Made by a program: the position numbers and the translations under genes
The notes under the pieces: generated by a model
The model's input: only the letters and a program-made list of their open reading frames with translations
What the model was told of the DNA's origin: nothing
Databases searched by the model: none
DNA from: an uncultured Dysgonomonas sp.
GTDB lineage: Bacteria > Bacteroidota > Bacteroidia > Bacteroidales > Dysgonomonadaceae
Direction of reading: 5' to 3'
Length of the DNA stretch: 64,000 bases
NCBI GenBank assembly: GCA_937995835.1
Contig: CALKIV010000002.1
Location: forward strand, 813 to 64,812
Shown: piece by piece, positions 1-64,000 of the stretch
Position numbering within the stretch: the first letter of the stretch is position 1
Layout: each line of letters begins with the position of its first letter

Positions 1-239
1 ATAGTGGCAAGGGCTAAGGATACTAAAATACCTAAACCAATTCTCCTCATACTGGCTACCACATGAGCATCTATACCATTGCTCATCGCCTTCTCGTAAG
101 ACAAATAAACATCCTTAGGGAATGGTAAAGCACTCATATCGACCAAATAGGCTAAGGCATACCAAATCAGATTAAAAAGCACGAAACCAAACAACAAGGT
201 GCTGAAATATCTTATCAACTTGGACTGTCTTTTCTTCAT
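1..239 (-). CDS. ABC transporter permease, N-terminal part (partial, runs off the window start)
   Basis: The minus-strand ATG at 239 overlaps the stop of the upstream ATPase (ATGA). The translation MKKRQSKLIRYFSTLLFGFVLFNLIWYALAYLV...MRRIGLGILVSLALA is hydrophobic and TauC/SsuC-like. It sits in an operon with the SBP and ATPase. Confidence 0.6.
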   Translation of the reverse strand, partial: MKKRQSKLIRYFSTLLFGFVLFNLIWYALAYLVDMSALPFPKDVYLSYEKAMSNGIDAHVVASMRRIGLGILVSLALAT

Positions 240-967
240 ACTATCACTATCGAAAATACATTCATCACTTTATCCATCTCTTCTAGCTTTTGTAATTTGT
301 TATTGTTTAAAAAAGAGGGATTGTCCAATTTGTTGATAATCTTACCTGAGTCTTTACTCATGATTAAGATCGTTTTTCCTAACTCTACAGCTTCTGCAAT
401 ATTATGAGTTATCGCCAATGTTGTTATGTTATATTTTTTCCAAAGCTCTAAATATAATTTTTGAGAATTGGCAGAAGTAAAAGAATCTAAGGAAGAAAAA
501 GGCTCATCCATCAAAAGTAGATCTGGACGAAGAATAAAGGCTCTAGCCAGTGCAACACGTTGACGCTGACCTCCACTTAACTGTAGAGGAAATTTATCTA
601 GCATCTCTTCTAATTCTAAGATCTCAATGATTTCTTTAGCCTCCTTTTCGTCTATTTTCTTAGTCTGATCCAAAATATAAGGAAGATAAATATTCTCCTT
701 CACCGTCTTCCAATTCAGCAAACCATACGATTGAGGAACATAGCCTATAGATAAGTTTTGATCAAAGAGAGGTCTGCTATTATACAGGATAGTCCCAGAA
801 AACTCAGTGTGTATGCCACATAAGATCTTGATCAGCGTAGACTTGCCACATCCAGAAGGACCAATGAGAGCATAACTTTCTTTCTCTGCCAAAGTCAGAG
901 AGAAGTTGTGCAACACCTTTTCTTTGCCATCTCTATACGTGGCTGAGAGGTCTTTAATCTCTATCAT
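236..967 (-). CDS. ABC transporter ATP-binding protein (NitT/TauT nitrate/sulfonate/taurine-type)
   Basis: Walker A GPSGCGKST, signature LSGGQRQRVALARA and Walker B LLLMDEPFS. It overlaps the SBP stop and the permease start. Confidence 0.85.
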   Translation of the reverse strand: MIEIKDLSATYRDGKEKVLHNFSLTLAEKESYALIGPSGCGKSTLIKILCGIHTEFSGTILYNSRPLFDQNLSIGYVPQSYGLLNWKTVKENIYLPYILDQTKKIDEKEAKEIIEILELEEMLDKFPLQLSGGQRQRVALARAFILRPDLLLMDEPFSSLDSFTSANSQKLYLELWKKYNITTLAITHNIAEAVELGKTILIMSKDSGKIINKLDNPSFLNNNKLQKLEEMDKVMNVFSIVIV

Positions 968-1932
968 TCTTGTTTATCAGAGGTAACCAATACAGAGGAA
1001 TCTAGCAGAGAGTTAGTATCAAAGTTTTGATCAACTAATCCTCTATGATGCAACCACTTTGTTGTCATTTCTAAATCTTCAATTTTCGGAGTTTGAGCAT
1101 ACGTATAGTTCGGAAGTGACACCTGATCAGCGATTCCCTCAGGAAATGCCAGTTCTTTCACTAAAATATCTTTAATTTCCGCCAATGAATGAGTTTTCAA
1201 ATAATCGACCCCCATATTGTAAGCCTGATATAACTTTTTTACATCTTCTAAGTTATTATCAATCACATTAGAGTGAAACATTATACCTGTTATATCAAAA
1301 CCTAACTCATTGTTAGAAGTAAGAATAGGATGCTCCTCTTTTTCTAGCATCAAGGCAAATGGATTAGGCAAGCCCGTAGCATCTATTTTCCCGTTTTTCA
1401 ACAATTCAAAACGCAATGGAATCTTATTGACCTCTGCCTTTTCAATATCTTTCGCTGTGAGTTCTACACTCTTTAAAGCCATATCTACTACAAAATCGAT
1501 GACCGTATTTTGAGAAACAGCAATTTTCTTTCCTTTCAGATCAGCTAAACTAACAATCTGACTATTTTTATTTGCGACAATAAAGAAAGGAGCATCGCAT
1601 CTGGAAACCAAGCGAAGATCCACTCCACCCGATTTTTGCAAAACAGCTCCTGTATAATCAATAACACAACCGTCTACAGCTTTACTCTGAAAAGCTGCAT
1701 CACGTTCATTTGCAGAGTAAAATTTATGCAGTTTGACATCTACTCCAACACTCTTAAAATAACCTTCACGTTGAGCTACGGCCAACGGAAGATAGTCCAT
1801 CGAAGCCATCACTCCCACATTAAGCATTTTGTCATCTTCTTTCGATGCTGATTGACAGCCAAGAAGTAAAACGACAGACAACACTATTAAAAATATATTT
1901 TGCAATTTATTCATCTTTTCAATCTTTAACAA
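964..1932 (-). CDS. ABC transporter substrate-binding lipoprotein, NMT1/THI5-like family
   Basis: Signal peptide with lipobox LLLGC followed by a periplasmic binding-protein-like body. It is the first gene of the SBP-ATPase-permease operon. The more likely start is MNKLQN at 1914. Confidence 0.65.
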   Translation of the reverse strand: MLKIEKMNKLQNIFLIVLSVVLLLGCQSASKEDDKMLNVGVMASMDYLPLAVAQREGYFKSVGVDVKLHKFYSANERDAAFQSKAVDGCVIDYTGAVLQKSGGVDLRLVSRCDAPFFIVANKNSQIVSLADLKGKKIAVSQNTVIDFVVDMALKSVELTAKDIEKAEVNKIPLRFELLKNGKIDATGLPNPFALMLEKEEHPILTSNNELGFDITGIMFHSNVIDNNLEDVKKLYQAYNMGVDYLKTHSLAEIKDILVKELAFPEGIADQVSLPNYTYAQTPKIEDLEMTTKWLHHRGLVDQNFDTNSLLDSSVLVTSDKQE

Positions 1933-2116
1933 AGCACCTCTATTTTATTAGTAACATCAAAGATAAACATAGTTTTCTTAAGGATAAAAGTAAAGCTATT
2001 TTTCATGCAGTCTTTAGCAAACGAACTCTGCATGTTTAACATTAATTTTATTTAGAGCAAAATAAACATTTGCTTTGCTTTTTTAATATTTATTCATATC
2101 TTGATGTTTGGAAAAA

Positions 2117-2124
2117 TATTTTTG
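2117..2124 (+). promoter_or_regulatory. Bacteroidetes -7 promoter motif TATTTTTG upstream of nrfH
   Basis: Exact TAnnTTTG match 14 nt before the nrfH ATG. Confidence 0.4.
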
Positions 2125-2137
2125 TTAAATATAGAAT

Positions 2138-2719
2138 ATGAAAAAGTTTCTAAGTCTAATACCTCATCAGTTTGTGTTTCCTCTATTCCTTATTGGAGGA
2201 ATCCTTGTCGGGCTTGGAGCATATGCAGCATACATGTCTAGGGTACATTCTTACTTATCTGATAGCCCAGAAGCATGTATTAACTGCCATATAATGACTC
2301 CATATTACAGTTCATGGAAACACAGCTCTCATGCGCAATGGGCTACTTGTAACGATTGTCATGTTCCACAAAACAATATGATAGAAGGCTATGCATTTAA
2401 GGCAATGGATGGACTATATCATGCGGCTGTATTTACAGTAAGAGGGGAACCACAAGCTATAAGGCCACGAGATGCTAGCTACGAAGTAATAATGAATAAT
2501 TGTATACGCTGTCACGAACACCTAAATACGGCTGTTGTAGAAACAGGAATGGTGTCTTATTGCGAGGTAAAAGAAGGAAAAGGGAAAGCATGTTGGGATT
2601 GCCATCAGGAGGTACCTCACACAAAGGTCAGCAATATTGCCGGAGCACCTAATGCTTATGTTCCTCTTCCCGATTCTCCTGTGCCTGATTGGTTAAAAGA
2701 AAAAATGAAAAAACAATAA
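2138..2719 (+). CDS. nrfH: Cytochrome c nitrite reductase small subunit NrfH (NapC/NirT tetraheme quinol dehydrogenase)
   Basis: N-terminal TM helix plus four CxxCH motifs (CINCH, CNDCH, CIRCH, CWDCH). It lies directly upstream of nrfA. Confidence 0.9.
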   Translation: MKKFLSLIPHQFVFPLFLIGGILVGLGAYAAYMSRVHSYLSDSPEACINCHIMTPYYSSWKHSSHAQWATCNDCHVPQNNMIEGYAFKAMDGLYHAAVFTVRGEPQAIRPRDASYEVIMNNCIRCHEHLNTAVVETGMVSYCEVKEGKGKACWDCHQEVPHTKVSNIAGAPNAYVPLPDSPVPDWLKEKMKKQ

Positions 2720-2731
2720 ATAAACAAGACT

Positions 2732-4231
2732 ATGTTAAAGAAATTAGCTGAAGTGATAAGAAAAAAACCTATGATCGGTTGGGGAATATTTCTAGCTTCC
2801 ATGGTTGCTGTATTTTTACTTGGCTTGCTGGCTGCTTCGATCACAGAGAGAAGAGCTGAGATAGCAACCATCGTAGCCAACCGTATTGACCAGATTGAAC
2901 CAGGAGATACTCGTAGCGAGAATTATAAAAATAATTTCAGAAGGGAGTATGATACTTGGAAGAAAACTCAGGAAATGGATTTCCGTAGCAAATATAATGG
3001 AAATGCAGAACATGATGTCCTTGCAGAACGTCCAGAGATGGTTATTCTATGGGCCGGCTATGCTTTCTCTAAAGATTATAAAGCTCCACGCGGACACATG
3101 CACGCGTTGGAAGATAATAGAAACACATTGCGAACCGGTACTCCAGAAAATCCTGGAGACGGACCACAACCTGCTGCTTGCTGGGTATGTAAGAGCCCGG
3201 ATGTACCTAAATATATGCACGACCATGGTATTGAGGAATTCTATACACATCAATGGGGTGATCTAGGAAGTGAAATAGTCAATCCTGTGGGCTGTGCGAT
3301 GTGCCACAACAGCGAGACGATGAATCTACAGATATCTCAACCATCACTTATACAAGCCTTTAGTGACATGGGCAAAGACATCACCAAAGCCACTCCACAA
3401 GAGATGCGTTCGTTGGTTTGTGCGCAATGTCACGTAGAGTATTACTTTGCAGGAACTCAAAAAGTTGTAACATTCCCTTGGAAAGATGGTATGACCATGG
3501 AAGACATGGAAAAATACTATGACGAAATAGAGTTTACTGACTGGACACATGGACTTAGTAAAGCTCCGATGCTAAAAGCTCAACACCCTGACTATGAAGT
3601 ATTCCTTTTAGGTACTCATGCCCAAAGAGGTCTATCGTGTGCCGATTGTCATATGCCTTACAAATCAGAAGGTGGAATCAAATATTCTGATCACCAAATT
3701 ATGAGCCCATTGAAGAATGTGGCAAATACTTGTCAGGTATGTCATAGAGACAGTGAAGAAAACTTGATAAAATATGTAACAGACATACAAGATAAAGCAA
3801 ACGAAATAAGAAATCGTATAGAAACAGAACTATCTAAAGCTCATATCATGGCTAAAAAAGCTTGGGACAGTGGTGCTACAGATGCTGAGATGAAAAACAC
3901 TCTCCAATTGCTTCGTCAAGCTCAATGGCGTTGGGATTTTGCTGTGGCCACGCATGGTGGTTCATTTCATGCTCCAATAGAAATTCAACGTATTTTGGCA
4001 CATAGCCTAGATCGATCATTGCAGGCTCAACTGGAAGTTCAGAAAGTTCTTTTTGCTCATAACATCACAGATGTACCTATGCCTGATATCTCTAGTAAAG
4101 ATAAAGCACAAGAGTATATTGGACTAGATATGAAGAAAGAAGTTGAGAAGAAAGAAAAATGGATAGAAACAGTTGTTCCAAAATGGATTGAAGAAGCTAA
4201 GCAAAAAGGAAAACTAATAGCTGAAAAATAA
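2732..4231 (+). CDS. nrfA: Ammonia-forming cytochrome c552 nitrite reductase NrfA (pentaheme)
   Basis: Active-site heme motif CWVCK plus four CxxCH motifs (CAMCH, CAQCH, CADCH, CQVCH). N-terminal signal anchor; 499 aa. Confidence 0.95.
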   Translation: MLKKLAEVIRKKPMIGWGIFLASMVAVFLLGLLAASITERRAEIATIVANRIDQIEPGDTRSENYKNNFRREYDTWKKTQEMDFRSKYNGNAEHDVLAERPEMVILWAGYAFSKDYKAPRGHMHALEDNRNTLRTGTPENPGDGPQPAACWVCKSPDVPKYMHDHGIEEFYTHQWGDLGSEIVNPVGCAMCHNSETMNLQISQPSLIQAFSDMGKDITKATPQEMRSLVCAQCHVEYYFAGTQKVVTFPWKDGMTMEDMEKYYDEIEFTDWTHGLSKAPMLKAQHPDYEVFLLGTHAQRGLSCADCHMPYKSEGGIKYSDHQIMSPLKNVANTCQVCHRDSEENLIKYVTDIQDKANEIRNRIETELSKAHIMAKKAWDSGATDAEMKNTLQLLRQAQWRWDFAVATHGGSFHAPIEIQRILAHSLDRSLQAQLEVQKVLFAHNITDVPMPDISSKDKAQEYIGLDMKKEVEKKEKWIETVVPKWIEEAKQKGKLIAEK

Positions 4232-4284
4232 AAATATATTTCGTCATTGATTCTGAAGATAAATAAATCTAAATAGAACAAAAA

Positions 4285-5601
4285 ATGAAGAAAATAAAAT
4301 ATATCATATTAATGGGATTAATCTTAGTCCCATTAATTTTATCTGCACAAAGCAGCAACGAAACGAGTAAAGAGTTTACCATTTCCGCTCAAATCAGAGC
4401 CCGTGGAGAGTATCGCAACGGAGCTTTATTTCCTAGGAATGAGGGAGAGAGTTCGTCTTCGTTTATCAACAATCGCGCTCGCCTATCTATGGGATATAAG
4501 CATGCTGACTACCTAGAATTGAAGTTTTCAGGCCAACATGTAGGACTTTGGGGAGAGGGTGTTCAATCAAAAAAAGATGGAGACTTTGTACTAAATGAAG
4601 CATGGGCCAAACTCAAATTTGGACAAAACTTCTTTGCGCAACTTGGCCGTCAAGCGCTGAGCTATGATGACGAGCGTATTTTAGGAGAACTAGACTGGCA
4701 TGTGGCAGGACGTTATCATGACCTTTTGAAATTAGGTTATTCTAAAGACATGTCAACTATTCATCTAGCCTTAGCTTTTAATCAAAACAGTGATGATCCA
4801 AAGAAGCGAGGAAATTACTTTGCTCCCGGAGGACAGCCATACAAGAGTATGCAAATGGCTTGGTATCATCATGGTAACAATCAGAATCCTTTTGGCATTT
4901 CACTCTTAGCCATGAACTTGGGGTGGGAAAAAGGGGATGATGTGAAAGATGCTGGAAATGCTTTCATGCAAACCATTGGAACCTATCTGACTTATAAAAA
5001 GGACATCTGGGACTTGAGTGGATCAGTGTATTATCAAACAGGAAAGGCGAAACCTACCGTATTGGCAAAAGACAAATCGGTTTCTGCTTACATGGCTGCT
5101 TTATCGGCAAAGGTAAGTATTGCTCCTGACTGGAAACTTGGCATCGGAAGCGACTACCTCAGTGGAGGAAAAGCTGGCGATGAAAAACATAAAGCATTTG
5201 ATCCGCTATATGGTACACATCACAAATTCTATGGATCAATGGATTATTTTTATGCTTCACCATTTGCCAATGGGTTGAATCCCGGATTGTGGGACAATCA
5301 AGTGGGCGTTTATTATAAGCCATCGCCCAAAGTGGATATGTCATTGAACTACCACTATTTTATGACCACAAAAAAAATAGAAATTGCCAATAGTAAAATA
5401 AGTAAAAGTTTAGGGTCAGAATTTGACCTACAAGTCAATTGGTCCATTATGCCTGACGTTAAACTCATGGCTGGTTATTCTTTTATGCTTGGCACAAAAT
5501 CGATGGATGTCATAAAAGGAGGCAACCATAAAAGCTGGCAAGATTGGGGCTGGATTGCAATCAACATAACTCCTCAATTGTTTTCTACCAAAACAAAATA
5601 A
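4285..5601 (+). CDS. Outer-membrane beta-barrel porin-like protein (alginate-export/porin-type family)
   Basis: Signal peptide (LILSAQS) and a Gly/aromatic-rich alternating pattern typical of an OM barrel. The family assignment is from recollection only. Confidence 0.5.
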   Translation: MKKIKYIILMGLILVPLILSAQSSNETSKEFTISAQIRARGEYRNGALFPRNEGESSSSFINNRARLSMGYKHADYLELKFSGQHVGLWGEGVQSKKDGDFVLNEAWAKLKFGQNFFAQLGRQALSYDDERILGELDWHVAGRYHDLLKLGYSKDMSTIHLALAFNQNSDDPKKRGNYFAPGGQPYKSMQMAWYHHGNNQNPFGISLLAMNLGWEKGDDVKDAGNAFMQTIGTYLTYKKDIWDLSGSVYYQTGKAKPTVLAKDKSVSAYMAALSAKVSIAPDWKLGIGSDYLSGGKAGDEKHKAFDPLYGTHHKFYGSMDYFYASPFANGLNPGLWDNQVGVYYKPSPKVDMSLNYHYFMTTKKIEIANSKISKSLGSEFDLQVNWSIMPDVKLMAGYSFMLGTKSMDVIKGGNHKSWQDWGWIAINITPQLFSTKTK

Positions 5602-5605
5602 ATAA

Positions 5606-6904
5606 GTGAACGACAACAACAAGCACAATATGTGGCAATTTCCATGGCAATACAAAGAAAGTATTGCCATAGTATTGGGTATACTAATGGTTGGCATTCT
5701 TCTTCAACTGACCTTGGGAAGTTTCAATTTTTACCTGCTACACTATCCAGTCAATATCATTATAGGGCTGGTTATTATCATCGCTACTGCATTCTTATCG
5801 TTTAAGAATAATTCTTTGATTAACTGGCTGAGTGGAGTTCCCTTGACAGTGACACTCATTGGGGGACTTTTTCTGCTAACGATTCTGATGGGCCTCATTC
5901 CTCAGTTTGCCAAAGTGAATACCGACTTGCATATCCATTGGGATCATTCCTCATGGCAAGAAATTTTAGACTATATTTTCATGAAGTTAGGATTTAAACA
6001 AATGACTACTTCATGGGCCTTTGTTCTAATCTATAGTTTCAGCTTGTTTGTTTTAGGGTTGGTGATCGCTAAAAGGCTTCATAGATTCAAATGGAAAGAT
6101 TTTGCATTTTACCTCAACCATCTAGGACTTTGGCTTTTCTTGTTTGCGGCTGGCTTTGGCTCTGCAGATATGTCTCGCTATGTGATGTATGTGGAAGAAG
6201 GTGAAACAGAATGGCGAGTATATGACGATCAAGAAAACGTTAAAGAATTAGATATCGCTATACAACTGCACGATTTTGTGATGGAAGAATATCCGCCTAA
6301 ACTTGCTGTGGTCAACAAATATACTGGCGACGTACAACCTGAAGGAAAACCTACCTACTATCAAATAGACGAGAAAAGCAGAACTGACGTTCTTGATGTG
6401 TGGCAACTAGAGCTTGAGGAATATATTCACGAAGCTGTAAGAAAAACAGATACCACCTTTCAGGCTATCCCCATGGCAGGTTCAATGCCTGCTGCTAAAG
6501 TAAAGATGACCAATAAGGAGACTGGAATTGTGGTGTCAGGTTGGTTAACCTGTGGAAGTATAGACCAATTTGTAATGCCTCTTGAACTGGACTCGACCTA
6601 TTCTTTGGTGATGACAAAGCCCGAACCCAAACGCTTTGCTTCTGATGTTACAGTGATGGCCGAGTTTGAGGATATGCCAATTAAAACTACCTTAGAAGTG
6701 AATCATCCATTGACAATAGGTAGTTGGATGATCTATCAATATGATTATGACCATGCTTTAGGTAAAGCGTCTCGGATGAGTGGCTTCGAGCTGGTATATG
6801 ATCCATGGTTATATCCAGTTTATATAGGTATATTTATGGTTGCCATAGGGGCAATCTGCATGTTGTGGCTTGGAAAGAAAAATAAACAAAAGGAAAAAAT
6901 ATGA
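5606..6904 (+). CDS. ccsB: Cytochrome c biogenesis protein CcsB/ResB-like (system II)
   Basis: N-terminal TM helices, a large soluble loop and a C-terminal TM helix. GTG start at 5606, with an alternative ATG at 5630. Its stop overlaps the ccsA start (ATGA). Confidence 0.7.
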   Translation: MNDNNKHNMWQFPWQYKESIAIVLGILMVGILLQLTLGSFNFYLLHYPVNIIIGLVIIIATAFLSFKNNSLINWLSGVPLTVTLIGGLFLLTILMGLIPQFAKVNTDLHIHWDHSSWQEILDYIFMKLGFKQMTTSWAFVLIYSFSLFVLGLVIAKRLHRFKWKDFAFYLNHLGLWLFLFAAGFGSADMSRYVMYVEEGETEWRVYDDQENVKELDIAIQLHDFVMEEYPPKLAVVNKYTGDVQPEGKPTYYQIDEKSRTDVLDVWQLELEEYIHEAVRKTDTTFQAIPMAGSMPAAKVKMTNKETGIVVSGWLTCGSIDQFVMPLELDSTYSLVMTKPEPKRFASDVTVMAEFEDMPIKTTLEVNHPLTIGSWMIYQYDYDHALGKASRMSGFELVYDPWLYPVYIGIFMVAIGAICMLWLGKKNKQKEKI

Positions 6905-7683
6905 CTTGGAACGAATACCTTTGGTTTGCTATACCTGCAATGCTCTGTTGGCTAATAGCCGGAGTCATTGCCTTCAGAAGCGAAAAGAATAAACTTGTAG
7001 ACATTCTCACCATTTTGGGGATAACTATCTTTGGCGCATTTATTATTGGGCTTTGGATAGGACAAGAACGTCCGCCTTTGCGCACCATGGGCGAAACTCG
7101 CTTGTGGTATTCTTTTTTTCTTGCGCTGATTGGCTACATCACTTATAAACACTGGAAATATAATTGGATACTTGGCTTCTCAGCCCTTGTGGCTTCTGTA
7201 TTTGTAATCATCAACATCGTAAAACCTGAGATACATTCCACAAACTTGATGCCTGCTTTGCAAAGTTATTGGTTTGTACCTCATGTCACAGTATATATTC
7301 TATCATACTCCATGCTGGGTGCTGCCACTATTGCCGCCTTTGTGCAATTGGTGAATATGAAAAAGAATAACATAGATGAAAAGCTCTATGACTTTATGGA
7401 TAACATTGTTTATGTAGGCTTTGGCTTCTTGATGTTAGGTCTGTTGATGGGAGCACTTTGGGCAAAAGAAGCCTGGGGACACTATTGGTCGTGGGATCCA
7501 AAAGAGACATGGGCCTTTGTTACATGCGCTGCTTATTTGGTATATATCCATCTTAGACTGCAATCTAAACATCCTAAATTTACCCTTTGGATGCTACCTA
7601 TTTCTTTCATCATGTTGATGATTACTTGGGTGGGAGTGAATTATCTTCCTGCAGCACAAAACAGTATACACGTTTATTCATAA
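6901..7683 (+). CDS. ccsA: Cytochrome c biogenesis heme-handling protein CcsA (system II)
   Basis: Polytopic membrane protein with the Trp-rich WWD motif WAKEAWGHYWSWDPKETW. Confidence 0.85.
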   Translation: MTWNEYLWFAIPAMLCWLIAGVIAFRSEKNKLVDILTILGITIFGAFIIGLWIGQERPPLRTMGETRLWYSFFLALIGYITYKHWKYNWILGFSALVASVFVIINIVKPEIHSTNLMPALQSYWFVPHVTVYILSYSMLGAATIAAFVQLVNMKKNNIDEKLYDFMDNIVYVGFGFLMLGLLMGALWAKEAWGHYWSWDPKETWAFVTCAAYLVYIHLRLQSKHPKFTLWMLPISFIMLMITWVGVNYLPAAQNSIHVYS

Positions 7684-7695
7684 TATAACTTTAAG

Positions 7696-8262
7696 ATGAT
7701 GAGACGTAAAGACAGAGAAATGAGCAAAGAGTTTGCTCACACACTGATTGATCATTCTACCTATGGTGTACTATCAGTCATTGACAAAGAGGGCAATCCT
7801 TATGGACTTCCTCTTTCAATTGTTTGTCAAGGTGAAAAACTTTATTTTCATTCTGCCAAAGGAGGGAAGAAAGTAGAAGCTTTTGAAGATGGGAAACAAG
7901 TCTGTGTCACCTTTGTAGGGAAAACAAAAATACCTGAACTGTTTTCAGAAGAAGAGCTTCAAGGCTTTTTAAAAGATGAAAGTAAGGGTGCAACCTTGAG
8001 CAGTAAGGTTTTTACCACAGAATATGAATCAGCAATGGTCTTTGGCAAAATACATTTAGTGACTGATCAGCCTGAAGCCATTGAAGCTTTACGCCTGATC
8101 TGTCAGAAATATACACCGTCCAAGATGGAATATTTTGACTTAGCCATCAAGTCAGGTTTATCCAGAACAAATATTTATCGAGTAGATATAGAAGAAATCA
8201 CAGCTAAACGAAAAAAGTTTGCCCCTTCGGGTGAAGAACTCAAATGGGGAAAGCTCGAATAA
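7696..8262 (+). CDS. Pyridoxamine 5'-phosphate oxidase family flavoprotein (Nim-like)
   Basis: 188 aa with an MRRKDRE N-terminus and the general pattern of NimA-related PNPOx-fold proteins. It starts 12 nt after the ccsA stop. Confidence 0.7.
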   Translation: MMRRKDREMSKEFAHTLIDHSTYGVLSVIDKEGNPYGLPLSIVCQGEKLYFHSAKGGKKVEAFEDGKQVCVTFVGKTKIPELFSEEELQGFLKDESKGATLSSKVFTTEYESAMVFGKIHLVTDQPEAIEALRLICQKYTPSKMEYFDLAIKSGLSRTNIYRVDIEEITAKRKKFAPSGEELKWGKLE

Positions 8263-8275
8263 TTTTTTGGAAAGT

Positions 8276-8305
8276 AAAAGGCTCACAACTAATTGTGAGC
8301 CTTTT
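8276..8305. terminator. Bidirectional intrinsic terminator hairpin between the PNPOx gene and ric
   Basis: 13-bp perfect stem AAAAGGCTCACAA/TTGTGAGCCTTTT with a 4-nt loop, flanked by A and T runs on both sides. Confidence 0.7.
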
Positions 8306-8337
8306 ATCATTAGAACCTTGATTTGTTCTAAAACAAC

Positions 8338-9063
8338 TTAACCAAAACTCTCCTCTAGTTTTATAGCTTTAGGGAATAAAATATTATTCTCCACATGGAT
8401 ATGAATATGTAAGTTTTCTTCAAACTGTCTTAATTCTTCCAAAACTAATTTATAAGAATTACATGCATATTCTGGTGCAACATAAGCACCTGTCAGCCCC
8501 GATATCTTTCTGAATCGATCCCCTTCACCATCATGTTCCTGTATCATCACCCGTATAGGATTATTTACACTTCCACAATGGAATCGAGGCAATTGCTCTC
8601 CTTTGCTTTGTGCTAAAAGAAGCTCACGAATGAGTGGAAATAAAATATTTTCTTCTTTAGCTAAATGATCGTGAAGATCAACCAATGAAGCGCTGAATAG
8701 CTCAGTCACTTGGTGAAGATGAGAATCTCTATCTCCATGTGCATTCACCACTTTGGTTAACAAAGCATGGATCTCAGTTCCACGAGTACGTATATAATGA
8801 TGATGAAACTTCACTACATAATCGATCAGAAGATCAAGCGACCACTGATCAAAATTAAGTGCTTGAGGCAGAGAGTCGCTTTTGACGCTCAACTCTAAAT
8901 CTTTGAGTAGATCATCTAACACCACTCCACTCTTCTTGACAGCTTCTGAAAGGAGGATATCTCCTCCACAACAGAAATCTATTCCATAAGATTGAAATAC
9001 TTTGGCAAATTCGATGTTTTGAGCAACAATCTCTCCTACCGTTTTATTTACAAAATCTTTCAT
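8338..9063 (-). CDS. ric: Iron-sulfur cluster repair di-iron protein (RIC; ScdA/YtfE family)
   Basis: ScdA_N-type motif YGIDFCCGG near the N-terminus, then a His/Glu-rich hemerythrin-like body. The ORF extends to 9096, but MKDFVNKTVGEIV at 9063 matches family N-termini and avoids overlapping hcp. Confidence 0.85.
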   Translation of the reverse strand: MKDFVNKTVGEIVAQNIEFAKVFQSYGIDFCCGGDILLSEAVKKSGVVLDDLLKDLELSVKSDSLPQALNFDQWSLDLLIDYVVKFHHHYIRTRGTEIHALLTKVVNAHGDRDSHLHQVTELFSASLVDLHDHLAKEENILFPLIRELLLAQSKGEQLPRFHCGSVNNPIRVMIQEHDGEGDRFRKISGLTGAYVAPEYACNSYKLVLEELRQFEENLHIHIHVENNILFPKAIKLEESFG

Positions 9064-9083
9064 TGTTATTTTTTTTTCAAAAC

Positions 9084-10733
9084 TTATGCTATCCAAGCTT
9101 CCATATCACTTTCAACATCAGAAATACCTCCAATGCCGAAGTTGTCGATCAACACTTTCAACACATTCGGTGAGATGAATGCAGGTAAAGATGGTCCTAA
9201 GTGAATATTCTTAACCCCTAGGCTCAACAATGCCAATAGTACGATCACAGCTTTTTGTTCATACCAAGCAATGTTGTATACGATTGGCAATTCGTTGATA
9301 TCTTCTAATTCAAATACTTCTTTCAGTTTCATTGCAATGACAGCCAAAGAGTAACTATCGTTACACTGTCCTGCATCCAGTACGCGAGGTATGCCACCTA
9401 TATCGCCCAATGGAAGCTTGTTGTATCTATACTTCGCACAACCAGCAGTAAGAATCACAGTGTCGTTTGGAAGTGCTTCTGCAAATTCTGTGTAATAGCT
9501 TCTACCTTTCACACGACCATCGCAACCAGCCATTACCACAAATTTCTTGATAGCCCCACTCTTCACAGCGTCTACCACTTTGTCAGCTAATTGAAGCACT
9601 TGATGATGTGCAAAACCTCCAACGATGGTTCCCTCTTCTATCTGAGTAGGTGCTGCACATTTCTTGGCAAGCTCGATGATCTCTGAAAAGTCTTTCTTGC
9701 CATTGGCATCAGCCTTTATATATTTGAAACCAGGATAGCCGGTCGAATTAGTTGTAAATACTTTATCTTTATACGAAGCGTTATTCAGTGGAGGAACAAT
9801 ACAGTTGGTTGTAAACAAAATTGGTCCGTTGAAGCTAGTAAACTCTTCACGTTGTTTCCACCAAGCATTACCATAGTTGCCCACAAAGTGAGAATATTTT
9901 TTGAATTTTGGATAGTAGTTCGCTGGAAGCATTTCGCTATGTGTATAAACATCCACACCGGTTCCTTCTGTTTGCTCCAAAAGGTCTTCCATATCTTTTA
10001 GGTCATGACCACTGATCAAGATGGCCGGATTGTTTTTCACACCGATATTCACTTCTGTCAATTCTGGATTACCATAGCTTTCAGTATTTGCTTTATCAAG
10101 CAAAGCCATTGTTTTTACCCCCACAGCACCAGTCTCTAGCACCAAAGCAATCAGTTGCTCAACACTCAATGTGCCCAAAGCAATATCGTGCATGGCACGT
10201 TGCATAAAGGTATCAACCTCTTCATCCAAGTAACCTAGTCTAGCTGCATGTTCTGCATAAGCAGCCATCCCTTTCAGTCCATAAACAGTGAGTTGAGAAA
10301 GTGAGCGTACATCCTCGTTCTTCTCTGCTAAGATGCCCACAGTAGTAGCTAAATCATCATAATTTTCTTCTTTAGCTGTCCAAGTCACTTGTGGTAGATT
10401 AGGATAATCCACACCGTTTTCTTTACAGAAAGCAAGCAATTGATCTCTTAATTCTAGGCTCTTAGTCACACGCTCTTTGATAGACGATTCGTCAAAATTT
10501 GCATTCGTAATAGTGCAGAAAAGAGCATCACGAACAAAGTCGTTAACGAATTTGAAGTCGTACTCTTTTTTGCTTTCTCTTATCTTGATACTTAATACCG
10601 AAATCCCTTGCAATGAATACATAAGCAAGTCCATGGCATTAGATGTAATAAAGTCTTTACCACAAACACCTTTCAATATACAGCCTTCTCCTTTAGCTGT
10701 CTCTTGACACTGATAACAAAACATTTTCTCCAT
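9084..10733 (-). CDS. hcp: Hydroxylamine reductase / hybrid cluster protein Hcp
   Basis: N-terminal [15 protein letters not shown] cysteine motif; 549 aa; a typical Hcp throughout. Confidence 0.95.
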
Positions 10734-10801
10734 ATTTCTCTATTTTTAGTTTATTATTTTCTAACTTCATCACAAAGAAAAAGAAATGGCATAAGGAAAA
10801 T

Positions 10802-10817
10802 TGTCACAAATGTGACA
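10802..10817. promoter_or_regulatory. Candidate Crp/Fnr-family (HcpR) operator TGTCAC-N4-GTGACA
   Basis: 6-4-6 dyad with perfect arms in the hcp/hcpR divergent region. Its centre is about 76 bp from the hcp ATG and 57 bp from the regulator ATG. Confidence 0.55.
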
Positions 10818-10866
10818 TCGATACATTTTATCAAAACTATTAGGGAATTATTATCATTTACTACTC

Positions 10867-11547
10867 ATGGAGCTTGATATATTAGATGCATTATCGAAAT
10901 CGACATTATTCGAGAATATAAAACGAGAGGAAGTAGAATCCTTTTTGGACAAAAACACCTATCGCATAAAAGAATATACGAAAAATGACGTACTGGCTCT
11001 TGCTGGCGATAAGGTTAATCATCTGATCATTGTGATCAAAGGTGAGTTGATTGCCAGAATGGTTTCTGAATCAGGGAAATATATACAAATAGACAATTTC
11101 AGTCCCGGACGTATTATAGCTCCTGCCATGCTTTTTGCTACTGATGACGTTTTCCCTGTCAATGTTATTCCTGAGGAAGATGCCTCTGTCTTCTTTATGC
11201 ATAAAGATACTTTTCTGAAAGCTATGCATCAGAATGAGAAACTGCTCCACAACTTTATTCGCATCGTTTCAGATATTAACCGTTTTTTGAGTACTAAAAT
11301 TCATTCTTTATCCCTTAAAACAATCAGGGGTAAACTAGCTGAGTATATCTTGGTGGAATCTAAGAAACAGCAAAGTCTAAATAAAATTACCTTACCTATG
11401 ACCAAACAAGAATTGGCTGACAAATTTGCTGTGGCAAGACAGGCTCTTAGCCGATCTTTATCAGAATTGGAAGAAGAAGGCTTGGTCAGCATAAGAGGGC
11501 GAGAAATAAAAATATTGGATAGAGAGCGCCTATCTCTCGTAGAATGA
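10867..11547 (+). CDS. hcpR: Crp/Fnr family transcriptional regulator, HcpR-like
   Basis: N-terminal cNMP-binding-like beta-roll and a C-terminal HTH (TKQELADKFAVARQALSRSLSELEEEG). It is divergent from hcp. Confidence 0.7.
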   Translation: MELDILDALSKSTLFENIKREEVESFLDKNTYRIKEYTKNDVLALAGDKVNHLIIVIKGELIARMVSESGKYIQIDNFSPGRIIAPAMLFATDDVFPVNVIPEEDASVFFMHKDTFLKAMHQNEKLLHNFIRIVSDINRFLSTKIHSLSLKTIRGKLAEYILVESKKQQSLNKITLPMTKQELADKFAVARQALSRSLSELEEEGLVSIRGREIKILDRERLSLVE

Positions 11548-11554
11548 AAAAGAG

Positions 11555-12028
11555 ATGGATACTAATGACACTATTCAAAGATTTGCAAATAACTATTTCG
11601 CTAACTCATCCTGCTCCGTTACTGATATTGAGCTAGAGAATCATAATAGGGACTACTGTGGTGCTAGGTTTAAAATCAATAACTATACTGTAAGATTTAG
11701 GAAGGCTAAAATAACACCCAATAAAGTTGGTCAGTTTGTGGTGGTATGGCAGAAAGATCGAAACAATGTTAATGAAGCTTATCCTTATGAGTTGTCCCCT
11801 GACTTCTTGATTGTATATACAGAAATGAAACTTAAAGAAGGTGCTTTTATCTTTCCCAAAGAGGCTTTGATGAAAAACAAAATTCTTTCTACTGACAAAC
11901 AGAAAGGGAAAATGGGGTTTCGGGTCTACCCTTCATGGGATAAAGTAGAAAGTCCTCAAGCGTTAAAAACTCAGAGATGGCAAAGTAAATACTTCGTTGA
12001 TTTCACTCAAAAAGACTCCACTGTGTAG
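11555..12028 (+). CDS. MepB family protein
   Basis: 157 aa. The motif KITPNKVGQFVVVWQKD resembles the MepB domain, from recollection. It starts 7 nt after the hcpR stop. Confidence 0.5.
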   Translation: MDTNDTIQRFANNYFANSSCSVTDIELENHNRDYCGARFKINNYTVRFRKAKITPNKVGQFVVVWQKDRNNVNEAYPYELSPDFLIVYTEMKLKEGAFIFPKEALMKNKILSTDKQKGKMGFRVYPSWDKVESPQALKTQRWQSKYFVDFTQKDSTV

Positions 12029-12110
12029 ATATATTCCCTCAAAAACGAAGTATTTTTCAAACATTGTCAAATATCTTAACTCTTAAAGGTCACTGACTCT
12101 CTTTTATTAT

Positions 12111-12118
12111 TATCTTTG
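12111..12118 (+). promoter_or_regulatory. -7 promoter motif TATCTTTG ahead of the riboswitch leader
   Basis: Exact TAnnTTTG about 30 nt upstream of riboswitch 1. I found no second such motif before riboswitch 2. Confidence 0.4.
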
Positions 12119-12150
12119 TCGACTGAAAAGAGTTCTTTATCATTTTTCAT

Positions 12151-12327
12151 CCATTAAGGTGCTTGTCTTTTTAATAAGACATAAGGGAACCACGTGCAAA
12201 TCGTGGACTGTCGCGCAACTGTAATCACTGTTAATTTCTATTTTGATAAATAGAGTCACTGTTTCTCTCAAGGAATGGGAAGGCTAAAAAAATAGAAAGG
12301 TGTAAGTCAGGAAACCTGCCTCATTGG
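12151..12327 (+). promoter_or_regulatory. Cobalamin riboswitch, copy 1
   Basis: Core AAGGGAACCACGTGCAAATCGTGGACTGTCGCGCAACTGTAA, then CACTG...GGGAAGGC, then the B12 box AAGTCAGGAAACCTGCC (12304-12320). P1 pairing CCATTAAGG/CCTCATTGG. Confidence 0.85.
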
Positions 12328-12536
12328 AATTTGACTAAAACTTCGCGTAAAAGTAAGTGTCGAGTAATAATTTTCCTCTAAAAAGAATCTGTTGAGGATA
12401 ATTTCTCCCCTATTTATTTCCTTTAATCATAAGTTGCGAAGTTCTGTGAAGAACCTTGCTAAGTTTTTATACCTTTTTTAGGATATTAACTAGAGCTAAA
12501 ATAGCATTCATGTGTTTGGTGATACTACAAATATTC

Positions 12537-12695
12537 GTTTGTGGTATTAAAAGGGAATCTGGTGCAAAACCAGAACAGTGCCCGCTACTGTAAGTCTCTG
12601 TACATATGCTTCGAGAGCACCACTAGCCACTATTGGGAGACCAATTGGGAAGGCAAACTTTGAAGCGAGACAAGTCAGGAAACCTGCCAGACAAA
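12537..12695 (+). promoter_or_regulatory. Cobalamin riboswitch, copy 2
   Basis: Core AAAAGGGAATCTGGTGCAAAACCAGAACAGTGCCCGCTACTGTAA, then GGGAAGGC, then an identical B12 box AAGTCAGGAAACCTGCC (12672-12688). It ends 70 nt upstream of the receptor ATG. Confidence 0.9.
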
Positions 12696-12765
12696 AATTA
12701 AATATCGAATCACTTCGGGGCCAAGGTGATAGTTTATAACCTTTTTATTTTTATAGAAAAAAATC

Positions 12766-14844
12766 ATGTTCAAGAAAAAATTACTATCTATTTTGTTAGT
12801 AGGATTTGTTGTTTCTGGCATTTCGGCTCAACACCAAAAACCCAAAATGTCTGACAGCGAACGCGAGCAAGCAGTAGAGCTTAACCATGTTGTGGTTACT
12901 GGGACAGGAACACACCAACGCCTGAAAGATTCTCCTGCTCCTGTGGAGGTCATCACAGCCAGAGACATCAAAAGAACAGGAATCACTGACTTTCAGCAAG
13001 CCATGTCTACTCTTGTTCCTTCTCTATCCTTCTCTGGTGGAGGTGCGATGGGGAATTATATGATGATGAATGGATTGTCTAACAAGTACATTCTTGTGCT
13101 GATCAATGGTAGAAAATTAACTGGGGATGTGTCAAACAACATCGACCTATCCAGAATCGACGTTAGCAGAATCAAGCGAGTGGAAGTGCTACATGGTGCT
13201 GGTTCGTCTCTTTATGGTTCTGATGCCATTGCCGGTGTTATCAATATCATCACAGATGAGCCTAAAGACATCATGAGTGTGTCTAGTACTACCAAGTTTG
13301 AAGAATATGGACAATTTTCTCAAATCGTAAATGTAGATTTGGCAAATGAAAAATTCGGATCATATACTTCTTATAAGCACGATCAGTCTCATGGATGGCA
13401 ACAAAGTCCATACAAATATGACAAAAAAGGAGAGCCTGCGCCTACCTTAACTCAGACAACTAATGCTTTTCACTCTAATATTATAGATCAAAGATTTACT
13501 TTCAATCCTACCAATAGATTGTCTTTTTATGCCAATGGTGGATATTATTGGAAATTGACCGATCGCCCTGAGTTCCAAAAAGACATAGATGGAGGCTCAA
13601 AATATGATATACATTACGAGTCGTACAAATTTGGACTAGGTGGAAAATATAAGCTAAATAATAAGTCTACCCTCTCATTAGACATGATTCAAGACAACTT
13701 TAATCAGAATTATAAATACACCTATGATGAGAAAGACTATAAGATAGGTGATTATAGCAAAACAAAAAGACAAAAATTTTATGATGTAGAAGCTAAGGGA
13801 ATCTTCAAATTTGCTAAAAACAACACAACTGTTTTTGGATTAGATTACCGTTCGGAGACTCTTGATCGCCCGAGTGCCAATGTGGACGAATCGCTATACA
13901 CCATGTCTGCTTATGGCCAACATGAAATCAAATTCTTAGACCACTTCACTGCTATCGGAGGATTGCGGTACGACTATCATGAAACAGCAAAAGGCCGAGT
14001 GACTCCTAAAGCAGCTCTTATGTATTCAGTAAATAACTTTAACTTCAGAGGTACATATTCTGCAGGGTTCAGAGCTCCGGGCTTAGATGAACTATATTAT
14101 TACTTATGGAAAGCAGGAACAAGCAGCACTGTTACAGTAGGTAACAAAAACTTGAATCCTGAAAAAAGTAACTATTTCTCTTTAAATGCTGAATATAAAA
14201 CGAACCGTTTTTCTCTTTCTGCTACCGGATACCTCAACTATGTGGATGATATGATCACTGATCATACTACACCATTTGCAGATATGCCTGCTGATGTGGC
14301 TGCAAAATTGAAAGCTAAGATAAAGGAAGACTTTCACATGACTGACGATGAGATCGATGGGGTTAAGAACTACAAAGAATATCTCAACCTAGAAAAAGGA
14401 CAAGTAAGAGGGTTCAACGTTAGTGCTATGGCATATCTTGCTTATGGCGTTAGTGTGAATGCTAACTATGCTTATGCTTCGGCACAAGGGAAAGACAAAA
14501 GTGGCGAATGGGGACCAGTCAGCCGTTCCATCAGACACTCTGCTACTGTGGGAGCTAACTATCTAAAACATTGGGAGAAATATCAATTGAATGTTAATCT
14601 GAATACCAGATTCCAAAGCAAGAGAAATCAACCGGGTCATAGCTATGGTGATGCCCCCGGATATGGAATATGTAATATTTTCACCAGACACACTTTCACT
14701 GGAATCAAATTTATCACATTGGAACCAGGGATTGGTATCAACAATATATTCAACAAGGTGGACGATCGTCCAAATGGCGTAAACTATGGTCTACTTTCTC
14801 CGGGAAGAACCGTAATGGCTAGTCTAAGAGTACAGTTTAAATAA
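12766..14844 (+). CDS. TonB-dependent outer-membrane receptor (BtuB/HmuR-like, corrinoid or tetrapyrrole class)
   Basis: Signal peptide, TonB-box/plug region (HVVVTGTG...SPAPVEVITARDI), a barrel with the FRAP...NLNPEKS motifs, and a C-terminal LRVQFK. It sits downstream of the B12 riboswitches. Confidence 0.85.
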   Translation: MFKKKLLSILLVGFVVSGISAQHQKPKMSDSEREQAVELNHVVVTGTGTHQRLKDSPAPVEVITARDIKRTGITDFQQAMSTLVPSLSFSGGGAMGNYMMMNGLSNKYILVLINGRKLTGDVSNNIDLSRIDVSRIKRVEVLHGAGSSLYGSDAIAGVINIITDEPKDIMSVSSTTKFEEYGQFSQIVNVDLANEKFGSYTSYKHDQSHGWQQSPYKYDKKGEPAPTLTQTTNAFHSNIIDQRFTFNPTNRLSFYANGGYYWKLTDRPEFQKDIDGGSKYDIHYESYKFGLGGKYKLNNKSTLSLDMIQDNFNQNYKYTYDEKDYKIGDYSKTKRQKFYDVEAKGIFKFAKNNTTVFGLDYRSETLDRPSANVDESLYTMSAYGQHEIKFLDHFTAIGGLRYDYHETAKGRVTPKAALMYSVNNFNFRGTYSAGFRAPGLDELYYYLWKAGTSSTVTVGNKNLNPEKSNYFSLNAEYKTNRFSLSATGYLNYVDDMITDHTTPFADMPADVAAKLKAKIKEDFHMTDDEIDGVKNYKEYLNLEKGQVRGFNVSAMAYLAYGVSVNANYAYASAQGKDKSGEWGPVSRSIRHSATVGANYLKHWEKYQLNVNLNTRFQSKRNQPGHSYGDAPGYGICNIFTRHTFTGIKFITLEPGIGINNIFNKVDDRPNGVNYGLLSPGRTVMASLRVQFK

Positions 14845-14852
14845 ATTATAGC

Positions 14853-15773
14853 ATGAAAAAGATACTTTTTATTTTAATGTTAACAACATCAATCATTTGT
14901 CAGGCACATGAAGGAGGAAACTTCGTTGCTTCTGACATTCAGAAAGAGTTAGGCAAAGGCGATAAAGTGGCGTTACTGATGGTTCATTTCGGAACCACTT
15001 ATGACGACACTCGCGCTGTCACCATAGACGCTATTAATCAAAAGGCAAAAGAAACTTTCAAAGATCTAGAGATCAGAGAAGCATACACTTCACGCATTGT
15101 TATGCGTCGTTTAAATGACCGAGGGATAGTGAAGGCTGATCCTGTGAGTGCACTTCTTCGCCTAAAAGCTGATGGCTATACACATGTTTTAGTGCAGAGC
15201 TCAAACATCATCGAAGGCGTGGAAATGGAATCTCTTAGAAGAGATGTAGCTTCTGTAAAGCAATTCTTCAAAGAAATCAGAGTGGGAAATCCCCTGTTAT
15301 ATGCTACTGAAGACTTTGAACGTGTGGCTGACATCTTCATCAATACTTATCCTGAGAAGAAAGACTTTGTGCTTGTTGGTCATGGTACTTATACCCCAAG
15401 CACAGCCTCTTATGCTATGATGGATTACATCTTCAAGGCTAAAGGAAATGGGAACTTCCATGTGGGAACTGTGGAAGCATACCCTACTTTCGATAATGTA
15501 GTAGATCAATTGAAGGTTAGAAAAGCAAAACAAGTGTGTCTTATTCCTTTCATGTTTGTTGCTGGCGACCATGCCAACAATGACATTGCAGGAGACTGGA
15601 AAGATGATTTAGAAAAAGCTGGATATAAAGTAGATGTAGCAATGAAAGGCCTTGGAGAATATCCAGAGATCCAAGACATCTTCATCGAGCATATCCAATT
15701 TATCATGCACCACCGTATGCTAGACATTATGGATAAGAAAAAAGCATACGCCGCAGGAGCAGAAGTTCACTAA
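14853..15773 (+). CDS. cbiK: Sirohydrochlorin cobaltochelatase CbiK family protein with an N-terminal export signal
   Basis: MKKILFILMLTTSIICQA signal, then the CbiK hallmarks LLMVHFGTTYDDT, VLVGHGT and FMFVAGDHANNDIAGD. The metal-binding His residues are retained. Confidence 0.85.
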   Translation: MKKILFILMLTTSIICQAHEGGNFVASDIQKELGKGDKVALLMVHFGTTYDDTRAVTIDAINQKAKETFKDLEIREAYTSRIVMRRLNDRGIVKADPVSALLRLKADGYTHVLVQSSNIIEGVEMESLRRDVASVKQFFKEIRVGNPLLYATEDFERVADIFINTYPEKKDFVLVGHGTYTPSTASYAMMDYIFKAKGNGNFHVGTVEAYPTFDNVVDQLKVRKAKQVCLIPFMFVAGDHANNDIAGDWKDDLEKAGYKVDVAMKGLGEYPEIQDIFIEHIQFIMHHRMLDIMDKKKAYAAGAEVH

Positions 15774-15804
15774 TAATAGTTTATAGAAAAAAAAATCACA
15801 ATTC

Positions 15805-18800
15805 ATGTCCCGAAAATTAGTCATAGCATGTAGTGCTCTATTGTTGATTGTCGCCTGTTTCTTTGGGTATAAATATTGGTTCGCACCCACTCATATTCTT
15901 TTTCTTAATGTGCCTAATGCACAGGCTGCAGACATCACTTTGAACAATGATAGTAAACACATCAAGATCACCTGCCTAGCAACTGATGAGGCTGAGTCGC
16001 TTGATGGATATGATGCCATAGCTGTTTTCGGGCGTGGATTACATCTCACTGAAGAGCAACAGGCAGCATTGGAAAAGATAGCCGAAAAGGGAACTCCCAT
16101 TTTAACGATCTCTTCCAATGCTGCTCTGTCTCCTCTCAATTTCAATTTAACAGGTGCTGAACGGGTGCACTTGTTACAATACTTCAATAATCCCAATTTG
16201 ACAAACTATCGGAACGCTTTACGGGCTTTGAGGCAGATAGCTACACCTCAACGCATTCCTAAAGAAGAGTTTGATGAGCCCATAGAATTGCCTAACAATC
16301 ATTATTATCACAGAGAATATGGGCAATATTTTGAGACAAAAGAAGAACTTACCAACTACTTAAAAAACAAAGGTCTCTATCACGAGGATGGAAAAAATAT
16401 TGCATTCATCAGTGGAGTTAATTTCCCAATGGAAGGCAATCGTGCTCATGTCGACACCTTGATTTATCGCCTTACAAATGAAGGCTTTAATGTATATCCT
16501 ATTGCTAGCCCACAAGGCAGAAGCGAGATGATTAAAGATTTGCTACCTGATGCTGTGGTCTACTACCCAATGGGACGACTAGGAAATGATGAATTTATCA
16601 ATTGGTTACACACAGAAAGTATTCCTCTTTTTTGTCCTTTTCCTCTGATTCAATCCACAGAAGAATGGCTTGACCCTATGAATCCTGTATCGGGAGGTGT
16701 CCTCAATGGACGTATCTTAGTGCCCGAAATAGATGGAGCGATGACTCCATTGGCTATTGCCACGCAAAACCCTCACCCAAGTGGCTATTATCTATATACT
16801 GTGGAAGAAGAACGAATGAACAACTTCATTCAACACGTAAAGAAATATTTAGGCTTGTCTCAAAAGGCCAATAGCGAAAAGAAAGTCGCCATCTGCTATT
16901 TCAGATCACCAGGGAAAGATGCTCTGCTGGCTAGTGGCATGGAGGTGATCCCCTCGCTATACAACTTCCTAAAACTTTTACAATCGCAAGGGTATAGCCT
17001 ATCTGGCTTGCCTACAACCTTAGAAGCATTTAAGAAAAGAATAAATACAGATGGATTGATACTTGGTTCGTATGCCAAAGGAGCACAAGAGGACTTCTTG
17101 AAAAATGCCAATCCTGTTTGGCTTAGTTCGAAAGAATATGAACGATGGGCTAAAGCTATTTTAGCTCCTCATAAATATCAGGAAGTGATAGATAAATATG
17201 GAGAAGCTCCCGGAGAACTACTTGTAAAAGAGGATGAATCGGGAGAAAAAAAGATCGCCTTTGCTTGTCTCCAATTTGGTAATGTGATTCTCTTTCCTCA
17301 ACCTCGCCCAGCCTTAGGCGATGATGACTTTAAGCTGGTACATGGAATGCCTGTGGCGCCACCTCACAGCTATCTTGCCCCCTATCTATATGTTCACAAA
17401 GGCTTTGGTGCTGATGCTATTATTCACTTTGGAACGCATGGCAACTTAGAATATACCCCAGGGAAGAATGTCGCCCTATCGAAGAATGATTGGGCAGAAG
17501 TCTTGGTCAATGATTTGCCCCACTTCTATTTCTATACCACTGGCAATGTGGGCGAAGGCATCATAGCCAAAAGACGGACACACGCTGTTTTAGTCACTCA
17601 CCTCACTCCTCCCTATGTGGAAAGTGGAATGCGTCAACGCTATAGTGCTATATTGGATAATATACACCACCTACTGCACACAGGGAACAGCAATAAAGTG
17701 CTTGCCCTACAAACCAAGAAAGATGTAATGAAACTTGGCTTGCACCGAGATTTGGAACTTGATTCTATTCCTGACAATCCTTTTTCTATTAAGGAGTTAG
17801 AAAAAGTAGATCTATTTATGGAAGAGATAGCCAACGAAAAAACAATGGGCGCTTTTTACACCATGGGCGAGGCTTATTCGGCTAGAGACCTGTTAACAAC
17901 CACACTGGCTGTCAGTGCCGATCCTCTTGCCTATACTTTAGCCAAACAAGATCGTGATGCTGGCAAGATCACAACTGAGCAGCTACAGAATTTTGCTTAT
18001 ATCGCACACCACTATTTGCCTACAGCTAAAAAGAGATTGACCACACTTTTGCAATCTCCGAATAAGAATATCAATACAGTAGATTCTTTGTTACAAGATG
18101 CCTTAAGATATCGAGAGCTGTTAACGCTTTCTACAGCAAATGAGTTTAAGGCAATACTACAAGGGCTAAATGGAGGGAATATTTTCCCTGCACCGGGTGG
18201 CGATCCCGTATTAAATCCAAATGTTTTGCCCACTGGACGCAATATGTATAGCATCAATGTGGAAACCACGCCAACCAAACGCTCGTGGGAAGAAGGGAAA
18301 CGTTTAGCTGAAAGCTCAATCGAAATTTATAAAGAGAAACATGGCACATTGCCTCGAAAAGTAAATTACACTTTTTGGGCAGGTGAGTTTATCAATTCCG
18401 AAGGGGCAACAGTGGCTCAAGCCTTATATATGCTTGGTGTAGAACCTGTGCGCGATTCGCAAGGACGAATTGTAGATATCAAGTTGATTTCTTCTGAAGA
18501 ATTGGGACGTTCGAGAATCAATGTCGTGGTACAAGTATCGGGGCAATTGAGAGATATTGCCGGTTCTCGATTGAAGCTGATCACTGAGGCTGTTCGCTTG
18601 GCTTCTTCTGCCACAGATGATATTTATCCCAATTTCGTTTCTTCAGGAACACTTCTTCAAGAGAAAGACTTGATCGATCAGGGTGTTCCTCCTCTCAAAG
18701 CCAGAGAAATGTCTGTGATGAGGGTCTTCGGCCCAGTCAACAGTGGATACAGCACAGGGATGATAGCCTATACGGACAACAGTGGCAAATGGGATAGCGA

Positions 18801-19725
18801 AACTGAGCTTGTAGAGGGCTACCTCAACAATATGGGAGCGATCTATGGCGATGACGAAAATTGGGGAGCTTTTCAGAAAGGTTTATTAGCCTCTGCTCTT
18901 GCCGAGACGGATGTCATCATTCAGCCTAGACAGAGCAATACATGGGGCCCAATTTCGCTCGATCACGTATTTGAATTTACTGGTGCGATGTCGCTTGCTG
19001 TAACACATATTACAGGCAAAGAACCTGATGCGCTGATGGCAGACTACAGAAATAGGAATAATAAGCGAATGCAAAACTTAAAGGAAGCAATAGCTGTGGA
19101 ATCGAGAGCAACGATCCTGAACCCGACCTTTGTAGAAGAGCGCATGAAAGGCGATGCTACAACGGCTCAACAGTTTGGAAAAATATTCCGTAATATCTAC
19201 GGATGGCAAGTGATGCGTCCTTCGTCTTTGGATAAGGAAATGTACAACGATCTTTATGACATGTATATTGCCGACAAACACAATTTGAATATTCATAAAT
19301 ATTTTGATGAGGTAAATCCTGCTGCTTTGCAAACAATCACCTCTGTGATGCTGGAAAGTGCACGCAAAGGATACTGGAAAGCGTCTCCTGAACAGCTAGA
19401 ACAAACCTTAGTACTACACACGAACAACATTAGGCAACATGGGGCAGCATGCACCGAAGTGGTCTGCGACAATCAAAAATTGCAAGGCTTCATCAGTAAA
19501 AATTTGTCGTCAGAAAAGAATGCTGAATATAAAAAGGGCATGAGCAAAGCCTTAGAAGGTGGACAAGAGGTGCAAGATGGTGTTGTCCTCAAGAAAGAGA
19601 CGAGCTATGGAGCAGATCAACCTTTGGAAGAGAATAAAAATACAATCATCATTGTAGCTGTTGTTTTACTTGCATTTTTGGGGCTCTTGGTGATGCTACG
19701 CAAAAAGAGAAAAAATCAGAAGTAA
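15805..19725 (+). CDS. CobN/magnesium-chelatase large-subunit family protein, HmuS-like, with a TM helix at each end
   Basis: 1306 aa with a CobN-type core (HFGTHGNLEYTPGK, NPNVLPTGRNMYS). N-terminal TM LVIACSALLLIVACFFGY and C-terminal TM IIIVAVVLLAFLGLLVML followed by RKKRKNQK. Confidence 0.85.
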   Translation: MSRKLVIACSALLLIVACFFGYKYWFAPTHILFLNVPNAQAADITLNNDSKHIKITCLATDEAESLDGYDAIAVFGRGLHLTEEQQAALEKIAEKGTPILTISSNAALSPLNFNLTGAERVHLLQYFNNPNLTNYRNALRALRQIATPQRIPKEEFDEPIELPNNHYYHREYGQYFETKEELTNYLKNKGLYHEDGKNIAFISGVNFPMEGNRAHVDTLIYRLTNEGFNVYPIASPQGRSEMIKDLLPDAVVYYPMGRLGNDEFINWLHTESIPLFCPFPLIQSTEEWLDPMNPVSGGVLNGRILVPEIDGAMTPLAIATQNPHPSGYYLYTVEEERMNNFIQHVKKYLGLSQKANSEKKVAICYFRSPGKDALLASGMEVIPSLYNFLKLLQSQGYSLSGLPTTLEAFKKRINTDGLILGSYAKGAQEDFLKNANPVWLSSKEYERWAKAILAPHKYQEVIDKYGEAPGELLVKEDESGEKKIAFACLQFGNVILFPQPRPALGDDDFKLVHGMPVAPPHSYLAPYLYVHKGFGADAIIHFGTHGNLEYTPGKNVALSKNDWAEVLVNDLPHFYFYTTGNVGEGIIAKRRTHAVLVTHLTPPYVESGMRQRYSAILDNIHHLLHTGNSNKVLALQTKKDVMKLGLHRDLELDSIPDNPFSIKELEKVDLFMEEIANEKTMGAFYTMGEAYSARDLLTTTLAVSADPLAYTLAKQDRDAGKITTEQLQNFAYIAHHYLPTAKKRLTTLLQSPNKNINTVDSLLQDALRYRELLTLSTANEFKAILQGLNGGNIFPAPGGDPVLNPNVLPTGRNMYSINVETTPTKRSWEEGKRLAESSIEIYKEKHGTLPRKVNYTFWAGEFINSEGATVAQALYMLGVEPVRDSQGRIVDIKLISSEELGRSRINVVVQVSGQLRDIAGSRLKLITEAVRLASSATDDIYPNFVSSGTLLQEKDLIDQGVPPLKAREMSVMRVFGPVNSGYSTGMIAYTDNSGKWDSETELVEGYLNNMGAIYGDDENWGAFQKGLLASALAETDVIIQPRQSNTWGPISLDHVFEFTGAMSLAVTHITGKEPDALMADYRNRNNKRMQNLKEAIAVESRATILNPTFVEERMKGDATTAQQFGKIFRNIYGWQVMRPSSLDKEMYNDLYDMYIADKHNLNIHKYFDEVNPAALQTITSVMLESARKGYWKASPEQLEQTLVLHTNNIRQHGAACTEVVCDNQKLQGFISKNLSSEKNAEYKKGMSKALEGGQEVQDGVVLKKETSYGADQPLEENKNTIIIVAVVLLAFLGLLVMLRKKRKNQK

Positions 19726-19734
19726 GCCAGAGGT

Positions 19735-20427
19735 ATGGAACTAATCATTCAGATATTAATGGCATTCATCTTCATTGGCTGTTGTCTCAGGCTCAGCTTC
19801 TGGAAGCTCTGGAAAAGCATGATATTCAGTGCCGTATGTGCTGTATTCATTCTTTGGAGCTATCAATATGCTGTTATGCAGTCTAAGACTCAACTTGCTG
19901 ATTATCTAAACAATGGCAAGATGATGCAAAATATGGCTGTGCTGATCACCATCGAATCGGTAATTTGCATCTCCTTTTGCTTTGCTTCATTGAGACAAGC
20001 AATAAGGAAATCTAAAAATAAATATCTGAGCCTTTTGAACTGGTATCCAGGTATTCTTATTTTCCCTGTGTTGTTCTATGTGATGACGCAATTGATCTTC
20101 AACCTTTCAGGAGTAGACTTTTCGACCATCTCTTATACGCTGGCTTTCATTGCCTTTATCAGTTTGCCTATTTTGGGTCAATTATTAAAATGGCTTTTGG
20201 ACGAAACTGAGTTCAGATTAGAGGTTTATTTTTTGGTTTGCCTCTTCATTTGCATCCTCGGACTTGTCTCCACCGTTAGTGGAGAAGTGGTCTATGCAGC
20301 AGTAGAACAGCCACTCCACCTTAAAGCCTACCTGATGGCTTTTGGCGTTTTTGCACTTGCCTTTGGTGTAGGATGCCTTTGGAATAAATATAAATGGATA
20401 ATAAAAACAAAGAAAAATAAATTTTAA
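19735..20427 (+). CDS. Polytopic membrane protein, HmuT-like (about 6 TM helices)
   Basis: 230 aa and very hydrophobic. Its position and size match the gene that follows hmuS in hmu loci. Confidence 0.55.
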   Translation: MELIIQILMAFIFIGCCLRLSFWKLWKSMIFSAVCAVFILWSYQYAVMQSKTQLADYLNNGKMMQNMAVLITIESVICISFCFASLRQAIRKSKNKYLSLLNWYPGILIFPVLFYVMTQLIFNLSGVDFSTISYTLAFIAFISLPILGQLLKWLLDETEFRLEVYFLVCLFICILGLVSTVSGEVVYAAVEQPLHLKAYLMAFGVFALAFGVGCLWNKYKWIIKTKKNKF

Positions 20428-21033
20428 ATGGAAGTTATATCTAAAGTCTTATTTTGGGTAGCTAACAGCTTGCTGATCCCCGATATCATTCTTCTGCTGT
20501 TGCTCTTCGGACGTTCATTGATCTTAATCGGTAGTTTCTATAACCAATTTATGGTGAAAAGAAAAAACGATAAGCTAATGGGAAATACTATACAAAATCT
20601 AAATGACACCTCTGTGGCAGATCTGCACAAGCAACTGCCTGAAAAAGACAATTCATTAATAATAAAATACCTCAGAGAGATCGTAGGCTCACCACAAAAT
20701 GAGACCTCGATTGATTTTCATATCACGAACTTTGAGATCGAAGCCGAAAAGGATCTTTCCTTATCCAAAATGCTTGCCAAATTAGGCCCAGTCTTAGGAC
20801 TGATAGGCACATTGATAGCAATGAGTCCTGCCCTCGTAGGCTTGTCCACTGGCGACATTTCGGGCATGGCATACAACATGCAAGTGGTATTTGCGACTAC
20901 AGTTGTAGGATTAGTGATCAGTGCTATTGGCTTGTTCACCTTACAAGTGAAACAGCGATGGTATGCGAAGGATGTCAACAACCTTGATTTTGTATCTAGA
21001 CTATTAATCGAAAATAAAAAGAGCAATGAGTAG
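20428..21033 (+). CDS. MotA/TolQ/ExbB proton-channel family protein (HmuU-like)
   Basis: N-terminal TM helix plus the C-terminal motif LGPVLGLIGTLIAMSP, typical of ExbB/TolQ. Its start abuts the previous stop (TAAATG). Confidence 0.75.
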   Translation: MEVISKVLFWVANSLLIPDIILLLLLFGRSLILIGSFYNQFMVKRKNDKLMGNTIQNLNDTSVADLHKQLPEKDNSLIIKYLREIVGSPQNETSIDFHITNFEIEAEKDLSLSKMLAKLGPVLGLIGTLIAMSPALVGLSTGDISGMAYNMQVVFATTVVGLVISAIGLFTLQVKQRWYAKDVNNLDFVSRLLIENKKSNE

Positions 21034-21364
21034 ACAACGAAGAAGAGTGTCCAGACTGATGAAAGACGACGATAGCGATCCTCTAGCAGTAGTTGTCAAC
21101 CTGTTTGATGTGGCTATGGTGTTTGCCGTAGCCTTGATGGTAGCCATGGTGATGCATATGAATATGACAGAAGTTTTTACGCAAGAAGATTATACGATTG
21201 TGAAAAATCCGGGGAAAGAGAATATGGAAATCATCCAAAAAGAGGGAAACAAGATAAATAAATATACACCCTCACAGGAGCAATCGCAAGGAAAACAAAA
21301 GGGACGGAAAGTTGGGATTGCCTACGAATTAGAGAATGGCGAAATTATTTATGTTCCTGAATGA
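21026..21364 (+). CDS. Small single-TM protein, DUF2149-like (HmuV-like; possible ExbD-type partner)
   Basis: 112 aa. A basic N-terminus is followed by the TM helix AVVVNLFDVAMVFAVALMVAMVM. It overlaps the ExbB-like gene by 8 nt. Confidence 0.55.
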   Translation: MSRQRRRVSRLMKDDDSDPLAVVVNLFDVAMVFAVALMVAMVMHMNMTEVFTQEDYTIVKNPGKENMEIIQKEGNKINKYTPSQEQSQGKQKGRKVGIAYELENGEIIYVPE

Positions 21365-21447
21365 TATTCTTTTAGAGGATTAACAAAATAAACCACTACC
21401 AAAAACAGACACTCCCTATACAATTAATCATCACATGTTAAATCAAT

Positions 21448-21480
21448 AAAAAAAGCCACTTATACTATGCATAAGTGGCT
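21448..21480 (-). terminator. Intrinsic terminator after tRNA-Lys
   Basis: Perfect 10-bp stem AGCCACTTAT/ATAAGTGGCT with a 7-nt loop, followed on the minus strand by a T-run. Confidence 0.7.
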
Positions 21481-21485
21481 TTCTG

Positions 21486-21558
21486 TGACCCCGGAGGGAT
21501 TCGAACCCTCGACCCATTGATTAAGAGTCAATTGCTCTACCAACTGAGCTACGGAGTC
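21486..21558 (-). tRNA. tRNA-Lys (anticodon CTT)
   Basis: The reverse complement folds as a cloverleaf: acceptor GACTCCG/CGGGGTC, D arm GCTC-AGTTGGTA-GAGC, anticodon arm ATTGA-CTCTTAA-TCAAT, T arm GAGGG-TTCGAAT-CCCTC, discriminator A. 73 nt, with no encoded CCA. Confidence 0.95.
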
Positions 21559-21572
21559 TGACTTTGGTGTCA

Positions 21573-21580
21573 CAAAGGTA
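21573..21580 (-). promoter_or_regulatory. -7 promoter motif TACCTTTG for tRNA-Lys
   Basis: Exact TAnnTTTG on the minus strand, about 15 nt upstream of the mature tRNA 5' end. Confidence 0.4.
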
Positions 21581-21647
21581 ATATATACAATTTTAAATGA
21601 GCCAACTTTTTTAAGAAAAAAATATTTTTTTTTTACTCTAGTCCTAA

Positions 21648-21980
21648 TTATGATATTGGATCCCAAAAAATATTTTTCCAATTCTTTATTCTATCATTTT
21701 CTACGTCAACACCTTCCTCCTTCAACAACTCTTCCATCCGACTTGATGTTTCAAACGCTGCTCTACCTGAAAGTAGCCCTTGACTATTCACCACTCGATG
21801 TGCAGGTAAACCCTCTGCTGTGCTGTTTGCTAATACTCTCCCCACCATTCGAGAGAGATTAGGATAACCGATGGCACGAGCAATAGCTCCATAGCTTGTT
21901 GCCCTACCATAGGGAATCAATCTGACTACTTGAAAAACCAACTCCCTAAATTCCAAAGCATCGGGTTTCCCCTTTAACAT
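21648..21980 (-). CDS. Alkyltransferase-like (ATL) protein: MGMT-family DNA-binding domain without the acceptor cysteine
   Basis: 110 aa. LIPYGRATSYGAIARAIGYPNLSRMVGRVL...LPAHRVVNSQG aligns with the MGMT/YbaZ helix-turn-helix and active-site loop, but reads PAHR instead of PCHR. Confidence 0.8.
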   Translation of the reverse strand: MLKGKPDALEFRELVFQVVRLIPYGRATSYGAIARAIGYPNLSRMVGRVLANSTAEGLPAHRVVNSQGLLSGRAAFETSSRMEELLKEEGVDVENDRIKNWKNIFWDPIS

Positions 21981-23185
21981 GTTTCTTTTTTATGACGAAG
22001 ATTTGGTAAAAACACGGCTACCAATCCGAGCAAAGGCATATATGCACAAAGTGAATAAACAAACTGTATACCATGTTTATCAGCTACCCAACCAAGAATA
22101 GCCGCAGCAATACCTGCGATTCCAAAAGCTAGACCAAAAAATAGTCCAGAGATCAATCCCAACTTAGACGGTAACAGCTCTTGTGCGTACACAATGATTG
22201 CTGAAAAAGCAGATGCTAAAATGACTCCGATGAAGAAACTAAAGACAGCTGTCCACATCAAGTCAAGGTGTGGCATCATCAGTGAGAATGGAGCTGTTCC
22301 TAAAATAGAAACCCAAATAACATACTTGCGACCTACCCTATCTCCTATTGGTCCTCCAACAAGTGTCCCCAAAGCAATGGCAAACAGAAATAAGAAGAGG
22401 AAAAGCTGTGATTGTTGGGTGGTTACATGAAATTTATCTATCAAATAGAAGGTGTAGAAATTGGTCAAACTGGAAAGATAAACATATTTAGAAAACAGTA
22501 ATACCAACAACACCCCCAAAGCACACAATGTTCTATTTCGACTTAACGGATTAGGAGCGAATTGCTTCAGTGGTTTATTTTCTGTTCTCACCACATCAAG
22601 TTTTCCCTTATACCATTTATATATTGGACTGATTAGTAATATTGCAACAAAGGCAAGGAATGAAAATATGATGATATAACTCTGACCAAATGGTGTAATA
22701 ATTAGAGCTGCCAAGAGGGGCCCTAACGAACCTCCTAAATTTCCTCCAACCTGAAAGATGGCCTGAGCCAAACCATGTTTTCCTCCTGATGCCAAATGTG
22801 TCAATCTGGATGCCTCAGGGTGGATAATGGAAGATCCCATTCCCGTAAATGATACAGCAATCAGAATAACATAAATACTCTTAGCGTAGGCTAAAAAGAT
22901 CAAGCCTACCATCACAAAGAGGATCCCCACCATCAGATAATATGGACGAGGACGTTTGTCGAAATACATTCCTACCAAAGGTTGAAAAATGGAGGAAAAT
23001 ATCTGATATACTAAAGCAATCAGTCCCACTTGTGCCAGACTAATAGCTAGTTTTTCTTCAAATACTGGATACAATGCCGGAACTACCGACTGAAATAAAT
23101 CGTTGGAGAAGTGGGCTAAGCTCAATGTAAATAAGATGCCCATGGCGGTCTTTTCGCCACCTATTGTTTTTTCTTTTTCACTCAT
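21974..23185 (-). CDS. MFS transporter
   Basis: About 12 TM helices. The listed ORF starts at a TTG (23194) that lies inside the promoter motif, so ATG 23185 (MSEKEKTIGG) is more plausible. Its stop overlaps the ATL start (ATGTTAA). Confidence 0.8.
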   Translation of the reverse strand: MSEKEKTIGGEKTAMGILFTLSLAHFSNDLFQSVVPALYPVFEEKLAISLAQVGLIALVYQIFSSIFQPLVGMYFDKRPRPYYLMVGILFVMVGLIFLAYAKSIYVILIAVSFTGMGSSIIHPEASRLTHLASGGKHGLAQAIFQVGGNLGGSLGPLLAALIITPFGQSYIIIFSFLAFVAILLISPIYKWYKGKLDVVRTENKPLKQFAPNPLSRNRTLCALGVLLVLLFSKYVYLSSLTNFYTFYLIDKFHVTTQQSQLFLFLFLFAIALGTLVGGPIGDRVGRKYVIWVSILGTAPFSLMMPHLDLMWTAVFSFFIGVILASAFSAIIVYAQELLPSKLGLISGLFFGLAFGIAGIAAAILGWVADKHGIQFVYSLCAYMPLLGLVAVFLPNLRHKKETC

Positions 23186-23191
23186 GGGGTG

Positions 23192-23199
23192 CAAAGATA
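23192..23199 (-). promoter_or_regulatory. -7 promoter motif TATCTTTG immediately upstream of the MFS ATG
   Basis: Exact TAnnTTTG on the minus strand. The motif G is only 6 nt from the ATG at 23185. Confidence 0.4.
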
Positions 23200-23333
23200 A
23201 ATAAATCTCTCAAGATAATCGAATCTATACCTGTATAGGAATTATTTATCCTAATTGGAGTTAATCCCCAAAAAGATTTTGTACTTTCATCCTTCTAGGC
23301 TAAATTATTTAATCAAAAAAAACAAATTATAAA

Positions 23334-24164
23334 ATGTTGAATATAGGATGTCATCTTTCTCTATCCAAAGGCTTTGAGGCAATGGGCAAAGATGCAATGA
23401 AGATAGGAGCAAACACATTTCAGTTTTTCACGCGTAATCCTAGAGGAGGAAATGCGAGAGAATTAGACCACAAGGACATTGCCGGACTTAACAAACTCGT
23501 GGAGGATAACAAGTTCGCTCCCCTGTTGGCACATGCTCCCTACACACTCAATCTTTGTTCGTCCAATCCTGCCACACGCAAGTTTGCCAAAGAAATGATG
23601 GCTGACGATCTTAGTCGTCTAGCTCAACTACCATGCCATTTATATAATTTTCATCCGGGAAGTCACACCCAACAAGGCACTGAGGTTGGCATCCAACAGA
23701 TCGTAGAGGCACTCAACGAGGTGATAACGGAAGATCAAAAAACAATTATGCTATTGGAAACGATGGCCGGAAAAGGTAGCGAAGTAGGACGAAAATTCGA
23801 AGAATTGGCAGCTATTATAGATGGTGTAAAACTTAAAGACAAGATGGGTGTTTGTCTAGATACATGCCACATCTTCGAAGGGGGATATGACATTGTCAGC
23901 GACCTTGAAGCTGTGATTGAGCATTTCGACGAAGTTGTTGGTCTCGACAGACTGCACGCGATCCACCTCAACGACAGCAAAAATCCATTAGGAGCTAGAA
24001 AAGACAGACACGAAAAAATAGGTGAAGGCACGATTGGGCTAGACACCATCAAGGCTGTAATCAATCATCCTAAACTAAAGCATCTTCCATTTTTCCTCGA
24101 AACTCCAAACGAATTGGAAGGCTATCAAACTGAAATAGAACTTCTTCGAAAACTATATTCATAA
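23334..24164 (+). CDS. nfo: Deoxyribonuclease IV (endonuclease IV)
   Basis: 276 aa. The N-terminus IGCHLS...[15 protein letters not shown] and the His/Asp/Glu metal ligands (HAPY, FHPGSH, DTCH, IHLNDS) are typical of Nfo. Confidence 0.9.
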
Positions 24165-24214
24165 GAATACTTATAGTTTTCTTTTAAGACTTTTTACAAA
24201 ACTAGATGGTTTTG

Positions 24215-24222
24215 TATATTTG
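24215..24222 (+). promoter_or_regulatory. -7 promoter motif TATATTTG upstream of panE
   Basis: Exact TAnnTTTG 25 nt before the ATG. Confidence 0.4.
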
Positions 24223-24246
24223 TCCGATCAAAAAAAATAATAGAAA

Positions 24247-25158
24247 ATGAAATATGGCATTATAGGCACAGGCGCTCTAGGAGGATACTTCGGTGGACGT
24301 CTGGCTAGAATAGGCAAGGATGTACATTTCTTATTACATTCCGACTATGATCACGTAAAAGCAAACGGACTTAAAGTGGATTCGGTGAAAGGCGACTTCA
24401 TCATCAATTCCATCAACGCTTACAAATCCACTAAGGATATGCCCAAATGTGATGTAATCTTGGTGTGCCTCAAAACAACAAACAATCATTTACTTCCTGA
24501 ACTTCTACACCCCATCTTGCACGATGAAACAATCGTGATACTTGTGCAAAATGGACTAGGAGCCGAAGAGGATTTAGAAGCTATGATGCCCGATCTGAAG
24601 ATTGCCGGTGCACTGGCTTTTATCTGTGCCCGAAAACTGGGAGCTGGACACATCGAACACATGGACGAGGGAAATTTAAGTTTAGGAGCACATTCCAAGA
24701 TCAACAAACTGAAATTGATAGAAATCGCTGACGACATGAATGAGGCTGACATCGATACCGAGATTGTTGACCTCAACACCGCCCGATGGAAAAAACTTCT
24801 TTGGAATATACCTTTCAATGGACTTAGCGTCGTGATGAACACCTCTACCGATCAACTATTGGCAAACAAACATACCAAACAGCTGATCTATGACATGATG
24901 CAAGAAGTGATATTGGCTGCTACGAGTTGTGGTGCATTACTTTTGCCCAAACTTGCTGACCAAATCATCTCCTCCACCGAAGCAATGGTTCCCTACTCTC
25001 CTAGCATGAAGGTAGACTTTGAAAACAAGCGTCAGCTCGAACTTCTCTATATCTACACAAAGCCAATAGCCAGAGCAATATTGCAAGGCGTAGAAATGCC
25101 TCGTGTATCTATGCTTTCTAAACAATTGTTTTTCATCGAATCACAGTATCGAAAATAA
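24247..25158 (+). CDS. panE: 2-dehydropantoate 2-reductase
   Basis: Rossmann motif IIGTGALGGYFGGRLA, an ApbA/PanE-like body, 303 aa. Confidence 0.8.
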   Translation: MKYGIIGTGALGGYFGGRLARIGKDVHFLLHSDYDHVKANGLKVDSVKGDFIINSINAYKSTKDMPKCDVILVCLKTTNNHLLPELLHPILHDETIVILVQNGLGAEEDLEAMMPDLKIAGALAFICARKLGAGHIEHMDEGNLSLGAHSKINKLKLIEIADDMNEADIDTEIVDLNTARWKKLLWNIPFNGLSVVMNTSTDQLLANKHTKQLIYDMMQEVILAATSCGALLLPKLADQIISSTEAMVPYSPSMKVDFENKRQLELLYIYTKPIARAILQGVEMPRVSMLSKQLFFIESQYRK

Positions 25159-26612
25159 TGAAGCAATATACGATCATTGAACTGAATAATATCATTCCAC
25201 GCACCGAGGAGCTCCAATTTCGTCAGCCCATTAACTGGCATATCAAGACTGGTCAACACTGGGCTGTAATAGGATCTAACGGCGCCGGAAAATCTCTTTT
25301 GATCGACATTCTTTTACAGAAGCATGCCCTCCATCATAGTTGTAAAATCCTTTGTAGAGATGCTGAAGGAAACGAAGCATCCGTCCGAGAGGTAGTCAAG
25401 AGTATAGCCTTCAAGGATATATATAGCATCATGGATACACAAGACAGCTATTATCAACAACGATGGAACAAGGGAGTGGAGTCACAAACCACCAAAGTGA
25501 AAGATTTGGTAGAAAAACAGTCTTTTGACTATTTTCATCAGTTAGTTGAAGCTTTTGGCATACACGATTTGGTGGAAAAAGAAATATATCTTCTCTCTAG
25601 TGGCGAACTAAGAAAATTTCTGATCGTCAGAGCACTTCTCACCAAACCACAAATTTTGATTTTAGACAATCCATATATCGGCTTAGATGTGGAGTCTAGA
25701 GCCACACTCAATGGCTTACTAAAGTCTTTAGCTAAATATAACAAACAACAAATCATACTGATACTACCCGATATATCAGAAATCCCTGATTTTATTACTC
25801 ACATCTTGCCTGTCAAAGACAGAGTGGTAGGCGAACCTTTTGCTAAAGATTTGCTACCTGAAAAGGCAAAACATATTTTTGAACAAAAGAAAATTGTTGA
25901 TGTTAATCCTTTAAGGGGATTATATTCGCAAGATCAGCAAGATTGCGCAGATAAAGTTGTTGAGCTAAAAGACATTCAGATTAAATATGGCAGTCGAACC
26001 ATTCTTAAAGATCTTAATTGGACTATCCAGAAAGGAGAAAAATGGGCACTACTAGGCCCAAATGGAGCAGGCAAATCTACACTCTTGAGCCTAGTGTGTG
26101 GAGATAATCCTCAGGCTTATGCCAATGACATCACACTCTTTGAAAAGAAGAGAGGAACAGGCGAAAGCATCTGGGACATTAAGAAAAACATAGGATATAT
26201 TTCTCCGGAAATGCACCTATATTATATGAAGAATGTAAAATGTGTAGATGTAGTAGGTTCAGGTTTTTTCGACACAGTGGGGCTCTATCGAAAATGTAGT
26301 GCAGAACAGACAGCTATCGCCCTCGAATGGATGAAGGCTTTGGACATCGATCATCTCAAAGATGTATCATTCTTAAAAGTATCCACAGGTGAGCAACGCA
26401 TCATTCTCTTAGCTCGGGTTTTGGTCAAAAATCCTAGTTTGATGATTCTTGATGAACCTATGCATGGTTTAGATGTAGCAAACAAAGAGAAAGTAAAAAA
26501 GATAATTGAAGACTTTTGCGGGAAAGATAAAACGCTGATTTATGTAACTCACTACCTCAACGAAATTCCCGATATTATTGATCAAAAAATGAAATTACAG
26601 AAAATATCATAA
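25158..26612 (+). CDS. ABC-type ATPase with two nucleotide-binding domains and no TM domain (ModF-like)
   Basis: NBD1 has GSNGAGKS, LSSGELRKFLIVRAL and ILILDNP. NBD2 has GPNGAGKST, VSTGEQRIILLARVL and LMILDEPMHGLD. Its start overlaps the panE stop (TAATG). Confidence 0.8.
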   Translation: MKQYTIIELNNIIPRTEELQFRQPINWHIKTGQHWAVIGSNGAGKSLLIDILLQKHALHHSCKILCRDAEGNEASVREVVKSIAFKDIYSIMDTQDSYYQQRWNKGVESQTTKVKDLVEKQSFDYFHQLVEAFGIHDLVEKEIYLLSSGELRKFLIVRALLTKPQILILDNPYIGLDVESRATLNGLLKSLAKYNKQQIILILPDISEIPDFITHILPVKDRVVGEPFAKDLLPEKAKHIFEQKKIVDVNPLRGLYSQDQQDCADKVVELKDIQIKYGSRTILKDLNWTIQKGEKWALLGPNGAGKSTLLSLVCGDNPQAYANDITLFEKKRGTGESIWDIKKNIGYISPEMHLYYMKNVKCVDVVGSGFFDTVGLYRKCSAEQTAIALEWMKALDIDHLKDVSFLKVSTGEQRIILLARVLVKNPSLMILDEPMHGLDVANKEKVKKIIEDFCGKDKTLIYVTHYLNEIPDIIDQKMKLQKIS

Positions 26613-26693
26613 GTAGTAATCTATAACACTGATCGTTACAATTTAATCAATAAAGATGCAATATAAACACTTATTGCTTCTGAAATATAATTG

Positions 26694-26701
26694 TACCTTT
26701 G
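26694..26701 (+). promoter_or_regulatory. -7 promoter motif TACCTTTG upstream of ybaK
   Basis: Exact TAnnTTTG 44 nt before the ATG. Confidence 0.4.
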
Positions 26702-26744
26702 GTCGGACTACTAGAGTGAGTCTTTTGAAAGACATTTTAAAGAT

Positions 26745-27233
26745 ATGAGTAAACAAGAAAAGACAAATGCTGCACGACTTTTGGATGCAGAAAACATTGA
26801 ATACAATCTCATTCCCTATGAAGTAGACGAATCTGATTTAAGTGCAAAACATGTAGCTGATCAATTGGGTGAACCTGTAGATCAACTCTTCAAAACCTTA
26901 GTATTAAAGGGAAATAAGACAGGTCATTTTGTTTGTGTTGTACCAGGCGATCACGAGCTTGATTTAAAGAAAGCGGCTAAAGTATCGGATAACAAAAAAT
27001 GTGAAATGATTTTGATGAAAGATCTGCTAAACATCACTGGATATATCCGTGGAGCATGTTCTCCGGTTGGAATGAAAAAGAAATTTCCCACATATATTCA
27101 CAATTCTTGCAATAATTACAGCAAAATATACGTTAGTGCTGGTAAACGAGGATTGCAAATCGAAATTAAACCCGAAGATCTAATTCGAGTAATTAACATG
27201 AGCGTAGAAGACTTAATCTTAGTAGAAGAATAG
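26745..27233 (+). CDS. ybaK: Cys-tRNA(Pro)/Cys-tRNA(Cys) deacylase YbaK
   Basis: 162 aa. N-terminus KTNAARLLD...Y with a YbaK/EbsC editing-domain pattern (GACSPVG). Confidence 0.8.
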   Translation: MSKQEKTNAARLLDAENIEYNLIPYEVDESDLSAKHVADQLGEPVDQLFKTLVLKGNKTGHFVCVVPGDHELDLKKAAKVSDNKKCEMILMKDLLNITGYIRGACSPVGMKKKFPTYIHNSCNNYSKIYVSAGKRGLQIEIKPEDLIRVINMSVEDLILVEE

Positions 27234-27285
27234 TTTTATTTGAAACTATTATGTTAAAATTTTAGTTACTACTCTATAAAGCGAA

Positions 27286-27293
27286 TAACTTTG
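27286..27293 (+). promoter_or_regulatory. -7 promoter motif TAACTTTG upstream of the oxidoreductase operon
   Basis: Exact TAnnTTTG 44 nt before the ferredoxin-subunit ATG. Confidence 0.4.
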
Positions 27294-27336
27294 CGCTCTG
27301 TATTTGTGTTCTAAAGAAAATAGATAAATATATAAA

Positions 27337-27567
27337 ATGGCTAAAATAGTTGGAACAGTAGTGGTTAACGAAGGGCGATGCAAAGGTTGTAACCTTTGTG
27401 TTGTTTCCTGCCCAGTGGATGTACTGGAGCTAGAACCACAAAAAATAAATGCCAAAGGGTATCATTTCGTCTATATGAAAAACCCTGAGAAATGTATCGG
27501 CTGTGCAAATTGCGCTTATGTATGTCCCGATGCAGTACTAACAGTTTATAAAAAGAAAATAGAATAA
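27337..27567 (+). CDS. 2-oxoacid:ferredoxin oxidoreductase delta subunit (2x[4Fe-4S] ferredoxin)
   Basis: Two cluster motifs, CKGCNLCVVSCP and CIGCANCAYVCP. 76 aa. Confidence 0.85.
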   Translation: MAKIVGTVVVNEGRCKGCNLCVVSCPVDVLELEPQKINAKGYHFVYMKNPEKCIGCANCAYVCPDAVLTVYKKKIE

Positions 27568-27633
27568 AAACAGATATACGAATTATTGAAGTCAAGACGA
27601 AGACACAATGGTTCGTATTTTAATTTGATAAAC

Positions 27634-28716
27634 ATGTCTGAAGAAATATTCTTGATGAAAGGGAACGAAGCCATTGCCCACGCTGCCGTTAGATACGGTG
27701 CCGATGGTTATTTTGGCTACCCTATAACACCACAGTCCGAAATTCTGGAGACGCTAATGGATTTAGCACCTTGGAAAACAACTGGCATGGTGGTGATGCA
27801 AGCAGAAAGTGAATTAGCATCTGTTAATATGGTATATGGAGGAGCTGGATGTGGCAAAGCCGTATTCACCTCATCGTCTAGTCCGGGAATGAGTTTGATG
27901 CTCGAAGGAGTTTCTTACCTTGCCGGTGCAGAATTACCCTGCCTACTGATCAATGTGATGAGAGGTGGACCGGGACTGGGAACAATACAAGCCTCTCAGT
28001 CAGATTATTTTCAGGCAGTAAAAGGTGGTGGTCATGGAGACTACAACATGATTGTCTTGGCTCCTGCTTCGGTGCAAGAGATGGCTGACTTTGTGGTCAA
28101 AGGTTTTGACTATGCCTTCGAATATAGAAATCCTACGATGATCCTAGCCGATGGAGTCATCGGTCAAATGATGGAAAAAGTAACTCTACCTCCCTTCAGA
28201 CCAAGAAGAACAGACGATGAGATAAAAGCTAGCTGCCCATGGGCTTCTCTTGGTAGAAGAAAAGGGGATGCACCTTCGATCATCACTTCGATAGATTTGG
28301 ACTCTCAACGCATGGAAGAAAGAAACCTACATCTACAACGCAAGTATCAAGAGATAAAAGATAAAGTATGCCTTTATGAGGAAATAGAATGCGATGACGC
28401 AGAATATATCCTTGTGGCTTATGGCTCGTCTGCCAGAATATGCCGTAAGGCTGTTGAACTGGCAAGAGAGCAAGGAATCAAAGTAGGACTAATCCGTCCG
28501 ATCACGCTTTGGCCATTCCCTACCAAGATTATCCAAAACAGAATAGCCCAAGTGAAAGGCTTCTTGACTGTAGAGATGAGTGCCGGACAAATGGTAGAAG
28601 ATGTGAGACTGGCTGTAGAAGGACGCACGAAAGTAGACTTCTTTGGGCGTTTGGGTGGCATTATCCCTACCCCTGACGAAGTGGTACATGCTCTGAAAGA
28701 AAAGTTTAATTGCTAA
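27634..28716 (+). CDS. 2-oxoacid:ferredoxin oxidoreductase alpha subunit (Kor/Vor type)
   Basis: MKGNEAIAHAAVRYGADGYFGYPITPQSE is the typical N-terminus. The ATG at 27634 is preferred over the listed upstream TTG at 27586. Confidence 0.85.
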   Translation: MSEEIFLMKGNEAIAHAAVRYGADGYFGYPITPQSEILETLMDLAPWKTTGMVVMQAESELASVNMVYGGAGCGKAVFTSSSSPGMSLMLEGVSYLAGAELPCLLINVMRGGPGLGTIQASQSDYFQAVKGGGHGDYNMIVLAPASVQEMADFVVKGFDYAFEYRNPTMILADGVIGQMMEKVTLPPFRPRRTDDEIKASCPWASLGRRKGDAPSIITSIDLDSQRMEERNLHLQRKYQEIKDKVCLYEEIECDDAEYILVAYGSSARICRKAVELAREQGIKVGLIRPITLWPFPTKIIQNRIAQVKGFLTVEMSAGQMVEDVRLAVEGRTKVDFFGRLGGIIPTPDEVVHALKEKFNC

Positions 28717-28728
28717 AATTAAAAGAAA

Positions 28729-29496
28729 ATGAAGACAGATGTATATAATATAATCGACCCTAGCAATCTTGTTTATGCCAAACCAGTATTGATGAATGAC
28801 ACAGAGATGCACTATTGCCCTGGTTGCTCGCATGGCGTGGTACATAAAATCATTGGAGAAATAATCCAAGAATTGGGTTGGGAAGAAATCACGATAGGAA
28901 TAGCCCCAGTGGGCTGTGCCGTGTTTGCCTACAACTATCTGGATATAGACTGGCAAGAGGCTGCTCATGGTCGTGCTCCCGCTTTAGCAACGGCAGTGAA
29001 AAGACTGAATCCGACTAAAATGGTATTCACCTATCAAGGAGATGGTGACTTAGCTGCTATTGGTACTGCCGAAACCATCCATGCTGCCAATCGTGGCGAA
29101 AATATTGCTATCATATTCATCAATAACGGTATCTATGGAATGACTGGTGGTCAGATGGCTCCGACTACCCTAGAACACATGCAGACAGCCACATCGCCAA
29201 CAGGTAGAGATGTTGGCTTTACGGGACATCCTCTAAAGATTTCTGATCTTTTGGCTCAAATTGATAGTGTATGTCTAGCCACACGCACAGCTGTGCACAC
29301 AGCCGCTGCTGTCAAGAAGACCAAAAAGATGATCAGATTAGCATTCGAAAACTCGATGGCTGGCAAAGGAACTTCTATCGTAGAGGTGGTTTCTACTTGC
29401 AATATGGGATGGAAAATGACTCCTGATGCTGCAAACAAATGGATGGTGGAACACATGTTTCCAGTCTACCCGTTAGGAGATTTGAAAAACGTATAA
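28729..29496 (+). CDS. 2-oxoacid:ferredoxin oxidoreductase beta subunit (TPP-binding)
   Basis: Cys motif CPGCSHG plus the TPP motif YQGDGDLAAIG...FINNGIYGMTGGQ. Confidence 0.85.
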   Translation: MKTDVYNIIDPSNLVYAKPVLMNDTEMHYCPGCSHGVVHKIIGEIIQELGWEEITIGIAPVGCAVFAYNYLDIDWQEAAHGRAPALATAVKRLNPTKMVFTYQGDGDLAAIGTAETIHAANRGENIAIIFINNGIYGMTGGQMAPTTLEHMQTATSPTGRDVGFTGHPLKISDLLAQIDSVCLATRTAVHTAAAVKKTKKMIRLAFENSMAGKGTSIVEVVSTCNMGWKMTPDAANKWMVEHMFPVYPLGDLKNV

Positions 29497-29508
29497 AAAT
29501 TCAGAATA

Positions 29509-30051
29509 ATGACTCAAGAAATTATAATAGCAGGATTTGGAGGACAAGGTGTACTCTCTATGGGTAAAACTCTGGCCTATTCTGGATTGATGGAAAACAA
29601 AGAGGTGTCGTGGTATCCGTCTTATGGACCCGAACAACGTGGTGGGACATCTAACGTTACGGTCATTCTCAGCGATAAGATGATCAGCTCGCCTATTGTC
29701 AACTCTTTCGATGTAGCTATCATATTAAATCAGCCATCGCTAGACAAATTTGAAAAGACTGTAAAACCGGGTGGAATCCTTATTTTCGACCCTAATGGGA
29801 TACAAAACTTCCCTACCAGAAAAGATATTCAAATCTACTCAATTGCGGCAAATGACGCTGCAATAGAGTTAGAGAATTCTAAAATCATGAATATGATTGT
29901 TCTTGGTGGAGTACTTAAAGTTGCGCCAATGGTATCCATAGAAGGAGTAATGAGTGGATTGAAAAACTCACTTCCTGAGCGCCACCACAAGCTTCTCCCA
30001 ATAAATGAAAAGGCTTTGAACAAAGGTATGGAAATTATAGAGAGGCTATAG
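29509..30051 (+). CDS. 2-oxoacid:ferredoxin oxidoreductase gamma subunit
   Basis: IIIAGFGGQGVLSMGK N-terminus. 180 aa; last gene of the operon. Confidence 0.85.
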   Translation: MTQEIIIAGFGGQGVLSMGKTLAYSGLMENKEVSWYPSYGPEQRGGTSNVTVILSDKMISSPIVNSFDVAIILNQPSLDKFEKTVKPGGILIFDPNGIQNFPTRKDIQIYSIAANDAAIELENSKIMNMIVLGGVLKVAPMVSIEGVMSGLKNSLPERHHKLLPINEKALNKGMEIIERL

Positions 30052-30073
30052 AACAATTTAGACTGAAGATATA

Positions 30074-30116
30074 AAACTGGGGGCATTTAATTTGTAATTA
30101 AAGCCTCCAGTTTTTT
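30074..30116 (+). terminator. Intrinsic terminator after the oxidoreductase operon
   Basis: 10-bp stem AAACTGGGGG/CCTCCAGTTT (one G-U pair) followed by a T-run. Confidence 0.65.
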
Positions 30117-30163
30117 CATAAGCTACTGCCAAGTGAAATATTTAGCACATAATTTATTATCTT

Positions 30164-30171
30164 TATATTTG
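30164..30171 (+). promoter_or_regulatory. -7 promoter motif TATATTTG upstream of the acyltransferase pair
   Basis: Exact TAnnTTTG. It argues against the listed TTG start at 30183 and for the ATG at 30213. Confidence 0.4.
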
Positions 30172-30212
30172 CAGTCTATTTTTTGATAGATGTAGTTTTG
30201 ACAAAAATAAAG

Positions 30213-31034
30213 ATGGAACAAAAACCTTTTTTGATAGATTTAGATGCAGTCCTGAGATCGAAGGCTCCAAAGCTGGCGAATAAACTGCCACGTTTTGTTA
30301 TAAATTATTTCAAGCGCATAATCCATCAAGATGAGCTTAATCACATCTTGACCATCTATGCCGACAAAAAAGGGGTAGACTTCATGGATGCCTGTGTAAA
30401 ATATTTTGATCTGACTCTCAATATAGAAGGACTAGATAAGATAGATAAAAGTGGTAGATATATTTTTGCTTCCAATCACCCACTTGGAGGTTTAGATGGA
30501 ATCTGCCTTTCTTCGATTTTGGGCAATAAGTTTGACAAAAAAATAAAATATGTTGTCAATGACTTTTTATATTATATAGAAAATCTCAAACCTATTTTCC
30601 TACCTGTCAACAAACATGGAGCACAATCGAGACAAGCCATGGAGGAGTCGTCCACGGCCTTCAACTCTGACAATCAGATCATAACATTTCCTGCAGGAGT
30701 TTGTTCTCGCAGAAAAAAAGGAGTTATAAAAGATTTACAATGGAAGAAATCTTTTATTCATAAAGCAATAGAAACTGAAAGAAATATAGTGCCGGTCTAT
30801 TTTGAGGCTAGAAATTCAAATTTCTTTTATAAATTTGCTAACTTAAGAGAATTGTTTGGTATTAAATTCAATGCTGAGATGGTCTTCCTCGCTGATGAAA
30901 TGTTCAAGAACAAAGGAAGAACATTTACTATTACGTTTGGACAACCTATCCCCTATTCGCACTTTGACAAAAGTAGAAGCACAACAGAGTGGGCGAGCTA
31001 TGTAAAAGAAATAGCATACAGTTTAAAAAAGTAA
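30213..31034 (+). CDS. Lysophospholipid (PlsC-type) acyltransferase; O-acyltransferase of the glycine/aminolipid pathway (GlsA-like)
   Basis: Acyltransferase motif SNHPLGGLDG and a later FPAG box. It is paired with an OlsB-like N-acyltransferase 17 nt downstream. Confidence 0.7.
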   Translation: MEQKPFLIDLDAVLRSKAPKLANKLPRFVINYFKRIIHQDELNHILTIYADKKGVDFMDACVKYFDLTLNIEGLDKIDKSGRYIFASNHPLGGLDGICLSSILGNKFDKKIKYVVNDFLYYIENLKPIFLPVNKHGAQSRQAMEESSTAFNSDNQIITFPAGVCSRRKKGVIKDLQWKKSFIHKAIETERNIVPVYFEARNSNFFYKFANLRELFGIKFNAEMVFLADEMFKNKGRTFTITFGQPIPYSHFDKSRSTTEWASYVKEIAYSLKK

Positions 31035-31051
31035 CTGAAACAAAAAGTTAG

Positions 31052-32071
31052 ATGGAAAAAATCATTTCTCCAATAAGCAAGGATCTCTTGAAAGCTGAAC
31101 TAACTAAGAATAAACTTCTTAGAAAAACGAATAAAGCTGACAATGAGATTTATATTATCTCGCACCACAACTCACCTAACGTGATGCTGGAGCTAGGACG
31201 TCTGCGCGAAATCGCTTTTCGAGCTGGAGGAGGAGGAACAGGCAAAGCTGTTGACATTGATGAGTTTGATACTATGGAGAACCCATACAAGCAACTTCTA
31301 GTCTGGAATCCTGATGCTGAAGAAATCCTTGGAGGATATAGATTTATCGCCGGCCCCGATGTAAAATTCGACGAGACCGGAGAACCTATGCTAGCCACAT
31401 CCCACTTATTCAACTTCTCTGAAAAATTTATTACAGACTACCTACCCTATACACTTGAGTTGGGGCGTTCTTTCGTCACACTTGAGTATCAATCTACTAG
31501 AGCAGGGTCAAAAGGACTTTTTGCCCTAGACAATCTTTGGGATGGCTTGGGAGCACTCATTGTAGCAGAGCCTTCTATGAAGTATTTTTTTGGCAAGGTC
31601 ACGATGTATGACAGCTTCGACACCACTGCACGAGACATGATCCTGTACTTCTTAAACAAACATTTTCCCGACCCCGATCAATTGGTAACACCTAAGGAGG
31701 CATTGAAACTAATATCCGATCCGGAGACATTGCGCCACACCTTTATTGACGGAAGCTTTAAGGGAGATTATAAAATACTGAATACCACAGTCAGAAAACT
31801 GGGATACAATATCCCCCCATTGGTCAATGCTTATATGAGTCTTTCGCCCCAGATGAAGGTCTTTGGAACAGCCATCAACTATGAGTTTGGGAATGTGGAG
31901 GAAACAGGAATCTTGATCAATAAAGACGAGATATTAGAAGAAAAGAAAAAGAGACATATCGAATCGTATGTGCTGACTAAGCCTTCGCAACGATTTATGA
32001 ATCGACTGCGCAAAATGATCAACTGGAGCTGGACTAAAGAAGGATCTGCCAACAGAACAAAATCGAAATGA
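31052..32071 (+). CDS. GNAT-fold N-acyltransferase, OlsB/hemolysin-like (GlsB-like glycine-lipid N-acyltransferase)
   Basis: 339 aa. LGRLREIAFRAGGGGTGKAVDIDEFD is typical of OlsB-like aminolipid N-acyltransferases. Confidence 0.7.
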   Translation: MEKIISPISKDLLKAELTKNKLLRKTNKADNEIYIISHHNSPNVMLELGRLREIAFRAGGGGTGKAVDIDEFDTMENPYKQLLVWNPDAEEILGGYRFIAGPDVKFDETGEPMLATSHLFNFSEKFITDYLPYTLELGRSFVTLEYQSTRAGSKGLFALDNLWDGLGALIVAEPSMKYFFGKVTMYDSFDTTARDMILYFLNKHFPDPDQLVTPKEALKLISDPETLRHTFIDGSFKGDYKILNTTVRKLGYNIPPLVNAYMSLSPQMKVFGTAINYEFGNVEETGILINKDEILEEKKKRHIESYVLTKPSQRFMNRLRKMINWSWTKEGSANRTKSK

Positions 32072-32637
32072 GTTTTACACAATACGAGATAATTTTAGCC
32101 TCGAATTCTCCTCGCAGAAAGGAGCTTCTCACAGGACTAGACATAGACTACAAAATTGCAATACTGCCAGATATTGATGAATCATATCCAACGCATCTGA
32201 AAGGTAAAGAGATTGCTGAATATGTGGCACAAAAGAAAGCCAAGGCATATTCGTTAAATGACAACAACCTGCTAATCACTGCCGATACCATCGTCTTATT
32301 AGGTGAAAAGGTACTTGGCAAGCCTAAAGATTTGGATGATGCCAAAAGAATGTTGACTGAATTATCTGGACAAAGTCATATTGTGGCAACCGGTGTATGC
32401 ATCACCACCAACAAGAAAAGCCATTCCTTTGCCGTCACTTCCGAAGTAAGATTTGCTCAACTATCTAAAGATGAAATAGACTATTATGTGGATAAATACA
32501 AACCACTAGACAAAGCAGGTGCCTATGGTGTACAAGAATGGATAGGCTACATCGCTGTTGAATATATCTCTGGCTCGTACTACAACATTATGGGACTACC
32601 CGTTCAGAAATTATATCAGGAATTGAAAAAGTTCTAA
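32068..32637 (+). CDS. maf: Maf family nucleoside triphosphate pyrophosphatase
   Basis: ILASNSPRRKELL N-terminus, ADT, and a GAYGVQ motif. 189 aa. It overlaps the upstream stop. Confidence 0.9.
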   Translation: MSFTQYEIILASNSPRRKELLTGLDIDYKIAILPDIDESYPTHLKGKEIAEYVAQKKAKAYSLNDNNLLITADTIVLLGEKVLGKPKDLDDAKRMLTELSGQSHIVATGVCITTNKKSHSFAVTSEVRFAQLSKDEIDYYVDKYKPLDKAGAYGVQEWIGYIAVEYISGSYYNIMGLPVQKLYQELKKF

Positions 32638-32646
32638 TCCACGAAT

Positions 32647-33486
32647 TTACTTTTGGCTACTTAAAACACTTTGCAAAATACTTTTTGCATTCATCTCTGC
32701 ATTTCCGTGCTGTGCTGTATAGCTCAATGCTTGGGTTACAACCTGAGCAGCTATTGTGGCTGATGATACAATACTTCTGCCCATTGCCAATTGAGATGTT
32801 GTCACTGCAGCAAAAAGATCTCCAGTACCGGTGGTCACCATATCCACTTTGTCCGAAAGGATAGAGTGATACTCCCCTTCTGTCACTATCAAAGATTGTA
32901 TTTTACCTTCAGGCGTATTATCCAGATCACAGCTCGTAATAATAATTGTCTTATTTTTCAATATCGGATGAGTAGAAACAGCCTCTAGTATCTCATCAAC
33001 TGATCGAGCCTTTTTTCCAATAATATATTCAAATTCAAAATGATTGGGAGTCATTATATCACAAAGAGGAAGAAGTTTAGCAATGATTTTTTGTGCCAAA
33101 TCTTCAGCAATATACAGACCTTCATCATCCCCCATCACAGGATCGCAAATGTAAAGTCGGTCTGCATTTTTTGACTTTATTTCCGATATCAGATTAGCCG
33201 TAGAGTCTACAATTTCTTCTGCTCCAATATAGCCAGTGACCATATGTGCCACTTGACCAAGAATATCTAAATTTTTGATACCCGTTATCAAATCATCAAA
33301 AAGTTTTTTCTCTATCCGTGCGCCATAAACAGGTTGATGTCCAGTGTGCGCTGATAAATAGACAGTTGGCAGTGCTATAACGTCTAACCCATGCAACTGA
33401 ATAGCTAGTTCAGCAATATTATTACCCACATAGCCATACACAAGCTTGCTCTGAATCGACAAAATTTTATCTCTCATTCTATACAA
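32647..33486 (-). CDS. pdxK: Pyridoxal/pyridoxamine kinase (PdxK/PdxY family)
   Basis: ILSIQSKLVYGYVGNNIA...LSAHTGH N-terminus and a ribokinase-fold C-terminal GTGDLF motif. Confidence 0.8.
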   Translation of the reverse strand: MYRMRDKILSIQSKLVYGYVGNNIAELAIQLHGLDVIALPTVYLSAHTGHQPVYGARIEKKLFDDLITGIKNLDILGQVAHMVTGYIGAEEIVDSTANLISEIKSKNADRLYICDPVMGDDEGLYIAEDLAQKIIAKLLPLCDIMTPNHFEFEYIIGKKARSVDEILEAVSTHPILKNKTIIITSCDLDNTPEGKIQSLIVTEGEYHSILSDKVDMVTTGTGDLFAAVTTSQLAMGRSIVSSATIAAQVVTQALSYTAQHGNAEMNAKSILQSVLSSQK

Positions 33487-33617
33487 TATCTTAGAAAGTG
33501 TAAATTAACAGCTTTTTTATGACAATTACAGATATACTAACAAACAATTACAAAACACTGATATAGATTATTTCTCTCAGATCACAAAGTTTATTTTTTC
33601 GTATTAAAAAGATATTG

Positions 33618-33625
33618 TATCTTTG
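33618..33625 (+). promoter_or_regulatory. -7 promoter motif TATCTTTG upstream of GH28
   Basis: Exact TAnnTTTG about 53 nt before the ORF start. Confidence 0.4.
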
Positions 33626-33677
33626 GCAATTCTATAAACCAATGATAAACAGACAATTGAAATATTAATTTTAACCA

Positions 33678-35117
33678 ATGATTTTTATGCGAAAAAGAAA
33701 TGTTTTTGTAGCAATAATCTCACTTTGCAGTTTATTGTTAGCCACAAGTTGCTCTACAAACAAACAGACAGCAAGTGATTCTCCATGGGATCAGCTAGAT
33801 TCGCTTTTAGCTCGAATACAAGCTCCTCAATTCCCTGATAAAGATTTTAAAGTAACAGACTTTGGTGCTGTGGGAGATGGAAAAACGAACTGTAGCGATG
33901 CTTTCAAGAAAGCTATTGAAGCTTGCAACAACGAGGGTGGAGGACGTGTAGTGGTACCTGCAGGTAGATTCTATACTGGACCGATTTATCTAAAAAGCAA
34001 CGTAAATCTTCATCTTGAAGAAGGAGCAACGATTGCTTTCTCAACCAATCCGAAAGACTATTTACCATTAGTATACACTCGTTGGGAAGGTGTAGAATTG
34101 ATGAATTACTCTCCACTGATCTATTCTTTTGAAGAAAAGAATATTGCCATCACTGGTAAAGGAACATTAGATGGATGTGCAACTAGCGAAAACTGGTGGC
34201 CGTGGAAAGGAAAAACTGCTTATGGATGGAAAGAAGGCATGGAACACCAAAACTCAGAAGGAAGACGCCCTGCCCTATTCGAAATGGGAGAAAAAGGTAT
34301 GCCTGTGGCTGAAAGAGTCTTTGGAGAAGGCTTCTACCTACGCCCACAATTCGTACAGCCATATAAATGCGAAAATATCTTGATAGAAGGAGTTACAATC
34401 ACAAATTCTCCAATGTGGATACTAAATCCTGTACTATGCACAAATCTAACTATCCAAGGTGTGCACGTAAACAGTGAAGGTCCTAATACAGATGGATGCG
34501 ACCCTGAGTCTTGCAAAGATGTATTAATAAAAGACTGCTATTTCAATACCGGAGACGATTGTATTGCTATCAAATCAGGAAGAAACGCTGACGGTAGACG
34601 CATTGGTGTGCCTTCTGAAAACATTATCATCCAAGGATGCTCGATGGTTAATGGACACGGAGGCGTTGTGATGGGTAGCGAAATATCTGGAGGTGTACGT
34701 AACTTGTTTGCTGAAGATTGCAAGATGAGCAGCCCACTTCTTGACAGAGCACTACGTATCAAGACTAGTTCGAACAGAGGTGGAACAATAGAAAATATCT
34801 ACATGAGAAATGTTGAAGTTGGTCAAATCAAAGAAGAGGCCATCATCATTACTATGTTCTACGAAGATAAAGGCGAGTTTATGCCAACCATCAGAAATAT
34901 ACAAGTTGATAATTTGACTGTTAAACAAGGTGGTAAGATTGGTATCAGAATGGAAGCTTATGCTGAATCACCAATCACAGGGGTTCGCTTGAACAATGTA
35001 AATATCGAGACTTCAGAAAAGCCATATCAGATGAAGAATGTAAAAGGCATCACATTTGACAATGTAAAGGTTAACGGAGAGTTACTTTCTGTTAATGATT
35101 TGGTGATAGAAGAGTAA
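33678..35117 (+). CDS. Glycoside hydrolase family 28 (polygalacturonase-like), secreted lipoprotein
   Basis: Signal with LLATSC lipobox. GH28 catalytic motifs NTDGCDP, GDDCIAIKSG, GHGG and RIKT. An alternative start is MRKRN at 33687. Confidence 0.85.
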   Translation: MIFMRKRNVFVAIISLCSLLLATSCSTNKQTASDSPWDQLDSLLARIQAPQFPDKDFKVTDFGAVGDGKTNCSDAFKKAIEACNNEGGGRVVVPAGRFYTGPIYLKSNVNLHLEEGATIAFSTNPKDYLPLVYTRWEGVELMNYSPLIYSFEEKNIAITGKGTLDGCATSENWWPWKGKTAYGWKEGMEHQNSEGRRPALFEMGEKGMPVAERVFGEGFYLRPQFVQPYKCENILIEGVTITNSPMWILNPVLCTNLTIQGVHVNSEGPNTDGCDPESCKDVLIKDCYFNTGDDCIAIKSGRNADGRRIGVPSENIIIQGCSMVNGHGGVVMGSEISGGVRNLFAEDCKMSSPLLDRALRIKTSSNRGGTIENIYMRNVEVGQIKEEAIIITMFYEDKGEFMPTIRNIQVDNLTVKQGGKIGIRMEAYAESPITGVRLNNVNIETSEKPYQMKNVKGITFDNVKVNGELLSVNDLVIEE

Positions 35118-35141
35118 GCTCTTATATCTCAAATAAATGAT

Positions 35142-35177
35142 AAAACAGGTTGTAATAAGGATATTACAACCTGTTTT
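35142..35177. terminator. Bidirectional terminator between GH28 and fucP
   Basis: Perfect 16-bp stem AAAACAGGTTGTAATA/TATTACAACCTGTTTT with a 4-nt loop. Confidence 0.75.
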
Positions 35178-35192
35178 ATATTATCTATCATC

Positions 35193-36515
35193 TTATTCTT
35201 TTATTTTACTACCTATAAAACCAAAAAAGGAAATATAAGCAAAACAGATCAGAGGAACAACGAAGCCTATATTCATCTGTTCTTCTCCTAAATATCCCAT
35301 CAGCATGGGAGCAATAGCTCCTCCAACTATCATAAGAACCAATATAGAAGAGCCTGTTTTAGTCTTTGCCCCTAGCTTTCTTAGTGCTAAAGCGAATATA
35401 GTAGGGAACATGATAGACATAAACAAATAACAAGCTATCAAGGCTATAATTCCAAAGCGATCGTGCAAAAGGGACACAAATAGCATCAACACAGTATTAA
35501 TCAAAGCAAAGATTCCTAACACCTTACTAGCATCTATCTTTTTCATCGCCAGACTACCCACAAAACGTCCCACGGCAAAAAGGCTCATACCTCCTAATCC
35601 GAGCAACAATCCCCCTTGCAATTCATTAATACCTAGTCCCTCCACTTCTCTACAATAATTTATAAAGAAACTACCAATGCCTGTTTGCGCTGCTACATAC
35701 ATAAACTGCGCAATCACTGCCAAGACGAAATGACGCTGCTTCCAAAGAGGTTTTTCTGCTGATCTTTCATCCAAATCAGTACTATCTTCCACTGAAATTT
35801 CCGGTAACTTTGTGAAAAGAAATAAAATAAGGACCAAAACGACAAGCACTCCTAGCCCGGCGTAAGGTACTATCAATGCAGAGTTGTCCGTAACACTTTC
35901 TTCCACAATTTTAGCTACAGACACTGCTACTTCTCCCGATCCTGTAAAAACCTTACCAAGAGCGTCAAAAAGTAGCTCTATGATGGATTTGTCAGATTCA
36001 TTCTTAAAAATTAATATAGAGCCTACCAAAGGGCCACATATCCAACCTAAAGCATTGAAGGTCTGTGCTAAATTAATTCTACTTGCTGATGTCTCAGGAG
36101 GACCTAAAACAATAGTATAGGGGTTTGCCACAGTTTCTAAGCAAGTTAATCCTGCAAACAGAATCAGTAATCCGAGCAAAAACGCCCAAAACTCATTGAT
36201 ATCCACTGCCGGAATAAAGCAGAAAGCACCTATAGCGAACAAACTAAGGCCTACAATAATACCTCTCTTATATCCATATAAACGAGCAATGACACCTGCA
36301 GGAAGAGCCATTAGAAAATATGCTCCGTAAGCAGACATTTGCACAGCTGCAGATTGAGTTTTAGAAAGTTGTAATGAATCTTGAAAATGTGCATTCAGTA
36401 TATCAAGCAAGCTATGTGCAAAGCCCCACATAAAAAACAAGCTTGTAACCAGTATAAAAGGGAAAGCATAATTCTGCCCTTGAGGACCGACAAAAAGAGA
36501 TTCTTTGTTTTTCAT
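35193..36515 (-). CDS. fucP: L-fucose:H+ symporter permease (MFS, FucP/GluP family)
   Basis: 440 aa, 12 TM helices, sugar-MFS pattern. It lies immediately downstream of fucI. Confidence 0.75.
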   Translation of the reverse strand: MKNKESLFVGPQGQNYAFPFILVTSLFFMWGFAHSLLDILNAHFQDSLQLSKTQSAAVQMSAYGAYFLMALPAGVIARLYGYKRGIIVGLSLFAIGAFCFIPAVDINEFWAFLLGLLILFAGLTCLETVANPYTIVLGPPETSASRINLAQTFNALGWICGPLVGSILIFKNESDKSIIELLFDALGKVFTGSGEVAVSVAKIVEESVTDNSALIVPYAGLGVLVVLVLILFLFTKLPEISVEDSTDLDERSAEKPLWKQRHFVLAVIAQFMYVAAQTGIGSFFINYCREVEGLGINELQGGLLLGLGGMSLFAVGRFVGSLAMKKIDASKVLGIFALINTVLMLFVSLLHDRFGIIALIACYLFMSIMFPTIFALALRKLGAKTKTGSSILVLMIVGGAIAPMLMGYLGEEQMNIGFVVPLICFAYISFFGFIGSKIKE

Positions 36516-36671
36516 TATTTTTGGGTATTATTTTCTTACTCACAATAGAAGAGCAATAGATTTAAGTTCGTAGAGCTATTTAGGTGTCCATCCAAGCACA
36601 ACTATCACTGCAAGCTACGGTTTTTTGGAATACAATATTAAATACTTGCATTTAATCATAAGGTTGAAGAT

Positions 36672-36715
36672 AAAAAAACTTGACAGATAATTCAAGTAGA
36701 ATTATTCTGCCAAGC
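36672..36715 (-). terminator. Hairpin plus T-run between fucI and fucP (internal attenuator or terminator)
   Basis: The minus strand reads CTTGGCAGAATAATTC-loop-GAATTATCTGTCAAG followed by TTTTTTT. The stem is imperfect. Confidence 0.5.
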
Positions 36716-36730
36716 TCTTTTTAGTATATT

Positions 36731-38521
36731 TTATTTATAAAGTGGACCGTACACTTCACATGCACGATAATCAGCACCTTCTTTGTCTGTTCCAAACAAA
36801 CCCCATACATTTGGCCTATAGATGTCTTTATCAGCCACATTGTGCATATTCACAGGGATTCTCAACATCGCAGCTAATGTGATCAAATCAGCTCCGATAT
36901 GTCCTGCACTAATCGCTCCGTGGTTGGCACCCCAATTAGCCATTACAGAATATACATCTTTGAAGTTATCTTTAGCAGCATCCAAACGAGGAGCGAACCA
37001 AGTTGTTGGCCATCCCTTATCTGTGCGATCGTCCAATATTTTATGAACAGCAGGATCCAACTCCACAGTCCAACCTTCTGCAATTTGCAATACAGGTCCT
37101 TGTCCTTTCACTAAATTCAAGCGAGCCATTGTACAAGGCATTCCTCCTTTAGTCAAGAATTTAGAAGAAAATCCTCCTCCTCTGAAATAACCACGATTGG
37201 CAGGAACCCACGATGTGGCATCCAAACATGCTTGAGCTTCCTCATCTGTTATATCCCAGAAAGGCTTCATAGTTGGATTACCTTGAGCATCGCTTTGCTG
37301 TCCACTACCATCTAATGTAGCAGCCCCTGAATTGATCAAGTGAATCATACCATGTTGCGCAACACCTTCTAGCGTTTTTCCCGTCACTCTTTTTACTGAT
37401 TCAGGACTCCAATAGGTACGCACGTCTGCAAAAATTTGAGCATTATTAGTCAACAGATAACCAAACAGCATTGTAATACCATTAAGCGCATCATTCTCTG
37501 TTGCTAAGATATGTGGTGCACGTCTTCCGTTCCAGTCGAAAGACGAATTTAGAATTGCTTCTGTAAAGTCGCCATTCGGATAAAAGTCCGTCCACTGACG
37601 CTGTCCCTGAAAACCTCCGGCAATAGCATTGTGCCCAAGTGCTTCTTCTCCAAAGCCCATCTCCTTGAGTTTAGGATTTCCTATCATTAAGTCGCGAACG
37701 ATAAGCGTCATCTTCACGCTAAACTCCCAATCCTTAGCTCTTTCTTCATCCGTCTTCTTCAGCTTATCAGTATTAATTGTATCTACAACCTCTTTGCAGT
37801 TGGCTTTTGTCCATGCATAAGCTTTTTGGAATTCTTCTTTGTCATAAATTCCAAGCTCCATTCGACGAATAATTTCTACCTCGTCGATAGACTCACTGCG
37901 CATACCTAAATACTCTTGCAAGAATTCAGGATTGACAATAGAGCCAGCTATACCCATACACATTCCACCTATTCCTAAGTAAGATTTTCCTCGCATAGTG
38001 GAAACTGCCAAAGCTCCTTTAGCAAAGCGGATCAATTTTTCTCTAACATCCTCTGGCATTGTTGTATCAGTAGCATCTTGCACATGCTCTCCGTAAATAC
38101 CAAATGCAGGCAATCCTTTTTGAGCATGCGCAGCCAAAACCGCTGCTAAATATACAGCTCCCGGACGCTCTGTTCCATTAAAGCCCCAAACAGCTTTCAC
38201 GGTGTGCGGATCCATATCCATTGTCTCACTACCATAGCACCAACAAGGCGTAACTGTTATGGTAACGCCAACACCTTCTTTTCTGAATTTTTCTTCACAC
38301 GCAGCACTCTCTGCTACACGGCCAATTGTTGAGTCTGAGATCACACACTGAACAGGTGTTCCATCAGGATATTTTAGTGTGGATGATAGTAAATTTTCTA
38401 CACTCCTTGCCATATTCATGGTCTGATCTTCGAGAGATTCACGCACACCTCCCATACGTCCGTCAATAACAGGACGGATTCCTATTTTAGGCCAATCGCC
38501 TTTAAATCTGTTTGCACTCAT
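36731..38521 (-). CDS. fucI: L-fucose isomerase
   Basis: 596 aa. The N-terminus [21 protein letters not shown] and overall composition are typical of FucI. Confidence 0.9.
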
Positions 38522-38588
38522 AAAATAATTGATATTATGTTTTTCTTGAATATAAAATTCAGTTCTTTATTTACAGCATGGTATAACC

Positions 38589-38596
38589 CAAAGCTA
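38589..38596 (-). promoter_or_regulatory. -7 promoter motif TAGCTTTG upstream of fucI
   Basis: Exact TAnnTTTG on the minus strand, about 68 nt before the fucI ATG. Confidence 0.35.
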
Positions 38597-38695
38597 GCGT
38601 TTTTTTTCGAAAACAAACACTAAATAATCGGCATCAATATTGTACTTTATCGACATCCAAAAATGAATAAGTGCATAACAGTCTGTAAATCTTTA

Positions 38696-38703
38696 TATAT
38701 TTG
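38696..38703 (+). promoter_or_regulatory. -7 promoter motif TATATTTG upstream of the AraC regulator
   Basis: Exact TAnnTTTG 28 nt before the ATG. Confidence 0.4.
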
Positions 38704-38730
38704 TAATCACAACAAATTAAATACCGACAG

Positions 38731-39591
38731 ATGGTAATAGAAAAAGAATTGAATCTCACCTTATTGAATATTGGATTTATAGAGCCCAATGAGCAATGGA
38801 ATTGGAACGATGTGTGTAGTCCTTTTGCCAGAGTTTATTACGTCACAGCCGGCACTGCTAAAATTAAAATGGGAGATAAAACTTTTGACCTCTACCCTAA
38901 TAAGTTATATTTAATCCCACCATTTACCCTCCATAGTAATAAAAGTATAGGACTATTTCATCATTACTATGTGCACTTTCATGAAAGAACAATCCGAAGA
39001 GAGTCTATTTTTGACAAGTATAATTTCCCTCTAGAAGTACCTGCTTCAAGGCTTCATTTAGACCTGATGGATAGATTATTGACTATCAACCCTGAGCGTG
39101 ACTTGCAAAACATTGATCCTCAAGCATACGACAATCCACATACGATTTCTCATTATATTGCCGATAATACAAAGTTGCCTTTACATTCTCTAATAGAAAC
39201 TCAGGGAATTTTATCTCAACTTATTGCGTCTTTCTTTATGGGAGCTAGTACTAAAACACGAAATAAGGACAGCAGAATAGTCAAGTGTCTACAATATATC
39301 CATGAAAACATTGATCAAAATCTCACAATACCCATCTTAGCAAATATTGCCTGTGTGTCTGAAGATCACTTCATACGTCTTTTTAAGGCCAATCTAAAGC
39401 GCACTCCACTTCAGTACATCAATGCTAAAAAGATGGAACACATCCAGTTGTTGCTAATCTCAACTGATGATCCGATTCAAGATATTGCACATCATCTTTC
39501 GATTGATAACATCTCGTATTTCAATCGTCTATTTAAACAGCATACAGGCTTCACCCCTAGCGAGTATAGAAAAGAATATCGTGATAGTTAG
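38731..39591 (+). CDS. AraC family transcriptional regulator (divergent from fucI-fucP)
   Basis: N-terminal cupin-like domain and a C-terminal double HTH (FIRLFKANLKRTPLQYINAKK...ISYFNRLFKQHTGFTPSEYRKE). Confidence 0.85.
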   Translation: MVIEKELNLTLLNIGFIEPNEQWNWNDVCSPFARVYYVTAGTAKIKMGDKTFDLYPNKLYLIPPFTLHSNKSIGLFHHYYVHFHERTIRRESIFDKYNFPLEVPASRLHLDLMDRLLTINPERDLQNIDPQAYDNPHTISHYIADNTKLPLHSLIETQGILSQLIASFFMGASTKTRNKDSRIVKCLQYIHENIDQNLTIPILANIACVSEDHFIRLFKANLKRTPLQYINAKKMEHIQLLLISTDDPIQDIAHHLSIDNISYFNRLFKQHTGFTPSEYRKEYRDS

Positions 39592-40019
39592 TTTTTTATC
39601 TCCAAGCGAAAAACTGTAGTATCACGTTTTACAAAGCCACATGCATCATAGAGTTTATGAGCAGCAACTCTTATTGGATTTGATGTAAGATCTATTTTTT
39701 CCAAACCTTCGGCTTTTGCAAAGTCAATAACAGCATCCATCATCTGTCTTGCCACTCCTCTGCCTCGCGCAGCTGAATCAACAATCACATCTTCTATTCG
39801 CCCTTTTCTGCCTGAAGGCATTTCATTGATAATCAGTGTAACCGTACCGACAATCTCATCATCAAGCTCTGCCAAAAACAGATTAACATCTTCTCTATCT
39901 ATCATCTTCTCAAGATACGCCTCGGATGGAGCTTTTAGATCCTCTGCTAGTTGTGGCATTAGCCTTTCGAAGGCTACAACCACACGCTGAGTCATCTCTT
40001 CTACTTTATATATTTTCAT
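39588..40019 (-). CDS. GNAT family N-acetyltransferase
   Basis: 143 aa with the acetyl-CoA binding motif RGRGVARQMMDAVIDFAK. Confidence 0.8.
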   Translation of the reverse strand: MKIYKVEEMTQRVVVAFERLMPQLAEDLKAPSEAYLEKMIDREDVNLFLAELDDEIVGTVTLIINEMPSGRKGRIEDVIVDSAARGRGVARQMMDAVIDFAKAEGLEKIDLTSNPIRVAAHKLYDACGFVKRDTTVFRLEIKN

Positions 40020-40050
40020 TTTTATGATTTAAGCTTAAACTTACATGAGT

Positions 40051-40086
40051 AAAAAAATAAGGGAGCCATATAAGAATGGCTCCCTT
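40051..40086 (-). terminator. Intrinsic terminator after the inositol-3-phosphate synthase gene
   Basis: Perfect 11-bp stem AAGGGAGCCAT/ATGGCTCCCTT with a 6-nt loop, followed by a T7 run on the minus strand. Confidence 0.75.
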
Positions 40087-40119
40087 AAGTTATCATTTAT
40101 TTACTAAATGCTAATGAAA

Positions 40120-41418
40120 TTAGTCGATAAAATCGATTGTTGTTTCACCTAACATTTGGCGTAAAGTATTTTTTAACTTCACATATTGAATGAACAAGTC
40201 ATGCTCTGCAATCTTTTCTGGCTCGTGCATTGGGCTCTTCAAGTAGAATGATAGCCAATCTTGGATACCAAACATACCAGCACGGTGTGCTAAGTCCATG
40301 AACAATACTAAGTCAAGACATAGTGGAGCTGCAAGAATTGAGTCACGGCATAGGAAGTCTACTTTCAACTGCATAGGATATCCCATCCATCCTGTGATGT
40401 CGATGTTATCCCATCCTTCTTTATTATCACCACGTGGTGGATAATAGTTGATACGAACTTTATGGTAGTAATCTTTATAAAGCTCTGGATATAATTCCGG
40501 TTGAAGAATATTATCAATAACTGAAAGTTTTGATTCTTCTTTTGTTTTGAATGATCCTGGATCGTCAAGAACTTCACCATCACGGTTACCCAAGATGTTT
40601 GTAGAGAACCATCCTTCAAGACCTAACATACGAGTTTTGATCATTGGAGCAAGAACAGTTTTCAACATTGTTTGACCAGTCTTGAAGTCTTTTCCTGCGA
40701 TAGGCACTTGATGTTTGTCTGCCATTTCCCACATAGCTGGGATATCCACTGTAAGGTTAGGAGCACCATTGATGTACCCAACGTTTTCAGCTAAAGCAGC
40801 ATAAGCATAAATATTAGATGGAGCAATTGCAGGATGATTTTCTTTCATTCCTTTTTCAAAAGCTGCCAATGTCTTATGAACATCTCCAAGTGGAGTAAAT
40901 ACTTCTGTACTACCACACCAAATCATCATCAAACGATCACATCCATTTTCTTTTTTGAAATTGCGGATATCTTCTCTTACTTGTTCCATCAAATCCCATT
41001 TTGTAGGAGCTGACTTCACCCAAGTACCGTGTAGACGTTTTACGAATTCTTGATCAAATACTGCTTTCATAGGTTTGATAGCAGCTAGTTCATCTTTCAC
41101 ATTGTTCAAGTGTTTTTCATCCAACACTTTTGCATAAGCAGATGCTTCATATAGATTTTCTTCAAATAGATCCCATCCTCCGAAAACCATGTCCTTCATG
41201 TCTGCTAAAGGCACAGCATCTTTAATTTTAGGGAATCGGTTTTCTTCCCTTTTACCTAGGCGCATAGTCGCCAATTGTGTGATTGAACCGATTGGCACAC
41301 CTGCACCCTTACGAGCTAGTAATGTACCTGCAATAAAAGTGGATGAAACGGCTCCACCAATTCCGACAACAAGAACACCAAGTTTTCCTTTGGCTTCTTT
41401 AATTTGAACTTTTCCCAT
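40120..41418 (-). CDS. ino1: Inositol-3-phosphate synthase (myo-inositol-1-phosphate synthase)
   Basis: 432 aa. NAD-binding N-terminus LGVLVVGIGGAVSSTFIAG and a MIPS-like core (NGAPN, GKDFKTGQT). Confidence 0.85.
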   Translation of the reverse strand: MGKVQIKEAKGKLGVLVVGIGGAVSSTFIAGTLLARKGAGVPIGSITQLATMRLGKREENRFPKIKDAVPLADMKDMVFGGWDLFEENLYEASAYAKVLDEKHLNNVKDELAAIKPMKAVFDQEFVKRLHGTWVKSAPTKWDLMEQVREDIRNFKKENGCDRLMMIWCGSTEVFTPLGDVHKTLAAFEKGMKENHPAIAPSNIYAYAALAENVGYINGAPNLTVDIPAMWEMADKHQVPIAGKDFKTGQTMLKTVLAPMIKTRMLGLEGWFSTNILGNRDGEVLDDPGSFKTKEESKLSVIDNILQPELYPELYKDYYHKVRINYYPPRGDNKEGWDNIDITGWMGYPMQLKVDFLCRDSILAAPLCLDLVLFMDLAHRAGMFGIQDWLSFYLKSPMHEPEKIAEHDLFIQYVKLKNTLRQMLGETTIDFID

Positions 41419-41680
41419 TTTTGTTTTTTAGTTTAAAATTTTTCTGCAACCCGCAGCATCCTTTTAACACGACCGTTTGGAGTAATACATATACATTGGG
41501 AAATGTATGTAGACTGCTGAAAACGATCTGTATAATAAAATCACTTTGATAATAATGCTACTTTATTTTGTTCTTCCAACCCGGACTTTTCTGTTAAGTG
41601 CTATTTTGAACAAGCGCTCAACTTCCATTATTAAAGTATGACACATCATCAACGCGACGTTTATTATCATTTCGACGAAC

Positions 41681-42406
41681 TTATGACAGCTTAAAGATCT
41701 CTTCTAGCTCCACAAAATCCGTTATTACAACATCTGCCGTTGCAGATTCGTTGTCTTTGCCCCATCCTTGACCTTTCAGCCAAATAGTTTTACAAGCATT
41801 TTTTTGGGCAGGTATTATATCTTTTTCATAGGAATCTCCTATCACAACAATACTTTCGGCAGGTAATCCTAGGGCTTCAACACCTAGTGTAAAGATTTTA
41901 GGATCCGGCTTTCTCACCCCCACAACTGCTGACTCGATGATCTGATCAAAGAAATCTAACAACTTGAAGTCACCAAGCACCGCTTGGACATTGCCATAGA
42001 AATTTGAGACCAACACCATTGGATACTTTTCTTTCAAAGATTTGAGCAATGGTATTTCTTTAGATATAATTTCTCTAGCGAAGGTATAGCATTGTTTCGA
42101 TATTCCAATAGAATATTCTTCTGTTTTCTTTCCTTCTGTTAAAAAACCTTTATCGATCAAATACTCTATTTGTATCTTGATCTTCTTTTGGAGCAACACA
42201 TGAAAGTTATCTTCCGGCAAGATCACTAAATTAGTGGCTAAGAATCGCTCTGCATGCACATAAGCTTCTTTAAACTGTTCCTTAGACACTGGCACTTCAT
42301 GTGCTTGATAGGCATCCCAGATAACCCAAGCCCAATGCTCGCCATTGCTATCTATCGTTCCTCCATAGTCAAAGATTATTCCTTTGATCTGTTCTACTTC
42401 AAACAT
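41681..42406 (-). CDS. HAD superfamily hydrolase (subfamily IA-like)
   Basis: Motif I IIFDYGGTID (no Asp at +2), motif II VSN, and C-terminal GDSYEKDI. 241 aa. Confidence 0.75.
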   Translation of the reverse strand: MFEVEQIKGIIFDYGGTIDSNGEHWAWVIWDAYQAHEVPVSKEQFKEAYVHAERFLATNLVILPEDNFHVLLQKKIKIQIEYLIDKGFLTEGKKTEEYSIGISKQCYTFAREIISKEIPLLKSLKEKYPMVLVSNFYGNVQAVLGDFKLLDFFDQIIESAVVGVRKPDPKIFTLGVEALGLPAESIVVIGDSYEKDIIPAQKNACKTIWLKGQGWGKDNESATADVVITDFVELEEIFKLS

Positions 42407-42417
42407 CTACTTTTCGT

Positions 42418-43344
42418 TTAACTGTATTTTCCTGCTTTTACGGCTTCAGAGAAACTTCTCGAAAACTTCTCATGCGTATAAATCATATGCACAAAGATAG
42501 CATTTAAAACGATCAACTCGAAAACAAAGTAAAGCCACGGCCAACCAATCAGAACCGAAACGAAGAGTGCTATCGCTCGTGTATTGAATGACAAGATGTT
42601 AGTCCACTTCATCATCGGAAGGCTCTTCGTTCTAAAATCATCTCTAAAAGTTTGTGGTGCAGCAGAAACACTTCCAAAAGTTTCGCGTAGCGTTTTAAAC
42701 ATTTCTTGCAAGCCCGGAGATAAATCTTCTTGTCCTTTGGTATAATTGGTATAGAAGGTTAAGACTAATTTCTCCCAAAAGTTACCTGTCCAAGTTAAAG
42801 TTTGATTTTTTTCTTTCAGCTCAAAAGTATTATCTAACTCACTTCCTTCTTCACCTTTTAGAAAAAGTAGATGAGCATTTCTGTAATAGTCTGCCATTGC
42901 TGCTTGCTTAGAATGGAAAATTCCGGTTACGATTGCAAGCACCCAAATCCAAATACCCCATTCAGGATATAAGCGCAAACAAATTGCAATATAGATAGAT
43001 GCAAACCATAGATTTCCGGCAAAGCCATCAAGAACTCTCCCTAATGCAGAAAACTGCTTGGTCATTCGCGCTAATTGTCCATCTGCGCTATCATAGGAGT
43101 TTGCCCAAACCAATAAAAATATTCCCAATAGTGTAATCCAAAGTTCCTGAAAGTAGAAACAAACACCTGCCCCCACACCAAGAAAGATGCTTGCGATGGT
43201 GACAGCATTGGGACTAACTCCAAGCTTTTGGAAGAGGAGTGCCCAACGATAGCCTATGGGACGATAAAAATATATATCAATAAATTCTTCGGTGTCGGTT
43301 GATTTTAGAGTCGACTCAAGGGTCGGTTTGTCTGTTGTTGTCAT
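42418..43344 (-). CDS. CDP-alcohol phosphatidyltransferase family membrane protein
   Basis: Signature DSADGQLAR-x8-GRVLD in a polytopic membrane protein of 308 aa. The position of the fourth conserved Asp reads Gly (LDGFAGN). Confidence 0.8.
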   Translation of the reverse strand: MTTTDKPTLESTLKSTDTEEFIDIYFYRPIGYRWALLFQKLGVSPNAVTIASIFLGVGAGVCFYFQELWITLLGIFLLVWANSYDSADGQLARMTKQFSALGRVLDGFAGNLWFASIYIAICLRLYPEWGIWIWVLAIVTGIFHSKQAAMADYYRNAHLLFLKGEEGSELDNTFELKEKNQTLTWTGNFWEKLVLTFYTNYTKGQEDLSPGLQEMFKTLRETFGSVSAAPQTFRDDFRTKSLPMMKWTNILSFNTRAIALFVSVLIGWPWLYFVFELIVLNAIFVHMIYTHEKFSRSFSEAVKAGKYS

Positions 43345-43619
43345 TTATCTTCTTCGTTATCTGAATAATGTCCGTAAGAATTAGCTCGCTTTACGCTATA
43401 TGCTTTCCAAAAGCAAAACGCAGAGAAGAGGAAGTAAAAACCTGCCACCCCCCATTTGCCGGCTACTTCATAGATTTTCAATAAAATATAAGGAAGCATT
43501 CCCTGCTTCAACCCTTGTTCTGTTTGATACAATTCATACCAATAGTATACGCCAATGGCCATGAAAAGACAACCCAGAAAAATGGTTATAATAATATAGA
43601 TTTTAGTTTTTTTGCTCAT
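43341..43619 (-). CDS. Small membrane protein (3 predicted TM helices), unknown function
   Basis: 92 aa. It overlaps both neighbours by 4 nt (translational coupling) and has an acidic C-terminal tail, SDNEEDK. Confidence 0.55.
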   Translation of the reverse strand: MSKKTKIYIIITIFLGCLFMAIGVYYWYELYQTEQGLKQGMLPYILLKIYEVAGKWGVAGFYFLFSAFCFWKAYSVKRANSYGHYSDNEEDK

Positions 43620-44539
43620 CGTCCTAGCTTGTGTAATAGTCTAAAAAACCATCCATTTTTTTCTTCAGTCAGGCTTTCTGAAACTTTTTTGTGAATACAC
43701 TCAGCTATTTTTGGTGCCGCAATCTCTCTGCATGGAGCAAAACTAGGCCAATCATTAAAGTCAATGATTTTAAAACTGCCATCTTTATCCACTACACAAT
43801 CACCACCATATACCTGTACATTCAGCACCTCGCCAGCTTTGTCACAAGCTTTTTTCAGTTCCTCAACAGAAAATTTAAACTCTTGTGCTTCACCATTGAT
43901 AGCCTCTAGTCCAAACTTACTATGACTCAAATCGAAAGGATAGAACCAATAAAAGAAATCGGTACCTGCTACTCCATAAAACTTCACCAAATCGCCCACT
44001 AAGTGCTCATTGATTACGGCATTGGGGATGCCTCTCAACCCGAATTCTTGTAGTATAGAAGTCACCTCCACCACATTTCTGGCATAAGATACATCTTCTC
44101 GATGTATGGCATGAGAGTCTCCTCGTTTGATCCAATAGGCTGGAGCTCGCATTTTCTCCAATTTTTCACTTGGATCTTCATCTACATTGAGAATTATACT
44201 TTTGGGATGTGGCAACTTATGTTGCAACATCAGTTTTGTCATATTTTCGCGAGCACAATTTTCTATTCCATAACCAGAATTAACGATCATTGCTCCTTTG
44301 TTCTCTGCTTTCTTCAAAGCTGATATAGTAGTTTTGTCTCTAGCCATACTGAAGATATGTTTTGCACTTACTTTACCCAATACAAATTCAGACTCAGTAA
44401 ACTCTTCAACATCGTACCCCATTTCGACCAAATGATCTACCACCAAATTGAATATTTTCCCATCGTTTCCGATGTGGTTAGGAGAATATTTCGTGTTACG
44501 CTTTACTCCTGCTATTTTTATTTTTTCTGGTTTTTTCAT
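43616..44539 (-). CDS. ATP-grasp fold protein, unknown substrate
   Basis: 307 aa. Motifs WIKRGDSHAIHREDV, GDLVKFYGV and VYGGDCVVDKDGSFKIIDFNDWPSF resemble ATP-grasp ligases and kinases. Confidence 0.6.
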   Translation of the reverse strand: MKKPEKIKIAGVKRNTKYSPNHIGNDGKIFNLVVDHLVEMGYDVEEFTESEFVLGKVSAKHIFSMARDKTTISALKKAENKGAMIVNSGYGIENCARENMTKLMLQHKLPHPKSIILNVDEDPSEKLEKMRAPAYWIKRGDSHAIHREDVSYARNVVEVTSILQEFGLRGIPNAVINEHLVGDLVKFYGVAGTDFFYWFYPFDLSHSKFGLEAINGEAQEFKFSVEELKKACDKAGEVLNVQVYGGDCVVDKDGSFKIIDFNDWPSFAPCREIAAPKIAECIHKKVSESLTEEKNGWFFRLLHKLGR

Positions 44540-44557
44540 CCCTTTATCGACTTACTT

Positions 44558-45265
44558 TCAAGAAAGTAAGAATTTTTCTGCTTTTGCAATATCTTCTGCA
44601 TGATCAACATCTACAATTTTAGTGAATGGATGTGCTTTCAATTGCAAACCGTCTTTCACTAACTGACGTTGGAAATTTCTCATTCGTGATTGTCCTGACT
44701 CTATGCATCCTTCCAATGTGGCGATCGCTTTTGGTGTCAATCCGTAGATTCCTCCTGAAATATATTGGCAGTCTGCTGCAGAGTCCAAAAATCCTTGAAT
44801 TGTCATATCTTCGTTATCCACATCTACATAAAGAGGCTTCTCATCATCAATATAGTCCGTTACAGCCATCACACCATCAGAAGTTTGATCTGCAATGAAT
44901 GCTTGAATATATTGTTTAAAGTCATCTTCTTTGAAGATTGTATCCACTGTGGTAAGGCAGAATTTACTGTCTCGAAGAAAGTTTCTCAACTCATAAAAGC
45001 TGTGCATAGAGCTTGGCGTAGATTTTACAACCACATTCAATGGAATATCTAGGCTCAAGTTTTGAACATATTCTTGCACCGAAGTCATTTCTTCATTCAC
45101 AATAATGCTAATCGATTTAGCATCATTTGCAAGAAAGATATCAATCAAGCGACGGATCATCTCTTTGCCATTCAACTTCACTAATGGTTTCGGCAACTTC
45201 ACGCCCTCCTCCACTAAGCGAGAGCCTTCTCCTGCCGCTATTATTGCATAATTAATCGTTTTCAT
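44558..45265 (-). CDS. Nucleotidyltransferase (sugar/alcohol-phosphate cytidylyl- or uridylyl-transferase fold)
   Basis: N-terminus AIIAAGEGSRLVEEGVKLPKPLVKLNG is the classic NTP_transferase signature. 235 aa. Confidence 0.8.
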   Translation of the reverse strand: MKTINYAIIAAGEGSRLVEEGVKLPKPLVKLNGKEMIRRLIDIFLANDAKSISIIVNEEMTSVQEYVQNLSLDIPLNVVVKSTPSSMHSFYELRNFLRDSKFCLTTVDTIFKEDDFKQYIQAFIADQTSDGVMAVTDYIDDEKPLYVDVDNEDMTIQGFLDSAADCQYISGGIYGLTPKAIATLEGCIESGQSRMRNFQRQLVKDGLQLKAHPFTKIVDVDHAEDIAKAEKFLLS

Positions 45266-45289
45266 CTTATCTTATAATCGAGATGTGGC

Positions 45290-46378
45290 TTAGTCATTAT
45301 CATTTCCTGACAAATCTAGTTCTTCGTTGTCAGATCCTCTTGCCACATAAAGTTTTTGCAATGGACTAGCATAAGCCTCATCATCAAATTTCCTGTTATT
45401 ATAAACATCGATAGCCATGTAGATTGCTTGACGCAATGACTCTTCGGATGCTACATTTTTTCCGGCTATACTATATCCTGTGCCATGTGCTGGCGAAGTA
45501 CGAACAATTGGTAAACCTGCCGTAAAGTTTACACCTTCTTCCATAGCAAGCGCTTTGAAAGGAGCCAATCCTTGATCGTGATACATAGCAAGTACACCAT
45601 CAAACCTTTTGAAGTCGCCTGAACCAAAAAAGCCATCTGCAGCAAAAGGACCAAAGCAAAGTAGCTTTTCGTCTTGCAATTCACGGATAGCAGGAATGAT
45701 CACATCATTTTCCTCTGAACCTAGGAGTCCATTTTCTCCAGCATGAGGATTGAGTGAAAGGATTGCTATGCGAGGTTTTCCGACTCTAAAGTCTCTTCGT
45801 AGAGAGTGATTGAATATTCTTGCTGCCTCTTTTATTTTATCTTTAGTCACCTTTTGAGGGACTTCCGAAAGAGCTGTGTGACCTGTCACTAGAGCTACAC
45901 GCAGTTCGTTAGAAGCTAAAATCATCAGACTTTTGTCTCCTTCATTTGCAAACTTTTGTTCTAAATACTCTGTATGACCAGGAAAGTGAAAATCTTCACT
46001 TTGTATGTTATCTTTATTGATAGGAGCAGTTACAAGTACATCTATATACTTCTTTTTCAGATCATCAGTTGCTCTTTCTAAGGCTGATAGTGCAGCAGCA
46101 CCCGCCTCTTTGCTCGATTCTCCAAGTTCTATCTTTACCTTCTCATCAATGCAGTTGATAATATTTACTTTATTAGCAACAGCTGTTCTGGTGTCTGGTA
46201 TTTGATTCAGATTCACAGCTTGCAGATTCATCACTTTTCGGTGATACGAAGCTACTTTTTGTGAACCATAAATCACAGGGATACACATCTCGGCTAAGCG
46301 CAAATCGGCAAAAGCCTTTAGGATAACTTCATAGCCTATCCCGTTGATGTCTCCATGTGTAATTCCTACTCTTATCAT
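45290..46378 (-). CDS. pdxA: 4-hydroxythreonine-4-phosphate dehydrogenase
   Basis: 362 aa with GITHGDINGIGYEV, FPGHTEYL and SPAHGT motifs. Confidence 0.9.
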   Translation of the reverse strand: MIRVGITHGDINGIGYEVILKAFADLRLAEMCIPVIYGSQKVASYHRKVMNLQAVNLNQIPDTRTAVANKVNIINCIDEKVKIELGESSKEAGAAALSALERATDDLKKKYIDVLVTAPINKDNIQSEDFHFPGHTEYLEQKFANEGDKSLMILASNELRVALVTGHTALSEVPQKVTKDKIKEAARIFNHSLRRDFRVGKPRIAILSLNPHAGENGLLGSEENDVIIPAIRELQDEKLLCFGPFAADGFFGSGDFKRFDGVLAMYHDQGLAPFKALAMEEGVNFTAGLPIVRTSPAHGTGYSIAGKNVASEESLRQAIYMAIDVYNNRKFDDEAYASPLQKLYVARGSDNEELDLSGNDND

Positions 46379-46635
46379 ATTCTTTTATTATAAAACTATC
46401 TTATTCATTATCTTCCTCATCTTCAGAAGATATTAGTGGTGGAATAAAAATCAATTCATCCTTGCTGATATTTCTCCACCGATTGCTCTCGACAAGCCTT
46501 CAAACCTCTTGCATTTTAGCAACCATACTATATATTAAGAACAAAATAATGAGGCAAATATTGTAGATACCTTCAATTCATTCTTACCTCTTCTTTTATT
46601 ATCTTTCTCTTCCTAGAGGTTTTCCTTTTCAGGTG

Positions 46636-46643
46636 CAAAGGTA
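46636..46643 (-). promoter_or_regulatory. -7 promoter motif TACCTTTG inside the rlmN-pdxA spacer
   Basis: Exact TAnnTTTG on the minus strand, about 258 nt upstream of the pdxA ATG. Confidence 0.3.
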
Positions 46644-46704
46644 ACAAATTCTTGAACGCTCAAAGACTCTATTTCAATTTTACCACCTTTTCGTATTGAT
46701 CTAG

Positions 46705-47751
46705 CTATTTCGCTTTTCCTTTTTCTGTCGACAACATGCCACAAGCTGCTGAAATATCCTCACCTCGAGAGGTGCGAATAGTGGCAGTAATATGTCTTTT
46801 ATTGAGATAATCTCTAAAGGCTTCCATCGTTCTTTGATCAGATGTTCTCAATTCCACATTCGGAATCTGGTGAAAACGAATAAGATTAACTCTACAATCC
46901 AGACCTTTAATCATATTCACGAGTAGTTCTGCATGGCGAAACGTATCGTTAAAGCCTGCAAACATGATATATTCGAAAGACAAACGGCGCTGTTTGCTCC
47001 AGTCATACTCTCTCAATAGGTCTACAACTTCCTGAATGGAATAGGCCTTTTCGATAGGCATTATCGATTTTCGCTGCTCAGGGTCAGCGCTATGAATACT
47101 GATGGCTAAATGAGCATCACTTTCCTCCAGAAAGAGTGCTAAATTTGGCAAGACTCCAGTCGTAGATACTGTGATCCGTTTGGGACTCCATGCCATACCG
47201 TAGTCAGCAGTAATGATTTCTAATGCTTTTTTCACAGCATCGTAGTTATCCAATGGTTCTCCCATCCCCATAAAAACGACGTTGGTCAAAGCATCGGATT
47301 CGGCAATGGAATACATCTGATTTAGAATATCTGTTGTGGTCAAATTTCCAAGAAAGCCCTGCTTACCTGTCATACAGAAATGACAGTTTAGCTTACAGCC
47401 CACCTGAGAAGACACACAGAGCGTCACTCGTTCTTTGTCAGGAATCATTACAGACTCTATCAGCTTTCCTTCTGCTGTCTTGAACAGATATTTCACTGTT
47501 CCATCTTTCGAGGTTTGGTTCTCAGCAGGTGCATAACGCCCAACCTCGTATGCTTCCGAAAGTTTTTCTCTATTGGCTAATGAAATATTCGTCATCTCGT
47601 CAATAGAAGTTGCTTTCTTTTTATAAACCCAATCTGCTATTTGTTTCGCTGCAAACTTGGGCAATTTGCATATAGAAACAACTTGCTGGAGCTCGTCCAT
47701 AGACATGCCCAGCAAGTATTTCTTTGAAATTATATTTTCCGAATTATCCAT
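46705..47751 (-). CDS. rlmN: 23S rRNA/tRNA (adenine-C2)-methyltransferase RlmN (radical SAM)
   Basis: Radical-SAM motif CKLNCHFCMTG, plus GMGEPL and a C-terminal catalytic Cys region (ISAACGML). Confidence 0.9.
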   Translation of the reverse strand: MDNSENIISKKYLLGMSMDELQQVVSICKLPKFAAKQIADWVYKKKATSIDEMTNISLANREKLSEAYEVGRYAPAENQTSKDGTVKYLFKTAEGKLIESVMIPDKERVTLCVSSQVGCKLNCHFCMTGKQGFLGNLTTTDILNQMYSIAESDALTNVVFMGMGEPLDNYDAVKKALEIITADYGMAWSPKRITVSTTGVLPNLALFLEESDAHLAISIHSADPEQRKSIMPIEKAYSIQEVVDLLREYDWSKQRRLSFEYIMFAGFNDTFRHAELLVNMIKGLDCRVNLIRFHQIPNVELRTSDQRTMEAFRDYLNKRHITATIRTSRGEDISAACGMLSTEKGKAK

Positions 47752-47789
47752 TCAGTATTTTTACGTTTCTGTCTTTTACCGAAAGTCAA

Positions 47790-48326
47790 TCAACCTTCTG
47801 TCGACACTTCACAAACCTTGTAATCTTTATCCATATACAGCACAAGCATATCGTCTCTGAATCCTTTGTCGTAGTCTCGCCCAAAGGCATAGTCAAGAAC
47901 GAGGAAATCATCATCACCTTCTGCATATACTCCAACTCTCACTAGTCGAAGCAATGACAGAAATCGCTCTTGCTTGCTTTTACTGTTATCTGTATTTTGA
48001 ATAAAAACTTCCAATTCTTCGGCTGTGAAGATTTGGTCGAAGATATCTTGATCCCATTCGTTGATATATCTCTTGGTTTCCCCTTCGGCTTCAAAATCTT
48101 GTGCAAGAAAATCCGAGCCCAGTTGGCTGATCTTTTCCAGATCATTCAAAACTTGACTAACTTTTTTGATGTTAGTATCATTTATTTGTTGGAAGTTTAC
48201 ATCTATATCAACAAGAAGTTCTCCAAACTCATATTCTGATAAACTCCCCAAGTACTGATACTCCCAGTCTGTCTGTTCAAGCTTGACTTTACCAAACAAT
48301 GGCAATGTGATTTCTTTTACAGCCAT
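47790..48326 (-). CDS. Hypothetical acidic cytoplasmic protein (possibly DUF2004-like)
   Basis: 178 aa with no TM helix or signal peptide. It starts 2 nt after the pgi stop. I did not recognise any catalytic motif. Confidence 0.45.
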   Translation of the reverse strand: MAVKEITLPLFGKVKLEQTDWEYQYLGSLSEYEFGELLVDIDVNFQQINDTNIKKVSQVLNDLEKISQLGSDFLAQDFEAEGETKRYINEWDQDIFDQIFTAEELEVFIQNTDNSKSKQERFLSLLRLVRVGVYAEGDDDFLVLDYAFGRDYDKGFRDDMLVLYMDKDYKVCEVSTEG

Positions 48327-48328
48327 TG

Positions 48329-49675
48329 TTACAGACGTTTCTTTATTTCTTCTGATTGTTTTTCATAACCCGGTTTTTCTAACAAAGCAAACATATTAGC
48401 CTTGTAAGCTTCTACACCCGGTTGGTCAAATGGATTTACTCCAAGAAGATATCCACTGATTCCACAAGCTTTTTCGAAGAAATAGATTAACTGTCCAAGA
48501 TAATATTCATTCAACTTAGGCAACTCTACTTTCAAGTTTGGCACTCCACCATCTACGTGAGCCAATTGAGTTCCTAGTTCAGCCATTTTGTTCACATAAT
48601 CAATATGTTTACCTGCAAGGAAATTCAATCCATCAAGATTATCTTTATCAGTTGGCACTAAAAAAGCATGATTAGGAGCTTTTACCGAAATCACAGTTTC
48701 GAAGATAGAGCGTTCACCTTCTTGAATCCATTGTCCCATAGAGTGAAGGTCAGCAGTGAAGTCTACAGCTGCATTGAAAATTCCTTTGTGGTCTTTTCCT
48801 TCGCTTTCTCCGTATAGCTGTTTCCACCATTCAGCTACAAAGTGCATTTTTGGATGGAAGTTTGCTAAAATTTCTATTTTCTTACCTTTCTTATACAGCT
48901 CGTTTCTTACAATGGCATATTGCTCTGCTATATTTTTTTCAAGTGGAACACTTGGTGCTGTATCTTTTTCCATTTCCACTGCTCCTGCAACTAGTTGACG
49001 AATGTCTACGCCAGCAACAGCTATTGGAAGCAATCCCACAGGAGTCAATACAGAGTAACGACCACCTACATTGTCTGGAATAACATATTTCTTATATCCT
49101 TCGTTTGTTGCCAATGTAAAGAGTGCACCTCTAGCAGCATCTGTGATAGCTACAATACGTTTCTTAGCTTCTTCTTTGCCTACTTTACCTTCTAGTTCAG
49201 CTTTTAGGATACGAAAAGCAAGTGCAGGCTCTGTTGTAGTTCCTGATTTAGAGATATTGATCAGTCCAAAAGACTTATCTTTTAAGAAATCAAGAAGTTC
49301 TACGATATAATCTTCTCCAATATTGTTTCCTGCGTATAACACTACTGGATTTTTTCGTTCTTTTTGCAACCAGTCAAACGAGTTTGACACAGCTTCGATT
49401 ACAGCTCTAGCACCTAAATAGCTACCTCCAATACCAATAAACACAACAACTTCACACTTTTCTCTTAGCGATTTTGCTGTTGCTTCAATATCTGCCAACT
49501 GAGCAGAGGTGATAGATGAAGGCAAGTTCACCCAACCTAGAAAATCATTTCCTTTGCCAGTACCGTCATGCAATGCTTTATTACATTGTTTCGCCTTTTC
49601 AGCTTGAGCATTGATAGCTGCTTGATCTACAAAACCAAGGGCTTTACTATAGTCTAGTTTAATGTTATTTTCCAT
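48329..49675 (-). CDS. pgi: Glucose-6-phosphate isomerase
   Basis: 448 aa with the SIS motifs [15 protein letters not shown] and ESEGK. Confidence 0.9.
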
Positions 49676-49774
49676 ATCAGTATACTATAATTAATTAATC
49701 GTTTATACTTAATCTTTTTATTTGCAAAACTTTATTTATTGTCAGGAATAATTTATTTATTAGATCCTAAGACA

Positions 49775-50776
49775 TTATCTCAAAACCTGTTCTCTCAAAA
49801 CTTTAATTTCTTGGCGAGCTGTACAATTTTCATACAACACACGATACACCATATCTACAATAGGTATCTCTACATTGTATTTTTCGTTCATCTCTTTGAT
49901 ACACTTCGTTCCGAAATAACCTTCTGCAATCATCTGCATCTCCATTTGAGCAGCTTTTACAGAATATCCTTTACCGATCATCGAACCGAATGTTCTATTT
50001 CTGCTAAAGCCTGAATAGGCTGTAACAAGCAAATCTCCAAGATATTCAGAGTCTTTGATATTTCTTTTCTCTGGAGATACGGTATTTACAAAATGCTCCA
50101 TCTCACTGATGGCATTGGAAATCAGCACAGCTTGAAAATTGTCTCCATATTTCAATCCGTGACATATTCCTGAAGCAATAGCGTATACATTTTTCAGCAC
50201 TGCTGCAACTTCTATACCTACCACATCAGTAGAGGCCGATGCTTTGATAAATCTGTTGGTGAAAAGCTTCGCCAACTGATCAGCTTTCGTTCTATCTTCG
50301 CAAGCAATGGTAGGATAAGTCAGTTTTTCAAGAGCTATTTCTTCTGCATGACAAGGTCCTCCTACAATCGCAATATTGTTAGGACTAACATCATATTCTT
50401 CCATTACGTAGTCTGTTACCAACAAGTTTTCAGGAGGAATAATTCCCTTGATTGCCGACAGGATAAACTTATCTTTCAGCCCTTCTTTTCCTAATCTTTC
50501 TAAATGTCCTTTGAGAAAAGGTGAAGGAATGGCAATAATAAGCGTATCGGATTTCTTTACGACCTCAACGATATCTGAATAAAAGGTTATTCTATCTACA
50601 TTGAAATCCACATTCGTCAAATATGAAGGATTTCGTCCTAACTTCTGAAATTCTTCTATCTGCTCTGGACGACGCATATACCAATTGATATGCTTCTCGT
50701 GAAGCAACATAATTTTGGCTAAAGCCGTAGCCCATGTGCCGCCACCTAAAATTGCTATCTGACCTGGAAATTTCAT
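49775..50776 (-). CDS. gpsA: NAD(P)H-dependent glycerol-3-phosphate dehydrogenase
   Basis: Rossmann N-terminus IAILGGGTWATALA, a GpsA-like body, 333 aa. Confidence 0.85.
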   Translation of the reverse strand: MKFPGQIAILGGGTWATALAKIMLLHEKHINWYMRRPEQIEEFQKLGRNPSYLTNVDFNVDRITFYSDIVEVVKKSDTLIIAIPSPFLKGHLERLGKEGLKDKFILSAIKGIIPPENLLVTDYVMEEYDVSPNNIAIVGGPCHAEEIALEKLTYPTIACEDRTKADQLAKLFTNRFIKASASTDVVGIEVAAVLKNVYAIASGICHGLKYGDNFQAVLISNAISEMEHFVNTVSPEKRNIKDSEYLGDLLVTAYSGFSRNRTFGSMIGKGYSVKAAQMEMQMIAEGYFGTKCIKEMNEKYNVEIPIVDMVYRVLYENCTARQEIKVLREQVLR

Positions 50777-50790
50777 TTGTTTCTTATATT

Positions 50791-50832
50791 AAAAAGACAA
50801 AAAGCTCAGCCCAATTACTTAGGTGAGCTTTT
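50791..50832 (-). terminator. Hairpin terminator after lysS
   Basis: 9-bp perfect stem AAAAGCTCA/TGAGCTTTT followed on the minus strand by TTGTCTTTTT. Confidence 0.5.
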
Positions 50833-50836
50833 CCCT

Positions 50837-52564
50837 TTAGTTTAATTTTGCAATCCAGCCTTCGATATCTGTTACCGATGGTAGTTCGAGATTTAGTTTG
50901 TGCTTTTTATTCACATTCCCCAAATCTTGTCTTATTTTTTGAGCATTGCCTCCTTTAAATTGTTCTACCAAAAGGTATCCTGCTTTTTGAATCACAGGCA
51001 CTAGGCTTTCTTCAATTCCTAGTTCTACATATTTTGCAGGAGCATCTTTCTTAGCCACCTTTTCAGGGCGCATTTGAGGGAAGAACAACACTTCTTGAAT
51101 GGTGGTCTGACCAGTCAGCAACATCACCAATCTGTCCATTCCGATACCCATTCCTGCTGTTGGAGGCATTCCATATTCAAGGGCTCTAACAAAGTCCCTG
51201 TCGATAAACATCGCTTCATCATCACCTTTTTCCGAAAGCTTCATTTGCTCTTCGAAGCGGTGCAATTGATCGATAGGGTCGTTCAACTCAGAGTATGCAT
51301 TACATAACTCCTTCCCATTCACCATCAATTCGAAACGTTCAGTCAACTCAGGGTTGCTTCTATGACGTTTGGTCAATGGAGACATTTCGATAGGATAATC
51401 AGTGATAAATGTTGGTTGAATGTAATTTCCTTCACACTTTTCTCCAAAAATTTCATCTATCAATTTCCCTTTTCCCATGCTAGGTTCATGTTCTACACCC
51501 ACTTTGTCGCAAACCTCACGCAATTGAGCTTCGTTCATGCCGGTGATATCAATTCCTGTAAAGTCCTTGATCGACTGTATCATGGTCACACGTTTGAATG
51601 GAGCTTTGAAATTGATAGTCTTCCCACCTACTTCAAATTCTGTTTTACCCAACACTTCTAATGCGATGTGTTCCAACATATTTTCAGTAAACTCCATCAT
51701 CCAGTTGTAGTCTTTGTATGCTACATAAATTTCCATTACGGTAAATTCTGGATTATGGGTTCTATCCATTCCTTCGTTTCTGAAGTTTCTCGAGAACTCG
51801 TAAACACCATCAAAACCTCCTACAACCAAGCGCTTAAGGTATAGTTCATTGGCAATACGAAGATACATTGGGATGTCCAACGTGTTGTGATGCGTCACAA
51901 ACGGACGAGCAGCAGCTCCTCCAGGTATGCTTTGCAACACCGGCGTATCCACCTCCAAATATCCTTGCTTGTTAAAATATTCACGCATAGCATTGAATAT
52001 TTTTGTACGCTTGATGAAGGTATCTTTTACTCCTTCGTTTACCACCAAATCTACATAACGTTGACGATATCTCATTTCAGGATCAGTCAACCCATCAAAA
52101 GTTTGCCCGTCCTTTTCTTTTACAACAGGTAGTGGTTTCAGAGCTTTTGCCAAAACGGTCAACTCTTCAACATGTACGGAGATTTCACCCATTTGAGTTC
52201 TGAACACAAATCCTTTTACTCCGACAAAGTCACCAATATCTAATATCTTTTTGAATACTGTATTGTACATCTCCTTATCCTCAGTAGGACAAAGATCGTC
52301 ACGAGTGATATAAGTTTGGATGCGTCCCTTTGCATCCTGAAGTTCCATAAAAGAAGCTTTCCCCATGACACGGCGTCCCATCACACGTCCGGCGATAGTC
52401 ACATAGCGTTTCTCGTCATCGTCCTTAAACTTAGCTTTTATGTCGTCAGTATATGCATTTACATCATACAATGCAGCTGGATATGGCTCTATCCCTAGAG
52501 CACGCAACTCGTCTAAACTTTTACGACGGATGATTTCCTGTTCACTCAAATCTAAAAAATCCAT
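50837..52564 (-). CDS. lysS: Lysine--tRNA ligase (class II) with a C-terminal extension
   Basis: OB-fold N-domain, a class II core (FRNEGMDRTHNPEFT, GMGIGMDRL), the canonical end FFPQMRPE, then 74 additional residues. Confidence 0.95.
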   Translation of the reverse strand: MDFLDLSEQEIIRRKSLDELRALGIEPYPAALYDVNAYTDDIKAKFKDDDEKRYVTIAGRVMGRRVMGKASFMELQDAKGRIQTYITRDDLCPTEDKEMYNTVFKKILDIGDFVGVKGFVFRTQMGEISVHVEELTVLAKALKPLPVVKEKDGQTFDGLTDPEMRYRQRYVDLVVNEGVKDTFIKRTKIFNAMREYFNKQGYLEVDTPVLQSIPGGAAARPFVTHHNTLDIPMYLRIANELYLKRLVVGGFDGVYEFSRNFRNEGMDRTHNPEFTVMEIYVAYKDYNWMMEFTENMLEHIALEVLGKTEFEVGGKTINFKAPFKRVTMIQSIKDFTGIDITGMNEAQLREVCDKVGVEHEPSMGKGKLIDEIFGEKCEGNYIQPTFITDYPIEMSPLTKRHRSNPELTERFELMVNGKELCNAYSELNDPIDQLHRFEEQMKLSEKGDDEAMFIDRDFVRALEYGMPPTAGMGIGMDRLVMLLTGQTTIQEVLFFPQMRPEKVAKKDAPAKYVELGIEESLVPVIQKAGYLLVEQFKGGNAQKIRQDLGNVNKKHKLNLELPSVTDIEGWIAKLN

Positions 52565-52642
52565 TCTTTCCAGTTAAATATTTTAATTTTCGAAGCTCTA
52601 TTATTAGAGTTTCCTCGAAAGCTTCTTTATCAAATCAACCTA

Positions 52643-52650
52643 CAAATCTA
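52643..52650 (-). promoter_or_regulatory. -7 promoter motif TAGATTTG upstream of lysS
   Basis: Exact TAnnTTTG on the minus strand, about 79 nt before the lysS ATG. Confidence 0.35.
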
Positions 52651-52937
52651 CTAAATATAATTTCAATGTAGATTTATTTAGGCAATAAATACCTCCTCTT
52701 CGAATTCAATTTTCATATCTTTAGCATTTAGAAGACGATTTGGGACATCCTAAAAACAAGCTACTTTTACAAGGAGTGCAATATTCACCTTCTCTCGAAA
52801 AGAAGACATCAGCCTCTCTCAACCCCAGACAGCTTCTAGCAGAGAGAGACCACAGCCCATCCGTTAAGTGTTCATTATTTTCATCAGCCAACACAATTAC
52901 AGAACTACTCTGATTCTATTCTAAAAATAGTTTTTTG

Positions 52938-52945
52938 TATCTTTG
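52938..52945 (+). promoter_or_regulatory. -7 promoter motif TATCTTTG upstream of the MATE-tldD-pmbA unit
   Basis: Exact TAnnTTTG 133 nt before the MATE ATG. Confidence 0.4.
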
Positions 52946-53077
52946 CAAATCGAATTTGACAAAGGAGAACATCCTTTTCTCCTAAAACCCATTCTGAACA
53001 TATTGAACAGAATCAAGAGATACCTGTTTTAAAGATATTGCAGAAGTAACTACTAAAACTACTATAGAGCTTAAAAT

Positions 53078-54460
53078 ATGACAAAAGTAGCTAGCATACA
53101 TGACTTAGAAAACAAAAAAATGAGTTCGCTCATTTGGCAATACGCCTTACCGGCAATCGTAGGCACATCGGTAAATGCCCTTTATAATATCATCGACCGA
53201 TATTTTATCGGGAATGCGAATGACTTGGGCGATGATGCCATGACTGCCATAGGAATAGCACTGCCCGTGATGACAATTATTACAGCCATAGGCATGCTAG
53301 TAGGTGCCGGATCAGCCAGTAGAATTTCTATCTTCATGGGACAAGGAGATAAGAAAAGTGCCGAAAAAATCTTGGGCAATGCACTCCTTCTACAAGCAAC
53401 AATAAGCATAACAGTGTCAGCCCTTTTGATTATCTTTCTAGACCCCATCCTCACAAAGTTAGGGGCTAAGGGACAAATATTTGACTACACCCATGAATTT
53501 TTAATTTTCCTTCTTCCGGGGAGTATTCTATCTACGATATGTTTCGGCTTCAACAATATGATGCGTGCTTCCGGTCATCCTGAGAAAGCCATGTACACCA
53601 TGCTTCTAACAGTGATGATCAATATTGCTCTTGCTCCTCTTTTTATTTATGTTTTCAAGTGGGGAATGATGGGAGCTGCCCTTGCCACAGTGATTGCGAT
53701 GTTTGTGGGGGCATGTTTCGTGCTCTATCACTTTTTGAATCACACCAGCAATATTCGATTGAAACGTGAAAACATCAAATTCGACTCTCAAATAGTGAAA
53801 GCCATCCTTAGCATTGGGATGTCTCCTTTCCTCATACAACTTGTTGCCAGCTCTGTAGCATTTGTCATCATCCACCAGCTACAAAGCTATGGGGACAAAA
53901 CTCAAGTTGCCGCCTACACCATCATGAACACCCTTGTAATGCTTATCATCATGGTGATCACCGGACTAACACAAGGTATGCAACCCATCGTTGGATACAA
54001 CTTTGGAGCAAGAAAAATGAACCGTGTGAAAGAAGCCTTGATCTACACCATCAAAGTGGGGATAGCCTTCGGAACTGTTGGGCTAATCATTGGAGTTTTT
54101 ATTCCCGATCTGATTGTCAGACCTTTCAATCCTAAAGAGAACCTTGCCATTGCGGCTTCTGAAGCTTTGAAGATTACTACAATCATGCTTCCTCTGGTAG
54201 GTTTCCAGATTGTAGTCACCAGTTTTTTCCAAAGTTTAGGGATGGTGAAGAAGTCCATCTTTCTTAGCTTATCCAGACAGCTTTTATTCTTTATTCCCAG
54301 CTTATTGATCTTGCCTCATTTCTGGAACATAGAAGGTGTGTGGTATGCATTCCCTCTTTCCGACTTTTTGGCGACAGTAACCACCGGAATACTTTTTCTA
54401 TTGCAACTAAAAGCATTCAAAACAGAAGAAGAGAACAATTTAATCACTGAAATTAAATGA
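53078..54460 (+). CDS. MATE family efflux transporter
   Basis: 460 aa, 12 TM helices, N-terminus LIWQYALPAIVGTSVNALYNIIDRYFIG typical of MATE. Confidence 0.85.
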   Translation: MTKVASIHDLENKKMSSLIWQYALPAIVGTSVNALYNIIDRYFIGNANDLGDDAMTAIGIALPVMTIITAIGMLVGAGSASRISIFMGQGDKKSAEKILGNALLLQATISITVSALLIIFLDPILTKLGAKGQIFDYTHEFLIFLLPGSILSTICFGFNNMMRASGHPEKAMYTMLLTVMINIALAPLFIYVFKWGMMGAALATVIAMFVGACFVLYHFLNHTSNIRLKRENIKFDSQIVKAILSIGMSPFLIQLVASSVAFVIIHQLQSYGDKTQVAAYTIMNTLVMLIIMVITGLTQGMQPIVGYNFGARKMNRVKEALIYTIKVGIAFGTVGLIIGVFIPDLIVRPFNPKENLAIAASEALKITTIMLPLVGFQIVVTSFFQSLGMVKKSIFLSLSRQLLFFIPSLLILPHFWNIEGVWYAFPLSDFLATVTTGILFLLQLKAFKTEEENNLITEIK

Positions 54461-55881
54461 ATAACCAAAATACAGATGCTACCCTGAAACATTTTCAGGT
54501 TACTACAAGCGAGCTCCAACAGGTCATCGCCACAGCCATGAGTAAGGGAGCCGATTATGCCGATCTTTTTTTCGAGCATACGCTTTCCAATAGATTGACG
54601 CTCCAGGATGGAGAAGTCAACAGGGTGTCCTCAAACATAGACTATGGGGTTGGCATTCGTGCCGTCGTTGGAGATCAAACGGGATACGCTTTTGTGGAAA
54701 ACACCAATCTGGAAGACATGCTTCAAGCGGCAAAAACGGCTGCCAATATAGCGTCATCGGCCAAACAATTTCCACCTCTAAAAATAGACAGGCAAAGCTT
54801 TGCTAATCATTACAAAATAAAGCAACCGTGGATAGATGCAACTGTTGACAGTAAGAAGTATTTTTTACAAAATCTAAACAGTAAGATATTTTCTTTAGAT
54901 AAAAGAGCGACTAAATCTATCGCAGTATTAAACGATTCTTCTTCGCAGATTCTTTTTTTCAACTCAGTAGGCATCCTATGCTCTGATTATCAACCCATGT
55001 GCTTTATGTATGCACAATGCACTATGGAACAGAATGGACAAATAGAGACTGGCACATCTTCTCGTTCTTTTAGGATGGGCACTGAGTTTCTCACTGATGA
55101 GCTTGTAAACACTTTGGCAAAAGAGGCTGTAGCAAAAGCTTCTTTCATGTTCACAGCCACCAAACCAAAGGGTGGAGAAATGCCCGTAGTAATGGCATCA
55201 GGTGGCTCCGGGATATTACTTCATGAAGCGATAGGTCATGCTTTCGAAGCCGACTTTAATAGAAAAAACACATCAATATTCTCCGACAAACTTGGCAAAG
55301 AAATTTGTGCTAAAAACATCAACGTGGTAGACGATGGCACTGTCAATCAAGCTAGAGGAGCTATAAACTTTGACGATGAAGGCGTCGCTAGCCAGAAGAC
55401 CTATATTGTAAAAGACGGTATTCTGGAAAGCTATTTACATGACAGAATTAGTGCAAAACACTATGGAATAAATCCGACAGGAAATGGCAGACGAGAATCG
55501 TTCAGATGCATGCCTCTACCCCGCATGAGAGTTACATACATGGAGAATGGAGAAATGGACGAAAAAGACATTATTTCATCGGTGAAACAAGGCATTTTTG
55601 TGGATGACTTCACCAATGGACAAGTTCAGATCGGCGCTGGCGACTTTACGTTCTTCGTCAAGACTGGATATATGATAGAAAATGGACAACTAACCCAACC
55701 CATCAAAGACATCAATATCATCGGTAACGGACCACAGACGCTAACTGATATCAGCATGGTAGCCAACAACTTAAAACTAGACGAAGGAGTGGGCTCTTGT
55801 GGCAAATCAGGACAAAGTATTCCTGTGGGATATGGAATTCCAACCGTCTTGGTAAACAAATTAACAGTAGGAGGAGAGTAA
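54457..55881 (+). CDS. tldD: TldD family metalloprotease
   Basis: 474 aa with the HEAIGH zinc motif and a C-terminal GxC region (VGSCGKSGQ). It overlaps the MATE stop by 4 nt. Confidence 0.85.
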   Translation: MNNQNTDATLKHFQVTTSELQQVIATAMSKGADYADLFFEHTLSNRLTLQDGEVNRVSSNIDYGVGIRAVVGDQTGYAFVENTNLEDMLQAAKTAANIASSAKQFPPLKIDRQSFANHYKIKQPWIDATVDSKKYFLQNLNSKIFSLDKRATKSIAVLNDSSSQILFFNSVGILCSDYQPMCFMYAQCTMEQNGQIETGTSSRSFRMGTEFLTDELVNTLAKEAVAKASFMFTATKPKGGEMPVVMASGGSGILLHEAIGHAFEADFNRKNTSIFSDKLGKEICAKNINVVDDGTVNQARGAINFDDEGVASQKTYIVKDGILESYLHDRISAKHYGINPTGNGRRESFRCMPLPRMRVTYMENGEMDEKDIISSVKQGIFVDDFTNGQVQIGAGDFTFFVKTGYMIENGQLTQPIKDINIIGNGPQTLTDISMVANNLKLDEGVGSCGKSGQSIPVGYGIPTVLVNKLTVGGE

Positions 55882-55884
55882 AAA

Positions 55885-57207
55885 ATGAATATCATTTCAG
55901 CCCAAAATAAAGAAATAGCACTTTGGTGCAAGCAATACGCTCTAGAGCAGGGTGCTGACGCTGTAAGAATCGTATTAGTTGCCAGTACAAACAATTCGTT
56001 TGAGTTCAGAAATGAGCAACTTGAAAACTTAGAAAGCAGTACCGAAAATGGTTTGAACATTGAACTCTTTGTAGACCAAAAGTATGGAAACTTCAGCTCC
56101 AACAGACTAGAAAAAGAAGAGCTTAAAACCTTTATTCAACAAGGGATAGCCTCTGTTAGATATCTTGCAAAAGACCAATATAGACAACTGCCATCACCCG
56201 AAAGATACTATACTGACAACATCGATTTAGAACTTGTGGATCAGCAATACTTCAACATACCTACAGATAAGAAACTGAATATTGCAAAAAAAGCCTCAGA
56301 GGAAATACTCAACAGCCATCCTGACATCATCTCCATTTCATCTTCGTATGCCGACTCCATTAGCAGTGTGTATATAGCTGACAGCAATGGTTTTGAGGCA
56401 CAAACAGACAAAACCACTTACAGCTTGATGGTCAGCGTATCTCTAAAAACCTCTAGCGATGCCCGTGCCGAAGATTTCTGGTACGATGTAGCTACACACT
56501 GGGATAAACTTCAAAAAGAAGGAATTGGCAAAAAGGCTCTTAGCAGAGCTTTGGAAAGGGTGGGACAAGGAAAAATAGCATCGGGGAAATATACCATGCT
56601 TTTAGACAATATGTCTGCTAGTAGATTACTTTCCCCTATCATTTCGGCAATGTCAGGAGGAGCCATTCAGCAAAGAAACTCTTTTTTGCTTGATAAATTG
56701 GATCAAAAAATATTTTCAGAAAAACTGACGATTGTTGACCGTCCTCACCAAAAGGGCAAAATAGGCTCTCGCCTTTACGATGGAGAGGGTGTGGCAACTA
56801 GCGAAAGAATTATTATAGACAAAGGACAACTGAAAACTTACTTTATTGACACCTACAATTCAGCTAAATTAGGAATGTCGCCAACCATCGCTTCTTCTAG
56901 TGGTTTGTGCTTACAACTAGGCAACAAGACTCACGAGCAATTGATAGAAGAAATAAATAAAGGAATCTGGGTCACTGGCTTCAATGGAGGTAATACAAAT
57001 TCTTCTACCGGTGATTTCTCATTCGGGGTAGAAGGCTTTCTGATTGAAGATGGCAAAGTAACAAAACCCATTAGCGAGATGAACATAACAGGGAATCTGC
57101 TAACTTTGTGGACTAAAATTGTAGAAATAGGAAACAACCCTCGAAAAAACATCTCCAGCCAGATACCATCTATTGTATTCGATGATGTTAGTTTCAGTGG
57201 TTTATAG
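55885..57207 (+). CDS. pmbA: PmbA/TldE family protein (TldD partner)
   Basis: 440 aa, TldD/PmbA fold without the HExxxH motif. It starts 3 nt after tldD. Confidence 0.8.
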   Translation: MNIISAQNKEIALWCKQYALEQGADAVRIVLVASTNNSFEFRNEQLENLESSTENGLNIELFVDQKYGNFSSNRLEKEELKTFIQQGIASVRYLAKDQYRQLPSPERYYTDNIDLELVDQQYFNIPTDKKLNIAKKASEEILNSHPDIISISSSYADSISSVYIADSNGFEAQTDKTTYSLMVSVSLKTSSDARAEDFWYDVATHWDKLQKEGIGKKALSRALERVGQGKIASGKYTMLLDNMSASRLLSPIISAMSGGAIQQRNSFLLDKLDQKIFSEKLTIVDRPHQKGKIGSRLYDGEGVATSERIIIDKGQLKTYFIDTYNSAKLGMSPTIASSSGLCLQLGNKTHEQLIEEINKGIWVTGFNGGNTNSSTGDFSFGVEGFLIEDGKVTKPISEMNITGNLLTLWTKIVEIGNNPRKNISSQIPSIVFDDVSFSGL

Positions 57208-57225
57208 TATACACAAAATATTTAC

Positions 57226-58662
57226 ATGAGATATTTACTCTGCCTAATTATCATTTTCGTCACGCTTCAAGTACAGGCACAAGAGCAACGACACCAGACA
57301 AGCCCCGCCACAGAAGTTCGTGCAGCATGGCTGACCACCAATTGGCGACTAGACTGGCCGAAGAGCCAAAGTGTAGAAGCTCAAAAGAACGAACTGAGAG
57401 AAATATTAGACGAATTGCAACGACTAAAATTTAATGTGATTCTTTTTCAGGCTCGTGCTCAAGGGAAAGTGTTCTATCGTTCGACACTCGAAAAACCTAG
57501 CCCTTATTTCAATAGTAGTAATGGTTTCGACCCTCTTGCCTTTGCCATAGCAGAATGTCACATAAGAGGGATGGAATGCCACGCTTGGATAACGACCTTC
57601 CCCGTAGAGAGCATCAGAAGATCGAAAAGAGGAGCTATCTTGGAAAAACATCCTAGCTTCTACAAACAAGACCGAGCTCATTGGTTTATGGATCCGGGAA
57701 GACCTGAAACAAAAAATCACTTGGTGCTTATTGCCAAAGAAATTACCACCAATTACGATGTGGATGGCATACATCTGGACTATATCAGATATCCTGACGA
57801 TGCTCGCAAATTTAGAGATCAAGACACTTACCAAAAGTATGGCAATGGCAAACCCAAAGATCAATGGCGACGAGACAACGTCACCAACATAGTTTATGCC
57901 ATCTATGATGCCGTTAAAGCAACTAAACCATGGGTACAGGTAAGCAGTGCCCCCATTGGAAAGTATAAACCACTTAACAACTACGACTGGACAGGCTACG
58001 AAACAGTACATCAAGATGCTAAACGGTGGATAGCAGAGGGCAAACACGATATCCTTTTTCCGATGCTATACTTCGAGGGTAATGACTTCTACCCCTATAT
58101 TGAAGAATGGAATAGAGAAAAAAATCGCCCCATCGTTCCCGGACTTGCCGTCTATAAGTTAGAAGAGAGTGAAAAAAACTGGTCACTGAGCCTCCTTGAA
58201 GATCAGCTACAGTTTATAAGAGAGAAACAAACTGACGGGCAAGCTTTCTTCAGAACGGAACAATTAGTCAAAAACAAGAAAGGGATAAAAAGCAGTATAG
58301 AACTATTTTACAAGCATCCAGCCAAACTACCACCCATGACATGGCTAAAAAACTCGCAACCACTCCAACCACAAAACCTAAGAGTAACTAAAGACGAGAA
58401 AGGCTATCTAAACATAGAATGGACAGCACCAAGCGACGATGAGCGCTATACGTATAATATTTACTGGGGAACGAAGGACGCTTTAGAGAGTGAAAATGCA
58501 AGTAAGCTGCTAGTTGCTAACCTACGCAAGAATAGCTACAGCTTTCCGGCAAATGTAGGGGAGTATGGCTTATATTATTTTGTTACAGCATCAGATCGAT
58601 ATCACATTGAAAGTGAATCTGCCGAATCAGTGTTTTTTGTACATAGTGCAGAGGTTCATTGA
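57226..58662 (+). CDS. Glycoside hydrolase-like family 10 (GHL10/DUF187) protein, secreted
   Basis: Signal peptide, then EVRAAWLTTNWRLDWP and DGIHLDYIRYP motifs typical of YngK-like GHL10, plus a C-terminal beta-sandwich-like tail. Confidence 0.55.
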   Translation: MRYLLCLIIIFVTLQVQAQEQRHQTSPATEVRAAWLTTNWRLDWPKSQSVEAQKNELREILDELQRLKFNVILFQARAQGKVFYRSTLEKPSPYFNSSNGFDPLAFAIAECHIRGMECHAWITTFPVESIRRSKRGAILEKHPSFYKQDRAHWFMDPGRPETKNHLVLIAKEITTNYDVDGIHLDYIRYPDDARKFRDQDTYQKYGNGKPKDQWRRDNVTNIVYAIYDAVKATKPWVQVSSAPIGKYKPLNNYDWTGYETVHQDAKRWIAEGKHDILFPMLYFEGNDFYPYIEEWNREKNRPIVPGLAVYKLEESEKNWSLSLLEDQLQFIREKQTDGQAFFRTEQLVKNKKGIKSSIELFYKHPAKLPPMTWLKNSQPLQPQNLRVTKDEKGYLNIEWTAPSDDERYTYNIYWGTKDALESENASKLLVANLRKNSYSFPANVGEYGLYYFVTASDRYHIESESAESVFFVHSAEVH

Positions 58663-59144
58663 TTTTTAATCAACTCCTCCCTCAACTCTGCAATACTCTT
58701 ATTGAATATGGGATGGACATAATCGCCTGCAAGTTCAGCTAGAGGATCTAGCACAAAAAGACGTTCATGCAAATGTGGATGTGGAAGCACTAACTCTTCC
58801 TCCTTCAAAATCAGATCATCGTAGAGTAGAATATCCAAGTCGATAATTCGGTCTGTATAAGATTGATTTACAGACTTCATCTCTCTACCCATATCCTTTT
58901 CAATCTGTTGAGTAACTGCCAATAAATCTAAAGGGGGGAGTTCTGTTAAAACGATGCAAGCTGCATTCACAAACTTATTCTCCGACTCAAACCCCACAGG
59001 CTCTGTAATATAAAAAGCGGAATAGGCTAACACTATGCCTACCCGCTCGTTAATATATTTCAAAGCTTGCAAAATATTTTCTTCTTTCTTTCCTAAATTT
59101 GTTCCTAAGGAAAGATAAACATCGTGCATCTTTTCTATTTGCAT
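58656..59144 (-). CDS. folK: 2-amino-4-hydroxy-6-hydroxymethyldihydropteridine diphosphokinase
   Basis: 162 aa with the HPPK motifs LSLGTNLG, DLDILLY and PHPHLHER. Confidence 0.85.
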   Translation of the reverse strand: MQIEKMHDVYLSLGTNLGKKEENILQALKYINERVGIVLAYSAFYITEPVGFESENKFVNAACIVLTELPPLDLLAVTQQIEKDMGREMKSVNQSYTDRIIDLDILLYDDLILKEEELVLPHPHLHERLFVLDPLAELAGDYVHPIFNKSIAELREELIKNQ

Positions 59145-59151
59145 AAGTCTT

Positions 59152-60201
59152 TTAGATGATCAACAGAGCATCTCCATAAGCTCCAAAACGATATTTCTCT
59201 TTTACTGCTACCTCATATGCATTCATCACCTCATCATATCCTCCAAAGGCTGCGGCCATCATCAAAAGAATTGATTTAGGAAGATTGAAGTTTGTAATCA
59301 TAGAATTGGCAATTTGAAAATCGTAAGGAGGGAAAATAAACTTATTAGTCCAACCGGCATATTCTTTCAATAGTCCGTCAGTGGGGATCAATGTTTCAAT
59401 ACCTCTCATCACAGAAGTACCAACGGCACACACTTGCTTTTTCTTCTCGATAGCCTTATTCACAATTTCGGTAGTTTCACGACCAATGATCAACTCCTCA
59501 GAGTCCATCTTGTGCTTAGTCAAGTCTTCCACATCAATTTCACGATAGTTACCCAATCCTGAATGCAATGTTACAAATGCTAAATCAACCCCCTTGATTT
59601 CGAAACGCTTCATCAGCTCTCTGCTAAAGTGCAGACCAGCAGCAGGAACGACTACAGCTCCTTCATTCTTTGCAAAAATGGTTTGATAACGCTCCTTATC
59701 TTCTTTCTCTTCTTTACGTCCAAAATATTTAGGGATAGGAGTCTCTCCTAGTTGATATAATTGTTTTTTAAACTCTTCCGAGTCTCCATCATAAAGAAAA
59801 CGTAGTGTACGTCCGCGAGAAGTTGTATTGTCAATGACCTCAGCAACCACAGACTCATCTTCTCCGAAATACAATTTATTGCCGATACGAATTTTTCGAG
59901 CCGGATCAACTAAAACATCCCACAAGTGAGTTTCAGCATTTAATTCACGTAGAAGAAAAACCTCAATGGTAGCTCCTGTTTTCTCTTTGCTTCCATAAAG
60001 TCTAGCTGGAAAAACTTTTGTATCGTTAAACACAAAGACATCTCCTTCGTCAAAATATTCAATAATATCCTTGAACACCTTGTGGTCTATCTTACCAGTT
60101 TTGCGATCTAAAACCATCATACGAGACTCATCTCTGAACTTAGCAGGATGAGATGCAATTAGGTCTTTTGGCAGATCAAATTTAAATTGTGAAAGCTTCA
60201 T
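59152..60201 (-). CDS. queA: tRNA preQ1(34) S-adenosylmethionine ribosyltransferase-isomerase
   Basis: 349 aa. N-terminus [26 protein letters not shown] and C-terminal [12 protein letters not shown]. Confidence 0.9.
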
Positions 60202-60203
60202 AT

Positions 60204-60926
60204 TTATTCCTTATTATTTATTTCTTGTTTATTCATCACCGAATCAACAAATTCGGCGATCTGACTTCCATCCAAACATTGGTCTAAAGTCACTGTGCCT
60301 ATTCTTGTGCGATCCAAGGCTGTCAGATGTGCACCCACCCCTAAGGCTTCGCCAATATCTCTGGCTAGTGCTCTGATGTATGTACCCTTACTACATACCA
60401 CCCTGATTTTGATCTCCGGCAGGTTGCACGACAACAACTCTATTTCATCTATAACCAATAATTTGGCTTTTAGTTCAATATCTTCTTTGCCTGCTCTTGC
60501 CAAGTCATAGGCGCGCTTACCATCTACTTTTACAGCAGAATACACTGGCGGCACTTGCCAGATCTCGCCTACAAAGGTTTGCACCTTTTGTTCCACCATT
60601 TCTTTAGTCAGATGATCTATCGTCCACTCTTGGTCGATCTCGGTCTCCAAATCAAAAGAGGGCGTGGTTGCCCCCAACCTTATGGTTGCTATATATTCTT
60701 TATCTTGATACTGAAATTCTTCTATCAGCTTGGTCTTCTTCCCCGTACACAGAATCATCACCCCCGTTGCTAGTGGATCTAGCGTACCTGCATGTCCTAC
60801 TTTCAGTTTTTTCACCTTCAGGTGCTGACACAATTGGTAGCGCAGAGTTTTTACGAGTTTAAAAGATGTCCAGTGTAGAGGTTTATTAAAATATAATATT
60901 TCTCCGTCAATAAAATTCATCATCAA
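60204..60926 (-). CDS. truB: tRNA pseudouridine(55) synthase
   Basis: Catalytic motif [12 protein letters not shown]. 240 aa. Confidence 0.9.
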
Positions 60927-61747
60927 GATACTTCCAGGTGAACACCTACAGCTAGTAGGATCAAAATTAATATTCCTACAACGATTCTATACCATCCAAA
61001 CAGTTTGAAACCATATTTAGTAATAAAGCCGATAAAAAACTTGATGGCAGCCATAGCCACAACAAAGGCTACAATGTTACCAATCAAAAGCACGGCCATA
61101 TTATCCACTAGGACGCTAAAATCGAAATCAAAAAGTCCGGCATCGGGCACTTTTACCAATTTATATACTTTATAAGCTGTTGCTGCGGCCATTGTAGGTA
61201 CAGCCAGAAAGAATGAAAATTCGGCTGCATTTTTTCGTGTAAATTTTCGTGTCATCCCCCCAACGATCGTAGCCATGGAACGAGACACTCCCGGTATCAT
61301 TGCTATACATTGAAAGAGACCGATAATGAAGGCATTCTTATACGTCATTTTTTGCACTTCATCTTCTTTCACATCAGGATTATTGAACCATTTATCAACA
61401 AATAACATAACGATCCCCCCAAGGACTAGCATAACTGCTACTACATATACATTCTCTAAAAGATCATCAATATAATCACTTAGTAAGAAACCTAATACAG
61501 CAGCTGGAATAAACCCTGCCAATAGTTTCAAATAAAAGTCTACCGATTGAAAAAATCGTTTCCAATAAAGAACTATCACCGAAAGGATTGCTCCAAATTG
61601 TATGATAATAGTGAATGCTTTAACAAAATCGTCACTCTTAATTCCTAAAACACCCTGTGTGATAATCATATGTCCGGTAGAAGAAACAGGCAAAAACTCT
61701 GTCAACCCTTCTACAATAGCAATGATTATTGCTTCTAAAATACTCAT
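60923..61747 (-). CDS. uppP: Undecaprenyl-diphosphate phosphatase
   Basis: [15 protein letters not shown] and PGVSRS motifs. 274 aa, polytopic. Confidence 0.9.
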
Positions 61748-61777
61748 CTATCGCTTCTTATTTTTTGTAAATTTCTG

Positions 61778-62056
61778 TTAGTTCTTCTTTTGATCTGAGG
61801 CTAGTTCATCCTTTGCCCCTTTAGGTCGTGGAAATAAAATTCCTACAATCATCAAAAGGAAACCGAAGAAGCTAATCATTGGGGCCACTGTTATACGTCT
61901 AGTACTGAAGATATCTGGCTCAAAGCCGTGCTCTATTGTAGATGCAGGACCAGTCATTAACACAAACCCAAGGATAATAAGCACGATGGCAACTATACAT
62001 ATGATATAGTTTTTTTGTCCAAATGCGAAATTTATTTTTTCCATGTAATATTTCAA
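61778..62056 (-). CDS. Small membrane protein (DUF3098-like)
   Basis: 92 aa with 2 TM helices. It occupies the conserved Bacteroidetes position between ftsX and uppP, from recollection. Confidence 0.5.
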   Translation of the reverse strand: MKYYMEKINFAFGQKNYIICIVAIVLIILGFVLMTGPASTIEHGFEPDIFSTRRITVAPMISFFGFLLMIVGILFPRPKGAKDELASDQKKN

Positions 62057-62087
62057 GTAATTAAAAAACGTTCTCTTTTATATTCAA

Positions 62088-62966
62088 CTAAGCTCTGTAC
62101 AGCCTACTGGTGCTCATCTTCAGATACCTATTGACTGCGGACGTGGTAGCAAAGCCAGAAATAACAATACCACTTAGAAGCACAATACCATACACAATTA
62201 GCAATTCTTGTGTATTAAAAATCGTAATAGCTTCCGGAAATACTTCTGTCATGTAATACACTATACCGGTTATAGCCAAACTTGCCAATACTCCTGCAAA
62301 CACACCACTAAAAATCATCTTCCACACGAAAGGTTTCCTTATAAAAGAGTTTGTGGCACCCACCAGTTGCATCGTATTGATCAAAAATCGCTTAGAATAA
62401 ATATTTAGCTGAATAATGCTTCTTATCAGAGTAAAAGAAATAAAAACCAATATAACCGTCAGCAACAACAACACTGTTCCTATGACTGACAATTTTTCAT
62501 TCGCTTTGGTTATCGCATCTTCGCTGTAAGCTACATTTTGGATAACTGTTCCTCCTCGTAGGCTATCTTTAACTTTGATCATCCCTTCGGGAGTAACATA
62601 TTCTCCTTTCACATTGACCACAAAATAGCTAAGGGAAGGATCAAATCCCAAAACATCTTCAGGATCTAACCCCAAATTACCTACTAATTCTTTTTTTATT
62701 TCTTCTTTGCTTATATATACGACTGTTTTCAGATACTCATTGTTTTCCAACTTCTTTCGCATCTTCACAATCTCTGCTTCAGGAGTACTAGAGGCTAGTT
62801 CTATGGTAATACCCATATTTTCCTTCAACAAGTCAGCCAGACCTTTACTTGTTATCCCAACAAGGGCAGTAAGTCCTAGAAGGATCAACACTAGAGCAAT
62901 GCTCACAATAGTGATTGCTCCTGTTGTAAAAAAAGAAATAGAGTGACTTTGGTTCTTTTCTGACAT
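62088..62966 (-). CDS. ftsX: Cell division protein FtsX-like permease
   Basis: 292 aa. One N-terminal TM helix, a periplasmic loop and three C-terminal TM helices (FtsX topology). Confidence 0.75.
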   Translation of the reverse strand: MSEKNQSHSISFFTTGAITIVSIALVLILLGLTALVGITSKGLADLLKENMGITIELASSTPEAEIVKMRKKLENNEYLKTVVYISKEEIKKELVGNLGLDPEDVLGFDPSLSYFVVNVKGEYVTPEGMIKVKDSLRGGTVIQNVAYSEDAITKANEKLSVIGTVLLLLTVILVFISFTLIRSIIQLNIYSKRFLINTMQLVGATNSFIRKPFVWKMIFSGVFAGVLASLAITGIVYYMTEVFPEAITIFNTQELLIVYGIVLLSGIVISGFATTSAVNRYLKMSTSRLYRA

Positions 62967-63332
62967 CTTAAAATATATGTACTACAATTTTCAGCCCCCT
63001 GCGACACCATTAGGTATAGCAATCCTAAAATATCCTACAAAGAAACAAAATAAAAGGCAGTTATTAGATTATTTTGGTTTTTTTAATAGATTAATTTAGG
63101 ATTCACTTTCTTTTTGAAACTTATACACATCGAGGCATGGATAAACAATATCTTTACCCTACCTTTAACACTTAAATTAAGTAGAATAAATATTGATTAT
63201 CTTGTTTTTTAAGTATAACTTAACAGCAACCTTTTTACGGATACCTTGTTAAGTTTCTAATATTTTTCGAAACAGATAAAAAACCTCTTCAATAAAAATA
63301 TAATAATAACATACCTAAAACGCTTTTACATC

Positions 63333-64000
63333 ATGGAAAGAACAAAATCAGGATTATCTACAAAAGATTTCGAGGGATCGGTAGATGAAAAAGAGACCAG
63401 ATTGGCTGTACTAACCAATAGAAATGGCGCAGAAATGACTGTACTAAACTATGGAGCTAAAATAGTCTCACTCATGATTCCAGACAAAAATGGAAAACTA
63501 GTGGACGTGGTACTAGGACACAACAACCTAAAGGAGTACTTAAATTCGGAAGAACGCTACTTTGGAGCCGTATGTGGACGAACAGGAAACAGAATCGCCA
63601 ATGGAAAATTCTCGCTAGAGGGCAAAGAGTACAATCTGGCAATCAACAATGGACCTAACAACCTGCATGGAGGTATAAAAGGCTTTAACGCCGTGGTTTG
63701 GGACATGGAACAACTAGACAACCAAACCGTAAAACTAACCTATCTATCAAAGGATGGAGAAGAAGGATTTCCGGGCAACCTTCTTACCAAAATCACCTAC
63801 CGCCTGACAGACGACAATTCTTTCGAAATAGAATATAAAGCCGGATCTGACCAAACAACTATCATCAATTTAACAAATCACTCTTACTTTAATCTTTCAG
63901 GTGCTGGAGACCCTAGTGTTTACGATCACCTGCTGACTGTTCATGCTAAGACTTATCTGCCTACCGACGACACAGCAATCCCTTATGGAGACCCTGCGCC
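63333..64000 (+). CDS. galM: Aldose 1-epimerase (galactose mutarotase), partial; continues beyond the window end
   Basis: The ATG at 63333 gives MERTKSGLSTKDFEG...GRTGNRIANGKFSLEGKEYNLAINNGPNNLHGGIKGFN, typical mutarotase motifs. The frame stays open to the end of the window. Confidence 0.8.
   Translation, partial: MERTKSGLSTKDFEGSVDEKETRLAVLTNRNGAEMTVLNYGAKIVSLMIPDKNGKLVDVVLGHNNLKEYLNSEERYFGAVCGRTGNRIANGKFSLEGKEYNLAINNGPNNLHGGIKGFNAVVWDMEQLDNQTVKLTYLSKDGEEGFPGNLLTKITYRLTDDNSFEIEYKAGSDQTTIINLTNHSYFNLSGAGDPSVYDHLLTVHAKTYLPTDDTAIPYGDPA

Follow-up and report, generated by a model that had tools for sequence, protein, structure and literature searches.

How should an operon be read whose largest product resembles a heme de-chelatase and whose leader carries two vitamin B12 riboswitches? 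The locus lies in the window, the whole 64-kb stretch of DNA analyzed here, and our analysis suggests that its role most likely lies in supplying B12 and not in harvesting heme iron. Its six open reading frames, all on the + strand, are tightly packed, with intergenic spacings of 8, 31, 9 and 0 nt in the 5′ to 3′ direction and an 8-nt overlap at the last junction. They follow two cobalamin riboswitch aptamers on the same strand, at 12140–12337 (Rfam RF00174, 93.6 bits, E 5.6e-22, model positions 1–189 of 189) and 12500–12705 (98.3 bits, E 2.5e-23, full length), both scored against a gathering score of 31.5; a custom covariance model gave 129.5 and 149.6 bits, respectively. The second aptamer ends 60 nt 5′ of the first start codon. 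The six genes behind the two B12 riboswitches thus constitute a real operon, as the preliminary description had proposed, with reading frames, spacing and Rfam aptamers all in agreement. An assembly artifact is unlikely, because the same locus, with a 100% identical CobN-like protein, occurs on the independent metagenome contig ERZ794980. At the other end, a perfect 16-bp hairpin recovered by a terminator scan (21450–21484, no strand assigned) lies between the last gene and a convergent tRNA-Lys(CTT) gene (21485–21558, − strand) and is likely the end of the unit. To the left of the operon, the window encodes multi-heme NrfHA and cytochrome c assembly proteins.

The first gene (12766–14844, +) encodes a TonB-dependent outer-membrane receptor of 692 aa and the ‘TBDT690’ type (Pfam Plug and TonB_dep_Rec_b-barrel), with a signal-peptide-like N-terminus, MFKKKLLSILLVGFVVSGISA/QHQ. 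It is 60–62% identical to the first receptor in Mediterranea loci (L001, L002) and in B. fragilis-type btuS1 loci, versus just 24–28% for the receptors of HmuS-type loci. Its best PDB matches are Cir and BtuB (70–88 bits), and its NCBIfam matches, TonB-hemin at 158 bits and BtuB at 125 bits, both fall far under cut-off. The second gene (14853–15773, +) encodes a 306-aa class II chelatase, CbiK (PF06180, E 1.6e-78), which begins with a signal-peptide-like leader, MKKILFILMLTTSIICQA/HEGGNF (cleavage-type site CQA/HEG), within an N-terminal extension of ~37 residues that is absent from Salmonella CbiK. Among solved structures it is nearest to those of D. vulgaris CbiK(P) (2XVX, periplasmic), Salmonella CbiK (1QGO) and P. 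gingivalis FetB (9B86), and it scores 210 against the NCBIfam equivalog cut-off of 400 for cytoplasmic CbiK. The catalytic GHG, VE and GDH motifs are conserved, and Glu occupies the position of the heme-bridging His96 of CbiK(P). The window protein thus shares with CbiK(P) and IhtB/FetB the class II chelatase fold, the catalytic His/Glu/His and an N-terminal export signal, and in P. gingivalis ihtA-ihtB, as in the window, the chelatase gene lies directly 3′ of that for a TonB-dependent receptor (IhtA). FetB, however, is a lipoprotein partnered with the ABC transporter IhtCDE, whereas the partners of the window CbiK are the BtuS1-type protein and the three membrane proteins encoded after it. 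Exported CbiK homologs of the FetB kind insert cobalt into porphyrinoids; in vitro, FetB acts as a Co/Mn chelatase, with no activity in reverse toward hemin (PMC13065792).

The third and largest gene (15805–19725, +) encodes the BtuS1-type protein of 1306 aa, which matches CobN-Mg_chel (PF02514, E 2e-271) from position 2 to 1090 of the 1090-position profile. Hydrophobic helices at residues 1–25 and 1276–1302, and basic residues at the very N- and C-termini, fit an N-in/C-in topology that would place the body of the protein in the periplasm. HmuS, the heme de-chelatase of B. thetaiotaomicron (PDB 9D26; Nath et al. 2025, PMC12583661), is its top PDB match at 1164 bits, ahead of ChlH (340) and CobN (304), and the protein appears to be an inner-membrane-anchored, periplasm-facing paralog of HmuS. 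It shares the full CobN-Mg_chel profile and the metal-site histidines of the superfamily with the class I chelatases CobNST and ChlH/I/D (BchH/I/D), but lies far under every CobN/BchH equivalog cut-off (e.g. 580 vs 1619), is predicted, unlike them, to be membrane-anchored and periplasm-facing, and is not accompanied in the window by genes for AAA+ partners. HmuS, the characterized relative, runs in reverse and without ATP (PMC12583661). The two proteins, ~42–44% identical, have membrane anchors at both ends and identical site-2 residues, including His538, which is essential in HmuS (PMC12583661); the window protein retains HmuS F502, H506, H538, S1067, Q1198, S1199, W1202 and H1209. In contrast, R77, M256 and A859 replace HmuS M79, H254 and S1014, the first two of which are heme ligands, and an HmuS insert of ~150 aa is missing.

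These replacements are properties of a clade. In a neighbor-joining tree, the window protein nests within the B. fragilis BtuS1 clade and does not group with heme-specific HmuS, with bootstrap values of 100 for the HmuS clade and 99–100 for the riboswitch-linked clades. At 50% clustering the BtuS1 clade forms a single cluster, the next representatives being 52% and at most 43% identical. The site-2 de-chelation residues H506, H538, H1209, Q1198, S1199 and W1202 are invariant in the clade, while at site 1, 24/24 sampled members have Arg/Met (or Val) for the heme ligands M79/H254, which stay Met/His in representatives of the HmuS clade. A BtuS1 clade set apart from HmuS, with the de-chelation centre kept and Met79/His254 exchanged for Arg/Met, is new here. 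At 27 positions the two clades are fixed for different residues; among these there are five Arg/Lys gains, no basic losses and no acidic changes (sign test p ~0.03, statistically weak), which would fit, if weakly, a substrate more anionic than heme. Also new is that the R/M signature tracks the riboswitch. When counts are restricted to loci whose upstream sequence is long enough, 41 of the 45 R/M/A-type loci have a + strand cobalamin riboswitch heading the gene string (26/27 lineages at 90%), as do both P/M/A intermediates with a receptor upstream, in contrast to 0/6 HmuS-type lineages (Fisher p ~6e-6). The phylogeny and the riboswitch counts together support the general earlier suggestion of a tetrapyrrole chelation or de-chelation system in the envelope, tied to corrinoid and not to heme.

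The last three genes encode a 6-TM, HmuT-like inner-membrane protein of 230 aa (19735–20427, +), a 201-aa HmuU-like protein of the MotA/ExbB proton-channel family with three hydrophobic helices (20428–21033, +; PF01618, 40 bits vs a cut-off of 22.9) and a 112-aa HmuV-like DUF2149 protein (21026–21364, +; PF09919, 118 bits). Searches of Pfam and NCBIfam found no family for the HmuT-like protein, whose homologs invariably follow a CobN-like gene, and its AF2 model (pLDDT 72.8) had no PDB match with E <0.4. The HmuV-like protein has one TM helix bearing Asp (AVVVNLFDVAMVFAVALMVAMV) and a periplasmic tail; against E. coli ExbD/TolR only the TM segment and the Asp align (hhalign probability 6.7%). 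That the last four genes are homologous to hmuS-T-U-V, as had been noted from size and order, is upheld by gene order, by HmuS as the top structural match, and by median identities of the window T/U/V proteins to hmu T/U/V of 49, 71 and 80%. For the HmuT-like protein, identity to HmuT of HmuS-type loci is 49–56%, versus 25–36% for most btuS1-type loci, and for the HmuU-like protein the medians are 71% and 47%, respectively. The T/U/V genes are therefore of the hmu type and not of that seen in B. fragilis btuS1, a further new finding that points to module swapping.

The operon is nevertheless a member of a described type, the btuS1 operons of Bacteroides, which are related to the hmu heme-uptake operon, and is not a new kind of system: its CobN-like protein is 65% identical to B. 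fragilis BtuS1 (to P0026, whose 90% cluster includes WP_032587685) and HmuY-less, riboswitch-led hmu-like operons had already been noted (Rodionov 2003, as cited by Rocha 2019, PMC6460266; Mesle 2023, PMC10100974). The B. fragilis btuS1 operon, BF638R_2501-2512, represents the ‘BtuS family’ of Rodionov 2003 and was studied by Rocha 2019 (PMC6460266), and its type was noted to carry a cobalamin riboswitch by Mesle 2023 (PMC10100974). It shares with the window a core consisting of a cobalamin riboswitch, a ~690-aa receptor (62%), an exported CbiK (72%), BtuS1 (65%) with TM anchors and T-U-V, along with the residue signature R/M/A. It differs in having one riboswitch instead of two in tandem, and in having a second receptor, a PepSY_TM gene and a cbiHC-ET-GF-JD tail. 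With hmuYRSTUV of B. thetaiotaomicron and P. gingivalis, the window operon has in common the order receptor, CobN-like, 6-TM, ExbB-like, DUF2149, but it lacks HmuY, contains a CbiK gene, encodes a diverged receptor and is placed under cobalamin riboswitch control. The preliminary description had treated the missing hmuY, the inserted CbiK and the corrinoid sensor as what set this locus apart; they are instead regular features of the named B. fragilis type (PMC6460266, PMC10100974).

What do the relatives reveal about function? In the B. fragilis-type operon and many others, the gene string runs on into CbiH-CbiC, CbiE-CbiT, CbiG-CbiF and CbiJ-CbiD, which exceed the cut-offs of equivalog or equivalog-domain models. 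This tail, likewise a new observation and seen in most relatives of the window operon, comprises every ring step after CbiL; CbiL itself is absent from the relatives' operons, and the exported CbiK is the sole chelatase in the string. In the window, a Pfam scan of every ORF of at least 120 aa found no BtuF, BtuC, BtuD or BtuG, no cob/cbi enzymes, no ChlI, ChlD, CobS or CobT and no HmuY, in agreement with the list of missing genes drawn up previously. The lack of cob/cbi neighbors, however, is true of the window and peculiar to it; most relatives' operons extend into cbi genes.

We propose, with a probability of about 0.35, that the window operon is a BtuS1-type, cobamide-linked sister of the Bacteroidota hmuYRSTUV operon, encoding a B12-repressed periplasmic module for tetrapyrrole metal exchange or salvage that feeds cobamide synthesis. 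The tandem pair of riboswitches would silence the unit in ample B12 and allow its expression under B12 shortage, whereupon the receptor would take an exogenous tetrapyrrole into the periplasm, perhaps a precursor rich in carboxylates, of the sirohydrochlorin, siroheme or uroporphyrin type, that neighboring microbes release. The BtuS1 protein may strip or handle the resident metal via the His-centred site by which HmuS takes iron from heme, the secreted CbiK may put cobalt in, and the HmuT/U/V-like proteins may supply proton-motive energy and/or inner-membrane passage. The product would then join the anaerobic corrin pathway (CbiL, H, F, G, D, J, E, T, C), which may be encoded elsewhere in the genome. 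De novo cobamide makers account for only 0.6% of Bacteroidetes; there are also ‘tetrapyrrole precursor salvagers’, precorrin-2 synthesis is missing from P. gingivalis, and stool contains uroporphyrin III (PMC6461909). The hmu-type T/U/V proteins count against cobamide salvage, as do the absence of CbiL from the relatives' operons and the poorer heme-iron growth of a B. fragilis btuS1 btuS2 double mutant (PMC6460266). Our searches yielded no candidate inner-membrane importer for a cobalt-isobacteriochlorin, HmuT having no recognizable fold relative. Finally, because cbi genes are missing from the window and from within 10 kb in the closest long-flanked relative, L011, the window operon could serve another need, such as cobalt or complete corrinoids.

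A cobalt harvest is possible, if doubtful. The receptor would import cobalt tetrapyrroles or chelates (unusable corrinoids, breakdown products, cobalt porphyrins), BtuS1 would be a cobalt de-chelatase as HmuS is for iron, CbiK would bind the freed Co2+ or shuttle it to cytoplasmic cobamide synthesis, and the riboswitch would represent the usual B12 control of cobalt supply. Riboswitch control, linkage to cbi genes and the wholly conserved de-chelation centre all suit this idea. Many relatives, moreover, add an XusB-like surface lipoprotein (PF14298) together with a PepSY_TM protein, components typical of machinery that captures metal chelates and reduces them, although both are missing from the minimal operon of the window. 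‘Salvage of metalloporphyrins’ was predicted for BtuS by Rodionov 2003, as cited by Rocha 2019 (PMC6460266). An intact exported chelatase would nevertheless have no obvious role if metal release were the sole task, and since most Bacteroidetes cannot build the ring de novo (PMC6461909), cobalt alone would yield no B12 unless a ring precursor was imported.

Could the operon instead be a second heme-iron system, with BtuS1 an isofunctional HmuS paralog removing iron from heme, and the riboswitch a form of regulatory cross-talk or a means of supplying porphyrin and iron when B12-dependent metabolism fails? We consider this unlikely. Among solved structures HmuS is much the closest, with an identical catalytic site, the T/U/V genes are of the hmu type, the receptor's top NCBIfam match, though far under cut-off, is a heme/hemoglobin receptor subfamily, and genes for multi-heme and cytochrome c assembly proteins lie nearby. 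In addition, a B. fragilis btuS1 btuS2 double mutant grows more poorly on heme-iron than the btuS2 single mutant (PMC6460266), so that BtuS1 can contribute to heme-iron use. The btuS1 and cbiK (BF638R_2502) single mutants, however, have no heme-iron defect (PMC6460266), FetB is inactive in reverse on hemin (PMC13065792), the HmuS axial ligands are replaced clade-wide, HmuY is missing, the receptor is distant from those of HmuS-type loci, and neither the strict riboswitch association nor the fusion of relatives to cbi genes is in keeping with heme.

Least probable, and improbable in its own right, is an accessory role in complete-corrinoid uptake or remodeling, in which a BtuB-like receptor would import cobamide and BtuS1 and CbiK would bind or handle it in the periplasm with its metal unchanged, like BtuG, BtuH or BtuF: the receptor is weakly similar to BtuB, one relative (L004) carries a riboswitch together with btuFCD-like genes immediately 5′ of an operon of this type, and Bacteroides cobalamin riboswitches classically head corrinoid-transport loci, as Degnan et al. 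(2014) reportedly described, but the strictly conserved catalytic His of both chelatases argues for catalysis over mere binding, BtuG, BtuF, BtuC and BtuD are absent from the window, and fusion to ring-building cbi genes would be needless for complete cobamides.

The leader has features of its own. A putative Bacteroidetes-type −7 promoter box, TAtcTTTG, can be read 5′ of riboswitch 1 (12111–12118, +), and although the motif is short, TAnnTTTG recurs at equal distance 5′ of eight of nine aligned riboswitches, though not of riboswitch 2. Between the aptamers, the MFE fold predicts a terminator-like hairpin, GCGA-AGUUCU...AGAACC-UUGC, followed by a U-rich tract (12436–12482, +); in the centroid fold ACUUCGCG (12340–12347) pairs instead with its 5′ arm, and the hairpin stays putative, its fold z-scores of −1.2 and −1.7 not being significant. 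A further hairpin (12709–12730) and a U-rich stretch lie 3′ of aptamer 2. Tandem arrangements are known for the TPP riboswitches of Bacillus anthracis, for glycine aptamers and for the SAM and AdoCbl pair of B. clausii metE. Like known tandem riboswitches, the window's leader holds two complete same-class aptamers, with the terminator-like hairpin after the first. Among ~45 related riboswitch-led loci, no other has two riboswitches in tandem on the same strand immediately 5′ of the operon. The window's two aptamers are no recent duplicates of one another, aptamer 1 being nearest not to aptamer 2 but to the single riboswitch of L011 (65%).

The operon is real and well formed. The six plus-strand open reading frames of the preliminary description were recovered, encoding a TonB-dependent receptor (12766-14844), CbiK (14853-15773), a CobN-like protein (15805-19725) and three smaller proteins designated T (19735-20427), U (20428-21033) and V (21026-21364), separated successively by 8, 31, 9 and 0 nt, with the last two overlapping by 8 nt. 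At its 3′ end, the unit is bounded by a 16-bp hairpin and by a tRNA-Lys gene in convergent orientation. Pfam assigned a Plug domain and TonB-dependent barrel to the receptor, the CbiK family to the second protein (E = 1.6e-78), the CobN/Mg-chelatase family to the third over the whole profile (E = 2e-271), MotA/ExbB to U and DUF2149 to V, while T, a 230-aa membrane protein, matched no Pfam family. A Pfam search of all ORFs ≥120 aa in length also bore out the reported lack of btuFCD, btuG, cob/cbi genes and AAA+ chelatase subunits from the window, and HmuY (PF14064) was likewise absent. The identical locus is present on an independent metagenome contig (ERZ794980 NODE_474). The left flank (2138-12028) is a nitrite and nitrosative-stress cluster consisting of nrfH, nrfA, genes for ResB/CcsA-type cytochrome c assembly, a ScdA/RIC hemerythrin protein, hcp, a Crp/Fnr regulator and a MepB-like protein. 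The presence of nrfH and nrfA indicates that the organism uses multi-heme cytochromes, and no link between this cluster and the operon was found.

The CobN-like protein is a relative of HmuS and not of CobN, because PDB scores favor HmuS and the relevant equivalog models remain below cut-off. Its closest solved protein is the heme de-chelatase HmuS of Bacteroides thetaiotaomicron (PDB 9D26, 1164 bits), followed by ChlH (340) and CobN (304), and the CobN/BchH equivalog models of NCBIfam all scored far under their cut-offs (best CobN values, 580 vs. 1619 and 571 vs. 1248). Together with the transmembrane anchors and the absence of AAA+ partners from the window, these scores rule out CobN proper or ChlH. 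Like HmuS, the protein has a CobN/ChlH-type multidomain body with N- and C-terminal transmembrane anchors, and because the one hydrophobic helix at each terminus is flanked by basic residues, the body is predicted to reside in the periplasm. It thereby differs from aerobic CobN, both in this predicted location outside of the cytoplasm and in the absence of CobS/CobT AAA+ partners from the window.

A phylogenetic comparison, proposed in the preliminary description, placed the CobN-like protein with BtuS1 and apart from the heme-specific HmuS. In a bootstrapped neighbor-joining tree, it lies deep within a clade (support 93-100) characterized by Arg, Met and Ala (R/M/A) at HmuS positions 79, 254 and 1014, with the HmuS clade set apart at a support of 100. 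When 1.8 billion representatives clustered at 50% identity were searched, the ~1300-aa relatives fell into one cluster, 63% identical to the window protein; the next representative beyond it was 52% identical, and HmuS-like proteins, which carry an insert, reached at most 43%. Membership in HmuS itself was rejected on the basis of the separate clade, the replaced heme ligands and the lack of HmuY. The window protein is 65% identical to P0026, a relative whose 90% cluster includes the Bacteroides fragilis 'CobN' WP_032587685 and whose gene string reads receptor, CbiK, receptor, PepSY_TM, CobN-like protein, T, U, V and four cbi fusion genes. This string fits the published btuS1 operon of B. fragilis, twelve genes (BF638R_2501-2512) in which cbiK is BF638R_2502 and the CobN-like btuS1 lies a few genes downstream (PMC6460266). 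By sequence, the window protein is therefore assigned to the BtuS1 type, which is widespread in gut Bacteroidales, with single 90% clusters comprising thousands of metagenomic sequences.

Much of this architecture has been described. B. fragilis possesses two CobN-like 'BtuS family' proteins, BtuS2 in the heme-uptake operon (hmu, hmuYRSTUV) and BtuS1 in the cbiK-containing operon (PMC6460266); as credited by Rocha 2019 (PMC6460266), Rodionov et al. 2003 recognized BtuS as a third CobN-related type with a predicted function in metalloporphyrin salvage. In addition, hmu-like operons that lack HmuY and are preceded by a cobalamin riboswitch are known, for example in B. fragilis NCTC 9343 (PMC10100974). 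The three differences from hmu loci emphasized in the preliminary description, i.e. the missing hmuY, the inserted CbiK and the corrinoid sensor, are indeed present but are not new, as they define the known btuS1 type. The window operon belongs to this BtuS1-type, riboswitch-controlled hmu-like family and would not surprise a specialist; its variant features are its tandem riboswitches, its minimal gene content and a swapped T/U/V module.

The two heme sites of HmuS have fared differently in the BtuS1 clade. Key residues of HmuS, an NADH-dependent, ATP-independent heme de-chelatase, were named by Nath et al. 2025, among them the essential His538 (PMC12583661). All of the site 2 residues (F502, H506, H538, S1067, Q1198, S1199, W1202 and H1209) are kept in the window protein, where they include F509, H513, H545, Q1043, S1044, W1047 and H1054. 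At site 1, the axial heme ligands Met79 and His254 were described as conserved across HmuS sequences (PMC12583661), whereas in the window protein Met79 is replaced by Arg77, His254 by Met256 and Ser1014 by Ala859. The R/M(V)/A pattern was found in 24 of 24 sampled clade members, the Arg/Met replacement of the site 1 ligands occurs in all full-length R/M/A loci, and representatives of the HmuS clade have Met, His and Ser (M/H/S). The two clades are fixed for different residues at 27 positions, five of which are Arg/Lys gains in BtuS1 (window residues 77, 303, 371, 510 and 1129) and none of which shows the opposite change. R303 and K510 are also found in a riboswitch-linked intermediate clade with Pro, Met and Ala (P/M/A), and K510 adjoins the active-site loop residues F509 and H513. 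This apparent gain of charge relative to the HmuS clade is suggestive only.

Importantly, the residue signature is linked to riboswitch control in a near-perfect fashion. The locus set was drawn from genomes (9 loci) and metagenomes (78 loci) and supplemented with several exact-match contigs; 1.5 Mb was scanned with a covariance model built from nine aptamers, and only loci with enough upstream DNA were included in the counts. A plus-strand cobalamin riboswitch heads the gene string in 41 of 45 R/M/A loci, representing 26 of 27 lineages at 90% identity, vs. none of six HmuS-type lineages (Fisher p ~6e-6); both members of the P/M/A intermediate clade with a receptor upstream (L056 and L095) also have one. 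The R/M/A loci without a riboswitch are Prevotella-like orphans that also lack a receptor and CbiK, and a single locus with its upstream DNA replaced. The orphan R/M/A genes (L007, L009 and L086), which are the main departure from the rule, are followed by T/U/V-like genes, although the tblastn map picked up a homolog of the six-transmembrane, HmuT-like protein T only in L009, and neither a receptor nor CbiK nor a riboswitch lies in the 10 kb upstream of them. In L031, unrelated sequence (3150-3700) has replaced the riboswitch-bearing DNA in a locus otherwise syntenic with L025 and L075, making it a natural riboswitch-less variant of the full btuS1/cbi operon.

The window operon has two predicted aptamers on the coding strand in its 5′ leader, riboswitch 1 at 12140-12337 (93.6 bits) and riboswitch 2 at 12500-12705 (98.3 bits), both spanning model positions 1-189 of 189 of Rfam RF00174 and exceeding its gathering score of 31.5; 60 nt separate the end of the second from the first ATG (12766). 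In relatives, too, the same gene string starts with a riboswitch, but tandem same-strand aptamers directly ahead of the operon were seen only in the window among ~45 related loci. The pair is not the product of a recent duplication, as neither aptamer is among the six closest relatives of the other (59-65% identical). Riboswitch 1 is nearest to the single riboswitch of L011 (65%), the closest relative with upstream DNA available, and riboswitch 2 is nearest to those of other lineages (63-65%). A Bacteroidetes TAnnTTTG promoter box precedes riboswitch 1 only, and a terminator-like hairpin (12436-12459) with an alternative pairing lies between the aptamers, after riboswitch 1. Folding energies were not better than those of shuffled sequences after riboswitch 1 (z -1.2 and -1.7), and the leader after riboswitch 2 gave z +0.9, so a terminator/antiterminator after riboswitch 1 is a conjecture from the sequence. 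Ligand binding to B12 riboswitches leads to repression. Some related loci (L012, L013, L014, L016-L018, L028, L029, L034, L044, L077, L078 and L082) have back-to-back divergent riboswitches, one on each strand, 70-800 bp apart; in L012, the genes behind the leftward riboswitch encode a small Cys-rich protein and an Asp-Al_Ex family transporter.

Both the receptor and CbiK begin with signal-peptide-like leaders. Searches of NCBIfam and PDB sequences for the ligand of the receptor gave only weak, mixed matches to heme receptors, BtuB and Cir. CbiK matched PF06180 with 264 bits against a cut-off of 26.2, and its GHG, VE and GDH motifs, which contribute the catalytic His-Glu-His, align with those of Salmonella CbiK. 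Nevertheless, it scored 209.7 bits against the cut-off of 400 for the cytoplasmic equivalog NF047852 and has ~37 extra N-terminal residues relative to the Salmonella protein; by sequence it groups with the exported CbiK(P)/FetB proteins, with an export leader that Salmonella CbiK lacks. CbiK catalyzes cobalt insertion into sirohydrochlorin. The exported homolog FetB chelates Co and Mn into a porphyrin analog and has no reverse activity on hemin (PMC13065792). Exported CbiKs of the window and of L001-L006 share a motif after the signal peptide, (H/Y/N)(E/G)G(E/G)NF(V/I)(A/T)SD, which is absent from cytoplasmic Salmonella CbiK.

The T/U/V module has a history different from that of the BtuS1 protein that it accompanies. 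U matched the MotA/TolQ/ExbB channel family PF01618 (40.1 bits, cut-off 22.9), and V, the DUF2149 protein, has a single transmembrane helix bearing an Asp (NLFDVAMVF); hhalign of V against E. coli ExbD/TolR sequences gave a probability of 6.7%, with only the transmembrane helix aligned. A Foldseek search of PDB with an AlphaFold model of T (30-sequence alignment, pLDDT 72.8) returned no match with E <0.4 or query TM-score >0.4. Median identities of T, U and V are 49, 71 and 80% to HmuS-type loci vs. 33, 47 and 65% to other btuS1-type loci, and window U and V group with hmu-type loci at bootstrap 100, while BtuS1 is nested in its own clade. In a comparison of L011, L092, L042, L046, L048 and L052 with L003, L006, L012 and L019, hmu-type U/V (bootstrap 100) were found in the window, L092, L011 and a rumen-type subgroup, the BtuS1 proteins of which are nested among those of loci with the other U/V type. 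Ancestral retention of an hmu-type module is ruled out by this deep placement of BtuS1 and the grouping of U and V with hmu at 100; hmu and btuS1 operons have therefore swapped T/U/V on more than one occasion. The Mediterranea loci L001 and L002 (71%) have a riboswitch, receptor, CbiK and BtuS1 with no T/U/V after BtuS1, and their T/U/V functions may be supplied in trans, e.g. by a resident hmu operon, or be dispensable. Along with the exchanges, this suggests that T/U/V form a generic module able to serve either CobN-like protein.

In B. fragilis-type and many other loci, the gene string continues with the fusions CbiH-CbiC, CbiE-CbiT, CbiG-CbiF and CbiJ-CbiD, all matching above NCBIfam equivalog or equivalog-domain cut-offs. 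Together they account for all steps of anaerobic ring synthesis that follow CbiL, and no chelatase other than the exported CbiK is encoded in the string. The commonest full architecture, seen in human-gut metagenomes (L019-L034, L044, L070, L075, L077 and L082), has two receptors and two CbiKs in the order riboswitch, TBDT785-type TonB-dependent receptor, XusB-like protein, CbiK, PepSY_TM, BtuS1, T-U-V, TBDT690-type receptor, CbiK2 and cbi genes; the receptor-CbiK pair resembles a repeated module and recalls ihtA-ihtB of P. gingivalis. The window operon is a minimal version limited to receptor, CbiK, BtuS1, T, U and V, and lacks a second receptor, a XusB-like lipoprotein, PepSY_TM and cbi genes. 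In Mediterranea, the closest relative at the genome level (71%), cbi genes lie a few kb further downstream; none were found in the 64-kb window or, within the DNA available, in L002, L005, L006, L011, L036 and L046. The cbi continuation is thus frequent in the clade but not universal.

We favor, at a probability of roughly 35%, the reading that the operon serves to salvage precursors when B12 is scarce. A cell short of B12 would import an early, highly carboxylated tetrapyrrole, BtuS1 would remove or otherwise handle the resident metal, CbiK would insert cobalt, T/U/V would energize or translocate, and the product would enter the corrin pathway. The proposal draws on the B12-sensing leader, an outer-membrane importer, a putatively exported class II chelatase with its catalytic motifs intact, a probably periplasm-facing HmuS paralog in which the de-chelation center appears intact and the entry site changed, an ExbB-family protein with a single-transmembrane, Asp-bearing partner, and the clade-wide linkage to riboswitches and cbi genes. 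Almost no Bacteroidetes make cobamides de novo, and 'tetrapyrrole precursor salvagers' exist; P. gingivalis is unable to make precorrin-2, and stool contains uroporphyrin III (PMC6461909).

A tentative alternative is that cobalt is harvested from cobalt-tetrapyrroles. Because its cbi neighbors are missing, it is less settled for the window than for B. fragilis, where the string runs on into the corrin genes, whether the operon salvages precursors or handles cobalt or corrinoids. A more elaborate proposal, which we regard as doubtful, is that BtuS1 operons supply the so far missing entry point to the 'enigmatic' corrin pathway. Tetrapyrrole-auxotrophic Bacteroidales would import an isobacteriochlorin made by other microbes, e.g. 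siroheme or sirohydrochlorin, and exchange its metal in the periplasm, BtuS1 taking out iron (or another metal) and secreted CbiK putting in cobalt, with a proton-motive T/U/V motor substituting for the AAA+ ATPases that cytoplasmic class I chelatases use and handoff to CbiL-H-F-G-D-J-E-T-C. On this view, T/U/V, being interchangeable between the hmu and btuS1 types, would be one generic energizing module for two periplasmic de-chelatases. Unlikely, in our estimation, is a second heme-iron system, to which the phenotype of a B. fragilis double mutant and the hmu-type T/U/V lend some weight; it is opposed by the replacement of the heme ligands, by the riboswitch counts and by the lack of a heme-iron defect in btuS1 and in cbiK single mutants. 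Least probable of all is a non-catalytic accessory role in corrinoid uptake, against which the conserved catalytic His residues of both chelatases speak.

Iron removal from heme by HmuS under anaerobic conditions was shown only in 2025, and the riboswitch-controlled BtuS1 is its sister. If BtuS1 and exported CbiK do process salvaged tetrapyrroles for cobamide synthesis, as the precursor salvage that we favor would have it, this would explain the retention of a corrin-ring pathway by heme- and tetrapyrrole-auxotrophic Bacteroides and Porphyromonas, add a new cross-feeding currency to gut B12 ecology in the form of early tetrapyrroles or cobalt-tetrapyrroles, and show that a class I chelatase scaffold can be driven from the periplasm. 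The residue signature (Arg/Met/Ala vs. Met/His/Ser, plus the five basic gains) and the riboswitch link separate the paralogs without recourse to other data and suggest mutants; signature, riboswitch association and cbi linkage make the function of the family directly testable.

HmuS-type loci such as L094 have HmuY, and the window has none. L095 (JGI 3300009856) carries three cobalamin riboswitches within 20 kb (2184-2376, 11824-12066 and 17419-17596). One heads a receptor, a BACON+HmuY-domain protein, a CobN-like protein (P/M/A, 1417 aa) and T-U-V, another heads a carboxyltransferase/biotin-carboxylase cluster, and another heads nrdI-nrdEF. That B12 control extends here to an HmuY-fold protein is a hint that the ligands of HmuY-like proteins may include tetrapyrroles other than heme.

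Follow-up and report, generated by a model that had tools for sequence, protein, structure and literature searches.

The analysed window, a stretch of 64,000 nucleotides, contains on its forward strand a six-gene operon preceded by a tandem pair of cobalamin riboswitches. The genes encode, in this order, a TonB-dependent receptor, a secreted CbiK, a CobN-like protein of the BtuS1 type, an HmuT-like membrane protein, an ExbB-like protein and a DUF2149 (ExbD-like) protein. The features were located as follows.

12140..12337, + strand, cobalamin riboswitch aptamer 1 of the tandem pair (Rfam RF00174, 93.6 bits, E = 5.6e-22, full-length model match)
12500..12705, + strand, cobalamin riboswitch aptamer 2, 60 nt before the first gene of the operon (RF00174, 98.3 bits, E = 2.5e-23)
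12766..14844, + strand, TonB-dependent outer-membrane receptor, 692 aa (Pfam Plug and TonB_dep_Rec_b-barrel)
14853..15773, + strand, secreted CbiK-type class II chelatase, 306 aa, directly upstream of the CobN-like gene (Pfam CbiK, E = 1.6e-78)
15805..19725, + strand, CobN-like (de)chelatase, BtuS1-type by sequence, 1306 aa (ATG start; Pfam CobN-Mg_chel)
15814..15870, + strand, N-terminal signal-anchor helix, residues 4-22 (KLVIACSALLLIVACFFGY; mean hydropathy 2.22)
19642..19698, + strand, C-terminal transmembrane helix, residues 1280-1298 (TIIIVAVVLLAFLGLLVML; mean hydropathy 3.17)
19699-19722, + strand, basic tail RKKRKNQK after the C-terminal helix (6 K/R, 0 D/E)
19735..20427, + strand, HmuT-like polytopic membrane protein, 230 aa, about 6-7 hydrophobic segments (hydropathy)
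20428..21033, + strand, MotA/TolQ/ExbB-family proton-channel subunit, HmuU-like, 201 aa (Pfam MotA_ExbB, E = 3.7e-10)
21026..21364, + strand, DUF2149 protein, HmuV-like, ExbD-like single-pass, 112 aa (Pfam DUF2149, E = 1.8e-34)

In the CobN-like protein the CobN-Mg_chel domain spans residues 125 to 1198 (E = 2.3e-271). A Kyte-Doolittle scan (19-aa window, threshold 1.6) detected only the two terminal hydrophobic segments, the first of which follows the short head MSR(K). Bacteroidales genomes yielded 75 full-length relatives for comparison. An N-terminal hydrophobic segment was present in 74 of these and a C-terminal one also in 74, so that the two-helix pattern is not due to chance. The median net charge of the relatives was +3 ahead of the first helix and +4 behind the second. 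The predicted topology places both termini inside and a body of about 1250 aa on the periplasmic side of the cytoplasmic membrane. It agrees with these statistics and with the predictions published for B. fragilis BtuS1 and BtuS2 (membrane-anchored, periplasmic; PMC6460266) and for B. thetaiotaomicron HmuS (PMC10100974, PMC12583661). For P. gingivalis HmuS produced in E. coli, the results of inner-membrane fractionation and proteinase-K assays also fit a periplasmic placement (PMC13227078). The preliminary description of this DNA had proposed a CobN-family protein with a transmembrane helix at each end, cytoplasmic termini and an external body, and on these points it was borne out. The transmembrane helices were the least conserved parts of the protein (0.33, compared with 0.72 for the body). 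A lipobox-like motif occurred in just 7 of the 75 N-termini; the N-terminal helix was therefore assigned as an anchor, and a lipoprotein signal was ruled out.

Relatives are named 'cobaltochelatase subunit CobN' in databases, and the protein has in common with classical CobN and ChlH/BchH both the CobN-Mg_chel domain and the catalytic GTHG histidine, which is conserved superfamily-wide. Together with the B12-riboswitch control this would suit the canonical cytoplasmic cobaltochelatase subunit of aerobic B12 synthesis, but the probability of that identity is vanishingly small. The protein stayed below all NCBIfam CobN/BchH equivalog cut-offs, and far below those for CobN (e.g. 580 bits versus 1619, 571 versus 1248). 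The classical proteins are soluble and cytoplasmic and insert metal in an ATP-dependent manner via ChlI/ChlD or CobS/CobT, whereas the protein studied here carries terminal helices with positive-inside tails, is predicted to be anchored in the membrane and periplasmic, and has as its nearest solved and characterised relative a de-chelatase. As claimed earlier, AAA+ chelatase subunits (CobS/CobT, ChlI/ChlD) were absent from the Walker-A ORFs of the 64-kb window, which were ABC ATPases, a GH28 hydrolase, a PmbA/TldD protein and a 2-oxoacid:ferredoxin oxidoreductase subunit. The B12 genes that neighbour the relatives belong, moreover, to the anaerobic cbi type, in which CbiK is used. A cytoplasmic CobN is effectively refuted by the equivalog scores below cut-off and by the predicted membrane-anchor topology.

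The closest PDB match was the heme de-chelatase HmuS of B. thetaiotaomicron (9D26, 1164 bits), and the alignment ran from the N-terminal helix through the C-terminal helix, the latter pairing with its HmuS counterpart and the RKRRK tail behind it. By sequence, the six-domain CobN/ChlH-like fold appears to be common to both, as are one helix per end, the basic tail behind it and the downstream genes for HmuT, HmuU (ExbB-like) and HmuV (DUF2149) (B. thetaiotaomicron, PMC12583661; P. gingivalis, PMC13227078). All catalytic residues of HmuS site 2 were kept: His545, Glu584, Asp1053 and His1054 (His538, Glu577, Asp1208 and His1209 in B. thetaiotaomicron) were invariant in 75 of 75 relatives. Site 1 differed. 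The heme ligands Met79 and His254 of HmuS are replaced by Arg77 (75/75 relatives) and Met256 (72/75), and Gln299 by Gly or Ala. The Met-rich insertion of HmuS, about 120-150 aa long, was absent from the protein and from the 75 relatives (lengths 1231-1316). Since the catalytic residues are retained while the heme ligands and the Met-rich insertion are lost, and since tandem riboswitches and an adjoining secreted CbiK are present, sequence and gene context place the protein in the B12-linked BtuS1 type of the HmuS/BtuS branch of class I (CobN/ChlH) chelatases, and not in HmuS proper. The family name BtuS was reportedly coined by Rodionov et al. in 2003. This kind of protein is thus already known from Bacteroidota, and terminal helices, a periplasmic site and the lack of ChlI/ChlD partners have been published for HmuS/BtuS (Rocha 2019, PMC6460266; Mesle 2023, PMC10100974; Nath 2025, PMC12583661; 2026 P. 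gingivalis study, PMC13227078). The preliminary description had overlooked the HmuS/BtuS identity, the loss of the HmuS heme ligands and Met-rich insertion, the riboswitches and the secreted CbiK.

By published description, B. fragilis 638R BtuS1 (BF638R_2504/2505) is likewise CobN-like, about 1300 aa long and without an AAA+ partner, and a membrane-anchored position in the periplasm is predicted for it. Its locus comprises CbiK, BtuS1, a membrane protein (Mb), TolQ (ExbB-like) and DUF2149 (PMC6460266 supplement). In that locus and in many relatives, cbi genes for corrin synthesis come next; the operon described here is instead followed by a tRNA and unrelated genes, and no cbi or btuFCD genes were found after it in the 64-kb window. 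In 55 of 80 related loci the CobN-like gene was preceded by a cobalamin riboswitch on the same strand; of the other 25, 16 had upstream sequence shorter than 6 kb. CbiC/H and CbiG/F corrin-synthesis genes followed on the same strand in 35 of the related loci, and 28 had BtuF-like genes downstream; the downstream sequence was at least 6 kb long in 58 loci. The receptor scored far below the NCBIfam cut-offs for both heme receptors and BtuB, and it is of another type than the CarbopepD-extended receptor which, with a 420-aa protein, lies upstream in about 50 relatives.

CbiK carries a Sec signal peptide (MKKILFILMLTTSIICQA/HEG), and its catalytic histidines (of GHG and GDHA) and Glu are conserved. 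Its closest PDB match was the periplasmic CbiK(P) of D. vulgaris (2xvx), and the third was FetB/IhtB of P. gingivalis (9b86). Like these extracytoplasmic homologues it is secreted with an intact catalytic site, but a Glu occupies the position at which CbiK(P) has its heme-ligating His96 and, unlike both, this CbiK is fixed beside a BtuS1-type gene under B12 control. In most of the 80 related loci a cbiK gene adjoins the CobN-like one, and nearly all of about 65 CbiK ORFs examined next to CobN-like genes had a signal peptide. P. gingivalis FetB inserts Co and Mn into a porphyrin analogue (PMC13065792).

With some reserve, we consider it probable that the protein is a periplasmic BtuS1-type (de)chelatase, held by a signal-anchor and a C-terminal helix, which acts within the B12-riboswitch-controlled operon in metal removal or exchange for B12 economy. 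The tandem riboswitches would repress the operon when B12 is plentiful. The receptor would bring a metallated tetrapyrrole into the periplasm, where BtuS1 would remove or exchange the macrocycle metal at the His545/Glu584 and Asp1053/His1054 site. The paralogue HmuS acts in this way on heme and needs reduction rather than ATP, which would account for the missing AAA+ partner. NADH, the in vitro reductant for HmuS, is not periplasmic. The secreted CbiK, its chelatase site being intact, could then take over and insert Co(II), and the product or the released metal would enter the cell, possibly via the HmuT-like protein, to serve B12 economy and not iron nutrition. The preliminary description had assumed a forward, metal-inserting chelatase; the sole characterised relative works in reverse.

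Alternatively, the protein could be a second heme de-chelatase like HmuS that strips Fe(II) from periplasmic heme for import by FeoB, the riboswitch being incidental or reflecting cross-talk between heme and corrinoid uptake. The complete HmuS site 2 would suit this, as would the sub-threshold top NCBIfam match of the receptor, a heme-receptor family, and one CobN-ExbB-DUF2149 locus outside Bacteroidota (L089) that adjoins feoB. The sole B. fragilis phenotype is that the btuS1 btuS2 double mutant grows poorly when heme is the only source of iron; the btuS1 single mutant is normal and neither single mutant is fully impaired, which implies overlapping functions of BtuS1 and BtuS2 (PMC6460266). 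A heme role accounts for this phenotype at least as well as a corrin role does. We nevertheless regard a heme de-chelatase as unlikely here. Met79, His254 and the Met-rich insertion, which are among the defining features of HmuS (PMC12583661), are gone. Control is by cobalamin riboswitches, mostly kept in the related loci, and not by iron or heme; the operon has no HmuY hemophore and holds the secreted CbiK in that place; and many relatives have corrin-synthesis and BtuFCD-like genes downstream. A cobalamin riboswitch also precedes an Hmu-like operon of B. fragilis, and Mesle et al. judged such operons likely not to serve heme utilisation (PMC10100974).

The HmuT-like protein had no Pfam or NCBIfam match, but a weakly conserved counterpart occupies the same position in many related loci. 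The MotA/ExbB gene follows the CobN-like gene in most of them. The DUF2149 gene overlaps it by 8 nt, and Asp28 of its product sits inside the transmembrane helix (NLFDV). This Asp is nearly invariant among diverse DUF2149 members; ExbD, TolR and MotB carry an Asp in the same kind of helix. DUF2149 is a small family (575 representatives in 1.84 billion proteins) that is tied to CobN-like genes. Outside Bacteroidota, CobN-like, ExbB-like and DUF2149 genes were adjacent in 7 of 9 contexts examined, and in 4 of these 7 loci (L083, L084, L085 and L088) a TonB-dependent receptor was absent within 9 kb. In L089 the receptor is accompanied by a canonical ExbB-ExbD-TonB set, separate from the DUF2149 pair, and L081 and L087, from a lineage that has Gram-positive-type CW_binding_2 proteins, contain an ExbB-DUF2149 pair and no receptor. 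The CobN-like proteins of these triads have a C-terminal helix, and those of L083, L085, L088 and L089 also an N-terminal hydrophobic segment; the called N-termini in L082 and L084 are uncertain.

The ExbB-like channel had been proposed as the energy source of the enzyme. The synteny lends this proposal some support; the weakly conserved helices of the CobN-like protein and the need of the operon's receptor for energising speak against it, as does the purified soluble HmuS domain, which converts heme to PPIX with NADH alone, with neither ATP nor membrane potential (PMC12583661). A reading that we hold possible, though short of probable, is that the pair is a dedicated ExbB/ExbD which, with a TonB encoded elsewhere, energises the receptor, while the CobN-like enzyme needs no energy. 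Published work models HmuU/HmuV in this way (PMC10100974, PMC12583661), and the operon begins with a receptor and has no other ExbB/ExbD. It is opposed by the receptor-less loci, by the coexistence in L089 and by the narrow distribution of DUF2149, which is no general ExbD.

Class I chelatases such as ChlH and CobN are normally driven by a mechanical motor, ChlI/D or CobS/T. The stator might have replaced this motor in a forward periplasmic metal-inserting chelatase, proton motive force driving the conformational cycle of the CobN-like body. The triad adjacency, L089, the terminal helices and the transmembrane Asp would fit, and the 2026 P. gingivalis paper left an effect of HmuT/U/V on HmuS activity possible (PMC13227078). 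We consider this quite improbable, as the only characterised family member de-chelates in vitro without a motor, published models assign HmuU/V to the receptor system, and the secreted CbiK, which needs no energy input, is already there for metal insertion. The TonB helix engages ExbB; the poorly conserved helices of the CobN-like protein are unlike it.

On balance we lean slightly towards a proton-driven stator that would serve the BtuS1/HmuT complex itself and not just the outer-membrane receptor. Like ExbB-ExbD (TonB), TolQ-TolR and MotA-MotB, the pair combines a MotA/ExbB-family protein with a single-pass protein carrying a transmembrane Asp. It differs from them in that the small subunit is DUF2149 and not of the ExbD/TolR Pfam family, and in that the pair accompanies CobN-like genes across phyla, sometimes without a receptor.

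The CobN-like gene extends over positions 15805-19725 of the plus strand, as given in the preliminary description, and encodes a protein of 1306 amino acids beginning at an ATG. The Pfam domain CobN-Mg_chel (PF02514) covered residues 125-1198 and profile positions 2-1090 of 1090 (E = 2.3e-271), and the protein was a full-length member of the CobN/ChlH class I chelatase superfamily. The best match in the PDB was the heme de-chelatase HmuS from Bacteroides thetaiotaomicron (9d26, 1164 bits), with an alignment extending from the N-terminal helix through the C-terminal helix and the basic tail, while the scores obtained with ChlH and CobN structures were three to four times lower. None of the NCBIfam equivalog cut-offs was reached; the protein scored 580 and 571 bits against the CobN models (cut-offs 1619 and 1248, respectively) and 525 bits against the BchH model (cut-off 829). 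Relatives bear the database name 'cobaltochelatase subunit CobN', and because the protein remained far below all of these cut-offs, this name was regarded as a family label and not as a function. A canonical CobN was excluded by the same scores together with the two terminal transmembrane helices with basic tails. Close relatives were 61-65% identical, and single 90%-identity clusters contained up to 9,543 member sequences.

A hydropathy scan of the protein revealed only two strongly hydrophobic stretches, residues 4-22 following MSR(K) and residues 1280-1298 preceding RKKRKNQK, which agreed with the helix at each end described previously. For comparison, 75 full-length relatives were taken from the best 80 of 202 loci found in Bacteroidales genomes. 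The N-terminal and the C-terminal hydrophobic segments were each present in 74 of the 75, and the stretches between the helices and the ends of the protein carried a median net charge of +3 on the N-terminal side and +4 on the C-terminal side. Because of the two helices, the charges and their conservation, the arrangement proposed from the positive-inside rule, in which the termini are cytoplasmic and the large body lies outside, is a sound prediction. One helix per terminus and a predicted periplasmic body are also what the HmuS/BtuS family has. A lipoprotein N-terminus was considered, as IVAC (residues 15-18) fits a lipobox. The Cys was not conserved and a similar motif occurred in only 7 of the 75 relatives, so the N-terminus was interpreted as a signal anchor and not as a lipoprotein signal. 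Genes for CobS/CobT or ChlI/ChlD were found neither in the operon nor among the Walker-A ORFs of the 64-kb window, which encoded ABC ATPases, a glycoside hydrolase, a PmbA/TldD protein and a subunit of a 2-oxoacid:ferredoxin oxidoreductase; the earlier statement that no AAA+ chelatase subunit lies nearby was therefore upheld.

Both the observation and the topology argument were right, yet they had already been published for the HmuS/BtuS family. According to the citation in PMC6460266, Rodionov et al. (2003) used the name 'BtuS' for a third CobN type involved in metalloporphyrin salvage. Rocha et al. (2019) described BtuS1 and BtuS2 (= HmuS) of Bacteroides fragilis, both predicted to be periplasmic and membrane-anchored (PMC6460266), and Mesle et al. 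(2023) described HmuS as anchored by two predicted helices at the N and C termini (PMC10100974). Nath et al. (2025) solved the structure of HmuS, the soluble domain of which converts heme into PPIX in an NADH-dependent reaction (PMC12583661). In a 2026 study HmuS of Porphyromonas gingivalis, produced in E. coli, was located in the inner membrane and exposed to the periplasm (PMC13227078). De-chelatase activity itself was shown for the B. thetaiotaomicron enzyme only, with supporting data for HmuS of P. gingivalis and B. fragilis (PMC12583661, PMC13227078).

The two proposed catalytic dyads of HmuS (site-2) were retained. H545 (in GTHG) and E584 (in GNVGEG) as well as D1053 and H1054 (in SLDH) aligned with His538/Glu577 and Asp1208/His1209 of HmuS, and were invariant in all 75 relatives. 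In contrast, the heme ligands (site-1) were replaced: Met79 by Arg77 (R in 75/75 relatives), His254 by Met256 (M in 72/75) and Gln299 by Gly302 (A, S or G in 73/75). The methionine-rich insertion of about 120 residues in HmuS was also missing, the B. thetaiotaomicron numbering jumping from 747 to 913 opposite residues 753-759, and with 1306 amino acids, or 1231-1316 in the relatives, the proteins were shorter than HmuS (1463-1469). Since several of the features by which Nath et al. defined HmuS were missing, the protein is, as far as its sequence indicates, a sister type of HmuS and not HmuS proper. A Cys-x4-Cys pair (C1216/C1221, nt 19450-19467) was invariant in 49 aligned relatives and occurred also in B. 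thetaiotaomicron HmuS; it could form a disulfide or else bind a metal in the predicted periplasmic C-terminal domain.

The CobN-like gene was the third in a tight operon of six genes, which was preceded by a leader of 738 nt, where a tandem of cobalamin riboswitch aptamers, both complete, was located. Neither the riboswitches nor the secreted CbiK had been noticed in the preliminary description.

Features of the operon and its borders
12140-12337, cobalamin riboswitch aptamer, 94 bits
12500-12705, cobalamin riboswitch aptamer, 98 bits
12766-14844, TonB-dependent receptor (HmuR-like)
14853-15773, CbiK, Sec signal peptide evident, catalytic His/Glu residues conserved; best PDB match Desulfovibrio vulgaris periplasmic CbiK(P)
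15805-19725, plus strand, CobN-like protein (HmuS-like), Pfam CobN-Mg_chel
19735-20427, polytopic membrane protein of no family (HmuT-like)
20428-21033, MotA/ExbB-family protein (HmuU-like)
21026-21364, DUF2149 protein (HmuV-like), start overlapping the ExbB-like gene
21450-21484, 16-bp hairpin adjoining the tRNA
21486-21558, minus strand, tRNA, ending the operon unit

Scans for promoters and terminators around the riboswitches and past the last gene gave nothing above chance except the hairpin beside the tRNA, which may be a transcription terminator for both directions and mark the end of the operon. In comparison with hmuYRSTUV the operon was incomplete: the R-, S-, T-, U- and V-like genes were present, but the gene for the hemophore HmuY was missing, and the secreted CbiK occupied the slot between the R- and S-like genes. 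The architecture was that of the BtuS1 locus of B. fragilis, which consists of CbiK, BtuS1, a membrane protein, TolQ and DUF2149, followed by cbi genes (PMC6460266, supplement). With CbiK, a membrane protein, a TolQ/ExbB-like protein and DUF2149 encoded behind a cobalamin riboswitch, and with B. fragilis BtuS1 compared by the gene list of its locus, the CobN-like protein is assigned to the BtuS1 type of the HmuS/BtuS family. HmuY-less Hmu-like operons behind a cobalamin riboswitch were previously described by Mesle et al. (2023) as 'perhaps involved in' cobalamin metabolism (PMC10100974).

The branch occurred in many Bacteroidales genera, and the best 80 of the 202 loci were compared. The closest named genome was that of Dysgonomonas sp. 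Marseille-P4361 (locus L001, 74% identity), in which the whole operon was kept, including the tandem riboswitches (6405-6591 and 6738-6933); most other relatives had a single aptamer, unlike this pair. In most of the 80 loci CbiK adjoined the CobN-like gene, and the ExbB-like and DUF2149 genes lay downstream of it. Nearly all of about 65 CbiK ORFs examined in related loci had a signal peptide. In 55 of the 80 loci, a covariance model built from ten of the riboswitches detected a same-strand riboswitch upstream of the CobN-like gene; of the remaining 25 loci, 16 extended less than 6 kb in that direction. Same-strand downstream genes for corrin-ring synthesis (CbiC/H and CbiG/F) were present in 35 loci and for BtuF-like binding proteins in 28, 58 of the 80 extending 6 kb or more to that side. 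The operon in the window had no downstream cbi or BtuF-like neighbors and was thus a minimal version.

L001 had a third cobalamin riboswitch (15677-15879) after the DUF2149 gene, where the window has the tRNA and unrelated genes. It was followed by genes for a second receptor, a 420-aa protein, a tetrapyrrole methylase and a BtuFCD-like transporter. About 50 of the best 80 loci (e.g., L042 7732-9018, L070 7736-9004, L005 7631-8899; L001 18451-19710) encoded, after a CarbopepD-extended TonB-dependent receptor and ahead of CbiK, a conserved protein of about 420 aa without a Pfam family, which was missing from the window operon. In several Bacteroides loci (L005 at 17940-18758, L009, L010, L020, L021, L025 and L031) a second, shorter CbiK of 272-274 aa, also with a signal peptide, directly preceded the cbi genes. 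As both copies are predicted to be secreted, the question arises where cobalt is inserted.

Family, conserved residues, predicted topology, riboswitches and synteny together make it probable that the operon encodes a B12-repressed periplasmic tetrapyrrole-processing module. A metallated tetrapyrrole would be brought in by the receptor, and BtuS1 would act on its metal at the conserved site-2, either removing or exchanging it. Co(II) could then be inserted by the secreted CbiK, and the product or the metal would pass into the cell for B12 supply. What we infer here is the substrate, the direction in which the reaction runs, the transfer to CbiK, and the part played by the HmuT-like protein and by the ExbB-like/DUF2149 pair (the stator). 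FetB of P. gingivalis, an extracytoplasmic CbiK homologue, was shown to metallate a porphyrin analogue with Co and with Mn (PMC13065792). The main rival, that BtuS1 is a plain second heme-iron de-chelatase, appears unlikely to us; the poor growth of a B. fragilis btuS1 btuS2 double mutant with heme as the sole iron source (PMC6460266) speaks for it, and the exchanged site-1 ligands and the cobalamin riboswitches speak against it. Proteins of the HmuS/BtuS family are the route of oxygen-free metal removal from tetrapyrroles in abundant gut and oral Bacteroidota. The heme-specific HmuS branch was solved only in 2025, and the branch controlled by B12 riboswitches, to which the window gene belongs, is widespread. 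The substrate of BtuS1 bears on the supply of corrinoid precursors or cobalt in Bacteroidales lacking early tetrapyrrole synthesis.

The preliminary description had also argued that ATP is not available to a class I chelatase body outside the cytoplasmic membrane and that the adjacent ExbB-like channel supplies the energy. The synteny of the CobN-like, ExbB-like and DUF2149 genes agreed with a functional link to the channel. However, the reaction of the related HmuS is metal removal, not insertion, and proceeds in vitro without a motor (PMC12583661), and published models assign HmuU/HmuV to the TonB-receptor system. The preliminary interpretation was supported in part, and a PMF-driven forward chelatase seems distinctly improbable.

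DUF2149 was rare, with 575 representatives among 1.84 billion proteins, and had a nearly invariant Asp in its transmembrane helix. The synteny was tested in nine DUF2149 contexts outside Bacteroidota (L081-L089), none of which was identified as archaeal. A CobN-like gene adjoined the ExbB-like and DUF2149 genes in seven of them (L082-L086, L088 and L089), and in four of these seven (L083, L084, L085 and L088) no TonB-dependent receptor was found within 9 kb. The CobN-like proteins of these loci had the C-terminal helix. An N-terminal hydrophobic segment was likewise present in L083, L085, L088 and L089, the called N-termini in L082 and L084 being uncertain. L089 (3162-12806) encoded an ExbB-like protein of 430 aa, DUF2149, a two-anchor CobN-like protein and DUF2292, and after these a receptor with a canonical ExbB-ExbD-TonB set of its own and feoB.

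Two stator systems are thus adjacent in L089, and in the 430-aa protein an ExbB-like half is joined to an N-terminal half that is polytopic. Homology of this N-terminal half to the HmuT-like protein of the window was considered, but the similarity was not significant (E = 0.32). L081 (5526-10096) and L087 (5618-10103), from a lineage with Gram-positive-type wall-binding proteins, had the ExbB-like and DUF2149 genes without CobN. There the pair adjoined a secreted beta-propeller-like protein of 547-616 aa (62% identity between the two loci) and lay near genes for the cobalt transporter components CbiM/CbiQ and for CW_binding_2 proteins. The idea of a two-anchor client in these two loci was dropped, as the beta-propeller protein had no clear two-anchor topology.

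Sequence conservation of the CobN-like protein was 0.33 in the transmembrane helices and 0.72 in the body, which argues against a TonB-like, sequence-specific engagement by the stator. It is plausible that the stator is dedicated to the CobN-like protein, the chances for and against this being about equal; the synteny does not reveal what the stator drives. A literature search on DUF2149 and on CobN with ExbB in methanogens yielded no paper on such coupling. Outside Bacteroidota no cobalamin riboswitch was detected in the CobN-ExbB-DUF2149 loci with the covariance model and Rfam, and B12 control is therefore specific to the Bacteroidales BtuS1 type. A more far-reaching interpretation would combine both aspects. 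Extracytoplasmic CobN-like proteins would be PMF-driven (de)chelatases in which the ExbB-like/DUF2149 stator, with HmuT in Bacteroidota, replaces AAA+ ChlI/ChlD. In the periplasm, BtuS1 and the secreted CbiK would exchange the metal of a scavenged tetrapyrrole, for instance by taking iron out of siroheme or another metallated precursor and putting cobalt in. The product would enter the truncated anaerobic cbi pathway in Bacteroidales unable to make the macrocycle. We consider this combination speculative and rather unlikely. Whether the stator energizes BtuS1 would show if a proton-driven stator can substitute for an AAA+ motor.

Elsewhere in the window, the region 2732-11547 was a neighborhood of nitrite and nitrosative-stress genes, and a further group of genes for an oxidoreductase was located downstream of the operon.

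Other features of the window
2732-7683, cytochrome c552 nitrite reductase NrfA and ResB/CcsA-type cytochrome c assembly genes
8338-9096, minus strand, ScdA/hemerythrin repair protein
9084-10733, minus strand, hybrid-cluster protein
10867-11547, Crp/Fnr-type regulator
27586-30051, 2-oxoacid:ferredoxin oxidoreductase, three adjacent genes with POR_N/PFOR_II, TPP_enzyme_C and POR gamma domains

Follow-up and report, generated by a model that had tools for sequence, protein, structure and literature searches.

The six genes at positions 40120-45265 of the window (the whole 64,000-nucleotide stretch of DNA analysed, from an uncultured Dysgonomonas sp.) probably form an alternative inositol-lipid operon that would use a CDP-inositol route and include a paired ITPK-like kinase and HAD hydrolase. 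The CDP-inositol reading is the best supported for this cluster, which matches a type already known, being the Dysgonomonas version of the B. vulgatus-type "alternative" inositol-lipid cluster of gut Bacteroidales. The importance of the cluster lies in a transferase that, like all the relatives examined, is without the usual catalytic aspartate, and in an overlooked enzyme resembling inositol-phosphate kinases, a regular member of such clusters that is absent from the 2022 account of the cluster type.

Gene cluster, conserved module and genome context

As the first-pass annotation had claimed, six ORFs lie on the minus strand between 40120 and 45265. In the direction of transcription they encode a soluble nucleotidyltransferase (NTP; 44558-45265, 235 aa), an ATP-grasp protein (GRASP; 43616-44539, 307 aa), a 92-aa membrane protein with two helices (MP92; 43341-43619) whose gene overlaps each neighbour by 4 nt, a CDP-alcohol phosphotransferase (CAPT; 42418-43344, 308 aa), an HAD-IA type hydrolase (HAD; 41681-42406, 241 aa) and, beyond a 262-nt spacer (41419-41680), myo-inositol-3-phosphate synthase (MIPS; 40120-41418, 432 aa). 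Four of the six proteins have Pfam backing: NTP (PF00483, NTP_transferase, 48.5 bits), CAPT (PF01066, CDP-OH_P_transf, 47.5 bits), HAD (PF00702, HAD Hydrolase, 60.5 bits) and MIPS (PF07994, NAD_binding_5, 354.7 bits; PF01658, Inos-1-P_synth, 117 bits), the last being 59-82% identical to orthologues of related clusters. MP92 matched no family in Pfam and NCBIfam searches and no counterpart was found at 100 other Bacteroidales loci; homologues of 90 and 95 aa (61% and 47% identity) sit at the corresponding place in two related contigs, and MP92 is a real, accessory gene limited to close relatives.

The cluster is not a chance arrangement, since 19 of 20 sampled Bacteroidales genomes show the same gene order. 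Across 100 Bacteroidales loci, made up of these 20 genomes and 80 named loci, the four-gene module NTP-GRASP-CAPT-HAD is present in about 86; all four genes occur in 19 of the sampled genomes and 67 of the named loci, and two further loci carry an NTP-GRASP fusion. Natural fusions link the module proteins in nearly every combination (NTP+CAPT, NTP+GRASP+CAPT, GRASP+CAPT, CAPT+HAD, NTP+GRASP). The triple fusion is present in two independent assemblies and the CAPT-HAD fusion in loci P0131 and P0137, while a GRASP-HAD fusion is a lead from the ESM Atlas only. The carriers are mesophilic Bacteroidales, gut or insect-associated, and their clusters variably include flippase-like (HpnL/MprF-type) or GtrA-like genes. 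In seven loci a complete BT_1525/1524/1523/1522-like set is nested between GRASP and CAPT. Five genomes carry the module and no MIPS was found in them; all five keep HAD, fused to or adjoining CAPT, which favours a role for HAD after the transferase. By analogy, these genomes fit the use of exogenous inositol by Tannerella forsythia, which makes inositol-phosphoceramide from exogenous inositol only and has a BEPIS homologue and no recognised kinase (PMC4587543).

The transcription unit probably runs pdxA-NTP-GRASP-MP92-CAPT-HAD-spacer-MIPS-terminator. The pdxA gene (4-hydroxythreonine-4-phosphate dehydrogenase; 45290-46378, minus strand; TIGR00557, 367.5 bits, cutoff 290) lies 24 nt upstream of NTP, and the two are probably co-transcribed. 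It adjoins the module in 10 of the 20 sampled and 38 of the 80 named loci, and is a conserved neighbour without an assigned pathway step. A candidate Bacteroidetes -7 promoter motif, TACCTTTG (46636-46643, minus strand), lies upstream of pdxA; in a motif scan it was the sole intergenic TAnnTTTG on the minus strand from rlmN to the terminator after MIPS, the HAD-MIPS spacer having none. A terminator-like hairpin (40058-40087, minus strand; 12-bp stem with 6 G-C pairs, T7 tail), 33 nt past the MIPS stop, is the probable end of the unit, as a consensus match only.

The genome to which the cluster belongs is 100% complete by marker genes. Profile searches of it found no BT_1522- or BT_1523-type genes; the PI-DHC synthase profile (NF052609) gave no match, and that for PIP synthase (NF052561) gave nothing above noise. 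PF01066 detected only two genes, and CAPT is the only candidate inositol transferase. The genome does have serine palmitoyltransferase (NF047600, 679 bits, cutoff 640).

The four module enzymes

The CAPT signature reads D85-x2-D88-G89-x2-A92-R93-x8-G102-x3-D106-x3-G110. The suggestion that glycine replaces the fourth aspartate (D4), which was to fall if proper alignment recovered the aspartate, is borne out: in HMMER alignments G110 stands opposite D4 of AF2299, IPCT-DIPPS, CHPT1 and PgsA, and the position is glycine in 99 of 100 loci (80/80 named, 19/20 sampled), with glutamate in the remaining one (L038). The next residue in the Dysgonomonas protein is Asn111, not aspartate. A set of 37 diverse homologues shows no variation at seven of the eight signature residues or at many further positions. 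To judge from the sequence, the role of the canonical base would have to fall to the substrate, the adjacent residue or conserved polar positions elsewhere (H144, D152, E169). The AF2 model of CAPT (pLDDT 96) has as its closest solved fold, in an exhaustive fold search, the CDP-inositol-using IPCT-DIPPS 4mnd (Z 17.3, rmsd 2.7 Å over 188 residues); PIP synthases reach Z 14.7 and 14.3, and CHPT1 reaches 10.3. By sequence, its nearest solved relatives are AF2299 (7e-5) and IPCT-DIPPS (4e-3), both of which use soluble CDP-alcohols.

NTP, whose R16, K26 and D108 do not vary among 19 orthologues, has its best NCBIfam match in the IPCT half of NF041135 (IPCT/DIPPS; E 1.9e-14) and its best single-sequence PDB match in 4jd0, the T. 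maritima IPCT (bioRxiv 10.1101/2025.01.09.632243). The family profile, however, places the heptose-1-P guanylyltransferase HddC (1e-10) ahead of T. maritima IPCT (1.2e-8) and further IPCTs (8.6e-7, 5.7e-6). Moreover, CpgD, whose top structural match is also T. maritima IPCT, uses 3-phosphoglycerate (bioRxiv 10.1101/2025.01.09.632243), a precedent suggesting that IPCT-like enzymes can take other phospho-acids. NTP is thus a putative CTP:inositol-phosphate cytidylyltransferase whose substrate is not fixed by sequence alone. The CDP-inositol interpretation put forward in the first-pass annotation is therefore partly supported: the sequence and fold of CAPT, the IPCT/DIPPS-like fusions, the adjacent MIPS and the lack of BT_1522- and BT_1523-type genes speak for it, whereas the NTP profile prefers HddC. 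Its statement that such a route was proposed from genomics only holds for Bacteroidales but not beyond, since biochemical proof of BEPIS, a Rhodothermus transferase that acts from CDP-inositol onto a lipid, is described in a paper citing the original study (Jorge et al. 2015, cited in PMC4587543).

GRASP had no Pfam match, and PF05770 was touched weakly by just 2 of its 22 orthologues. Its AF2 model (pLDDT 92.9) shows an ATP-grasp fold (Z 19.5-21.6; LysX 21.6, ITPK1 19.8), and K138, K186, D247, D260 and N262 (Mg/ATP residues) are invariant. The best PDB matches of the family profile are ITPKs (1z2n, 3.2e-7; 7pup, 5.3e-5; human ITPK1, 1.7e-3, with four sequences of it at about 2e-3), while PsnB, ArgX and glutathione synthetase rank lower. 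These matches point to a putative ITPK-like inositol or inositol-phosphate kinase; ITPK1 phosphorylates Ins1P and Ins3P, and ITPKs have been reported in eukaryotes and Asgard archaea (PNAS paper, PMC6900528). As the fold ties with or slightly favours the LysX/RimK ligases, GRASP may instead be a ligase. The gene is present in 76 of the 80 named and 19 of the 20 sampled loci, and in some it is fused to NTP, CAPT or both; being conserved like the other three module genes and fused to them, it is not a bystander. The first-pass annotation had left this core, ITPK-like protein unexplained.

Motif I of HAD, F12-D13-Y14-G15-G16-T17, has glycine at the Asp+2 position, as had been read from the sequence, and this glycine is found in 77 of 77 copies. 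The nucleophile D13, G15, T17, N135, K166, D191 and D196 are the same in all of 19 orthologues. Members of the DxxGT haloacid-dehalogenase-like HAD branch typically lack Asp+2, and its absence does not on its own argue against hydrolase activity; HAD is the putative pathway phosphatase.

Proposed pathway and competing explanations

By its family assignment, MIPS would convert glucose-6-phosphate to inositol-3-phosphate (Ins3P). The soluble NTP would then form a CDP-inositol species from an inositol phosphate and CTP, and the DIPPS-like membrane enzyme CAPT would move the phospho-inositol head group onto a lipid alcohol in the membrane. Since serine palmitoyltransferase is encoded in the genome, the acceptor is most likely dihydroceramide, with diacylglycerol as a possible alternative. 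Synthesis would end in phosphoinositol-dihydroceramide (PI-DHC) or PI and would not require BT_1522-/BT_1523-type enzymes. The kinase and HAD would act as an obligatory phosphorylation/dephosphorylation pair of the same pathway. Tentatively, we favour an order in which the kinase precedes activation and transfer and HAD comes last: the kinase would make an inositol bisphosphate from Ins3P, or phosphorylate imported inositol, NTP would activate this product, CAPT would transfer phospho-inositol-phosphate, and HAD would take off the leftover phosphate, in parallel with PIP, DIPP and PGP logic. More doubtful is an order in which HAD acts first and releases inositol from Ins3P; the kinase would then add a phosphate back, or would act on imported inositol, before CTP activation. 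Besides the HddC preference of NTP and the ligase-like fold of GRASP, further points count against our explanation as a whole. The full BT-type set in seven clusters would be hard to understand if the two routes led to one and the same lipid, and both D4 of CAPT and the Asp+2 general acid of HAD, expected for a phosphomonoesterase, are missing.

The nested sets also bear on the unlikely reading that the module makes something other than the plain PI or PI-DHC known from B. thetaiotaomicron, whether with a different head group (the NTP substrate being other than an inositol monophosphate), with a different linkage isomer, or with phospho-inositol added to another envelope acceptor, be it a lipid, a glycan or lipid A. 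They suggest that the two routes are not redundant, and the flippase-like or GtrA-like members, the CpgD precedent with an NTP specificity not set by sequence, and the L-1-linked isomer that CDP-inositol from Ins3P would yield all agree with another product. However, module-only genomes, this one included, have an adjacent MIPS and no other inositol-lipid genes, and the lipid made by the carriers B. vulgatus and P. veroralis cannot be told apart from PI-DHC by MS (PMC9246714). We consider quite improbable the three-enzyme scheme of Heaver et al. 2022 (PMC9246714), in which NTP makes CDP-inositol from Ins3P, CAPT makes PI with diacylglycerol, an AUR1-like HAD moves phospho-inositol from PI to dihydroceramide and the ATP-grasp protein is a bystander. 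A CAPT-HAD fusion, reported for P. veroralis (PMC9246714) and found here in the two loci named above, is in its favour; yet HAD is a soluble hydrolase whose nucleophile, Lys and Asp motifs are standard, the known synthases of IPC and PI-DHC belong to the PAP2-type membrane proteins (NF052609), and GRASP matches the other three in conservation and is fused to them.

MIPS, an IPCT-like NTP, a DIPPS-like CAPT and a phosphatase are the exact enzyme set for di-myo-inositol phosphate (DIP), and no solved fold lies closer to CAPT than that of DIPPS. A soluble inositol phosphodiester (DIP or glycerophosphoinositol), with CAPT as DIPPS and HAD as DIPP phosphatase, nevertheless seems very improbable: the mesophilic carriers are unlike known DIP producers, DIP not being known outside (hyper)thermophiles, and GRASP would be left without a role in a cluster with membrane accessory genes. 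Carriers also make inositol sphingolipids without another candidate transferase (PMC9246714). Least credible of all is a catalytically dead or merely regulatory CAPT, with inositol phosphate going to non-lipid uses. D4 has been described as absolutely conserved, and its change to Asn (D93N) nearly abolishes activity of the M. tuberculosis PIP synthase (PMC4634129). Against this stand the invariance of the other signature residues, the near-fixed glycine, which suggests that purifying selection maintains a working site, and the lack of another candidate inositol transferase in the genome.

Comparison with known systems

The closest counterpart is the B. (Phocaeicola) vulgatus cluster (BVU_RS13095 NTP, RS13105 phosphatidyltransferase, RS13115 HAD; Heaver et al., Nat Microbiol 2022, PMC9246714), of a type widespread in Prevotella, Bacteroides and Parabacteroides, whose carriers without BT-type genes make PI-DHC (PMC9246714). 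This alternative cluster was predicted, without confirmation, to use CDP-inositol, and no biochemical or genetic test of its genes has been reported (PMC9246714; PMC10191378). In both clusters NTP, CAPT and HAD adjoin MIPS, BT_1522/23/25-type genes are absent and a Kennedy-like CDP-inositol route is predicted. Compared with the BVU genes as published, the Dysgonomonas copy adds the 92-aa membrane protein; the published account assigns HAD as PI-DHC synthase and is silent on the ATP-grasp gene and on the glycines at D4 and at HAD Asp+2 (PMC9246714).

As far as its description in the citing literature goes, the MIPS-IPCT-BEPIS operon of Rhodothermus marinus, in the same phylum and likewise including MIPS, is the only experimentally shown route from CDP-inositol to a lipid alcohol; as described, it has three genes, neither ATP-grasp nor HAD, and a dialkylether glycerol acceptor. 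The Rhodothermia CAPT homologues that we reached, the BEPIS sequence itself not among them, are 27-38% identical, keep the canonical D4 and had no MIPS/IPCT context. In Environ Microbiol 2015, Jorge, Borges and Santos reportedly found that Rhodothermus BEPIS gives the L-1-linked isomer.

NTP aligns full-length to the IPCTs of both Archaeoglobus fulgidus (4mnd) and T. maritima (4jd0), natural NTP+CAPT fusions mimic the bifunctional IPCT/DIPPS architecture, and a phosphatase completes the DIP pathway too. That system differs in its soluble product and in keeping D4 in DIPPS; identity is about 17%, and CAPT has a helical insertion of about 90 residues (about 165-250) and conserved extra H144, Q147, D152 and R155. 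GRASP has its ATP-grasp fold in common with the ITPK family (E. histolytica, human ITPK1, Arabidopsis ITPK4), but is only about 13% identical, lacks a PF05770 match and has a fold score no better than with LysX/RimK. The BT-type set and the alternative module coexist in hybrid clusters, unlike in this genome. In the B. thetaiotaomicron BT_1522-1526 and mycobacterial PIP synthase/PIP phosphatase route, MIPS is likewise the first enzyme, a dedicated phosphatase acts after a CDP-alcohol phosphotransferase, and the end products are PI and PI-DHC; there, however, CDP activates the lipid (as CDP-DAG), and PIP synthase carries all four residues of the D1-D4 signature.

Gene content, order and conservation of the module

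The cluster singled out in the first-pass annotation consists, as described there, of six same-strand ORFs, all of which were found on the minus strand at the coordinates listed: a nucleotidyltransferase (NTP, 44558-45265), an ATP-grasp protein (GRASP, 43616-44539), a 92-aa membrane protein (MP92, 43341-43619), a CDP-alcohol phosphotransferase (CAPT, 42418-43344), a HAD hydrolase (HAD, 41681-42406) and a myo-inositol-3-phosphate synthase (MIPS, 40120-41418). Both Pfam and NCBIfam support the assignments of NTP, CAPT, HAD and MIPS, with CAPT scoring 47.5 bits against PF01066 (gathering cutoff 22) and both MIPS domains lying above their cutoffs (PF07994, 354.7 bits; PF01658, 117 bits). GRASP has no Pfam match, but its AF2 model has the ATP-grasp fold.

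The gaps between consecutive genes from NTP to HAD are 18, -4, -4 and 11 nt, followed by 262 nt between HAD and MIPS, a spacer in which a motif scan found no TAnnTTTG. The pdxA gene (45290-46378, minus strand) lies 24 nt upstream of NTP and is itself preceded by a Bacteroidetes-type TAnnTTTG motif (46636-46643), the single intergenic one on the minus strand between rlmN and the end of the cluster; a strong terminator-like hairpin (40058-40087, minus strand) lies 3' of MIPS. Together, motif and hairpin bracket what is probably one eight-gene transcription unit. A sigma-70 scan was uninformative: it returned 32 sites, with 27 expected, and its promoter model is of the wrong type for Bacteroidetes.

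In an even sample of 201 Bacteroidales genomes, a CAPT homologue was present in 30, and 20 loci were extracted. All but one of these 20 have the order NTP-GRASP-CAPT-HAD (hereafter, the module), with an optional gene before HAD and usually MIPS next. A second set comprised the 80 closest Bacteroidales loci listed, from Dysgonomonas, Parabacteroides, Tannerella, Muribaculaceae, Bacteroides and Prevotellaceae, the closest named CAPT homologues being those of Dysgonomonas (67-75% identity). CAPT is present in 80/80 of these loci, HAD in 77, GRASP in 76, NTP in 69 (and in two more as a fusion to GRASP), and MIPS within 8 kb in 48. Contig ends explain some of the missing genes; the MAG contigs L042 and L045, each with a close CAPT homologue, are genuine exceptions, as neither NTP nor GRASP was found in the 8 kb upstream and, in L045, HAD was not found either. 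The CAPT of L042 is 76% identical to that of Dysgonomonas despite the Prevotella label of the contig, which suggests mis-binning. In 10 of the 20 sampled and 38 of the 80 closest named loci, pdxA immediately precedes the module, a conserved neighbourhood seen in several families.

Gene fusions involve each member of the module. NTP, GRASP and CAPT are joined in an 818-aa triple fusion found in two independent assemblies, and pairwise fusions exist of NTP with CAPT, of GRASP with CAPT (four representatives), of CAPT with HAD (two) and of NTP with GRASP (L025 and L038); a GRASP-HAD fusion cluster is an ESM Atlas lead only. The GRASP gene, which is missing from the published scheme, is thus a core member of the module on a par with NTP, CAPT and HAD.

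The accessory genes vary. A gene for an HpnL/MprF-type flippase-like protein lies between CAPT and HAD in 7/20 sampled and 7/80 closest named loci, and the slot between GRASP and CAPT, filled by MP92 in the window, elsewhere holds GtrA-like genes or a set of genes resembling BT_1522-1525 of B. thetaiotaomicron (BT-type set). MP92 is a genuine gene confined to close relatives: in L136 and L138 this slot is occupied by 90- and 95-aa homologues (61% and 47% identical), which have a GKWGVA motif in common with it, and none was found in 100 other loci, including those of named Dysgonomonas species.

Predicted activities of the four enzymes

The CAPT signature reads D85xxD88G89xxA92R93-x8-G102xxxD106xxxG110. 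Seven of the eight residues of the CDP-alcohol phosphotransferase signature (D85, D88, G89, A92, R93, G102 and D106) are therefore present, and the fourth Asp (D4) is Gly110. The replacement suggested in the first-pass annotation was borne out by HMMER alignments, which place G110 opposite D4 of four solved enzymes: AF2299, CHPT1, PgsA and the archaeal bifunctional enzyme IPCT-DIPPS. D4 is held to be the catalytic base and counted among "eight absolutely conserved" residues, and the D93N substitution nearly abolishes the activity of M. tuberculosis PIP synthase (PMC4634129, PMC6506517). Glycine occupies this position in 80/80 closest named loci and 19/20 sampled loci (99/100), the exception, L038, having Glu; D4 is kept in distant CAPT homologues (27-38% identical, some from Rhodothermia) and in the BT_1523-like PIP synthases encoded in the same clusters at hybrid loci. 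A whole CDP-alcohol phosphotransferase clade thus lacks the residue thought to be the catalytic base. A shift of D4 by one residue would suit the 75 of the 80 closest named loci in which Asp follows the Gly, but it is ruled out as a general answer by the Gly-Asn of the window CAPT and of 97/120 closest homologues, and by other members with Gly-Ile or Gly-Val. The conservation among CAPT homologues of the other seven signature residues, together with P45, Q147, H144, D152, R155 and E169, speaks for an enzyme that is active but works by a modified mechanism.

The AF2 model of CAPT (pLDDT 96) has the six-TM CDP-AP fold, and its best fold match is the DIPPS domain of A. fulgidus IPCT-DIPPS (4mnd; Z 17.3, rmsd 2.7 Å, 188 residues), ahead of PIP synthases (6h5a, Z 14.7; 5d92, Z 14.3) and CHPT1 (Z 10.3). 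The sequence ranking agrees with this fold ranking, and the two point to a soluble CDP-alcohol as the predicted donor. Two of the D4-keeping Rhodothermia homologues, from Rhodocaloribacter and a Rhodothermia MAG (L123:3875-5784 and L121:6001-9576), lie one beside a PfkB-family kinase and the other beside ACP and KASIII genes; neither MIPS nor IPCT was found next to them.

In NCBIfam, NTP best matches the IPCT half of NF041135 (53.5 bits, well short of the cutoff of 580 set for this bifunctional model), and its top hit in a single-sequence PDB search is the inositol-1-phosphate cytidylyltransferase of T. maritima (4jd0; bioRxiv 10.1101/2025.01.09.632243). R16, K26 and D108 of NTP align with active-site residues of this enzyme and are invariant in 19 orthologues. 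In the ranking by the NTP family profile, however, the heptose-1-phosphate guanylyltransferase HddC came first (1e-10), ahead of the T. maritima IPCT (1.2e-8) and other IPCTs (about 1e-6). Furthermore, Caulobacter CpgD has the same IPCT as its top structural match, yet acts on 3-phosphoglycerate (bioRxiv 10.1101/2025.01.09.632243). Given this ranking and this precedent, the putative inositol-phosphate substrate of NTP is assigned from genomic context and not from sequence.

Motif I of HAD reads FDYGGT and, as the first-pass annotation had noted, lacks the Asp at the +2 position; the residue there, Gly15, is Gly in 19/19 aligned orthologues and 77/77 further copies. HAD is thus without the DxD general acid/base, and has the motif I-IV nucleophile, Ser/Thr, Lys and acidic pair. 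In the 19 aligned orthologues, the nucleophile D13, T17, S134/N135, K166 and D191/D196 show little or no variation, and D19, H24, W25, Y49 and E53 are invariant. The closest solved relatives belong to the DxxGT haloacid-dehalogenase-like branch (PH0459, PH1655 and L-2-haloacid dehalogenases). HAD is probably an active hydrolase in which the acid/base is supplied from elsewhere.

The AF2 model of GRASP is a three-domain ATP-grasp structure (pLDDT 92.9), and K138, K186, D247, D260 and N262, invariant in 22 orthologues, are consistent with an active ATP-grasp site. For the window protein and 21 orthologues, the Pfam matches were scattered and weak; PF05770, absent from the window GRASP at E ≤ 1, was matched by 2/22 orthologues (best E 0.024), and an ESM Atlas lead places it on roughly half of an NTP-GRASP fusion cluster. 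A single-sequence PDB search found nothing. A search of all PDB sequences with the GRASP family profile ranked ITPK1 of E. histolytica first (1z2n, 3.2e-7), followed by Arabidopsis ITPK4 (7pup, 5.3e-5), PsnB (7drm, 2.1e-4), four human ITPK1 sequences (about 2e-3) and ArgX (3vpb, 8e-3), with glutathione synthetase above 1. ITPK1 phosphorylates Ins1P and Ins3P (PMC6900528). Fold scores do not tell the two groups apart: they are 21.6 and 21.4 (Z) for the ligases LysX and RimK, and 19.8 and 19.5 for ITPK1 and PPIP5K2. Foldseek and VIA-align thus confirm the ATP-grasp fold but leave ligase and inositol kinase side by side, and GRASP may instead be a ligase. Our best reading is that GRASP is a candidate inositol or inositol-phosphate kinase.

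Possible pathway order in the light of MIPS-less and hybrid loci

The order in which the enzymes would act can be considered in the light of five module-carrying genomes (three Tannerella sp., P. distasonis and P. chinchillae; completeness not reported) in which MIPS was not found. T. forsythia makes inositol-phosphoceramide from exogenous inositol alone, and has a homologue of BEPIS, the CDP-inositol-using lipid transferase of Rhodothermus, and no recognised kinase or IPCT (PMC4587543). No consistent inositol transporter was found beside the MIPS-less modules of Tannerella and Parabacteroides, the neighbouring genes being unrelated and including one MFS and one Asp-Al_Ex permease. Since CDP-inositol can be made from free inositol only with a kinase, and since GRASP is the sole ATP-using enzyme in the module, GRASP is a candidate for this step, and for the inositol kinase so far missing in Tannerella-type organisms, which rely on host inositol. 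HAD is kept in all five MIPS-less genomes, where it adjoins or is fused with CAPT, which is easier to reconcile with a role after transfer than with removal of phosphate from the MIPS product. On these grounds we tentatively favour the order kinase, NTP, CAPT, HAD, which would imply a phosphorylated lipid intermediate; alternatively, HAD may act first, followed by kinase, NTP and CAPT.

In L027 (5515-8552) and in L068, L097, L098, L112, L118 and L120, GRASP and CAPT flank a complete BT-type set. It comprises PgpA-like, GtrA-like, PIP synthase (NF052561, 292 bits) and PI-DHC synthase (NF052609, 532 bits, above cutoff) genes resembling BT_1525/1524/1523/1522, and these hybrid loci therefore hold both inositol-lipid routes. 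In view of the PgpA/BT_1525-like ORF of L027, we rejected the idea that HAD serves hybrid clusters as their PIP phosphatase. With two complete routes in one cluster, the products or linkages of the module and of the BT-type route may differ.

Marker genes put the completeness of the window's genome at 100%. No more than two PF01066 genes were detected there, and neither a PI-DHC synthase (NF052609) nor, above noise, a BT_1523-type PIP synthase was found; any inositol lipids, if made, would thus have to come from this cluster. The genome encodes a serine palmitoyltransferase (G000:C17, L128:1468-2658, minus strand; NF047600, 679 bits, above the equivalog cutoff), from which we infer that the organism probably produces sphingolipids, with ceramide on hand as an acceptor.

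A more far-reaching reading, which we offer tentatively and consider rather unlikely, is that the Bacteroidales module is a four-enzyme pathway unlike every characterised inositol-lipid route. An ITPK-type kinase would supply the inositol phosphate for CDP activation, as a bisphosphate or as the phosphate of imported inositol, the D4-less CAPT would transfer the CDP-activated species directly to ceramide, and the HAD lacking Asp+2 would trim the lipid product. If true, Bacteria would have their first ITPK-like inositol-phosphate kinase of defined role, and the CDP-AP superfamily a new catalytic solution.

Relation to known inositol-lipid clusters

The CDP-inositol route suggested in the first-pass annotation is the best reading on hand, although it is already a published, biochemically open prediction (PMC9246714), so that the annotation rediscovered it while adding the two sequence details in CAPT and HAD. 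Heaver et al. 2022 described the alternate cluster of an NTP transferase, a CDP-alcohol phosphatidyltransferase and a HAD hydrolase beside MIPS, and reported that Bacteroides and Prevotella carry next to MIPS either this cluster or the BT_1522/23/25 set (PMC9246714). They proposed that CDP-inositol is made and passed to DAG, and that a HAD-mediated step then leads to PI-DHC, a route they themselves call unconfirmed (PMC9246714). Our literature search found no later paper confirming or revising this pathway, nor functional work on it. Transfer of phospho-inositol from CDP-inositol to lipid has been demonstrated in Rhodothermus marinus (BEPIS; Jorge et al. 2015, as cited in PMC4587543). The alternative cluster is reported to be about four times commoner than the B. 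thetaiotaomicron-type cluster in Prevotella, and is also carried by Phocaeicola vulgatus and P. dorei, both of them dominant species of the human gut; in gut and oral Bacteroidales, inositol sphingolipids and PI influence capsule expression, antimicrobial-peptide resistance and fitness in the host (PMC9246714).

In the window, the three enzymes of that alternate cluster are likewise encoded beside a MIPS homologue, and loci of Bacteroides, Prevotellaceae, Parabacteroides and Muribaculaceae have the same gene order. The locus was assigned to this B. vulgatus-type cluster by gene content and order, the sequences compared being orthologues from other Bacteroides genomes, and is a new member of this known, uncharacterised cluster type. 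To its description we add the loss of D4 throughout the clade, an HAD Asp+2 position that is invariably Gly, an ITPK-like fourth enzyme, MIPS-less modules and nested hybrid clusters, all of which make the open question easier to test. The working model of the alternative cluster would accordingly grow from three enzymes to four by the addition of a putative ITPK-like kinase.
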